A stretch of DNA of 64,000 nt from Oculina patagonica (Eukaryota), in NCBI RefSeq assembly GCF_052425735.1, contig NC_135771.1, positions 6,820,001 through 6,884,000 on the forward strand. Direction: 5' to 3'. The position numbers and the translations under genes were made by a program. This document shows, in pieces, positions 1-64,000 of this stretch. The notes beneath the pieces were generated by a model that was given only the letters and a program-made list of their open reading frames with translations, did not search any database and was not told the origin of the DNA. The first letter of the stretch is position 1, and every line of letters begins with the position of its first letter.

Positions 1-1489
1 ATCGATGGACATTCTGCTGAAAAATATCTGGCAAGAAAATAAAGAACATTGCGGCCATTATCAGTGTCTAGCGAAGGTCTTAGTAATCTTTAGTGCGTTT
101 TGCATAGTTATTAGTAATTAGTATCAGTAATCAGCTCCATACCTTTGCTTCCACTGATGTGATCAGAGCCTGTTTTTTTACAGCCATCCATAACTGCCAT
201 CCAACGCCACATACATTCCGCCTCATGGTTGTTTTTCGCATCTCGCTAACACACTCGGCGCGAATGCAAATATTGACACCGAAAGGCAGTCAACAACAAT
301 CAACAATCATCTTCTCTATTGTTTACAGTGCGACGATTGAAAGCAGGTCCACTAAGACGACGTTATCCAATCACAGTTCAGAACGGGAACAGGATATTCA
401 ACCTTTTGCGGTTTGAGCCAATCAAAGGCCAGGTACAAAACAATAATAACATTTCAACTTGTTTATGAATTCAAGTTTTGTGAAGCGCTTCGTCGTTCGG
501 TCGTTGGATTTGTGATTCAACCGTTTCGGTTTTGGAGTAGTTTCACAACCTGGGTTTTCGCAAAACGTTGAAACATAGACTTTCCTGCACTAAACTTGGT
601 TTAGTTCGTTTTTTACTCTTACGAATAGAGAGATATTAGGTTGCTCGATGTGTGCAGCTTTTGATATTGGCGCCGGTTTCGTGATTGTCCAAAATTTGCA
701 TATTTTACGCTTAAGCGATTCAGTCGAGGTCAATTTTTCCTTTCTTACAGTTATTTTGTGATTAGCCTTAGCTTGTTCTACTAAAGCACGTGGTATTATA
801 GGCGATTCTTGTCTTTAGACTGGGTACACTCGCTTTCTCGTTTCGTTATATCAATAAAATTTACCGTGAGTATTCTTCGGTTCGCATCGATTCGGTTCGG
901 AAAGCTTTGTGCGTTAAAATAGGAATTACACGAAATTATGTCATTTGTCATGGAGACACAGAACTTTCTTTTCTCGTTATATCTGCTTACTTTACAGTGA
1001 ATTCTTCTGATGCATAAGCTCATTTTTAACTATGACTAAACTGTCATGATTATACTTTATTTATGCTAAATGAATGTTAGGTAAACAATTCAAATGCAAA
1101 TTCCTCCTTTATGCGAGCCAATAATGGTAGTGGTCCCGAGCTGTTGCCTTTTCAATGACGACGCCAAGATTGTTTTTTTAATACAATACATATGACTAAT
1201 TACCAAAATAATTATTCACGTTGTGCAGGCATTATGATTCACTGTGCCTCGTTGAGAGCAGTCGATCGAGGAAAAATGTGGAATGATTTATTATGCTGTT
1301 AAGTTTTACTGACCCGCGGACCTGCTCAGTAGAGACCTTATTAGTCAATGTGAGCTGTTGTGGGAACAGTTGTTATGCCACGTGCTTCACTCTATTGGTT
1401 AGGTACATTGAGACGTAACACCCATTGTTAATAACATCGAGAAAAATAACTTGGTTTGCTATTGGTTTACTGAAGTTTTGTTTCCTACC

Positions 1490-1634
1490 CTCCAGCGGAG
1501 ATGTTAGTTAATATTCGCTCTGAGTGTGTTTGCGACGTGCAAAATACAATCGCGATTCGGTATTTGTGGCGTTAGATGACTGTTTTTGGGAAGCTGTATA
1601 AAAACTGTTCTTGATCACATCAGAAGAAGCAAAG
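1490..1634 (+). other. Putative non-coding 5' exon of sulfotransferase copy 1, ending at donor GCAAAG|GTATTT (start approximate)
   Basis: The donor context GAAGCAAAG|GTAT is retained in all four homologous copies (1634+, ~24612+, ~142-, ~23117-); the first coding exon has an acceptor only 5 nt before the ATG, so an upstream exon must exist. Confidence 0.45.
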
Positions 1635-2118
1635 GTATTTATTGATTTTGCTGTTTTTAGCCTTATTACAACGCAAAGTATAGCGCAGATTACTAAAAAC
1701 ACCGCTCGCAATAGACAGTAAAGATGGCTGCAATATTTTGGTGACTGTACCGCAGCCTTTAAGTATAAAAATAGTCATCATCGAATAAAAGAGGTAACAG
1801 TTGCCAGTGAGACAAAAAACTTGCGTTTTACCTTGAAGCATAAAGTCTATTGATAGACAGCTTCAATATCAGAATAGATCTGTTCGAAATTTCCAGTCTC
1901 AGCGCAACATTGGTTTGCATTATGCGAAGAATGAAGATCTTTCTCTCTTAGTATTTTGGACGGCTTTTGGGAAAATTAAGGCTAAAATCCTCTCAGATTC
2001 AAACAACCATACCCACATCAGCAGTTAAGGATGCGAAAACGTATTTTCTATGTATAATGACTTATTTCGTTAATCCACGCGGATTTATATTTTTATTTGG
2101 GAATCGTTAAGAAGCTTT

Positions 2119-2153
2119 AAGATGGCGGCCCTGAAGGCGAGCCAACATGGCGG
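2119..2153 (+). promoter_or_regulatory. Two YY1-type motifs (AAGATGGCGG, AACATGGCGG)
   Basis: Match to the AANATGGCGG consensus; degenerate in the paralogous region near 25095-25135. Confidence 0.3.
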
Positions 2154-3531
2154 ATAAAAGGACGGCCTACAGTAACCGTTTAACAAAACATTTTGCTGCA
2201 TATTTAAAAACTATCTTTTTTACAACACCCACCTTGATGACTTGATTTAAGCAAGAAGTTTGGGTATCAACCTAACAAAACCCTTAATTTTACTTTAAAT
2301 CGAACGACCGATATCGCCGATGTTATGATTTAGCCTAAATGTAGTTTATCGATGGGAAACATTAAAAAACGCTGAAGTGGAGAAGTAAGCGAAACGTTTC
2401 ACTTCTTTTCATTGTGCTTTTAATATACATCAATACGGCGTTTATATAAAGCGAAAGGACTTTACTGTCGAAACGAGATGACATCGATACAACGAACAGC
2501 TTCCGAAACTGCCAGGACATTTTATAGCACCGTTCACTGGATAAAATCATGTTTAACAATGCCAGACAAGCCGCCTTATCTAAAAATGGACAAATTATTC
2601 AGTCACAGCCGAAGAATTGACTGTTAGTTTGGCAGATATCAGTAAATGAGTGGGAAAATTGTGCGTGATCATGTATAACTCCTAGCCAATAATTCCGCCT
2701 TAAATTTAAATGCACAAAGTTTTCGGACGCAATCAAAGAATTATCACTGTAAAAATAAACAGTCATATTAACGAGGGGGAAAATTGCTGTGTGTGCTGAA
2801 GTTTATAATCTGGAGTAAGCCCATTTTAAGTTATCTTTATCTCGGTTAAACGATATCTGTTGTTTCTGCCCATCCGAAAATAACAATTTCTCTTGGGAGC
2901 GAAATGACAAGGCGCGGCTATGATCTTTGTTAAATTATAGACATAGAAACGAAGGTTTTATTCCTTAATAAATATCTACAATGGCGCTTCTGTGACGACA
3001 ATCCTCCAGGTTTTCGACTCTCTTGCAAAGCTGTGAAATTTTTAAGTTGTTTGTTAAAATTGTTCGAGAGGAGTTATGACACATCTGTTTCCAATTGTTT
3101 GGTGACCGAATAATACCAGAGGCTATGCATATGCAAAATAACTTTAGGAGTACACTCTTAAGCAAGTTACATTGTAGTGAGAACTGGGATGTATCTTCCT
3201 TTATCTCATTATTTGCAATATAATCTTTAAATTTTGAAACACCTTAAGTTAGTTTATCAAATAACAAAAGTACAAGTAGTGCTTTAGAGCCATGAGACAC
3301 GTTTGGTTTACCAATATTAATACTATTGGTTTATCATTACAAATTACTAAATTAGGTTAAACTACATTTGATTTTTCAACTTTTCAGAGCAGGTTAAGCC
3401 CTTGTTTAGCACGTTGCAATTTTGCAAAAGCATTCGAGGCCTACTTGTTTAAAAGCATTAAGTAGTTAAATTTGATACATGTCCAGAAGTAACAAATTCA
3501 TCCACTCAGTCATATAGAAAAGGAAGTTGCA

Positions 3532-3803
3532 ACCACAGACAAAAGTTGTTGGGAAGGTTGTAAAAATATACCCGATTACAATGAGGCTCGCGGAATTCAA
3601 CTCATAATGACATCACTTCTTCAGGTACTATTTAAGGACCCCTGCAAACTCCCCCCCCTCCCCCCTCCCCCTCGCTCCCCTATCAATGTTGTAACCTCAC
3701 TTTACAATTTGGGTTGAGTAAGGTTGCTATTAGCTTAACTTTGAATAGGGGAGGAAAGGGGAAGAACAAAAGCGCAAAGCTTCCCAACATTTTTGTCTGT
3801 GGT
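3532..3803. mobile_element. MITE-like element
   Basis: Terminal inverted repeats ACCACAGACAAAA...TTTTGTCTGTGGT, extending imperfectly to TGTTGGGAAG/CTTCCCAACA. Confidence 0.6.
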
Positions 3804-4380
3804 GTAGGTTGGAACCTTATCAAAGAATAACAAAGAATGTCGATCAAAGAGAGTAAAGAGTAGCGGTAACCAAAATGTTTATTTCCTAGAGATTAGAGAG
3901 AGTGTTCATTCAACAACAACACGCTTTTTTGCATGGCCATAAATGCTACCATTCATCAACTTCTCATCTCCGAACTGTCTCTTTGGAGCTGTCTTTCATT
4001 ACTAAACAGCAGTTTCGTTTTTTTCACTTGTAAGGAATTACTTTTGTATAATTTGGCTGTGTGCTCTGAGAACATCCCCAGTCTAAGCACCTTTAAGATG
4101 TTGATACTTTTAATTTGTTAAATCCTTAAGGGATAACAAGCACTTTTCCTCTTTAACTAAGATGTAAGATGTAGCAAGTTATTATAACTTAATAAATTAT
4201 TATTTATATTTTATTGCTGTATTGTTGTATGTTAGAACTTTTCAAGTTGAGTATAAATCGAGAAAGTTTGTTTGTTTGTTTGTTTGTTTAGTGATCAAAT
4301 CTGTTCTTTCTAGCTTCTGTCTCACAAAATTAATCAAGCTCTTTTGTTTCAAATAGTGAAGATGATGAGAGCATCAAAAA

Positions 4381-5852
4381 TAGGGCCCCAATGGGTCCAT
4401 GTGTTTTGCTGCTAGAGCAAAGTCTTAGGGAACATGTTGATGAAAGACAAGTGAGTCGAGATTGAAATCCAACGTCTTTTATTGTCTGTCACTTGTGTGC
4501 AGGTTAATAATTGCACTATATTGTAGTCACTTTGTGTTAATTCAATCCTGATAATTTTACTGATCAAAATTCAGAAATTATAAATAATCGCACGCGCACC
4601 GGCGTACAACAACAGAAAGACGGCGTTGAACGTAACGCAAAGTTCATTTTGAAAGCGAAAGTTTACAAATAATTATTATCATTCGTCAGTCATCCCTTCA
4701 CGCATGAACACTCGTCGAATTTCAGTGTCTTCACAACAAGATCGGAAGATCGATAAGGACCAATTTTTGATTCTGCGAAAGTTCGTTTTCTTAAAGTTTT
4801 AGAAATTTGTGAAGTTGGAGGATTCACTGAGGACTGCGTAGCCGAAGATGCAGTGGCTCGCTGGACATCAAATTCTATTTTTCACGGCGTTTAATTAATC
4901 TTCACAAAATAAACATGTGGCGCCAGCGCGTCTGGCAGTCAAAAATTCATTTTTCAAAAAACTTTCCCTTTCCAGCTATTTTAGCGGGGCTTATACTATA
5001 GTACCTACCTGTCAGTCGTAGAAAAGCTGAAATTTAAGGATGAACTGTTTATTAAATGAAGACCGTATTATTTTTTAATAACTAGTAAACAAACTGGTCG
5101 CCACGCATTTAAACACGAACTGACGAATGTTGCATCTGATGCAGTGAATCTGGTGAATGAGAACTTCCTTTAATATTTCTTTGTTTTCGACGGTGTGCAC
5201 CACTGAATAAGTTTCTTTCCCATTGTGATGTTACTAGTATTAATTCGTTTCTAGCTGTCTTTTATATAGCTCGAATACAGCTACAATTAGCGGTGCAGCC
5301 TACCAGCTGTCTTTGCGTGACAAGTTACACGTTCATACATTTTATTTTAAAATATGAAGTTCAGAGTTAATACAGTACTAGTATGCTGTAGACAGTGTAG
5401 ACAAGGTGAGGGTAAGTTTATTTTCAAAGCGAAAGTTTACAAACTGTGCACTAACCGGTCCTTTGGAGAAAATATTTATGACCTTCGGCGAGGTTCCAAG
5501 TCTTCGCTCTTTTCGTAAATGATGAAAACTGCAGAATAATTTCTCATAAAACTGGAGTGGTCGCGCCACAGTTTGTTTTCTTTCCCAATGCGATATACTT
5601 TTAAATCGGTTTTCTGTTTTCCAACGTGTCCAACGTGGTTTGCGTTCGAATACTTTGGCCCGTAACTTCGAATGCGATCAGCGCTACGGTTCATTGGTTT
5701 CGATTTTGTTTGTTCATGGATTTGATTGACATCGGTAGTTCAGATTTCTCCTCTGTTACGGCACTTACACCTTACACCTTACGGTCCTTACGGCACAAAC
5801 TTCAGCTCTCAATGTGTTTTGCTTGCAGCCATTGCGGCTGCAGCAAAACACA
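4381..5852 (-). mobile_element. Non-autonomous Helentron/DINE-1-like (HINE) element inserted in coding exon 1
   Basis: Absent at the equivalent site in copies 2 and 3; 13-bp asymmetric subterminal IRs TGTGTTTTGCTGC (4400-4412) / GCAGCAAAACACA (5840-5852); extra IR at 5813-5822; short stem-loop 4383-4398 outside the other subTIR; inserted in an A/T run; short CTTAC(A/G) repeats 5764-5793. Confidence 0.75.
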
Positions 5853-6181
5853 AAAATCCCCAAAGTGGTCGTCGCTGTTGTTATTTTTGTTCTCGTAATA
5901 ATTGTTATATACATGAGCCAAAGAAATGAAATGATGAGGGAAAAGATGCCAAAAGGAGAGGAAAGAAACGACTTTGAGTTACCGACATCTGAAGCGAAAA
6001 ATAACCCCAGTATGACCCAAGCCAGATTAGAGACAAGAAACGACCCTGCGTTATCAACATCTGAAGCAAAAAGTAGCCCCACCATGGCCAAAACCAGGTT
6101 AAATGTAAGTAAACAAACTTTCAGCAATTTAATTGAAAAGTACTGAAAGATGTAACAGTTACTTTCAACATTTAATTGAAG

Positions 6182-6437
6182 AATAAATAAAATAAATTAC
6201 TTTTATTACGATACGGTAATGTTTAAAGCTTGAAGTTTGTGGGGCCGTGTATTCCTGAACGAAATGGAATTTAGAAGTGTTGGTTTTTGCGGAGCAAGGA
6301 AAACCGGAGAACCCGGAGAAAAACACTCGGAGCAAGGACGAGAACCAACAACAAACTCCACCCACATGGGACGCCGGGTCTGGAAATCAAACTCGGGCCA
6401 CATCGATGGGAGGCGAGCGCTCCCACCTCAGCGCCAT
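6182..6437 (-). mobile_element. tRNA-derived SINE with Meta-like central domain, in the sulfotransferase intron
   Basis: Minus strand: A/B-box-like head, then TTTTTCTCCGGGTTCTCCGGTTTTCC and an (ATTT)-type tail; absent from the copy 3 intron. Confidence 0.7.
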
Positions 6438-8276
6438 AAAGAGTGGTCTATTCAAACTTGATTAGTCTATTAACCCAGAAATCAGCTACCTAAAGAAATC
6501 AGAACCTAGTCCCCTGGTCCTTTTAGCAGAAAAAGGTGCGAAAACCCCGGGAACGATGATGTAGAAATTATTTATTTTTTTTTTAATTATTATCGTTTTG
6601 AAGGGAAATGAAGCGGCTGATTACAAAGGCGGAGAAGCTGGCAAGAGAGACCTTGAACAAAAACAACAATTGAGACATTTCTGTGAAAACAGAAAGCATA
6701 AAGAACCGAGTGAGGAGGGTTTAAAGCACCTCTTCGTGTTTGAGAAATACAAGCTGATGTTCTGCCTTGTACCAAAGGTTGCAACCCGTCAATGGATGCC
6801 CCTGTTGGGGGGACCTGGGGCGTATGGCCCTACTGTGAATCAGTTTCCATCAGAAAAAGCACAGCAAATGCTTCAAAATTTCTACAAGTTCATGTTTGTA
6901 CGAGAACCTTTTGAGCGGCTTTTATCGGCGTACAAAGATAAATATGTGCATCCTAGACCAGTTGACAAAGATCCCTACATCACAGTGTATGGGAGAAAGA
7001 TTATTCAAAACTTTAGGCCCAACGCTTCCAAGGCAGATCTGCAGAGTGGTTACGGTGTGAAGTGGCCAGAATTCGTAGAGTACATAGTAAATGGAGGTGA
7101 AAAAGAAGATTGGCACTGGAAGACTTATGAGGATATCTGCGGGTTTTGCGACATTAAGTATGACTTTATAGGGCATTATGAAAATCTAGAAGAGGACTCT
7201 AAGTATGTTCTTGAGCAAGCCAACTTAACTCAGCTGAAATTTCCAAAAGTTCTTCCAGCAAAAACTAAAGATGAACTAGTACAGTACTACTCACAGATTC
7301 CAAAAGATTGGATAAAGCGCCTTTGGAACGTGTATCAAGGCAGTTTCGAGGCGTTTGGCTATCCTTTTCCCGGGCCCTTGGCAAACTTGTTAGGTTCGTC
7401 GTAAACGTTGCGTTTCAAAAATCTTCAGTTATACATTTATAGCACATGTTGTTATCTTATAACAGCAGTTTTGAGATATTAAAGTACCTTTTTTACAAGA
7501 TGTTGAACTCAATTTTATCACCAAATATTGTATTTTAATGCATTCGTGTATCTTTTTTGATTCGGGTGGTGTTCTGTATTGAAGCCGTATCAATGGTTGA
7601 AATTCATAAAATATTTTTCGCGCACGATTGGTATAAACACATAACGTGATACAGCCGTGATACAGCTTTTTCGACGGCTGCATGGTATATTGAAGGAGAA
7701 TGCCCGAGGCTAAAAATTGTCCAAAAATGAACAGTTGGCCAAGGAAGGAAGCTTCGAAAGTAACTGTGAAATTTTGATGACAATCTATCAGTCAAGGGCA
7801 CTATCCTTCAATATAACAGCAAGCCAGAAGGGGGTTTATTAATTTTATTAGCCTTCGAATAATTTCTCATTTTTAACACTGTGATTTGATTAGCAAGATA
7901 GACCTTAAAAAATGACTGTGTTTTGCACTCCTCTAAAAAATGGGGCCACGGATATCAAATGGGAAAACTAATCCGTGTGTTATGTCTGATACCCGTCGTC
8001 TGATTTTGTAACACGCATTGTGTTTTGTCCGATGAGATCATGCGGACAATTTATTGGTGGGCCAACAGATAATTTCCCCCAAGTGATATTCCCCAGTTTC
8101 ATAGTTAAGGTTGTATTCAGTCAGGGTATTGATAGGTAAGGAAGAAAAACTTGAAAGCTTCAGTTTAAGCCACTAAAAATTTCTAATTCTCTACACGACA
8201 AACGAACAAATGAAAAGTGATGTTCTTAACAGCATTAGTTATAATAACTAGCAGAAATAAAAACATTATTTTGGAT

Positions 8277-8599
8277 AATCCAGTCCCTGAACTGAACATT
8301 CTGCGCCCTATAAAGGGGTTGAACCAAGGTGAGAGAAGGGAAAGTCCAGGATAACTTGCACGTGCATGCTCAAAGCAAACCAATCAATCAATCCACAAGT
8401 ACTAAATTTTTGAATTTATCATCTGTGCGTGCGCGTTTCCAAAGGATTTGTTGTATATGATTTGGTTTCTTCCCACCCCCCCCCCCCGCTTTTTTTGGGG
8501 TGGGGGGATGACGGATTTCTGAGCATGCGTATATGCAAGTTATTCTGGACTCGTTCCTCCTGCGCCTGGCACCGAAGGGAGATTTCAGGGAGTAGACCA
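8277..8599. mobile_element. MITE-like element (paralog 13512-13752)
   Basis: Imperfect TIRs TAGTCCAGTCCCTGAA...TTCAGGGAGTAGACTA, clearest in the second copy. Confidence 0.5.
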
Positions 8600-9091
8600 A
8601 TGATGGGAAATGAGATTTTTAACAACCCCCTGCCCTTCAAGACCCTCCATATACACATGTAAAGTAAGATATAATTCAGCCCCATGTGCACGCGTGTGTT
8701 AAAATCATCCTTAGTAATTATAGAGGGTCCTGAAGGAAGGGGGGAGGGGGGTCCTAAATCTCAGTTCCCAGCCCAATTTTGGTCCAAATCCCAGTTTCCA
8801 GGATAATTTTGGTCGAAATCCCAGTTCATAAACAAAAAAATAAAGTAAAAGACAGGTCTGCACTCCCCATGTGCCTTGTGGTCGCCGGTCTATGTTTTTA
8901 AAGGATTCACATTCGATCCTCAACCCTAACGGTCTATCTATATAAAGGTCACAAAACATTCTACTGCCGGGAATAGAATTGAGAACACATTTCTACCTCA
9001 ACAGCTGAAGAGAATCCCGAAGACTCGAAACCGCCAGTACTGTTAGCCACTGTAAAAATTTGCAGAAATATTTGTCGTTCACAACTCTCTA

Positions 9092-9298
9092 CATCCTCGG
9101 AGACCCAGGGGAGTTAGTGGGGCGAAAAGAAGAAATAAATCGGGCAGAAATCGTAGCGAAAGTTTTCAAGCAACGAAAGTTTTCAAGCAAGGCACGAAGT
9201 GCACTTCGTGCCGTGCTTGAAAACTTTCGGCACTACGATTTCTGCCCGATTTAGTCCTTCGTTTCGCCCCACTAACTGCCCCTGGGTCTCCGAGGATG
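9092..9298. mobile_element. Fold-back (palindromic) MITE
   Basis: CATCCTCGGAGACCCAGGGG...CCCCTGGGTCTCCGAGGATG with nearly full-length self-complementarity; flanked by ACTCTCT direct repeats. Confidence 0.8.
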
Positions 9299-10014
9299 GA
9301 CTCTCTGACACAATACCTCTAAACAACCTGAACAACGGTGTCGAAGACAGAGGCGGCGGCGTGTAGCGTTTTGGAACGTGGAGGGGGGGGGGGGGGTCTG
9401 AGACTGTCCCAAAAATACTCGACAGGTTATCATATTGGAGCAATTTTTTTCCGTTCTATCAACCTTTTGTTGTTGAAGTTTTTCTTACACCGCAGATTTC
9501 CGATGAATCTCCGATTGTTGTTCGAAGTCCATACAAACGTTTCCGATCATTTTGGAACTATTTTGAAGGTAAACGAAGTTTTCCAAGGATGTCCAAGGAA
9601 GTTTCAAAGATGTTTCACCTCCCTCACGAGACGAAATTGCTTGACAAACCTATTTTACGCTGTGTTTGCGATATTTTTTGCACCAAAACGTGGGGGGGGC
9701 TGCGTGCACCCGCCAAATTTTCGTTTCGGGGGTCCACAGCTCCCCTTCCCCCCTGCTCCGCCGGTTATGGAAGATTATCACGACATCGCACCACCAAAGA
9801 CGACGATCGTGCCAGTGACGAAAACTACGACCTTGACATGTCTGTCCTGACAATTTTGTTGAATTAAATGAGAGCATTGGGGCCTTAAACAAAATTAAGT
9901 TGAGTATAAATCGAGAAAGTTTGTTTGTTTGTTTGTTTGTTTAGTGATCAAATCTGTTCTTTCTAGCTTCTGTCTCACAAAATTAATCAAGCCATTTTGT
10001 TTCAAATAGTGAAG

Positions 10015-11567
10015 ATGATGAGAGCATCAAAAAACCCCAAAGTGGTCGTCGCTGTTGTTATTTTTGTTCTCGTAATAATTGTTATATACATGAGCCAAAG
10101 AAATGAAATGATGAGGGAAAAGATGCCAAAAGGAGAGGAAAGAAACGACTTTGAGTTACCGAAATCTGAAGTGAAAAATAACCCCAGCATGACCCAAGCC
10201 AGATTAGAGACAAGAAACGACCCTGCGTTATCAACATCTGAAGCAAAAAGTAGCCCCACCATGGCCAAAACCAGGTTAAATGTAAGTAAACAAACTTTCA
10301 GCAAATTAATTGAAAAGTACTGAAAGATGTAACAGTTACTTTCGACATTTAATTGAAGAATAAATAAAATAAATTACTTTTATTACGACACGGTAATGTT
10401 TAAAGCTTGAAGCTTGTGGGGCCGTGTATTCCTGAACGAAATGGAATTTAAAAGTGTTTGTTTTTGCGGGGGAAGAAAAACCGGAGAACCCGGAGAAAAA
10501 CACTCGGAGCAAGGACGAGAACCAACAACAAACTCCACCCACATGGGACGCCGGGTCTGGAAATCAAACTCGGGCCACATCGATGGGAGGCGAGCGTTCT
10601 CGCCTCAGCGCCATAAAGAGTGGTCTATTCAAACTTGTTTAGTCTATTAAACCAGAAATCACCTACCTGGAGAAATCATAACCTAGTCCCGGGCCTGGTC
10701 TTTTTAGGAAGAAAAGGCGCGAAGATGTAGAAATTATTTAATTTTTTTAATTATTATCGTTTTGAAGGAAGATGAAGCGGCTAATTACAAAGGTGGAGAA
10801 GCTGGCAAGAGAGACCTCGAACAAAAGGAACGACTGAGACATTTCTGTGAAAACAGAAAGCATAAAGAACCGAGTGAGGAGGCTTTAAAGCACCTCTTCG
10901 TGTTTGAGAAATACAAGCTGATGTTCTGCCTTGTACCAAAGGTTGCAACCCGTCAATGGATGCCCCTGTTGGGGGGACCTGGGGCGTATGGCCCTACTGT
11001 GAGCCAGTTTCCACCAGAAAAAACACAGCAAATGCTTCAAAATTTCTACAAGTTCATGTTTGTACGAGAACCTTTCGAGCGGTTTTTGTCGGCGTACAAA
11101 GATAAATATATGCATCCTAGACCGATTGATAAAGACATCTACATCACGGGGTTTGGAAGAAAGATCATTCGTAACTTTAGACCCAACGCTTCTAGGCAGA
11201 TCTGCAGAGTGGTTACGGCGTGAAGTGGCCAGAATTCGTAGAGTATATAATAAATGGAGGTGAAAAAGAGGATTGGCACTGGAAAAATTATGAGGATATC
11301 TGCGGGTTTTGCGACTATAAGTATGACTTTATAGGGCATAATGAAAATCTAGAAGAGGACTCTAAGTATGTTCTTGAGCAAGCCAACTTAACTCAGCTAA
11401 AATTTCCAAAAGTTCTTCCAGCAAAAACTAAAGACGAACTAGTACAGTACTACTCACAGATACCAAAAGATTGGATAAAACGGCTTTGGAACGTGTATCA
11501 AGGCAGTTTCGAGGCGTTTGGCTATCCTTTTCCTGGACCCTTGGCAAACTTGTTAGGTTCGTCGTAA
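10015..11567 (+). pseudogene. Carbohydrate sulfotransferase copy 2; exons 10015-10281 and 10768-11567, 1-bp frameshift at ~11194
   Basis: Exon 1 intact (89 codons) with canonical splice sites; TCCAAGGCA in copy 1 vs TCTAGGCA here shifts the frame to TGA at 11221-11223; the remainder is in ORF 11220-11567; GHYE is changed to GHNE. Confidence 0.8.
10358..10614 (-). mobile_element. tRNA-derived SINE (duplicate of 6182-6437)
   Basis: Near-identical to the copy 1 intronic SINE. Confidence 0.7.
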
Positions 11568-12321
11568 ACGTTGCGTTTCAAAAATCTTCAGTTATACATT
11601 TATAGAACATGTTGTTATCTTATAACAGCAGTTTTGAGATATTAAGGTACCTTTTTTACAAGATGTTGAACTCAATTTTATCACCAAATATTGTATTTTA
11701 ATGCATTCGTGTATCTTTTTTGATTCGGGTGGTGCTCTGTATTGAAGCCGTATCAATTGTTATAATCCATCAAATTTTTTTCGCGCCAGCGATTGGTATA
11801 AAACACATCACGTGATACAGCCGTGATACAGCTCTTTCGACGGCTGGTATATTGGAAGATAACATCCGAGGCTGAAAGATTGTCCAAAAATGAACAGTTT
11901 GCCGAGAAAGGGAGCTTCGAGGGCAACTGTGAAATTTTGAGGACAATCTTTCAGTCAAGGGTATTATCCTTCAATATAACTAATATACCAGCAAGCCAGA
12001 AGGGGGTTTGTTAATTTCATTAGCCTTCAATTAATTTCTACAACGCTCGAGGTGATTGGTTTACGTAATTTTTTAACACTGTGATTCGATTAAAAAGTTA
12101 GACCTTAAAAGTTGACGTTGTTTTGCACTCCTCTAAAACATCGGGCGACGGATATCAAATCGGAAAATTAATCGGTGTGTTATGTCTGATACCCGTCGTC
12201 CGATTTTAGTTCATCGCAAGCAAATTGATCAATTGAATAGAGCTGAACATTTTGAACAGAGTAGCAATATTTTTAACGCCAACAAACTTCTTTGACATGC
12301 AATTAATCTCTCTCCCAAAAT

Positions 12322-26127: not shown

Positions 26128-27257
26128 ATGATGAGAGCATCAAAAAACCCCAAAGTGGTCGCCGGGTTGTTATTTTCATTCTCGTAGTTATTGTGATATA
26201 CATGAGGCAAAGAAATGAGACGATGAGGCTAAGGATGCCAGAGGGAGAGTCAAGAAACGACCTTGCGTTACCGACATCTGAAGTGAAAAGTAACCCCACC
26301 ATGGCCCAAACCAGATTAGATGTGAGTAAACTATTTAAACCTGATTTAAACCAGTAACCTACAGTAGTTCCCTAGTCTTCTCAGTTGGAAAAGGCGTAAC
26401 CTGCGATCAGGCGTTCTTCTTCCCACCTCGAAACAAAAGAACGCCTGATCGCTGGTAAGAAAATGCAGGAAGCCCTTCAGGAACGTTGATGTAGAAATTA
26501 TTTATTCTTTATTATTATCGTTTTTAATGGAGGTGGGGCGGCTAACTACAAAGGCGGAGAAGCTGGCAAGAGAAACCTTGAACAAAAGGGACGACTGAGA
26601 TATCTATGTGAAAACAGAAAGCATAACGAACCGAGGAAGGAAGCTTTAGAGCACCTTTACGTGTTTGAGAAATACAAAGTGATATTCTGCCTTGTACCAA
26701 AGGTTGCAACCCGTCAATGGATGCCCCTGTTGGGGGGACCTGGAGCGTATGGCCCTACTGTGAGCCAGTTTCCACCAGAAAAAGCACAGCAAATGCTTCA
26801 AAATTTCTACAAGTTCATGTTTGTACGAGAACCTTTCGAGCGGCTTTTGTCGGCGTACAAAGATAAATACATACATCCTAGACCAGTTGACAAAGATCCC
26901 TTCATCACAGTGTTTGGGAGAAAGATCGTAGAGTACATAATAAATGGAGGTGATAAAGAGGATTGGCACTGGGAGAATTATGGTGACATCTGCCGGTCTT
27001 GCGAAGTTCAGTATGACTTTGTGGGACATTATGAAAATCTAGAAGAGGACTCCAAGTATGTACTTGAGCAAGCCAACTTAACTCAGCTGAAATTTCCAAA
27101 GATTATTCCAGCAAAAACTAAAGATGAACTAGTACAGTACTACTCACAGATACCAAAAGATTGGATAAAACGTCTTTATAACGTGTATCAAAGTAGTTTC
27201 GAACTGTTTGGCTACCCTTTTCCTGGACCCTTGGAAAACTTGCTTGGTTCGTCTTAA
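26128..27257 (+). pseudogene. Carbohydrate sulfotransferase copy 3; exons 26128-26321 and ~26529-27257
   Basis: 1-bp deletion at ~26165 gives TAG at 26185-26187; acceptor AAG changed to AAT at 26526-26528; in-frame 72-bp deletion at ~26927; catalytic motifs otherwise retained. Confidence 0.85.
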
Positions 27258-29716
27258 ACGTTGCGTTAAATAAAACCTTTGTAGAACATGTTGTTGTCAT
27301 ACCAGCAGTTTCGAAATATTTGCGTACCCCATTTTACAACGTTCAAATTAGGTTACAAAAAGCTGTGTAAACCAAATAAAATACAACATTTTTTAACTTA
27401 CTTATTCATGGTGGATTCTCAATTTGATCGTCAAACATTGTGTTCGGGAATGTTTTTTTTTTTAATTCGTGCGGTGCTAGGTAATGGCGTTCGAGCCTAG
27501 TGGCCCATCAGCGGCAAAACGAAATGAATAGAACAAGTATACGAACTGGTATGGCTAGTAACAGTAACTAAGTATGAAACTAAAAGTTATGACTGATGCT
27601 GCAGATACACTATTTCTATCTATAGCTAATAAAAAATATACATGCTCGCATTGTTTTCAGTCAGTTTTTCTATGAAAAAAAATCCCAATGATATGCCCAG
27701 AACATTCCGACTGCTCTTGCTCCCTAATTGCACGTTTCTACACTAGATGGTGAATTATGACAACTTACTGTATGAACAGGGAAACAGGGCAACTTTATGC
27801 TTTAAAAGGTATCCATTCACCACATTTACTTGTTGTTGATATATTTTGAAAATGTGTTACCAAACAGCACTAAAACATTAGAAAGTCCACTTTATTTCAT
27901 TTATATAACTAGCTATAACTGATATGTGATTTTAAATGAGCCTTCCATCATTAACAAGCCCCCTCTCCTCAAGTCTCGGAAAGAAATACCCGGGGGAGGC
28001 TTAATTAATAGAGTTTTTGTGGTATCTCTCTACAATAAGTTGTGATAAAACTGCAGCAGTTGGTTACAGTTGTAGAAGTTAATATACGATTGTTCTGGTA
28101 GCATGCTGTCCACTTATTAGTCTTTACAAGTTTATAATTTTAGATAATATTGTTTTATTTTTACTTTATAGTGTTCTTCCTAAGTGGAAAACTGCTAGTT
28201 TCAACTGACACTTCCACCACTTGTTTTTAAAGGGTTCGTGTCTTCCCTACTCTGAAAGGCTGGCTCGTTTGCCTACTCGTCAAAACTGCTACCAAAGGCG
28301 TGTCCGGCATTGAGCCTTGTGTTATAACTAGGGCAGATATCACGAAATACAGAACAATTAAAAGTCAGTTTAATTCCACTTCACACTTCAACAAAGACGT
28401 TTCTATATATAGAGAATCAGCATTTCAATGCAGAAGGCTGGCAAAGCGAAACATCGGTCTATGCCCAGGTAGTATTCCGGGGCTGAAATAGAAAGTGCCA
28501 ACTGTATTTCCGGGTGGCTTTACTCGTTTTTCTTCTACCTTTGGCTTCAGGTAAGTGCGGTATTATTTGCAATGCGGCCACAAGTTAAAGCTTTGGCTGG
28601 GGGGTTATTTAAATGCGCGTTTTTCGGTGATTCCCTGGAGAAGAAAGAGAAACTTTTTGTTTCTTGTGACATGCGACACTTTATGCTGCCAAATCAAATG
28701 CAATATCACATCGAAATGCACATCAATCAGTCAATTTTTGGTTTCCTTTACATTGAAGTTGTTCCAACACTTTTTATAGATTAGTAACTTGAAACTTTCG
28801 AGACTTTCGTTTGTTTCTCACCGAAATATCCCTTGTCTGAAGTCGAATTTACTTCCCGTTTTTCGTGGGTTCAGTCCTCAACCGTTTCATGTTTTCTTCG
28901 TTTTTCTTAACTTCTCTAACAACATCGTCTCAACTTGTTTTCACATATATTAAAGACACTGATCAACAGGCTGTCATGAAACTTTATTGTCAGCGAAAGC
29001 CGGCCAGTTTAAATCCGTTATCTACGAAACTAGATGATGAACCACCTGGCCATTAGACACTGCTAGAATCCTTGAAAGTGTTTGTAAGTTACGATATACT
29101 TTAATACTACTTGTCTGTGGATGCTGGAAGGCCGGGGTTTGTGTGTTGGTTCCAATACAATTTTAACATTTCATACACTTATCATGAACCCCGAGAGTTC
29201 CTGTGTTCCCTAGCAGACGTCGTATCGCTATGGAAATTTCGCAAAGTTTTGTAACACTTGACTAAGTTTTCCTCTTGAATATAAATAGTCTTGACTTGTT
29301 TTCGCCAGAAGTGCAGCCAAAAGTACCAACTGTACGTGCGGGACTGTGGACATTGCCGTTGAATTGTTAGGGTTTCGGTAACTTCTCTATCTTAACAACT
29401 GAACATAACTAAAGTGAACTGCATGATCTATATGATTCCGAAAGCTTTTATATGTGGAAGGTATGATGCTATAATTATTTAGTGTTGCTTTCATACCGTG
29501 ATCCTGCCCAATAGCCTATGGGAAGTTATAAGACTTATAAGTCCAGGGGCTTATCTAGCCTATAGGCCCGTAGGCCCGGGCCTACAAATTTTTTAGCCCA
29601 CTCGTATTTTTAAAATATGCTATCAAGAGAGTAATTGTGGCTGAAGCACTTTCAAGATGAAATAGAAAGCAATATGCATTATAAATATCGCAACTAGCCA
29701 GTCTGGTCTTAACGTG

Positions 29717-30240
29717 GGAACTTTTCCATGCACGCACGCTCGCTGCCGCACCTGTGATCAAATTCTCTTGATCCCGCCCTGCAGTATCCCAAATGCTTTA
29801 TCGTTATCAAGGATGCTTTCACCTGCGAAACAACCGGCTTAGTGTATGGCATCTCTTGCCACCGATGTTCTGCGATCTACATCGCCGAAACTGGCCGCAC
29901 GCTACAGCAACGTTTCGTTGAGCGCAGCATCGAGAAAAACCTGCCAGGCTTTCCTGTCGCAAAGCATTTCAATACAAATGGCCACACTATTCAAGATGTA
30001 CAAGTCCGTACCACCACGTTCTGCGATGAGAACAAACAACGAAAACGTCAGGAAAAGCGACTCATCTTCAATCTGTGAACAAGTCAGCCGCGCTGACTGA
30101 ATGTAAGTCGTCGCGCGCTCATCGCGCGCGCAGCTTGCATTGGAACTTTAAATCTTGTTTCGTGGCCTTAGCAAATTTCTCAACGAAACAGCAACTTGAC
30201 TTCCACTGATAAAGGGCTATTAAGCTCGAAACGTCTGGAA
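29717..30240 (+). mobile_element. 5'-truncated, decayed Penelope-like retroelement (GIY-YIG endonuclease remnant and 3' end)
   Basis: GTFPCTHARCRTCD...FTCETTGLVYGISCHRCSAIYIAETGRTLQQRF...PVAKHFNTNGH...EKRLIFNL; frameshift and stops; followed by a hammerhead motif. Confidence 0.85.
30203..30238 (+). ncRNA. Degenerate hammerhead ribozyme motif of the Penelope 3' end
   Basis: CCA-CTGATAA-A-GGGCT-ATTA-AGCTC-GAAA-C-GTC-TGG; G8>A without a compensating C3 change. Confidence 0.6.
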
Positions 30241-31861
30241 GGATATATTGTTAAGTTGGCACTTTATACTCGACCTCGAGAACTTTATTTTACAAAGTAA
30301 TAGATATGTGTCGTTAAAGACAAGTGCGTTTATATATTTAACAATGAGTGAAAATTGCGGGACCATTCTCGGCAATGAAATGCCAAAATTTAGGTGCTGC
30401 CGAATTGCACTTTTGAGGGCCTTAATCTGGAGCATAACCCCGAACCCCCCCCCCCCCCCACCCCCCTCTCTCTCTCTCTCTCTCCCTCTCTTTAGATTGT
30501 TATGTCCGTATTTGCTACTTGTTTTCCATATGCGTTTTTAAAGACTTAATTTGGCTTAAAAGTAGATAAAAAAAATTATCTCTATGAACATTAATCGCTA
30601 TACTTTAGTAAAATGTAAACGGCGTAACCAATTACCTTCTTTTTGACATTAAATTTTCCTCCACTAGGAGAACAACGTAGCAAATACCTACTTTTTGGTA
30701 CACGGTCCAAAAAATGTTTAAAAATCCGCGATTTAAGTAGATTCTGAAGGTCATTAACATTTAGACAAATTCCACAAAACTCCCCGGGTCATTTGAATAT
30801 TTTTTTGTTCTTTGGAAAGTTAATTTTCTTTTCAATACCTTGTTCTAAGCTATTATGTAAACTGCACCTGAAACTCTAAAAAAATTTTGCAAGCTGCAAA
30901 ACTTTATTTGCCTTTAAAAAGGCTTTTCTAGGTCTTTTCTTCACTTTTTCTTCACAGAAACTTGGCGCTTTGTTGTAAGAACTGCCTCGACATTGTTTGA
31001 GTCAAAATTGTTTTGTTTCAATGTATTTATTGACAAATTCTCATTTCGTCGCAAATACGGACTTTTCGTAGCAAATACCCACCTTTTTTACGCTACATCG
31101 TTTAAATAAAAAACGATGCACTTTCAAGAAGTTATATCAGAGGACGTGAAAAGTACAATTCTACCCATTCACGAATGAGTGTTGTTTTCTATTTTGGATC
31201 GAGAAAAAGCCATTTTTTTCTCTTTTTACGCGTTTTTAAGGGTTTTTGTGGAATAAATCCTTTTTTGCTCAATTTTTTCGGGATTCCTATCAACGGCACG
31301 TTGCGTCAGCAAATTAGAAAAGTGTTAACAGCTCCTGGAATGTTTCTGCGTATTTTGGACTTTTTTATTTCAAAAAAAGACGTCGTGTGGTAGCAAATAC
31401 GCACCTACGTAGCACTACGCACTTAGCAAATACCCACTTGGACTGATCATTGTACTACCATAGGCTTAACAAAAGCTGCTTATCCGAACAGTTGCATGGT
31501 AAATTAGTGTACATACCTTGCATATTAATATGCACTGTTGTGGTGTACCCTCTCTCTGTCCTACGTTTAATTGTTGCGTTACTAATGTGAACTCTCTTTC
31601 CTCGAAAGTTGGCGCTCTCTGTGTTGCATTTTACAATAGCATTGGGCGCCTTCTTGTTAAGTGTTTTCTTTATGTTGTGGTTGATTGTACGCAAGTACTC
31701 TGCGCTCGCTTTTTGTGTTATTTTGTACTTTAGTGCTTTTTACTGTATTTGTGTTGTGTTCGCTGGTTACGTCAGTGCAATATTGGTTTGTTACATTTAT
31801 TGCTCGTCTTGTGTTTGATCATCATGTCCGTGTGCGTGCCATGCGCTATATTTGTGTTACC

Positions 31862-32980
31862 TTTGACTATTACGTTAGTGCTATGCGCTGTTTTGTGTTA
31901 TTATTTGTTGTTCAGTTGTGTTTTGTTACGCAATGTATTTGTGTTCTGTTTGCATATTACGTTAGTGCTATGCGCTGTTTTTGTGTTATGTTTGATTGTT
32001 ACGTCAGTGCTATGCGCTGTTTCTGTGTTATGTTTGACTGCTAGGTCAGTGCTATGCGCTGTTTTTGTGTTATGTTTGACTGTTAGGTCAGTGCTATGCG
32101 CTGTTTTTGTGTTATGTTTAATTGTTACGTCGGTGCTATGCGCTGTTTTTGTGTTATGTTTAATTGTTAGGTCAGTGCTATGCGCTGTTTTTGTGTTATG
32201 TTGGACTGTAAGGTCAGTGCTATGCGCTGTTTTTGTGTTATGTTTGATTGTTACGTCAGTGCTATGCGCTGTTTTTGTGTTATGTTTAATTGTTAGGTCA
32301 GTGCTAGGCTCTGTGTTTGTGTTATGTTTGCTTGTGAGGTCAGTGCTATGCGCTGTTTTTGTGTTATGTTTGCTTGTTAGGTCAGTGCTATACGCTGTTT
32401 TTGTGTTATGTTTGATTGTTAGGTCAGTGCTATGCGCTGTTTTTGTGTTATGTTTGATTGTTAGGTCAGTGCTAGGCTCTGTGTTTGTGTTATGTTTGCT
32501 TGTTAGGTCAGTGCTATGCGCTGTTTTTGTTTTATGTTTGCTTGTTAGGTCAGTGCTATGCGCTGTTTTTGTGTTATGTTTGATTGTTAGGTCAGTGCTA
32601 TGCGCTGTTTTTGTGTTATGTTTAATTGTTAGGTCAGTGCTAGGCTCTGTTTTTGTGTTATGTTGGACTGTTAGGTCAGTGCTATGCGCTGTTTTTGTGT
32701 TATGTTTAATTGTTAGGTCAGTGCTAGGCTCTGTTTTTGTGTTATGTTGGACTGTTAGGTCAGTGCTATGCGCTGTTTTTGTGTTATTTTTAATTGTTAG
32801 GTCAGTGCTATGCTCTTTTTTGTGTTATGTTTAATTGTTGGGTCAGTGCTATGCGCTGTTTTTGTGTTATGTTTGATTGTTACGTCAGTGCTATGCACTG
32901 TATTTGTGTTATGTTTTATTGTTAGGTCAGTGCTATGCGCTGTTTTTGTGTTATTTTGATTTTCACGTTAGTGCTATGCG
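31862..32980. repeat. 42-bp minisatellite (GTCAGTGCTATGCGCTGTTTTTGTGTTATGTTTGATTGTTAG) with degenerate flanks ~31500-35500
   Basis: More than 20 near-identical tandem units; 14-aa periodicity in ORF 31749-32834. Confidence 0.95.
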
Positions 32981-35900
32981 GTGTAAAAAGTGTTATGTGT
33001 GATTGTAATGTTACTGCTATGCGCTGCTTTTGTGTCAGTCATGATTGATTGTTACATCAGTCAGTGCTATGCGCTGTTTTTTATTATGTTTGACTGTTAC
33101 GTCGCGCTAAGCGCTGTATTTGTATCACTTGATTGTTACGTTAGTGCTGTGCGCTGTTTTTTGCGTTATGTGTGATTGTTACGTCATGCTATGCGCTTTT
33201 TTTTTGTGTTATGTGTGATTTTTACATTAGTGCTGTGTCCAACTGTGTGCTGCTTTTGTGTGTTGTTTGCATGATTGTTACGTCAGTCAGTGCTATGCGC
33301 TGTTTTTGTGTTATATTATATTCATGTTACATCAGTGCTACGCGCTGTATTTGTATCATTTGATTGTTTCGTTAGTGAGGTGCACTTTCTTTGTTTTGTG
33401 TTTGATTATCACATTGAGATGTGTGCTTTCTTTGTGTTCTGTTTGTTTCTTTGTGATTGCCTGTTTGCACGTTAGTGCTACGCTCTCTTTGTGTAGAGTT
33501 TGTTACGTCACGTTAGAGCAAAAATTTGCGCTGTGTTTGATTGCTACGCTCGTACTTTGTGCTATGCTTGGTCTTAATGTTGTGTTTGCTTGTACGATAG
33601 TATTCTACACTCTTTTTTTCCTTTTTGTATTGCTATCGCTGTATTTGTGTTGTTTATTTGTCACGTAAGTGATGTGCATTCTTCATGTTTTTTTGTGATA
33701 GGCGCTTTCTCTGTGTCGTGTTTGTTTGTACGTTAGTGCTCTGTGCTTCCTTTTTTGTGTCTTTTTGTACGGTGATGCTATGCACTGTTTTTGTGTTGTC
33801 AGTGTTTGATTGTTACGTCAGTGCTATGCGCTTTTTTTTGTTTTTGTTTGTTCTTTGCGTTAGTGATGTGTACTCTCTTTGTCTTGTTTATTATCAACTT
33901 TGTTATGTGCGCTTTTTCTGTGTTGTGTGTTTCTGTTTGTAATGCTCTTTTTGTGTTGTTTGTTTGTTTTCATAGCACAAACGCAAAGACTAAAAAAACT
34001 TACCAAACTTTTGTAAGTGTTATGCGTTTAATGCGTACGATAGTGCACAGCGCTCTCTTTGTTATGTGTCTTGAATGTTAGTGCACTGTCTAGTGCGCTT
34101 TTTTTATTTTTTTGTTTGTCCCGTCAGTACTTTGTGCTGTCTTTGTGTTGTGCTATGTTCTTTCTTTGCGCTGTGTTTGATTGTTTGTTTGTACTTTAGT
34201 GTCATGTGCTTCGTTTATTTGTTTGTTTGTTTCCTTAGGGGTTTGCTCCTTTTGTCTTGTGTTTTACTGTAAGTTGTTATCTTACTGCTCTGCACAGTAT
34301 TGATGTAATGTTTGCTTGTTACGTTAATCCTACGCGTTGTATTTGTGTTGTTTGATTGTTTCGTCAGTGCTACGCGTTTCACTTGTGTTATGTTTGCTCG
34401 TTACGTATGTTAGTGGTTCAACATGTGTGCTAAGCGCTATTTTTTTTATTGTTTAGTTATTTATTTTTTCTCTCTGTCTTCAAGACAGAGACAGCAATTT
34501 TATTCAGTTGATAGTTAGGTTAGTGATGTGCGCTCTGTGTCTTCTTTGCTTGTTCGTCTATACATTTGTGCTGTTCTCTCTTTGTGTTGTTGTCGTTAGT
34601 TACTGTATGGTAGTGCTATGCGCTGTGTTTGTTACATGTTGATTGTTACGTTATTGAAGTGCGCTTCTTGTATTGTATTTGTCTGTTACGTTTGTGATGT
34701 GCGTTCTCTCTGTGCGTTGTTTTCTGCTTGATTGCAACATTTTCGATGTGCGCTTGACGTGGGTGGTAAAAGCAAACGTATATTAGCGGATCAATGACAC
34801 TGATAAAAACAATAATTTTGAATTTTAATTTAATTTAATCCATTTTCACGTTCTGCACAATATAAACTTAAGATATACAAACTATAGAAAGAAAGAAAAA
34901 TACAGCTTCATAAGGAAAAAAGACGCAGTGAGGAAAACATTATTTGTGTATGCTCTTTGCGTTAGTGATGTGCACTCTCTCTTTTTTTTGTTTGTTTGTT
35001 TGTTTGTACGCTTGTGTGTTTTTTGTTTGTTTTGTAAGTGCTATGAGTGGCCTTTGTACGTTAGTGCACTGCGCTCGCTTTGTTGTATCTTCTTTTGAAT
35101 GTTATAACAGTTCTATACGCTGTCTGTGTTGTGCTTGTTTGTCCCGTCATTGCTTTGTGCTGTCGTTGTAGTTTGCTATGTTCTTTCTTTGTGTCGTGTT
35201 TTTTGTTTGTTTGTACGTTGGTATTATGTGTTTTGTTTGTTTGTTGTTGTTTTTTCTGTTTCGTCAGTGCTATGCACTGTCTGTGTTGGGTTTGATTTAT
35301 TGTCCTTTATTGCTACGCTACTTTTTGTGTTGTTGTTCAGTTGTTTTTTTTAAGTTAGTTCCACGTGTCTCTGTTGTGTTTTACGTCTGTCTTTGTGTTT
35401 TATCTGGTTATGTCAGCACATTGCGCTGGCCTTACTTTTTGCTAGTTCGTACTCCTACGCGTTGTCTGTGTTATTTGTGTTTTTAGTGTTACGACCTGTC
35501 TATCTATTGTCCTTGTTTGAACCTTTGTTCTCTCTTTCTGAAATGATTTTTCTTTAAGTAACTTCGTGAGGATTTTTGCTTTTCTTTTGTTTGTTCATTA
35601 GTTTATACATTGACTTCTTGTTTGCTTGTTTTTTTTGTTTGAACTCCAGTGTTACTGCTTTTCGGGTGTATTTATTTGCAATATACGCGAATAGTCATCG
35701 CTTTTAATCTGCTCGTTAAAATGTTCTAGTGTTTTCAAGCTAAAAAAGCAACAACAAACAAATGCGAAGGGTATATGCGTATGTTAAATTTCACTACGTT
35801 AGTACTAGTTGCTTTATGTTTGCTTTTCTCGTTAGTTGTGCCTGCGTCCTCTCTTCATTCAGTAATTTACTTTTGGTCAAGTACAGCGCCTTTTACCTCA

Positions 35901-36136
35901 AATTTTTGGTCGGCCTTCGAACTTAAATAAAGCAATATCAATTATAATGTCGAAATTAAGTTTACCCTAGGTTTTATATAAGAAAAGGTAATCGACAACA
36001 AAGTATTGAGGTTTCATGAAAAGTTCATGACCAATTTCCTTTTTTAAGGCTAAATAAAACTTAGAAGACAAAAGTTATAACTATAAAATAATATAACGCT
36101 TCCGATTTTGTCTTTTGGAGGCAAAAAATCATTCTG

Positions 36137-36393
36137 GTAGCAAATACCCACCCTCCGTATTTGCAACCGTAGCAAATACGCACCGTCCGTATTTGCTACC
36201 GTAGCAAATACGCACTTTTCGTAGCAAATACGCACCCGTCCGTATTTGCTACCGTAGCAAATACGCACTTTCGTAGCAAATACGCACCGTCCGTATTTGC
36301 GACCGTAGCAAATACGCACTCTTCGTAGCAAATACGCACCCCCTCCGTATTTGCTACGGTAGCAAATACGGACTCTTCGTAACAAATACGCAC
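36137..36393. repeat. Array of direct and inverted GTAGCAAATACG motifs
   Basis: ~52-bp higher-order units GTAGCAAATACGCACCGTCCGTATTTGCTACCGTAGCAAATACGCACTTTTC. Confidence 0.9.
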
Positions 36394-38869
36394 CTGAATC
36401 TAACTCTCTCTCTCTCTCTCTCTCTCCCTCTCCCTCTCCCTCTCTCTCTCTCTCTCTCTAGAAGCGGCCAGGCCTACAACTCTTCAGAAAGCTGGCTACG
36501 CCCCTGATAACAATGTCGATTGTGTGCGTCGTCTTTTATTGTGTAACAATTAGCATCGGTGCGGCGCAATATGAGCAGACGCAAGGCAGCCCACGGCTTG
36601 CTGAAACACTGCTTATTGAAGTAAAAACTCAACTACTTGTGATCAGTTAACGGAAGTAAGAAACTTTTAAGTACAAGTAAACCCCAATCGTTCTGTCGGT
36701 TTACTGTTTTGAACTTCATCCTTTTTTTACTTATTTCATACAATCTTGTCATAACTAAAGCAGAAACTTGGCAATAGCTTGGAAATGAACAATAATTTTT
36801 GCACCGAAAGGAAACTTACAGTGTAGTTTAGTCTAATTTTAGAGTTGAACAGAGAGCTAGCACTGGTCGAGTGGCTCTGACCACATCCGCATCTCCAAGA
36901 ATATTTTCCTTTGCACGCGAATGGCCAAACACTGGTCACGTGACGCAGCAAAAATTGGCCTCCATATTGGTTCAGTTGTGACTAAGTGGAATGGTTGTAA
37001 AGACAAAACAAAGGGAAATGGAAATAGAGTTAAATGTTACTGAAGGATCTTTGATGAAACGTCGTGGTTTTTTTATACTGTTTTAATACAACGCAGTGAG
37101 ATTGGCCGGACATTGTTTGGTTTGATCTACTACTAATTCTAGAATCGCGGATTAGTGCAGTGGTTAGAGGATACAGCAATGATGGTTATTTCAGTTTATT
37201 TAAATTATGAATTATTAAGTGGCAAGTGAACGGATAACCGTAAAAACATAGCTTCAGACTTAGAACAAGGGTTTTCTTGATCATCAGCTGTCTTGGACGA
37301 AGATGTAGGTAATTATCCGTGATAACAGAATAACAGCATCAACAATTTCTTATGAGAGCCTGAGAAATCTTGCGTGACCGTGACCATGGAGCTGGCTGGG
37401 CCACGTGGGTCTGGAATGATTTACCGTCAAAAACAAAAAAACAACTACAACTGCGCCCGAATAATTAGCCTATAACTGTTATAAGCTGAGAGCTGATCTC
37501 TCCACCGCTGCGCTGACGTAAGAAAGATCAAGGAGGCAGCGTGGACGAATGGCGTGTTGTAATCCTGAGGTCCCTCGTCCCAGCCCTCCACCCTACCACT
37601 TCATGGGTCGTCCCGAGTTTAAACCCTCGGTCACATTATCTATATAACTAACTAGTCTGCGATTTTAAACTGATTTTTAACCATGTTATAGTCATTCAAA
37701 ATACTTGTTTCTTCTGTTTCAACGGCGTGCCTGGAAACTACAGTAGCTAACTTGAAGCCAAGTGCATAACCACCGGACACGACATTTACATTGACATGTT
37801 TTACATTTACTGCGTCTAAGACCAGATGTATCTGTGTAAAACTGTGTATAAAATTGCAGCAGCAAGAGTGAAAACAGAAGACATGTAATGTTTTCCACTT
37901 CTCCTACGTCTAAAATCACTCAAACGTCAATTATCTCTTTTAATAAGCTTACATTTAAAGTCTGTAAAGACGTTCTTTTCTGCAAACTCGTCAGTGATAA
38001 AATTCATCAGTATTAGCAGAAAACAATCCATTTTAAGTACCGGTGTTATTGACATGCGATTTGCTAAGGTGTGTAACTTTCAGCTGTCTAGTTTCAAAAA
38101 CATTGAAAATAAGCGCTAACGAGAAGCACAATTAAAATTAATATTCAAACGGGCCAACGGAAAAACTGCATGAAAAGAAATGACTACCATCTTGAACTTA
38201 TATTGTCCTTTGTGCTTATGTACGATTCCGCGCAAGACTATGCAGCTGATTGATCTATTTTACAGGGCCGACTGAATAACTTACTTCCTGTTAATTTCCC
38301 CTTAGTAACTACCTTTAAATATTACCCTCTCCAATGCGAAAGAAAAAAACGTAAATGTGTAAGGTACGCAAATCACCCGTTCCCTGCTATTTGTTGGCAA
38401 AATCCGTCAATCCGCCTCTATTTTCGTTCAAATCCAAAAAAAACTTTGTGTCGTATAGTTTCACTGCGATAGACGGTAGATGTTTCATTGCTTGTTTTGG
38501 CGACAATTTCGACAACATTCCGACAAAGACCGAACAGGGATCCGAGCTTCGCTTAGTATTCACAATCAGATCTTCCTGACAAGAATAATTTGGAATCCGG
38601 CCCAAAATTTTCGGCTAATCAGCGATCCGCTGTATTTTTAAAATCTGCGCATCCGCTCAATCCGCGAACCTATTTACCCCCTCCTCTTTATATAGTTACC
38701 CTCTCCAATGCGAAAGGGAAAAAACATGTTTTTAACTGCACTAGCTATTAGCTATATTTTCTTGTTGGCCCATGCGCCAATTCTAGAACGTCCACTGAGG
38801 CTAAGACCTGATGTATCCGTATAAAATATTGAAACTAAAAAGAAGCAATGAAGATGAATTTTTAAAAAA

Positions 38870-38969
38870 TGACACGAGCATGGGACAAAGAAAAAATCTG
38901 AGTCCCCACGGCAATCGAACTCATGGTCTTCCAGATACCGGTTGGGCGCTCTAACCAACTGAGCTACGA
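38870..38969 (-). mobile_element. tRNA-derived SINE-like fragment
   Basis: Minus strand GTAGCTCAGTTGGTTAGAGCG (A box) ... GAGTTCGATTGCC (B box); no acceptor stem. Confidence 0.6.
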
Positions 38970-39229
38970 ACGAAGCAGCTAGATTAAAAACAGGAGGCAG
39001 GTGTTATGCATGTTATGCTTACTAGACAGCCAAAACAGCGAAACTCACGCAAATGTCACTTGTTTAATATCAAGGTGAATAAATTAAACTAAACAAAATG
39101 AAATGACAAAACCGCCAATAAGAATTTGGGCAGCAGTACACTAATTTTAAGATCGCTTTGTTAAGAGTAATTTTCATATCGTCTCAACGCATAAAGGACA
39201 ACAGGTCATTCTGCCTCAGGAGTAAGGTA

Positions 39230-39721
39230 CCGTAATGATTCGATTTAGCGCCCGGGGCGCTTATTTACTTTTGGCACCTCAAGGGAGGGCGCTTATTCGA
39301 GACAGGGCGCTTATTCGGGACAGGGCGCTTATTTAATTTTTTAAGAAACAACCAAGTGTTCAAAACAAAACTTAAAAAAATATTAAAAAACTAACAATAA
39401 CAGAAACGTTAACAGTAACAAAATTGTGGAAAGTTCAGTTACTTTTAAAAGAATTGCTCATTTTAGCAGTAAATATATACATGTACGGTACGGTGAATGT
39501 TCATGAGTTTACTATTCGACGTCGATGACTTCAGTAGGGGCAGTTGTCCACAATTGGGGCGCTTATTAGATTAGGGGCCCTTATAAGAATGAGGGCGCTT
39601 ATTAGAATGGGGGGCGCTAATTGGAATAGGGGCGCTTATTGACAAAAACACATTCGACGGGGGGCGCTTATTCGGAAGGGGGCGCTTATTTGAAGGAGGG
39701 CGCTAAATCGAATCATTACGG
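39230..39721. mobile_element. Tc1/mariner (pogo/Tigger-like) MITE
   Basis: TIRs CCGTAATGATTCGATTTAGCGCCC / GGGCGCTAAATCGAATCATTACGG, TA TSD, subterminal GGGCGCTTATT repeats. Confidence 0.9.
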
Positions 39722-40995
39722 TAAGTTGAATGAAGCTTATAAAGAAATTTATACAAGCAGCTATTAGGCATTTTCACCTGCATTTAAACTAATGCGCTAG
39801 TAGAAAGTTGAATACGGAATTCTTTGTTTTGGACCACATTGCAGATTCTGTCTGCTAAGCTGACTTCTTTTAGTGAGTGGCTGATCTCGGGAATGTTGAG
39901 ATTGTTTTTAGACTTCAGTGAGTTGATTGATTGACAGAAAATTAAATTTTACGTGGAAGCTAATAAGAATGATGCAGAAACAGTGGTGGGTAGCAGTCCG
40001 TTCATTTCGAGTTGCGTTTGTTAAACTGAGTTATTCATATCAAAACGTCAAAAGAAAAAGGTATCTGAAATCGGCCTCTTCAATTCCTGATTCGGAAATA
40101 AGTAAGAAATGAAAGATTATTTTAGAGATTCGCATGCAAATATATTAAGTCATGTTATTATTTCATAGAGCATTGTATAACAGCGATCTTTAGAAGGTGT
40201 GCTTTTATTTTCGAGACAACATTTTTAACATTTTAGCCAAAATTCTGGCCCCGGACCGACATGAAACTTATAAGGCAGTTCAAATATTTAACACCAGGTT
40301 TCCTTACTTGACATATATTAATCCTTGAAACGTTTTCTTTTTTGCAAGATATTAATTTTACTGTTCCTTCTCAGGAGCTTCCTTGCACTCGCATTTCAAG
40401 GGCCATTGAGGGATCTTTGTCGTCGTCGGGAAAGGTTAGAATTTCATTATTCCCATTCACGTTATTTTTGTTTCAAGAAGTATTACCTGCTCTAATTCAA
40501 AGGAGTTCAAAAGTAGGACACGAAAGCGGATGCATCAGAAGAAAATTGCGTCGGGAGTTTGAAAAACTCGTTGTTTCGGGCCGTTTTGTAGCTAAACCAA
40601 ACCGAAAAACAAACTTGAATATAATGCAGTTCGCTAACTGAAAACGAAGTCACCCAACTATGCAACATACGCGTGAATAAATATGCACACTTGGAAATGA
40701 AGGTTATTTCCTTCTGAATGTAAATAATATATATATATTTATGCCGGACCGGTGTCTTCGAATTATCCTCACTTTTACTAAACTCCCGAAGTCACGGTCG
40801 CAGGAAGTTTGTTGTAAAAATGTCTTTTAGTAGCGCTCGCTTTAAGAAGTTCAAATAAACTTCATTGCTCGTATGTTTAACGAAGAAGCGCAATAATACT
40901 TGATTTGTCGGTTGACAAAAATTTTTTTCGTTGGTTTCATATTTGTCATATTCTAAAAACAGGGAAGCTTGTTTGTCAAGCAAAATGTACCAAAT

Positions 40996-41495
40996 NNNNN
41001 NNNNNNNNNNNNNNNNNNNNNNNNNNNNNNNNNNNNNNNNNNNNNNNNNNNNNNNNNNNNNNNNNNNNNNNNNNNNNNNNNNNNNNNNNNNNNNNNNNNN
41101 NNNNNNNNNNNNNNNNNNNNNNNNNNNNNNNNNNNNNNNNNNNNNNNNNNNNNNNNNNNNNNNNNNNNNNNNNNNNNNNNNNNNNNNNNNNNNNNNNNNN
41201 NNNNNNNNNNNNNNNNNNNNNNNNNNNNNNNNNNNNNNNNNNNNNNNNNNNNNNNNNNNNNNNNNNNNNNNNNNNNNNNNNNNNNNNNNNNNNNNNNNNN
41301 NNNNNNNNNNNNNNNNNNNNNNNNNNNNNNNNNNNNNNNNNNNNNNNNNNNNNNNNNNNNNNNNNNNNNNNNNNNNNNNNNNNNNNNNNNNNNNNNNNNN
41401 NNNNNNNNNNNNNNNNNNNNNNNNNNNNNNNNNNNNNNNNNNNNNNNNNNNNNNNNNNNNNNNNNNNNNNNNNNNNNNNNNNNNNNNNNNNNNNN
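40996..41495. other. Assembly gap (500 N)
   Basis: Run of N of round placeholder length. Confidence 1.
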
Positions 41496-43619
41496 GCAGG
41501 CCTAAAAGCGGAGCTCCCCACTAATTTAATTTTGACTAGAATTTAAACTGTAAATAATAAACTTTTCCCTTGATTAATTTTTTTTCTGAAGTTGCGTAAT
41601 TAATTATTGCCAGTTACTATTCGTGTTAGACGTCCGTGGACAAGCGCTTTTTTTCTGCCCGCTTCACTGACCGTTGGTTTTAGTCTGCGTTTCAAAAGTT
41701 CTGGTCGCGTGGTAATGTTTTTTGGCTCTTCGGTTTAACACTGTTCACGTGATGCCATTTTGGTTGAGACGAATAGTATGGGAGTATTCCGAAGTTATTC
41801 CGAAGCAATGCGAAGGCAATCCGAAGGCTATCGTGCGGCGCGAAAAAGAAAGTACTGGTCAGCGATCTCCACGAAATCCTCATCAACTGCAAGGTCAAAA
41901 GCTCGAAGCGGATGAGTTGTTCTATTTCGTGCTGCCGTGATGTATATGATCAACGACAGCAGATGGAAATTTTACACTCCCAGATTGAAATTCGATTTTC
42001 GCCATTCAAATGTTGCCACTATGTACGTGCCTGAGAGTAGAGCGAATTCTGAAAACATTTGATGTACTTTTATTGACTTGTAGGTTGAACTGCACAGGAA
42101 TGGAGGCCAGCATCTCGGTCGCTTAGCCGATTGCGCTGATTATCATTAGACAAGAAACCTCCGTGATGAAGTTTTTATTAAATGTATGTAACGAATTTTA
42201 TTTTCTCATCCTGCAATCGGTGAGTATCTGAAATTTTCTAAACTCTTTCAATTTTCCATCGACAATCACACATACGCGTGTTCTTGCAAAGAAACCATAA
42301 GCTGATTTCAAAGGAGAGCGCTTTTATAATCTTTTTCACTCCGGCGATTTAGCTCATAAAGAAATCCTTTTCTTTTATTCAGTAAACCGTTTTTGAAAGA
42401 TTCCTTGTTACGTTTCGCTTGCACTTAAATTTATGTATTATCTGAATTATCTAAATTATTTGCTTTCGTTGTATTTCTTTATATCTAAAATAAAACTCGA
42501 GTTTTTTATAGTTGAGTAATTGCAATTTTGGCGGGAATTACCTTGCCACCCGCGTTTATCGGCGATGGAGCTGCCGTATCTGCCACTTGCCGGACGGGTT
42601 GCTGCGGGATCTTGAGATGTGAGTAGACCACGGTTTTCTTTTTTTTATTATTTAATTTTAGTTTGTATTTTAGCGTTGTAAGAAACACGACTAATTTTTT
42701 AAAACTGTCTCCAATCGATTTGGCCAAAACTAGTACAATTATTTTAAAAGCCTATTTAAATTTTCTTTTCACACCGATCCCTCCTTTAGAGAGGACGCAG
42801 AAAAAGACAAACACCGCAAGAAAAGTTGCACGAAGAAAGCAAAACGCCAAGGAAATTACACAAACAAAGCAAGAAAATTATGCAAACAAAGCAAGAAATT
42901 ATACAAACAAAGCAAGAAAATTATACTAACACCGCAACGTCGCAAAAAAATTACAACACAAAAAATTTGACAAAACTGTTTCCACGCAGTACAGTCAAGA
43001 TACTTATCATTGAAAAAGGTTTGGGATTGTCGGCTTAATCGTATCAATGGTTAAATTAGTACATAAAATTTTATGCTAAAATTTATCGAATGTGTTTGTG
43101 AAGATATTAGATGTCAAGGATGTATAATAGTATCTGTATGGTCGGAAAGGAAAATTTTTAAATGTAAAGCCAATTTTAAAAAAAGAGGAAAAGAGGTCCA
43201 GGTCCATACGTTTTCCAAGCTCTTAACAGGAGTAATAGACCCTTCCACAGTTTCTATATAGCTACCATATTTAGTTTGTAATTTACAAAAGTTTCAGAAT
43301 GTCAACCGTCAAATTTTCGAGTATCAAACTCACAATTTTTCCATACATTTACTGTAAAATTTGCCGTGTTTGCCCCCCAACCAAGATGGCATCAGAAACC
43401 GTCGAAAGGTCTATTGTCAGGGAAGTTTAACTTAGTATAGTTGTTAAATACCTTGTATTGTTTTTTTTTTTAGAAACATGTAACTGTTAACCGTTTGTTT
43501 TTTAACATGTGCTGTACATTTTATATTCTTTCTTTAAAGCAAACTATCAAGTCATTCTGGGATTTGTTATATAACGTGTAATTTATTTCTAACCTGATTA
43601 TCTTTGCTAACAAAGAAAG

Positions 43620-46600
43620 ATGAACAGCTACAGGCAACTTGCACATGACAGGTGGCTTTCCGCCAGACAATCCCAAAGTAAGTTTCTTTCTGGGAAAGGG
43701 ATATTGTTGTAACATAGTAAGAAAAGGTTTATGCATGACATGTAAAAAGGGTAAAAATTATACCATGGTGTGGGACAATAGGGCATAAAATTGATCGTGA
43801 TATAAGACAATAGGGCAAAAAAAAAAAAACAGATGACATGACATATGAAGGTAGCTTGAATTTATTACCTGATTTTAGAATATAATTCTGCGCTTTCAAC
43901 TTTTTGTGGCACATGAATTTGGTTAACATTTGTGCGTGAAATGGGGTCATGACTCCCCCCCCCCCTACTTTTCTCTTTAACTTTTTTTTCCAGTTTTTAA
44001 GTGACCGCAATTTCTTTATGATTCCTGCAGATGATAATGGAAATTATGGGCAGCATGGTAACAATGGTCAGGTCCAGCCAAGGGGGGTAGTGGGATACCA
44101 ATATACCCGATATTTTTGCCCTGGGATACCTGAAAACTGCAAAAACGTTGATACCAAACAACTAAAATATTTTTATTAATTAAAAGTCATGTCTGATAAC
44201 AAAGGCCCCATGTGTCAAGGCCCCTTTTCCGAGGTGGGACTCTCCCAGAGAATGCAGAGAGTTTGAAATCTGGAAGATTGAAAATGCAAATTCCAGCATT
44301 CTGGGCATAAAAAAATCCTGTTGATGATGTGTCATAATCATATAAGTGGCTTATAACTATCTTTTGTCATTAAACATTTAAACTCCTTTTCATGTGCACA
44401 AACAATAAGTTTTGCATTTGCAAACAACCTTTTTCAGGAGTTTTGATCCTCTCCTCCGAAACAAAAACAATGGCCCTAATCCCTAATAACAGCTTTGAAA
44501 AGGACACCCCCTGGATGTTTTCCAGTTTTTAAGTGACCACCATTTCTTTATGATTACTGCAGATCGTTATGGAAACAATGACCGTGGAAACAATGGTGAG
44601 TGTTTGAATGACGCAATATATCTTTATAACTAATGTTTTCCAGTCTTTAAGTGACCGCAATAATATTTATTTCTTTATGATTACTGCAGAGCATTATGGA
44701 AATAATGGCCGTGGAAACAATGGTGAGTGTTTGAATGATGCAATATCTTTATAACTAATGTTTTCCAGTTTTTAAGTAACCGCAATAATATTTATTTTTT
44801 TATGATTACTGCAGATCGTTATGGAAATAATGGCCGTGGAAACAATGGTGAGTGTTTGAATGATGTAATATCTTTATAACTAATGTTTTCCAGTCTTTAA
44901 GTGACCGCAATAATTTTTTTTTCTTTATAATTTCTGCAGAGCATTATGGAAATTATGGGCGTGGAAACAATGGTGAGTGTTTAAATGATGCAATATCTTT
45001 ATAACTACCGGTAATGTTTTCCAGTTTTTAAGTGACCGCAATAATATTTCTTTCTTTATGATTACTGCAGATCGTTATGGAAACAATGATCGTGGAAACA
45101 ATGGTGAGTGTTTAAATGATGCAATATCTTTATAACTACCGGTAATGTTTTCCAGTTTTTAAGTGACCGCAATAATATTTATTTCTTTATGATTACTGCA
45201 GATCGTTATGGAAACAATGATCGTGGAAACAATGACCGTGGAAACAATGACCGTGGAAACAATGGTGAGTGTTTGAATGATGCAAAATCTTTATAACTAA
45301 TGTTTTCCAGTTTTTAAGTGACCGCAACAATATACCGTATTAAACGCCGGACCCCGATTAAACGCCGGCCTAGCTCGTATAAACACCGGGTCAAAATTGC
45401 TAACTGTTTAAATTAAACGCCGGGGGCGTTTGTTCGAGGTTCTGGCGTTTATTTGAGGTCAAGCTAACGAATCTATTCTTTTGAATGGCACTGCTATGAT
45501 ATTCTAGTAGGGTATGCTGCTTTGGAAATTTCAATAAACGCTCAAAGGAAAAGTCAGGCTGTTAACAACAAAATAAAACCTAGCTACGTGTTACTGTCTT
45601 CACGACTGACGCATTTCCTTTCTAACTTGTGTTAGTGCTCACAGTCGTTGAAATATCGAGGATCCCTCCTGCGTTTGTTTATAAGTTGGGGGAGGTCGTT
45701 TAAAAACAAAAAAGAAGTTGGCGGCATTGCTGTGTGTGAACTTAAAACTCTGTGCCGATAACCTCTACTTGCATGCTCCTTTATAGTTTACGTTCATATA
45801 CCCTTGATGATCTCTCTGTCACAAATCTTGATTGCAACATAAACATGTTCCATAATAATGTATTTTTGGTTAATAAATAACCTTTGGATACACATGCAGG
45901 GACAGTTTTTCGGGGCAGAATGAAGGGGGAAATCATTCCGCCTTGACAAACAGCCCTTTGGTCACGGAGATCGGTAACAAAAAGTCAATCTGAATAATTG
46001 ATAGAAAATTGCAGTCCGTTAATAAACGCCGGCCTCAAATAAAGGCCGGGTACACCAAGCCAAGTTTGAAATAAACGCCGGGGGCGTTTAATTGAGAAAA
46101 TACGGTAATATTTCTTTATTATTTCTGCAGAGCGTCATGGAAATAATGACCGTGGAAACGATGGTGAGTGTTTGAATGATGCAATATATCTTTATAACTA
46201 ATGTTTTCCAGTTTTCAAGTAACCGCAATAAGATTTATTTCTTTATGATTACTGCAGAGCATTATGGAAATAATGGCCGTGGAAACGATGGTGAGTGTTT
46301 GAATGATGCAATATATCTTTATAACTAATGTTTTCCAGTTTTCAAGTAACCGCAATAAGATTTATTTCTTTATGATTACTGCAGAGCATTATGGAAATAA
46401 TGGCCGTGGAAACAATGGTGAGTGTTTAATGATGTAATATCTTTATAACTGTTTTCCAGTCTTTAAGTGACCGCAATAATTTTTTTTCTTTATAATTTCT
46501 GCAGAGCATTATGGAAATAATGGCCGTGGAAATAATGGTGAGTGTTTAAATGATGCAATATCTTTATAACTAATGTTTTCCAGTCTTTAACTGACCATTT

Positions 46601-47672
46601 TCATTTTCATTACTTTGAACAGAAAGGAAACGCAAAGCAAATGCACAACAAAAGTGTAAGTCTTTTCCACTAGATAAAAAATAAGAGAGATCTATTATTT
46701 TGATTATTCAGAAATTTATACAATTCTGTGAAATAAAAGAAAAATGAATGTAGACAGCTGTCAAGGACATCTTTTAAGAGGTCATTCTTAACTACTAATT
46801 TGTTGCTCATTTGAGTTTCTGGCCTTTATTTTTTAAAAGCCAAACCTCTGGATACTACGTACAGATGAGCTTTTTGCACAATTCAGTTCCATTGAATAGA
46901 TCAACCACCTTAAAGTATTTCTAATAATGGCCATATATATTTGACTAGTCACATCAAAAACCTTTTTAGTATAATACCACACAAGTGAATATTCCTAATA
47001 TATGCATGCACTGATCAGTTAATTCAGAGGTAATAAGCTTTATTTAATACTGTTCACCTAACAGCAGGTAAAGAGAAACAAACTGCCTTTGTGTCGCTTT
47101 GTTTACCAAAAGTGATGTTTTGGTCTGCTAGTTATTCAACTTGTGTTGTATATACTAATACAATTGTTCACTGCAGTGTTGGTGAACGTGGTGGATATAA
47201 TTAACCTTGCATGCAGCTTCATACATGACTCAGTAAAATATTAATATGATCCACTGCTATTCAACTCCACTTCCGGGAATATTTGTTAATATTTGAAAAT
47301 CGGCAATTGCCTTTTGTGGCCTCCTGCTAGTCCCACTGATTATTAATACTATAGCCATAGTACTTCGGAGTTCAACTTGTCATGAAGTGTTGTCAAAAAT
47401 TAATGTGCCAGACCAGTGTTGACAAAAACATACCTTTCACATTAGTAATTGCAATTGAGCAGGGGATCGATCCATAGAGGCAAATGGTGGAAATAATTTA
47501 TGTTACAGTATGGTTAAATATGTTGCTTAAATTTTTGTTATTTTTGTTTTTAGTGAAATGCTTCTCTTGTGGTGGAGAGGGGCACATGATGAGGCAGTGC
47601 CCCTCAAAACGGAGACGACAGCATCATCAAAAGGAGAAACCAGCCACTGTCAACTTAAAATTTTTTCTTTAA
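43620..47672 (+). CDS. 201-aa Asn/Gly/Arg-rich repeat protein with C-terminal CCHC zinc knuckle; exons 43620-43677, 44031-44066, 44563-44595, 44690-44722, 44815-44847, 44940-44972, 45071-45103, 45202-45264, 46131-46163, 46258-46290, 46385-46417, 46505-46537, 46623-46655, 47554-47672
   Basis: All introns GT-AG and phase 1 (mostly G|GTGAGT...CTGCAG|A); the spliced 606 nt is open: MNSYRQLAHDRWLSARQSQN-DNGNYGQHGNN-[(D/E)(R/H)YGNN(G/D)RGNN]n-ERKRKANAQQK-LKCFSCGGEGHMMRQCPSKRRRQHHQKEKPATVNLKFFL*. CX2CX4HX4C motif. Confidence 0.75.
43985..46597 (+). repeat. Tandem array of ~120-130-bp exon+intron modules
   Basis: 11 copies of TTTTCCAGT..TAAGTGACCGCAA..ATTACTGCAG|exon|GTGAGTGTTTGAATGATGCAATATCTTTATAACTAATG. 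Confidence 0.95.
45335..46105. mobile_element. Tc1/mariner (pogo-like) MITE in an array intron
   Basis: TA|CCGTATT...AATACGG|TA ends; subterminal TAAACGCCGG repeats; absent from sister introns. Confidence 0.85.
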
Positions 47673-47712
47673 AAAATTAAAGAAAAAATTTTAAGTTGAC
47701 AGTCGCTGGTTT
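47637..47712. repeat. 36-bp-arm hairpin overlapping the stop codon
   Basis: Arms 47637-47672 and 47677-47712, one mismatch, AAAA loop. Confidence 0.9.
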
Positions 47713-47736
47713 TTTTGCTTACGAAATGAAATCAAG

Positions 47737-47979
47737 TTGAACTCATATGAAAGGCCTTTCAAAGTGAAGAAAATGGTGTTTTCATTTTCCTGATATCTTT
47801 CTTGTGCCAAGTTAAAGTTATGTTGCTTTAGTATTTAGTATTTGTCAAACTTATGACGTCATCAGTCACCTAATTTCCATAATACAAAATCGTTAATTAA
47901 TCTCTGGAACCAGAAAAGAAATCAGAAAAAGGGAAACTTCATCTTTCTTCATTTTGAAAGGCCTTTCATATGAGTTCAA
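47737..47979. mobile_element. Inverted-repeat element
   Basis: TTGAACTCATATGAAAGGCCTTTCAAA...TTTGAAAGGCCTTTCATATGAGTTCAA. Confidence 0.65.
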
Positions 47980-48802
47980 TAAGCACTGAGTTTAATAAGC
48001 ACTTTAATAATTAAACAAATTGTAAGTTTACAGTCAGAGAAAAAAATTAACAATTTTATGAAATCCTTGTATTTGGCCTGCAAACATTGCAACCTAAGGG
48101 GGACATGGTGCCCGGGGGGGTACTCAGGCTTGTAAATGACAGGGATGATCGAATGGAGGCAAAACTCATTACCCCTAAAAAATCCCTGAACCAAATGTAC
48201 CCCCTCCAAAAAAACCTTTTTCACCCAAAAAATTACTCACCAAATTCTGCAACCCAAAAAATGTCAGAATCGAAAATTTCAAACCCAAAAAAATTCCTAT
48301 CATCAACAAGCTTGAGTACCCCCTCTGGGAAATGGTGGGACCTTGACCTGAACATCAATCATTGCAAAAAAAAATAGCTAAAAACACAAAACTGCATTAT
48401 GTAACAAACTTAAAATAATTTGACATATCAATTGCTTGCAATTGGATAGCAGCCTTTGTGCACTTTTATACAAAATGTACAGATAAAGAGATTTTAGAGT
48501 TAAACAATCTGTTCTGTTATGGTACATCTTTAATGATTTTGTTTCACAGAACATTTCTGTACTTTTAAAATCTTTTGAGATCACTGCAACACCAGAAGCT
48601 ACAGTTTTATTAACCACAAAACCCCATGTCCCCCTCATTTGCTTGATATTTTTTATCATAAGTCATAATAATTAATTCTTCTGACTTTTGACATTTAAAT
48701 CATTGAAATTCGTAACTTTGAACAATAAATTGGACCATTCAGGTGTCTTTTCTTTTTAGTTTCTGGGATTTGTTCTTCACATAGTAGAAAAGCGTACTAT
48801 TT

Positions 48803-49388
48803 AACAAATGGTAAACGTCACAGTGTGCACTATTGAGTTACAGATGCACGCGGGAGGTTGCTAAGCACGAAAGAAGCGTAAGAGTCGCCCGAGGCGATAG
48901 CCGAGGGCGACTCTAGCTTCTTGAGTGCTTAGCAAACCTCCCAAGTGCATCTGTAACTCAATAGTGCACGCTGTGAAGTTTACCATTTGTTTTATAGCAC
49001 AACTTTAAGGTGATTTATTAGTTTCTTTGAGGTAAAAGTGCGCGCGCTTATTTGAACAATTGGGTGTAGTGCTCGCGTAAACGCTGACGAAAACCTAAAA
49101 GAAAAAAACAAACAATACAAAGTTTTGAATTATTTCAAACTTGCATTATACCTCAATGTCTTTCAGCATTGTGGAGAAATGGTTTTTCTTATGTTTAGCT
49201 TTTCAAATTCACAGGAAAATCAAGAAAACAAGTAAAAACTTGTGAAGTAGTGGCACTTTCTTGTGCCATGTCGCAACAAATCAGCGCGCGCGCTCAGGTT
49301 GAAGCATACGTCAGCGTGCACCCATGGGCAAATAGTAGACGCTAAATTAACCAATCAGAACGCGCGCTTTACTTTAGTTGTGCTATAA
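48803..49388. mobile_element. Composite element: 189-bp palindrome (48803-48991) abutting an IR-bounded segment (48992-49388)
   Basis: AACAAATGGTAAAC...GTTTACCATTTGTT; TTATAGCACAACT...AGTTGTGCTATAA. Confidence 0.7.
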
Positions 49389-49777
49389 TATTGTTTTTTT
49401 TTTTTTTACAAAATTAAAACTTGAAAATGTTATAATGTACAGTTTTTGTCATTTCATGTTGTCATATTTAAAATGACACCTAAATATTTAATAGTTTGAC
49501 ATATAATAAATTGAACCAATATTTTATCCTATGAGATATGTTTGGGTCTACATGCAATAAACTTTTCTATCTGCATTTTTCCCAGTGTCATAAAAATATA
49601 TCATATTAAGGCGATTTACACCATGTGATTTTGCTGCAACAATTGTTCCACAAAAAAGATGAAACTCTTGAAGAATACATAAGCATGTTCTTTAAACTTG
49701 GCATCATTAATTTAAAACCCAAGACTCAATGTGACACCTGTCCTGCCATTGCCATGGCAACAGTTTTGTTGCAAATA

Positions 49778-49952
49778 CAGTTGAATCCCGATATCTCGAA
49801 CCCTCAGTAACTCGAACTCCCGATAACTCGAACCTTTTTCGATTCCCCTTTAGGTCATTTTCTTACTAATTTTACCCTCGATAACTCGAACTCCCGATAT
49901 CTCGAACCTTTTTCGATTTCCCTTGAAGGTTTGAGTTATCGGGATTTGACTG
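49778..49952. mobile_element. Tigger-like MITE
   Basis: TA|CAGTTGAATCCCGATA...TATCGGGATTTGACTG|TA, internal ATAACTCGAAC repeats. Confidence 0.85.
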
Positions 49953-50920
49953 TACCTATTTCAATTAATACTCACATGTTGAGTTTTTGCTTAACCAAAG
50001 ATAATCCACTCCCATGCAACAAGCTAATGAGAAGAGTAAGGGTAATATGGGCATCATGTGTGTTCCAACCTCGACGCTCTGTCCTACATTTAAGGGTGCA
50101 AAAAAATGGAGATGTATTTGGTTTATGACAGAGACTGGAACCAAAGTGTTGCCATGGTTACATCATAGTATGAGCCATCTTATAGGAAGGTCACTGTTGA
50201 TGCCAAGTTTCAAAAATATCACTCTAATCTTTTCAGAGATCTCCTTGATAATTTTTGAGATCTATCTTCTAGTGAAATAATTTGACGTCACCACTTGAAT
50301 TAACCCACTGCAGAACCATTCTGTCTTGTCGCATGTACTTTACCAGACAACCTTTTTAGATTTCCTGTTTATAAGGGTAAGGGTTACAGGGTACCAAACC
50401 CCCCCCCCTCCCCCCAAAAAAACCAGAGAAATATATTGAGATTGACAACTTCCCTCCTCCCCAAGAAATATTTCGCATGCATACTTTTGCAATTGCTTTT
50501 GCAATGAATAAGGTACAAATTATTGCACATTTTAGTAAAATATGATATATCGAGTTGTTGTTGTGAAATGTTTGACTGGAAATGACTCGCTTTAATGTAA
50601 ACAAAATGACGCCAAGAGCGTGTTCGCAATGTCAAAAGTTGACTGTAGCTTATATCTGCGGGCGGGTGGCCTAATTGACTAATGCTGGGTTTGGTTCCCA
50701 TTTGGGCTCCTCAAAGAGGTAAAGAGGCACTATGTACTGCTAAGGCATCATAATTATTTGTACCAAATGTTTGTGAATTTAAGATACCTTGAGGTGACCT
50801 TTTAAGATCTATACCGTCATCATTACATTTTTCACCCGAGCATTTATTTACTTTTAACACCTCATAAAAAGTGGGGGGTGGGGGTGCTTATTCAAGAAAG
50901 TTGAAAACTATACAATTTTT

Positions 50921-51084
50921 ATACCTAATCGTACCTTTTTGGTACGCTTCGGTAGCATATCAGGCGAGTTTGGTCGAGCCATGGCTCGTATTTTGGCGAG
51001 ATGCAGTCGAGCCAAAATACCCATAGCAAGACCAAACGAGCCTGATTTGCTGCCAAAGTGTACCAAAAAGGTACGATTAGGTAT
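50921..51084. mobile_element. Palindromic non-autonomous element
   Basis: ATACCTAATCGTACCTTTTTGGTAC...GTACCAAAAAGGTACGATTAGGTAT. Confidence 0.75.
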
Positions 51085-51978
51085 TTACCGTACCCAAATT
51101 CAGCCAAAAATCTGGATCTGTTGAAGCCATGCTTGTAAGGTACGTACTGCAAATTGTGTTGACTTGGTCTTTAACACTTTTACAAGTTCCTCTTCTGCTT
51201 TTTTTTTTTTTACTCGTTTATTTAGAGTTTCATTCTCTAAATTTTCAAAATTAAAATAAAGCGACAAATTTTGAAATTCTGACTCAATTTTTTAGTCTCA
51301 ATGTCTCAGTACTCGTCGGCAAACATCGTGCAATTGGCATATGTAAATTTCTGCAGAACATCCAATGATAGCTCAAATTGCAAGAAATAAAGAAAAATGG
51401 AAAGAGCTGGAGCCAGCAGGTTATTTTTTGTGAATAATTTGTCAACTACGTATTTCCTCTACTTCTGTCTTCAAAGTATAATGAGTGTTCATGCTTTTCA
51501 AGTTCTCACTGTAAATAAAGGCGAGTCTAGGGGAGGAGGGGTCCCACCTTATTGTTTGACTAAATAGAGGCCCAAATGGCCACAAGTAAAATTTTGTTGA
51601 AAAGCAGGCCCCTTCCTTATTCTAGGACCTGGAGGCATGACAAGCCATATCACCGCACTTAGCCAAAGCTCTGGATCCACTTCTGTACATGAAGTTTAGA
51701 AATGGGCCATGAATTAAAGATAAAAAGTTAACCATTACTCAAAGTCAGGCAAACAAAGTAAACTCTGAATTTATTTAATATCAGAATTTATTTTAATCAT
51801 CTAAGTACTAAAGTTATGCCAGAGAGAGTTCTTTCTTACCAGTAAACAAAATTTACTTAACAATGCAAAGTCAAATTGTCTATAATAATTTATGATACAT
51901 AGCCTTTCAAACCTTGGATGACAAATTAAAACCACAAAAATGGACTTTACAACCTGCTATTGTGCATTATTGTATATA

Positions 51979-52162
51979 CAGTAGAAACCCGGTAACTCAA
52001 ACTTGGATAACTCGAACAACCCCCTTAACTCAAGCTAACCTCGATTTCCCTTGGATTTGAACCCCCTTTTAGTCTTATTCAATCAACCCTGATAACTCGA
52101 AACCCCGCTAACACGAACTGTTTTTCGTTTTCCTTCAGAGTTCAATTACCAGGTTTCTACTG
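51979..52162. mobile_element. Tigger-like MITE
   Basis: TA|CAGTAGAAACCCGGTAA...TTACCAGGTTTCTACTG|TA, internal ATAACTCGAA repeats. Confidence 0.85.
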
Positions 52163-52761
52163 TAAATAAATAATTTATTTCTACAGCTGTATGTTAAATT
52201 GGCCTGGTTCCTAGGCAGTGATGAAAGTAACTGTTACTAAGTTTACCCAAAGAATTTGTTTGAAACACTGAATTAAACAGTTATTTTGGCAGAATTTCTG
52301 ACCGAATGATGAGATGGTGACAATATAATATTCCCCTGACTAACAATTATTTGGATCAGGTTCTGATAGAGCAGTTTTTACTAAGTGTCAAAATCATTTT
52401 TTTTTTTTTGCTTTTGAATTACTTCTACCTATATACTTGGTGTTTTGTTTAAACAACTTACATCACTTTTTTTAGCCAATCAGAACGTAAAACCTAAACC
52501 AATTGTGACTTGCTCATACACATTTTTCTGTGCTCCGTGCTTAAGACATACACTTATTTTCTTGGAGTTTTTTTGGCTCACTGGATTTTATATCCCTTTG
52601 CGGTTGACAAGAGTAATTACTTTGGTTTTGTGTTATGACACTTAATGAAAAACTGTCCTAGCCATAATTTATCTAATAATGAAAGACTAAAGGTAGGTAT
52701 ACGTACCATTATTATACATACCAAAGCCATGTTAAAGCTCCCTCAGTATTTTTATTTCCTG

Positions 52762-53000
52762 GGCTGAGTTGTTCGAAAGGCAATTAGCAATAACCCAGGA
52801 TTTAAAAATGATTAAGGTTTCCTTTTTTTTTTTTTCAACGGGTTTTCAAAAACTAATGATTTGTAAAGTTTGAGATTGGTCCACGTCAAAACTAGGGGAC
52901 AGAAAATATTAACAGAAAACCTCAACAAAATGATATAGAATTTAAATCAAATCTCACGCTAATCCTGAATTACCTTAATTGTGCTTTGAGCAACCGGGCC
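52762..53000. mobile_element. PIF/Harbinger-like MITE
   Basis: Imperfect TIRs GGCTGAGTTGTTC / GAGCAACCGGGCC with 3-bp CTG TSD. Confidence 0.6.
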
Positions 53001-53046
53001 CTGGTTGTTATAATAAACTATCATTCATTTTTCTTTTCTTTTAAAG

Positions 53047-53327
53047 GACGTACATTCTTAGAAAAAAAAATTGACCCAGTTTGAGTGGGTATGCCTGAGT
53101 ATGGTTTGTTGCAATGTCATGGATGTTGCAAAGAATACACATAGAGAGACTATGATGAACCTTAATAGTAAAGTTTGACATACATTCTTAGAAAAAAAAA
53201 ATGACCCAGCTTGAGTGGGTATGGCTATATACTAATTTAGCATGTATGGTTTGTTGCAATGTCATGGATGTTACAAGGAATACACATAGAGAGACTATGA
53301 TGAACCTTAATAGTAAACTTTGACGTA
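53047..53327. repeat. Tandem duplication of ~130-150 bp
   Basis: TACATTCTTAGAAAAAAAAA...GAACCTTAATAGTAAA occurs twice in tandem. Confidence 0.85.
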
Positions 53328-55691
53328 TGTCCACCTCTACAAAAATAGGTTTTAAGTGTGCCCAAGTTAATCATGTTATTTTTTTTAACAGACATGTTAT
53401 ACATGACTGTATGTTGACTAAAAGATGTAATCAAATTATATTAAATTATGTTAGTAATGTTTCTGTATGTGTATCTCCAGGTATCAACTATTTCTTTCTG
53501 TTTTCTTTTTTGTCTATTGTCTTTAGCCTTAACAAAAATGTTATATAATATAACATCTGTTGGGTACATGTCCAACTAAGATCGTTACCATTTCTAATTA
53601 AATGGCATCATAAGCTTTGGCTACTTAATTGTTCATCAGAGATTTGTTTCTTTAAAATGGCATTATGTAGATGAAGAATCGCTCCATATTAAATTGTCTT
53701 TGAGTAGAGCAAGAACCATCCTAAATTTCCAGGATCTAGAAAAGTTTCATCCAAATAATCTAGTCCTTTGCCAAAATGTGTTCATGCATTGTACGTGATT
53801 GTCAATATCATATGTTGCAGTACTTCACAGTACAGGCTTCCCTGAACATCTTGTTAAGACATGTAGCATACAGTCATCATAAAAGATAGCTTTCTTTGAG
53901 ATAACCGCTCATCCAAACGTCAAGCTTTAGTAAATTCTTTGTTTCAAAAACATCACATAAATGAAGGTGATTTATTGCTCCTTGTACCTTGAGCAATAGT
54001 CAGAGACATTTTTATTACTGTTTGCAGTAATAGATGTAGTTGGAATTCCATTAAGTAGCTTTCCATTTCTTGTCCTCACTGTATCAAGACTATATCATTA
54101 CTGTGGCCAGATACTGACAACCAAATCAGGCTAGCAGACATCTTGATCATTTAAGAATAGTGTGGTGCAAGCACAAAGTTTCGGCTGCGGTCTGTAATTT
54201 GAGATGATGCCTTAAAATGAGATGAATTGCAAGCTGTTGTCAAGTGGAATAAGTGCAATCAAAGTCAGCGTTGAGTTGTACAACAACTGTTTATGTGTTC
54301 TGCTTCTTCCTTGTCTGTTGTCTCCAGTCTCTAATCCAGGAGTATTCTTTTACCTCATTATTAAACTGCTATTAATGAGACTTACATGTGGAAATTAATC
54401 CTTATTACTGTAAAATTATATTTCGATGAAAGTTAGGTGTACCTAATTGGAGGTGGACATGGATAACCTGATTGTAAATTTCCATGATGGTTTGTTCCTT
54501 TATTAGTCGATACATGAGTATTGTGTTTTTTTCTTTTTTAATTTATGTATTTTTTGTCAAGATCTTAATAACTAATGTATCCTTTTATATTCCACTCTTT
54601 CATATAGTCATTAATAGTCAAATTAATTGCCTAGAATTAAAGTTATTGTTTCATAGATCCATACCATTGCAACATCCAGTTATGATTTAGATTTCACTTC
54701 AAATGTGCTGACAAAAAAAGTCAGGCCTTTGGTTTTCATTTTTCAAAACGTGCCAACAAAAAGAATTTAGGGTTTGGGTAACTATCTTTCGAGTTGGTTA
54801 ATTATACTTGCTGCTGCGTCTTATTAATACTAATGGCTGCAATATTTGCAATCTACAGTAACTGTTACTAACTTTACCCGAATAATTCTTTTGAAACACT
54901 AAAATTAAGCAGTTATTTTGGAGTACTATCTGGCAGAATGACGGGATGGTGACAATATATTGCCCTGAGCAACAAATAAATGCTGATCAAAAGCAAACCA
55001 GAGATAAAGCATACCACAAGCAAACCAGTATGAAGCTTAGCACAGGCATTGTACTTAGTGACACTTAGTCGTTTCTGCCAAATGGCATCACATTAGCACC
55101 TTAATTGAGGGAATAATTTATATTTCACTGAATAATATAAATTAAAACAATAAACAAATGTCCTTAGTTAAAGAGGTTCTAAAACTAAAAGTGAGTAGAC
55201 ATCCAACTTTGTCTGTAATTACTACTTAAGTCGCCTTCAAAAGTTTAGTTTTTAACTTGGTAGAACATTTTATCAATGTCTGTAAATAAAAGAAAAGCAA
55301 ACAATTTTAATCATCATTTCAAAAGCCAAGAATATCATATTTATTTAACACTTGCTAAACATATAAACAGTTTCAGTATTGGGGAAAGTAGAATTATATG
55401 TTAATAATAACTATCATTTGCATTAATAAATCATTAAAACTCACCATTGTTGTAATCCAGAATTTTATATATGATAAAATACACTTGTTAACTAGGTTGA
55501 CAAGACATGCTTGTATTTAGTGCTTTCTTGAAAATCCTTGATCCTTATTCCTATGATCAATAAACATATTGTATTAGTTGTATTACATTGTTCATCAGTT
55601 TTTATAATCAAGTGGAAAGTGGCTTGAACTGTAGCTAACATTTAAAAAATAATACTAAATGGCACAGCGTGCATTACAGGAGTGGTTGGTA

Positions 55692-56283
55692 TAGCCTCCC
55701 ACACAGTAAATGTTGTTCTTATGGGCGATCGTGTTTCACTCCTCACCACGAACACCTGCTTAACTGATATGCCTTTCCTCTGCTAAGCCAATAAGATTTA
55801 CCAAAATCAGGAATGTTGACCTTACCGCAAGATGCTCTTTCAAAAAAGACCAAAATAATTGGTCAGAGCTGTTAGCACTGTGTGCAGAATGTTTCACTTA
55901 AATTCATTCAGATGAAAAAAATTTTCCAATTTGCTGGCTTTGTTTAATAACTTGCTAATCGACCTTGTCCTTTGCTGCCTGACAGTTTCACCAATTTGTT
56001 GGCTATGTTGGGATTTTGCCATTTGAGAACATATATTTGGTACGTACTTCATTTATCTTTTTAAAGGCGTTTTCTCAAAGCAAATATATTGCAACCCTAA
56101 AATCGCAGAACAATCAAAACATTTGATGTCAATAATACAAAGCTAGCCTTTTAACACAACATTCAAGCTTGAGAATCGTCCAGGGGAATTAACTGGGGAA
56201 AGGAATGTTGGCCTCGGTTAAGCAGGTGTTCGTGAGGAGGAGTAAAACAGGACGACCCCTAAGGGCAACTGTGTGGGAGGCCA
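55692..56283. mobile_element. TIR-bounded element
   Basis: ~70-bp imperfect IRs TAGCCTCCCACACAG..CACGAACACCTGCTTAAC / GTTAAGCAGGTGTTCGTG..CTGTGTGGGAGGCCA. Confidence 0.6.
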
Positions 56284-56519
56284 CACAACAGTTGCTACTG
56301 TAAGAACGAAATAAGCAATCATGTGCAAGGCAAACCTTGAAGTGGATTTGTAACTCAATAAGTAAACATTTCTTTTATGCCAGAACTTCAAGGTCCCTTA
56401 CTGTAGTTTCTAAATAATTATTAAGCAATCAGAGCCCCTGCTCAATTTACGTTGTGCTTTGATTATCAAAACCATTAAAATTGTACTGACAGTTCCAACT
56501 GCCAATTAATTGTCATTGG

Positions 56520-59310
56520 GTCAATGTAGAGGCAAAGTTTCCTGTCATAGTGAAGCCCCTTTTCTTCCCTTAAGTTTCTCCCTTAAGTTTAATTGAGAAT
56601 GTATCATTAAACAGTTTCTTTAAGATGCCCCCTGTCATCATTCAAACAATCACCATTTAGTATGTCCACTGCCATATGTATTCATGCCTGCAGTAATAAA
56701 AAAAAGTTGGTCACTTAATAACTGAAAAAGAAGTTATAAAGATATTGCATCATTCAAACACTCACCATATATTGTCTCCACGGTCATTATTTCCAAAACG
56801 CTCTGCAGTAATAAGTAAAGAAATTGCTCTGATCTGCATACAATCCACAATTTTGTTAGCCCTGAAAAAGTTAACAAGTGTAGATCAAATTATTGTTCTA
56901 TAACGTAACTGAGGAAGATTCAATAGCATCTTGAAAAGTGTTTTAAAGAGCTATGGCTATGAAAAAGACATAATAATAATGATTAAATTTGTCCCTTAAG
57001 TTTAATTGAGAATGCATCACTACACATTTTCTTTAGGACCCTGCCTGCCTCAAATAATTCACACACTCACCATTGAGTATGTCCACTGTCATATGCCTTC
57101 ATACCTAGTCAGTAATCTGAGTATTTCTGTACTGCCATATGTATTGACACCTACAAAAAATCAAAAAGAAAATTAACAGTTAATCACTGGACAAGAAGTT
57201 ATAAAAATATCTGATCCAAAAACATTCACCATTGAGTGTTTGTCCACTGCTATATGCATTCATACCTGAAGCAATCAAAAAGAAGGATCAGGAAACGTCT
57301 GTGCATTATTTTGTGACTGATCTTCATACGATTGTGTTAGACCTGAAAAAGACATTATAATGATTAAATTTCTCCCTTAAGTTTAATTGAGAATGTATCA
57401 TTAAACAGTTTCTTTAAGATGCCCCCTGTCATCATTCAAACAATCACCATTTAGTATGTCCACTGCCATGTGTATTCATGCCTGCAGTAATAAAAAAAAG
57501 TTGGTCACTTAATAACTGGAAAAGAAGTTATAAAGATATTGCATCATTCAAACACTCACCATATATTGTTTCCACGGTCAATATTTCCATAACGCTCTGC
57601 AGTAATCATAAAGAAATTTCTCTGATCTGCATACAATCCACAATTGTCTTAGCCCTGAAAAAGTCAACAAATGGAGATCAAATTATTGTTCTATAACGTA
57701 ACAGAGGAAGTTTCAATAGCATCTTGAAAAGTGTTTTAAAGAGCTATGGCTATGAAAAAGACATAATTATAATGATTAAATTTGTCCCTTAATTTTAATT
57801 GAGAATGCATCACTACACATTTTCTTTAGGACCCCGCCTGCCTCAAATAATTAATAATAATCAATAATAATTAATATTTCAATGTAGAGGCAAAGTTTCC
57901 TGTCATAGTGAAGCCCCTTTTCTTCCCTTAAGTTTCTCCCTTAAGTTTAATTGAGAATGTATCATTAAACAGTTTCTTTAGGATCCCCCTGTCATCATTC
58001 AAACAATCACCATTTAGTATGTCCACTGCCATATGTATTCATGCCTGCAGTAATAAAAAAAGTTGGTCACTTTAATAACTGAAAAAGAAGTTATAAAGAT
58101 ATTGCATCATTCAAACACTCACCATATATTGTCTCCACGGTCATTATTTCCAAAACGCTCTGCAGTAATCAGTAAAGAAATTGCTCTGATCTGCATACAA
58201 TCCACAATTTTGTTAGCCCTGAAAAAGTTAACAAGTGTAGATCAAATTATTGTTCTATAACGTAACTGAGGAAGTTTCAATAGCATCTTGAAAAGTGTTT
58301 TAAAGAGCTATGGCTATGAAAAAGACATAATAATAATGATTACATTTGTCCCTTAAGTTTAATTGAGAATGCATCACTACACATTTTCTTTAGGACCCTG
58401 CCTGCCTCAAATTATTCACACACTCACCATTGAGTATGTCCACTGTCATATGCCTTCATACCTAGTCAGTAATCTGAGTATTTCTGTACTGCCATATGTA
58501 TTGACACCTACAAAAAATCAAAAAGAAAATTAACAGTTAATCACTGGACAAGAAGTTATAAAAATATCTGATCCAAAAACATTCACCATTGAGTGTTTGT
58601 CCACTGCTATATGCATTCATACCTGAAGCAATCAAAAAGAAGGATCAGGAAACGTCTGTGCATTATTTTGTGACTGATCTTCATACGATTGTGTTAGACC
58701 TGAAAAAGACATTATAATGATTAAATTTCTCCCTTAAGTTTAATTGAGAATGTATCATTAAACAGTTTCTTTAAGATCCCCCTGTCATCATTCAAACAAT
58801 CACCATTTAGTATGTCCACTGCCATGTGTATTCATGCCTGCAGTAATAAAAAAAAGTTGGTCACTTAATAACTGGAAAAGAAGTTATAAAGATATTGCAT
58901 CATTCAAACACTCACCATATATTGTTTCCACGGTCATTATTTCCATAACGCTCTGCAGTAATCATAAAGAAATTTCTCTGATCTGCATACAATCCACAAT
59001 TGTCTTAGCCCTGAAAAAGTCAACAAGTGGAGATCAAATTATTGTTCTGTAACGTAACTGAGGAAGTTTCAATAGCATCTTGAAAAGTGTTTTAAAGAGC
59101 TATGGCTATGAAAAAGACATAATTATAATGATTAAATTTGTCCCTTAATTTTAATTGAGAATGCATCACTACACATTTTCTTTAGGACCCCGCCTGCCTC
59201 AAATAATTCACACACTCACCATTGAGTATGTCCACTGTCATATGCCTTCATATCTGCAGTAATCACCACTGAGTATTTGTGTACTGCCACATATGTATTC
59301 ATGCCTGCAG
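56520..59310 (-). pseudogene. Decayed micro-exon array paralogous to 43985-46597, in a ~1.36-kb higher-order tandem repeat
   Basis: Minus strand TTACTGCAG|AGCGTT(A/T)TGGAAAT..GACCGTGGA.ACAATATATG|GTGAGTGTTTGAATGATGCAATATCTTTATAACT four times, plus 34-38-nt G-M-N-(T/A)-Y-(G/S)-S-G-type exons; CAATGTAGAGGCAAAG recurs at 56522 and 57880. Confidence 0.7.
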
Positions 59311-62300
59311 TAATCAAAAACAAAACTGGTCACTAAATAGGAGCAACTACAGAATGCAGGGCCACTTCGGTCCACCGTGTCGGCACTCTTTACGGAACGA
59401 GGCATAACACAATAGAGGCTATTCTTATTCAATGACATGCAAATAAGTGGCCCTGTGGCCGGTCGCTTCAATGCATATCCTTTCGCCGCGTGCGAGAAAA
59501 TACCAAGATTATCGCAAGTACTCAAAGGGCCGATGGCCGACCGCTTCGCATTTGTATTCACCATCACGCCAATCTCCTATTCTGCATGGATTTTTTATAC
59601 TGTTGCGGGTAACAGTTTCCAAACCCCTTGAAAACGTTGTTTTTTCTGAGAGCAAGACATTCTCCTACCTCGAGTCTTCGTCCCTTCTGCGCAGGCTTGA
59701 AGAAACGTTTCCTGACCGCTGGTCAAAGGGAACGAAGACCCTGGGTACGAGGATGAGCTGTTTTCTAAAGCCCAGACTCCTCTCTCTATTTTAAGCTTGG
59801 CTACTAAGCAGTCATCATTCGCGGATTGATTTGTACAGTTTCGTATATATCTTGTTTAGAACTGTTAATCTTTAAAAATGATATCAAGAGACCATCCAAG
59901 TCAAAGATATTGTGTACTAAAACTAAAAAGGAGGTACGACAAATGAATTTTTGCTTTTATCAGAGTTAAATATTCATATTAAACATTGCAACAACTGCCG
60001 TATCTAGTTTTGAAACCGTGCTTGTTTGTCCTTATTTGTTTGATTATTTCCTTCTTTTTTCACTTGAAGTTCAAACTTAAGTGTTTGTTTTCGAAAACGG
60101 AGCTTCAAAATAGGGGTCCGGCTTATTTCCGGTGTGGCTTAAACAGGGAACTTTATGGTATTGACTGTACCCTATCGAACCAATAAGAAACAATAACACT
60201 ACCTAGGCCTGCTTCCGGATCCATTCATGATCAATCATCAATCAAAATCTTCACCTGTATAACATTATAATTAATAGTTAGTCAGTCTTAAACTTTTTTA
60301 TGGGGTAAAGTTCATAAATATTACAGACATGGTGAGCTACCATTTATTCGCCATTACTTGTTTTGACAAAATTATTGAAAAATAATAATTAATGTCTTGC
60401 AGCTGTCTGCCTTATTTATCTGTCTTTCTGACTATGACTATAACTGGTGTTAATCATAACTGGAAAAAAGTTAAATGAGAGCAAAAAAATGTATATACAG
60501 TGTATATATATTATCGCAAGTACTATTTTTAATCTATTGTACCTGTGTTTAGCGGTGCCAATCAAAATCATTGGTACATGTCTTTGCATTCGTGACTTTT
60601 ATCTGCATACTCCACAGTTGTGTTAGGGCTGAAATAATGTAAAACATGACATTTCCTTTAGGAATCTCTGAACTGATCCTCCCTCCCCCCCCCCCCCCCC
60701 CGGAAAAAAAAATAATCCAGTGACCCTACACATGATGGGTATGGAGATGTTCAAAATCTAGTTGCCCTTAGTACGGATGGTATGGAATATCCCACCGGTC
60801 ACTTGTATTTTCTGGGTTTCACTTTAGGTGAGTGTCCATAGTTATATACATGTACCATGAGAAAGTGTTGTATACTTTTATACCATGCCACAGAAAATAC
60901 GCTTACAAAATTTCGTTGAGAATAAGATGCCAGCACAAGATGGGAAGGTTCAGTTGAATACCGTTAAATATACAACAGCTTTCCAGTATTCAGAATGCTT
61001 TATTTTTTCTATGGTATAATATAATGATACAGTACAATCTTTAAGACACATTGTTATTGAATTGTCTGTACTTACTTTTTACTTTTCTTCAGCCATTGTC
61101 CTGTCAGCTGAAAACCTTTTACTGTATAATACCGGCATATCAATTTTTTTCTCTTGCAGATAACAAGAACCAATATTTCTATAATACAAAATGAAAATTA
61201 CAATGTCAAATATTTAAATTAAATGTATTGTTGCCATTACTCATGTCAGAACACCGCCAGAAAACTGATTTAAATGTCAGGTGTTGTCATTCTACTGAGG
61301 CCTTTTCACTTGTTCTAATTTCGCAAGGATTATTGCGTACCAGAACTTCATTTTAAGTGCTGTCGCTACTTTTTGGAACATTAGTCGTCTGTCAGAAGTT
61401 ACCATCGCCAGACCTCATGAAAATAATTGGGAAATTTGTGAAACATTGCAATTTGCAAGACAACTCAGTAAATTCGGCTCTACTCACATTGTAAAAACGA
61501 AACTTTGGCCACATTCTCCTCTTCTGTTAAGACACTGACTAGATGTGGATGTATATGTTAATTTTTCTGATCACTTTGCACACCCTTGCCATTCTAAATG
61601 TTTTTTTTTTTTTTAATTTTTTAATAGATTAAACATCCAAACACTTCTCCAATAATGTTTAACTAGACTCTTTGAACTGTTGTTTCCTTTATGCTTACAT
61701 TATACAAAATCTATTTTTAGCCTTTCTAAAATAAAACAAATCTTACCTTCAAAATTATTATGGCTCCAAACATCTCTCCTATGCTCCATTTTGTGGTTGA
61801 TATAGTTGTAGAATTAAACCCAAAATTTGAATTCTGGGTACTATAACTTGTAACTTAATTGGGAAGTAGACTTAGTGAAATGATTTCAATGAGAGTTTTG
61901 AAGTAAATTTTAACATTTTATAGACAGTTAAAGTATTCACTTGATCACTATCTTCTTATTTGGCTTCCATTATCCACATTGCTTTGTTTATTTTATCAAA
62001 ATAAATTAACATTTAAGTTTTCATTGTACTTTAAGAAACTTTAACTTACAATGATTGTTTTAAGCTTGTTCATTTTTCAAAATTATTTATAAGAGGGCCA
62101 CTAGTACTGTTTCTTACATATTTTACTCAATTACTCTTTAAGTAAGGTAGGTTGTTTCATTTTTTCCTCAATATGACTCATTCAAATGAGCTAGTTGGCT
62201 CCCTGTGGCTGGCACTTACTCTCTTGTCTCAGTTGCAGATCCAGACTTAAAGGTAAATGAGGGCCCGCTCTTGAAAACAATTTTTTTTCTCAGCCCTTCA

Positions 62301-64000
62301 GGCCTCGGTTTGGCCTTAAAATAATGTGGGGGCCTGGGGCCCCTTCTCAGCCACTACTGAATGTGTGTCATCCATAAAATTCAGAAAACTACCACAGGCA
62401 TCAAACATTCATCTAGGCCAGAGGCCTTATCAAATGACAAAAAGTGAGTGTGTAGTTTGGTAAACTTTGACAAAATAAAAATGTTCCTTTATACTAAAAT
62501 TAATTATTTTATAGCTGTAATATTTACAGTAATAATTTGCTGACAAAGCTGAAGGCCAATTTGACTAATTAAAAATGACATGATATTTCTGATGATGGAG
62601 CAGAATTATTGTGTCCTTATTCAACAATAATATTGGTTAATGGGAGACATTTTGCAGCAAAGAAAACTTTTTTAAGGCAGCGCTTTGTGCTACTTTGGAC
62701 AAATTTTAAAAGATGTATTGTAAAATATAGTAAAATGTTGACCATCTTTATTACCAGCACGTGCATTTGTTGAATAACAAATTTATTTATAAAAGGTTGT
62801 CATTTTGCAATATTAATATAATAAAACAAAAGTGAAGCAAACTCTACCACTAGTGCATAACATATTATTATCACCTTTTTTCTGAATTTTATGGATATCC
62901 AACATTTCAGAATCATCATTCTTGTTCAACACTTGCTCAAACCAGAGCGGGCATCTGCATAGCAATGTACTGGTGGCTGCCATCGCTCCATTACAGGTGT
63001 AAATGGGGTATGTCTATAATTTGTCAGTAAAGCATACGCAAGGATCACAGGGAACAGACTGTAAATTTACTGACTTGAACTAGCTAAGTTCGGCACAGTG
63101 AAATTTTCAATTATACTGAATTTTTTAACTAGATAAAAAATATTGTTTATCCTTGAAGCCCTTTAAAATTGTGACCGTAAAAAAAGTAAAGAATAAAAAG
63201 TCAAGTTCCCTTCAAAGCCTTTTAGTGAATTATAGCTTGTCATACATTTAATCAGATATCTGGCTTTGATTACAGTAAACCCCATTTACACCACCCTGTA
63301 ATCTCACACAGGGGAACTGGCATCGGCCACGGGTGAAGCCATTTGCTCGGTGTAATACAGAGCTGGCCTCAGTTGCAAGTGTATCTATCGCCATCGCTCA
63401 ATGTCAAATTAAAATGACAGAACTGGCAAACAGTACCAATGGCTCATGCTGTCTGGTAAATTCTCTCAACATCACTCCAAAAAAATTCACAAAATACATA
63501 ACACTCCCTGTAGTAATAACTCTTTACAGTCATTCCCCAGTATTGCATTGTACATCCCTACCGCGCATAATTCCAATACATGATTTTTTATGAGTTGTTT
63601 TTAATTAAGTAGTAGCTTTCTATCTTTAGAATTTATATATTGTCAGTGTTTAATAAAAAAACGATTGTCGGAAACATGAATTTTGCGAGCAATTGTTATT
63701 AAAAAAAAAATAGTGATATTATAAGAATTTATTGGGTATTAACAAGGTGCTGTTGCTACTAGTGGGCACCCATCTACCCCCATTTTCATTTTAACGTTTA
63801 AGTTCCCACATGCATGACATAAACAATCAACAAACACTTGGACAGTAAACAAAGTATGCAAAGTACTGTAAACATTAAAAATGTGTTTAAATTAGATTTT
63901 TGGTTCTTGTAGAAATAGTATTGCGACCACGCGATTAGAAAAGAAAATAATGATTTCTTTACGTATTTTGTGAATTTCATGGTCACGGTGATGGATTACC

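Follow-up and report, generated by a model that had tools for sequence, protein, structure and literature searches.

Classical examples of tandem-exon repeats are the 54-bp exons of collagen, the PEVK exons of titin and those of the Chironomus Balbiani-ring 3 gene. The micro-exon genes (MEG) of schistosomes have coding sequences made up mostly of micro-exons with a length that is a multiple of three, and an N-terminal signal peptide is a constant feature of their proteins (PMC10526429). Tandemly duplicated symmetric exons encoding disordered repeats were described by Schad, Kalmar & Tompa 2013 (PMC3632108). We analysed a window of 64,000 nucleotides from the stony coral Oculina patagonica, in which positions 43620-47672 of the plus strand are an expressed, spliced gene and not a plain satellite. 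This gene, which looks like a 125-bp satellite, probably encodes an asparagine/glycine/arginine-rich floppy protein with a C-terminal zinc knuckle.

The schistosome micro-exon and tandem-exon genes are the closest precedents, as an architectural analogy only. In both cases short exons of 3n length form most of the coding sequence (360 of ~570 coding nt for the ten used exons of the coral array), ordinary terminal exons flank the micro-exons, the architecture escapes automatic annotation, and exon number could in principle vary without a frameshift; the schistosome lineage also has tandem exon repeats. Unlike the MEG products, which are secreted with a signal peptide, the coral protein lacks one and is predicted to carry a C-terminal CCHC knuckle. 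MEG exons are heterogeneous and mostly measure 15 nt, their introns spanning 0.1-5 kb, whereas the coral exons are near-identical, of 33 nt, and separated by introns of 85-98 nt. With the symmetric-exon arrays the locus shares phase 1-1 exons duplicated together with their introns (the gene stretch appears in Tandem Repeats Finder as 125-127-bp arrays with 92% matches) and a low-complexity, presumably disordered segment, the length of which could be adjusted by copy number or by splicing. It differs from them in the unusually small size of the unit (a 33-nt exon and a ~92-nt intron), in its very young age, and in having introns that are better conserved than the exons.

As for the knuckle, the CX2CX4HX4C spacing, the basic flanks and the adjacent low-complexity, Gly-rich segment are also found in nucleocapsid proteins, in CNBP/ZCCHC13 and in plant glycine-rich CCHC proteins. 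CNBP-type proteins contain 4-7 knuckles, however, compared to one in the coral protein, and the low-complexity part of the latter differs from that of small CCHC binders in being rich in Asn, Gly, Arg, Asp, Tyr and His without RGG, and in not being accompanied by an RRM or cold-shock domain. Tandem symmetric micro-exons and the CCHC knuckle being both already known, the coral gene is a new example, apparently lineage-restricted, and not a new principle.

Organisation of the locus

The features of the locus are as follows (positions in the window, strand in brackets).

41496-43619 (+): leader, transcribed collinearly with the genome; 30 upstream ATGs, ATG-started ORFs of 62 aa at most
43614-43616 (+): probable alternative splice acceptor (AG|A), 4 nt 5' of the ATG, at a contig branch in run X13
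43620-43677 (+): start-codon segment of 58 nt, ending in phase 1, encoding MNSYRQLAHDRWLSARQSQ, donor GTAAGT
44031-44066 (+): decayed cassette exon of 36 nt, donor GTCAGG, skipped in RNA
44563-46537 (+): ten used cassettes, all phase 1-1, encoding [DE][RH]YGNN[GD]RGN[ND] units
44563-44595, 44690-44722, 44815-44847, 44940-44972, 45071-45103 (+): used exons 1-5 of the array
45202-45264 (63 nt), 46131-46163, 46258-46290, 46385-46417, 46505-46537 (+): used exons 6-10 of the array
45334-46106 (no strand): transposon-like insertion of 773 bp in the intron following the 63-nt exon
46623-46655 (+): unique basic exon of 33 nt, encoding (E)RKRKANAQQK(L)
47554-47672 (+): last coding exon, with the CCHC knuckle (47559-47600), the basic KRRR tail and the stop codon
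47637-47712 (+): near-perfect palindrome with 36-nt arms, spanning the last 12 codons and the stop codon
56654-59346 (-): sister array with four cassette copies

A preliminary description of this DNA had resolved the apparent satellite into 11 cassettes, each with a CTGCAG acceptor and a GT donor, and most of its structural claims were reproduced. The CTGCAG motif precedes all 11 exons, and the donor is GTGAGT in 10 of the 11, the exception being the GTCAGG of 44031-44066. Recomputed exon lengths are 33 nt (nine exons), 36 nt and 63 nt. The introns described as uninterrupted and 85-98 nt long are nine in number (94, 92, 92, 98, 98, 94, 94, 87 and 85 nt), and the two array introns said to carry insertions have total lengths of 496 and 866 nt. 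Joined to the three unique exons (43620-43677, 46623-46655 and 47554-47672), the cassettes do make up an ORF of 606 nt for 201 aa, with the proposed CX2CX4HX4C knuckle at its end. The splice motifs were all copied from a single unit, and the cassettes therefore do not count as 11 independent events. The exons are also stop-free as claimed, but openness extends over two of the three frames and is not peculiar to the proposed one: a second open frame runs across the array and encodes M-E-T-M repeats over 135 aa, so that openness is partly a property of the duplicated unit.

The core of the gene is a tandem array that arose by repeated duplication of a ~125-bp unit, in which a 33-nt phase-1 micro-exon is paired with an intron of ~90 nt. 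The array is young, with an intron divergence of ~5%. Transposon-like insertions later entered two of the array introns. In the intron downstream of 44031-44066, intron alignment and blastn show the conserved 5' part to be replaced by a foreign segment of ~450 nt (44067-44517). The insertion at 45334-46106 has a perfect 8-bp terminal inverted repeat (ACCGTATT), is flanked by AATAT on both sides and belongs to a high-copy family; within its region, RNA depth over 45967-46117 reaches ~2,700-7,700, with many loose contig ends at the borders.

Two further inverted structures lie at the 3' end. The palindrome at 47637-47712 is present in RNA contigs and has a predicted RNA fold of -49.4 kcal/mol (z = -12.9), and a MITE-like inverted-repeat pair is found 3' of the knuckle exon. 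The Rfam scan of the entire window gave no match.

Splicing of the array in RNA

RNA contigs from four runs (X1, X5, X6 and X13), belonging to four studies, were compared with the locus. GT..AG joints at the predicted junctions were found in the contigs of all four studies. The joints 43677→44563 and 44722→44815 are present in four of the four runs, and 46655→47554 in three of them; further joints are 44972→45071/45202, 45264 (or 44595)→46131 and 46537→46624. Two stretches of the first intron (43702-43852 and 44004-44456) have zero depth in three runs, which indicates that the libraries are RNA and not DNA, and that the spliced gene is real. In each run, contig depth over the start segment is in agreement with that over the knuckle exon (258/241, 43/31 and 102/75), and expression is strong and consistent over the four studies. 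At the 3' end, RNA contigs begin at 47554 and extend to 47746-47900 and further, the 3' UTR reaching at least ~47957.

Ten cassettes are spliced consecutively, and the eleventh, decayed one (44031-44066) is skipped. This alters the proposed main product of 201 aa: in each of the four runs exon 1 is spliced straight to 44563, three of them have zero depth over 44004-44154, and with the 36-nt cassette skipped the main product has ~189-190 aa. The suggestion that cassettes are combined by skipping was likewise not sustained, as all joints between used cassettes are compatible with consecutive splicing when the ambiguity of the repeats is allowed for. Two long-range joints had been candidates for skips and were rejected, 44595→46131 being equivalent to 45264→46131, and 44972→45202 to 44972→45071, through repeat identity.

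The content of the array hints at variation between RNA runs. Cassettes 46131-46163 and 44940-45103 are missing from some runs, and X13 does not reach the depth of the 5' part over the 3' cassettes, the basic exon and the knuckle exon. In addition, the RNA has CTGG in place of A46623 of the reference, a net change of +3 nt that stays in frame; the CTGG lies between the two sides of the joints 46537→46624 and 44722→46624 in X1, X5 and X6. The sequence CTGGAAGGAAACG, searched for in the window to account for it, is absent, and the CTGG may stem from another allele, from a difference in the assembly or from a paralogue that escaped notice.

These differences would also suit a satellite, or cargo of a transposable element, in which a repeat family with transcription from many loci gives rise to the joints and the locus itself is no gene. 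The cassette does recur at a distance of 10 kb, in a second array, and both the CTGG at 46623 and the cassettes missing from some runs could mean that reads derive from another copy. The unique parts of the locus speak against it, since the segments 43400-43677 and 47554-47900 occur once in the window, show 0-5 differences from the RNA contigs, and are joined to the array exactly at the predicted GT..AG sites. The locus is not flanked by terminal inverted repeats or by other borders of an element, and the cassette exon/donor pattern had 0 matches in 241 million metagenome records. We therefore regard this explanation as highly improbable; its transposon-cargo version was rated low for want of element borders or large inverted repeats around the gene, and of second copies of the unique exons.

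Leader and start codon

The segment carrying the ATG had been taken as the first exon. It is instead preceded by a transcribed leader of at least 1.9-2.1 kb, or, in one run, reached via an acceptor at 43616. Contigs of X1 and X6 (2410 and 2020 nt) extend 2101 and 1693 nt upstream of 43400 and run into the joint between exon 1 and the cassettes, with a mean depth equal to that of the knuckle exon. The leader is collinear with the genome over at least 1.9-2.1 kb in the transcripts of three runs, and over 41500-43400 the RNA runs contain ~0.75 of the sampled words, the same as the DNA-like runs. Its 5' end may be in the N gap at 40996-41495 or further upstream.

Two contigs of run X13 share exactly 30 nt (43616-43645), and depth is 48.7 upstream and 257 downstream of this overlap. 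The graph branch at 43615/43616 adjoins an AG, which is preceded by a pyrimidine-rich tract with CTAAC. Judging from this branch, 43616 is a probable alternative acceptor in X13, where most transcripts seem to enter 4 nt 5' of the ATG, possibly with a short leader. The ATG at 43620 has an A at position -3 and an in-frame TAA 12 nt upstream.

The 30 upstream ATGs of the long leader argue against efficient scanning to the ATG at 43620. This raises the question of whether the transcript is a spliced lncRNA of the polyadenylated type, or that of a very young or decaying gene with unproductive translation. The ORF would then be open as a result of recent copying of a stop-free 33-nt unit, as the openness of the array in two of three frames would allow, and the knuckle exon would be an exonised fragment, for instance of a transposon gag or accessory gene. 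We hold this to be unlikely, given the good context of the ATG and the possible short leader provided by the X13 acceptor, together with the strength and consistency of expression in four studies. Translation from the ATG at 43620 into the protein of ~189-190 aa, with its head, repeats, basic linker, knuckle and KRRR tail, appears fairly likely to us.

Constraint on the reading frame and the sister array

It had been claimed that the frame of the cassettes is under selection. The length changes seen in exons are +30 (63-nt exon), +3 (decayed exon) and, in RNA, +3 (CTGG instead of A), while the intron indels are of 2, 6, 1, 3 and 1 nt. The exon indel rate equals that of the introns, and the exon events (2-3, all multiples of three) are too few to carry the claim. 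Pairwise divergence is 0.105 in exons and 0.054 in introns, i.e. about twice as high in the exons, and variable columns make up 9/33 of the exon positions and 12/100 of the intron positions (Fisher p = 0.053). Six of the nine variable exon sites are non-synonymous, which, with the higher divergence of the exons, means that purifying selection is not visible. The array appears to evolve with little constraint on the repeat residues.

The sister array, on the minus strand at 56.6-59.3 kb and ~10 kb from the gene, has a cassette exon of 37 nt (+4), followed by an intron of which the first 33 bases are identical to those of the gene array. These cassettes form part of a larger unit that also holds diverged exons of 34, 36 and 80 nt. 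The sister array lacks a continuous open frame, and counterparts of the start, basic and knuckle exons are missing there. Unspliced sister-array sequence is present in RNA contigs, including a loose end at 46364 in X6.

An unproductively translated transcript would be compatible with exons that diverge at least as much as the introns, mostly by non-synonymous changes, with the about equal indel rates, and with a sister array that is transcribed yet frame-broken. What speaks against it is that all exon length changes seen, including the CTGG/A difference, are multiples of three. It is also conceivable that the 125-bp exon and intron unit is a splice-competent, satellite-like amplifying module that has seeded several arrays, among them the gene and its sister. 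In that case the intron and the splice signals, rather than the peptide, would be the main targets of selection, while array content would set the valency of a sticker-spacer domain on an RNA-binding knuckle. We consider this rather doubtful, more so than the non-coding alternative.

The zinc knuckle

The knuckle CFSCGGEGHMMRQC (47559-47600) is the sole CX2CX4HX4C motif in the six frames of the window. It matches Pfam PF00098 (zf-CCHC) with 30.2 bits, above the gathering cut-off of 20.8 (E = 4.2e-7, profile positions 2-18 of 18). The closest solved structures are nucleocapsid knuckles (E ~6e-7), with HIV-1 NCp7 in first place. When the 38-aa knuckle exon was searched with HMMER against 1.84 billion representatives, the best 150 matches were generic multi-knuckle CNBP-like proteins, none of them matching the exon over its full length in a single stretch; the search is therefore uninformative on orthologues. 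The exact knuckle-exon peptide has no record among called genes, the back-translated knuckle pattern had 0 matches in metagenome contigs, and the literature yielded nothing specific on coral zinc-knuckle tandem-exon genes.

An origin of the knuckle exon as an exonised fragment in a non-coding transcript would agree with nucleocapsid proteins leading the PDB matches, with the location of its last 12 codons in the palindrome and of MITE-like inverted repeats next to it, and with the lack of a homologue among the best 150 HMMER matches. Against this, two more unique exons hold the frame of the array into a knuckle that is significant in Pfam, the chance of which is ~1/3 for the last step alone.

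The predicted protein

The translated product would consist of a 19-aa head, a repeat domain of ~120 aa, the RKRK linker, one CCHC knuckle and the KRRR tail. The N-terminus (MNSYRQLAHDRWLSARQSQ) is charged and without a hydrophobic core. The repeat domain has 121 residues, is built of 11-residue units ([DE][RH]YGNN[GD]RGN[ND]) and contains only D, E, G, H, N, R and Y, with no hydrophobic residue and an Arg at intervals of 5-6 residues; from this composition, a folded domain in the segment is very unlikely. The whole product has 24% N, 16% G, 14% R and 6% Y.

Proteins with RGG/RG motifs have clustered RGG triplets, or RG dipeptides 0-4 residues apart. In the domain earlier described as RG-rich, an RG dipeptide occurs every 11 residues; the product contains no RGG triplet, and the spacing RG-X3-RG-X3-RG comes from the 63-nt exon only.

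By analogy with retroviral nucleocapsid or CNBP-type knuckles, single-stranded nucleic acid would be bound by the knuckle together with the basic residues on either side. Weak multivalent self-association would come from the Tyr and Arg residues, which recur at regular intervals in a Gly/Asn spacer, and the number of cassettes in the array would set the number of repeats. RNA binding, condensate formation and nuclear localisation through RKRK and KRRR are putative functions.

Implications

The locus is an abundantly transcribed, correctly spliced gene in a stretch that repeat-maskers and gene predictors would call a 125-bp satellite, and as such it is a concrete case of micro-exon genes being overlooked. 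If the module reading is true, corals would have a fast-evolving family of condensate proteins that is tunable by copy number. If the protein is made, the locus would offer a clean natural system for how the length of a low-complexity segment originates, through duplication of exon and intron cassettes, and for the effect of that length on an RNA-binding protein, with a decaying sister array adjacent for comparison.

Gene structure and splicing

The gene at 43620-47672 (forward strand) had been proposed in the preliminary description as a 201-aa micro-exon/zinc-knuckle gene containing 11 cassettes, i.e. exon-plus-intron units of about 125 bp, and this sequence observation is confirmed. A CTGCAG acceptor is found in all 11 cassettes, while the donor is GTGAGT in 10 of them and GTCAGG in one (44031-44066); the exons measure 33 nt (nine), 36 nt (one) and 63 nt (one). 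The nine uninterrupted introns are 94, 92, 92, 98, 98, 94, 94, 87 and 85 nt long, and the two that carry insertions 496 and 866 nt. In Tandem Repeats Finder output this stretch appears as arrays of 125-127 bp with 92% matches. As the eleven splice-site pairs are copies from one unit, they are not independent events. Two of the three frames of the cassette exons are stop-free. Spliced in silico, the cassette exons and the three segments listed here give 606 nt and 201 aa, with the C-terminal sequence CFSCGGEGHMMRQC.

Unique segments of the gene model
43620-43677, forward strand: start segment, with the ATG and a GTAAGT donor
46623-46655, forward strand: basic exon, unique exon of the model
47554-47672, forward strand: knuckle exon, unique exon and end of the model

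RNA-type contigs from four runs, each from a separate study (X1, X5, X6 and X13), were placed on 43400-47900. The GT..AG joints 43677 to 44563 and 44722 to 44815 are present in all four runs, 44972 to 45202 in X1, 44595 to 46131 in X13, 46537 to 46624 in X1 and X5, and 46655 to 47554 in X1, X5 and X6. Short loose ends of contigs at 44689, 44847, 44939 and 44972 carry exactly the letters expected of the adjoining exon. Depth is zero across 43702-43852 and 44004-44456 in three runs, which indicates that the libraries are RNA and not contaminating DNA, and that intron 1 is efficiently removed. The last intron (46656-47553) is found at about 15-25% of exon depth, and intron 44596-44689 is retained in one X5 contig. 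The mean contig depths of the start segment and the knuckle exon (258/241 in X1, 43/31 in X5, 102/75 in X6) fit a single transcript across the whole model. The RNA joints thus bear out the part of the earlier interpretation that concerned a real spliced gene, but not its selection on the frame or its tuning by exon skipping.

The 36-nt exon at 44031-44066, with its GTCAGG donor, had been included in the product. All four runs skip it, which shortens the reference-array product from 201 to 189 aa. The conserved 5' part of the intron that follows has been replaced with about 450 nt of foreign sequence, and the exon looks like a decayed pseudo-exon. At the joint into the basic exon, X1, X5 and X6 have CTGG where the reference has A46623, a net gain of 3 nt which changes the peptide from ..NN-E-RKRK to ..NN-AG-RKRK. 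The RNA string bearing CTGG is absent from the window; it may derive from another allele, from a difference in the assembly or from a paralogue that escaped notice.

Each long-range joint was checked for repeat ambiguity. The joint 44595 to 46131 is indistinguishable from the consecutive 45264 to 46131, and 44972 to 45202 from 44972 to 45071. In X6, the basic exon is preceded by an exon whose end matches that at 44722, 44847 or 46417; this joint could represent either a skipped last cassette or a C/T polymorphism. The combinatorial skipping suggested previously is therefore narrowed to the decayed exon, the only one clearly skipped, the other long joints being ambiguous. According to the depth table, cassette 46131-46163 occurs in X13 only, a run in which neither 46269-46721 nor the knuckle exon is seen at matching depth, and X5 and X6 have no coverage of 44910-45211. 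Because contigs show presence and not absence, these differences amount to a hint; they could reflect allelic copy number, species differences or alternative splicing.

The start segment is not a self-contained first exon, as had been assumed, but is preceded by a collinear transcribed leader. An X1 contig of 2410 nt extends 2101 nt upstream of 43400 and an X6 contig of 2020 nt extends 1693 nt; both are collinear up to 43677, where they enter the splice joint. The RNA runs contain about 0.75 of the words sampled from 41500-43400, as do the DNA-like runs. The leader contains 30 ATGs, the longest ORF starting from one of them being 62 aa, and an in-frame TAA 12 nt upstream of ATG 43620 leaves no possible upstream extension of the ORF in the collinear form. 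Two X13 contigs share exactly 30 nt (43616-43645), and depth is 49 upstream of this overlap and 257 downstream. This is the de Bruijn pattern of another sequence joining at 43615/43616, where an AG stands behind a pyrimidine tract with CTAAC, and we infer a putative acceptor there, which would serve most X13 transcripts. The leader also carries an A-rich 22-bp tandem repeat (42848-42931, 3.9 copies) and two donor-like GTGAGT sites, one at 42220, after a short hydrophobic ATG-started ORF (MKFLLNV...), and one at 42619.

Coding potential

Coding of the locus is likely but unproven, and we place the gene being protein-coding at about two in three. ATG 43620 has an A at -3. The frame starting from it stays open across ten cassettes and two unique exons as far as the knuckle, where it ends; this counts for coding. 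The knuckle scores 30.2 bits against Pfam zf-CCHC (curated threshold 20.8), its closest solved structures are retroviral nucleocapsid knuckles (E ~6e-7), and judged by its sequence it is a bona fide zf-CCHC. Also in favour of coding, the exon length changes are all multiples of three: exon 45202-45264 has gained 30 nt (two additional 15-nt units), the decayed exon is longer by 3 nt, and CTGG in place of A adds 3 nt. The intron indels between cassettes are 2, 6, 1, 3 and 1 nt; given their size distribution, two or three exon events, which would all be multiples of three with a chance of about 0.06-0.16, are too few for a firm conclusion.

Against coding, the exon indel rate is close to that expected from the intron rate, and the mean pairwise difference is higher for cassette exons (0.105) than for cassette introns (0.054). 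Variable columns make up 9/33 in exons versus 12/100 in introns (Fisher p = 0.053), and six of the nine variable exon sites are residue-changing. A second spliced ORF of about 135 codons, in frame +1 relative to the model, runs across the whole array (43646-47556) and also counts against coding. It begins with MTGGFPPDNPK, continues with (I/S)(V/I)METM(T/A/I)VETM repeats, and stops at codon 1 of the knuckle exon. The length of the leader and its many uATGs disfavour translation.

A sister array on the minus strand (56654-59346; 56.6-59.3 kb) contains four copies of the gene's cassette, and the first 33 bases of its intron are identical to those of the gene. Its homologous exon is 37 nt long through an ATAT insertion; the diverged cassette exons after it measure 34, 36 and 80 nt, and no frame is open across them. 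The frame of homologous arrays had been put forward as a test, and that of the sister array is broken, which counts against coding and weakens the claim of a general frame protection of the cassette. Together with the small number of exon events and an exon divergence exceeding that of the introns, this leaves the proposed selection on the frame unsupported. Unspliced sister-array sequence occurs in RNA contigs (e.g. the loose end at 46364), and no further copies of the start, basic or knuckle exon were found elsewhere in the window. The sequences are compatible with the first array being a functional copy and the second a decaying one. The sister array has a higher-order unit of about 690-790 bp, and one of its copies retains a 13-nt remnant 'intron' (GTGATTACTGCAG) between two exon relics.

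History of the locus

An intron divergence of about 5% marks the array as young. Likeness between the introns after 44815 and 46385, 44940 and 45071, and 46131 and 46258 reveals higher-order copying. A 773-bp element (45334-46106), ending 24 nt before the acceptor of cassette 46131, carries terminal inverted repeats of 8 bp (ACCGTATT), is flanked by AATAT on either side, contains numerous internal AAACGCCGG motifs, and was inserted after the array had been amplified. Its RNA depth is in the thousands and very high at the right end, and RNA contigs contain internal-deletion variants (joints 45468 to 45817 and 45368 to 46059), indicating that it comes from a large, high-copy, transcribed family.

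A near-perfect palindrome at 47637-47712 (36-nt arms, 4-nt loop, -49 kcal/mol, z = -12.9), present in RNA contigs, contains the gene's last 12 codons and stop in its left arm. It could be a foldback insertion from which the current C-terminus arose; alternatively, it could be a regulatory hairpin or one that yields small RNA. The 3' UTR holds a MITE-like 36-nt inverted-repeat pair (47737-47772 and 47944-47979, 97% complementary, 171 nt apart), and together these features indicate that the 3' end of the gene was shaped by insertions. Further downstream lie hairpin-like inverted repeats at 48794-49000 and 50921-51084 (arms of 66 and 64 nt, 86-89% complementary). A 42-bp satellite (31836-33224, about 33 copies, 84% matches) is located in a segment whose GC (+0.32) and AT (-0.56) skews are extreme.

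Predicted protein and comparison with known systems

The predicted protein would start with a 19-aa head lacking a signal peptide, followed by a repeat domain of about 120 residues consisting solely of D, E, G, H, N, R and Y (11-residue unit [DE][RH]YGNN[GD]RGN[ND]), and would end with RKRKANAQQK, one CCHC knuckle, SKRRRQHHQKEK and a short tail. Its composition is 24% N, 16% G, 14% R and 6% Y. As the predicted product has no RGG triplets, the "RG-rich" character ascribed to it refers to RG dipeptides. The repeat is a polyampholyte of nearly neutral charge in which Tyr recurs every 11 residues and Arg every 5-6, the same sticker-and-spacer layout as in FUS-type low-complexity domains. Around the knuckle the C-terminus is strongly basic, a feature shared with nucleocapsid proteins. 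The knuckle and its basic flanks are predicted to bind single-stranded RNA or DNA and the repeat to provide multivalent weak self-association, which is the most likely activity as far as can be predicted. RKRK and KRRR fit putative monopartite nuclear localisation signals.

Tandem symmetric exons are known, among others, from collagen, titin PEVK and Balbiani-ring 3. The coral gene, with its presumably disordered repeat, is a textbook case of symmetric exons which originate through internal tandem duplication and code for disordered segments (PMC3632108). In architecture it also resembles the schistosome micro-exon genes (MEGs), which according to PMC10526429 have 10-20 exons of 6-81 bp, mainly multiples of three, and pose difficulties for annotation, and it is similar to the transcripts with "tandemly repeated exons" cited there. 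MEGs however keep a signal peptide, long introns and heterogeneous exons, in which the coral gene differs, and its identity as a MEG is ruled out on these grounds. CNBP-type proteins have several knuckles, whereas the predicted coral protein has one. Both architecture and domain are thus of known kinds, of which the coral gene is a new and apparently lineage-restricted example.
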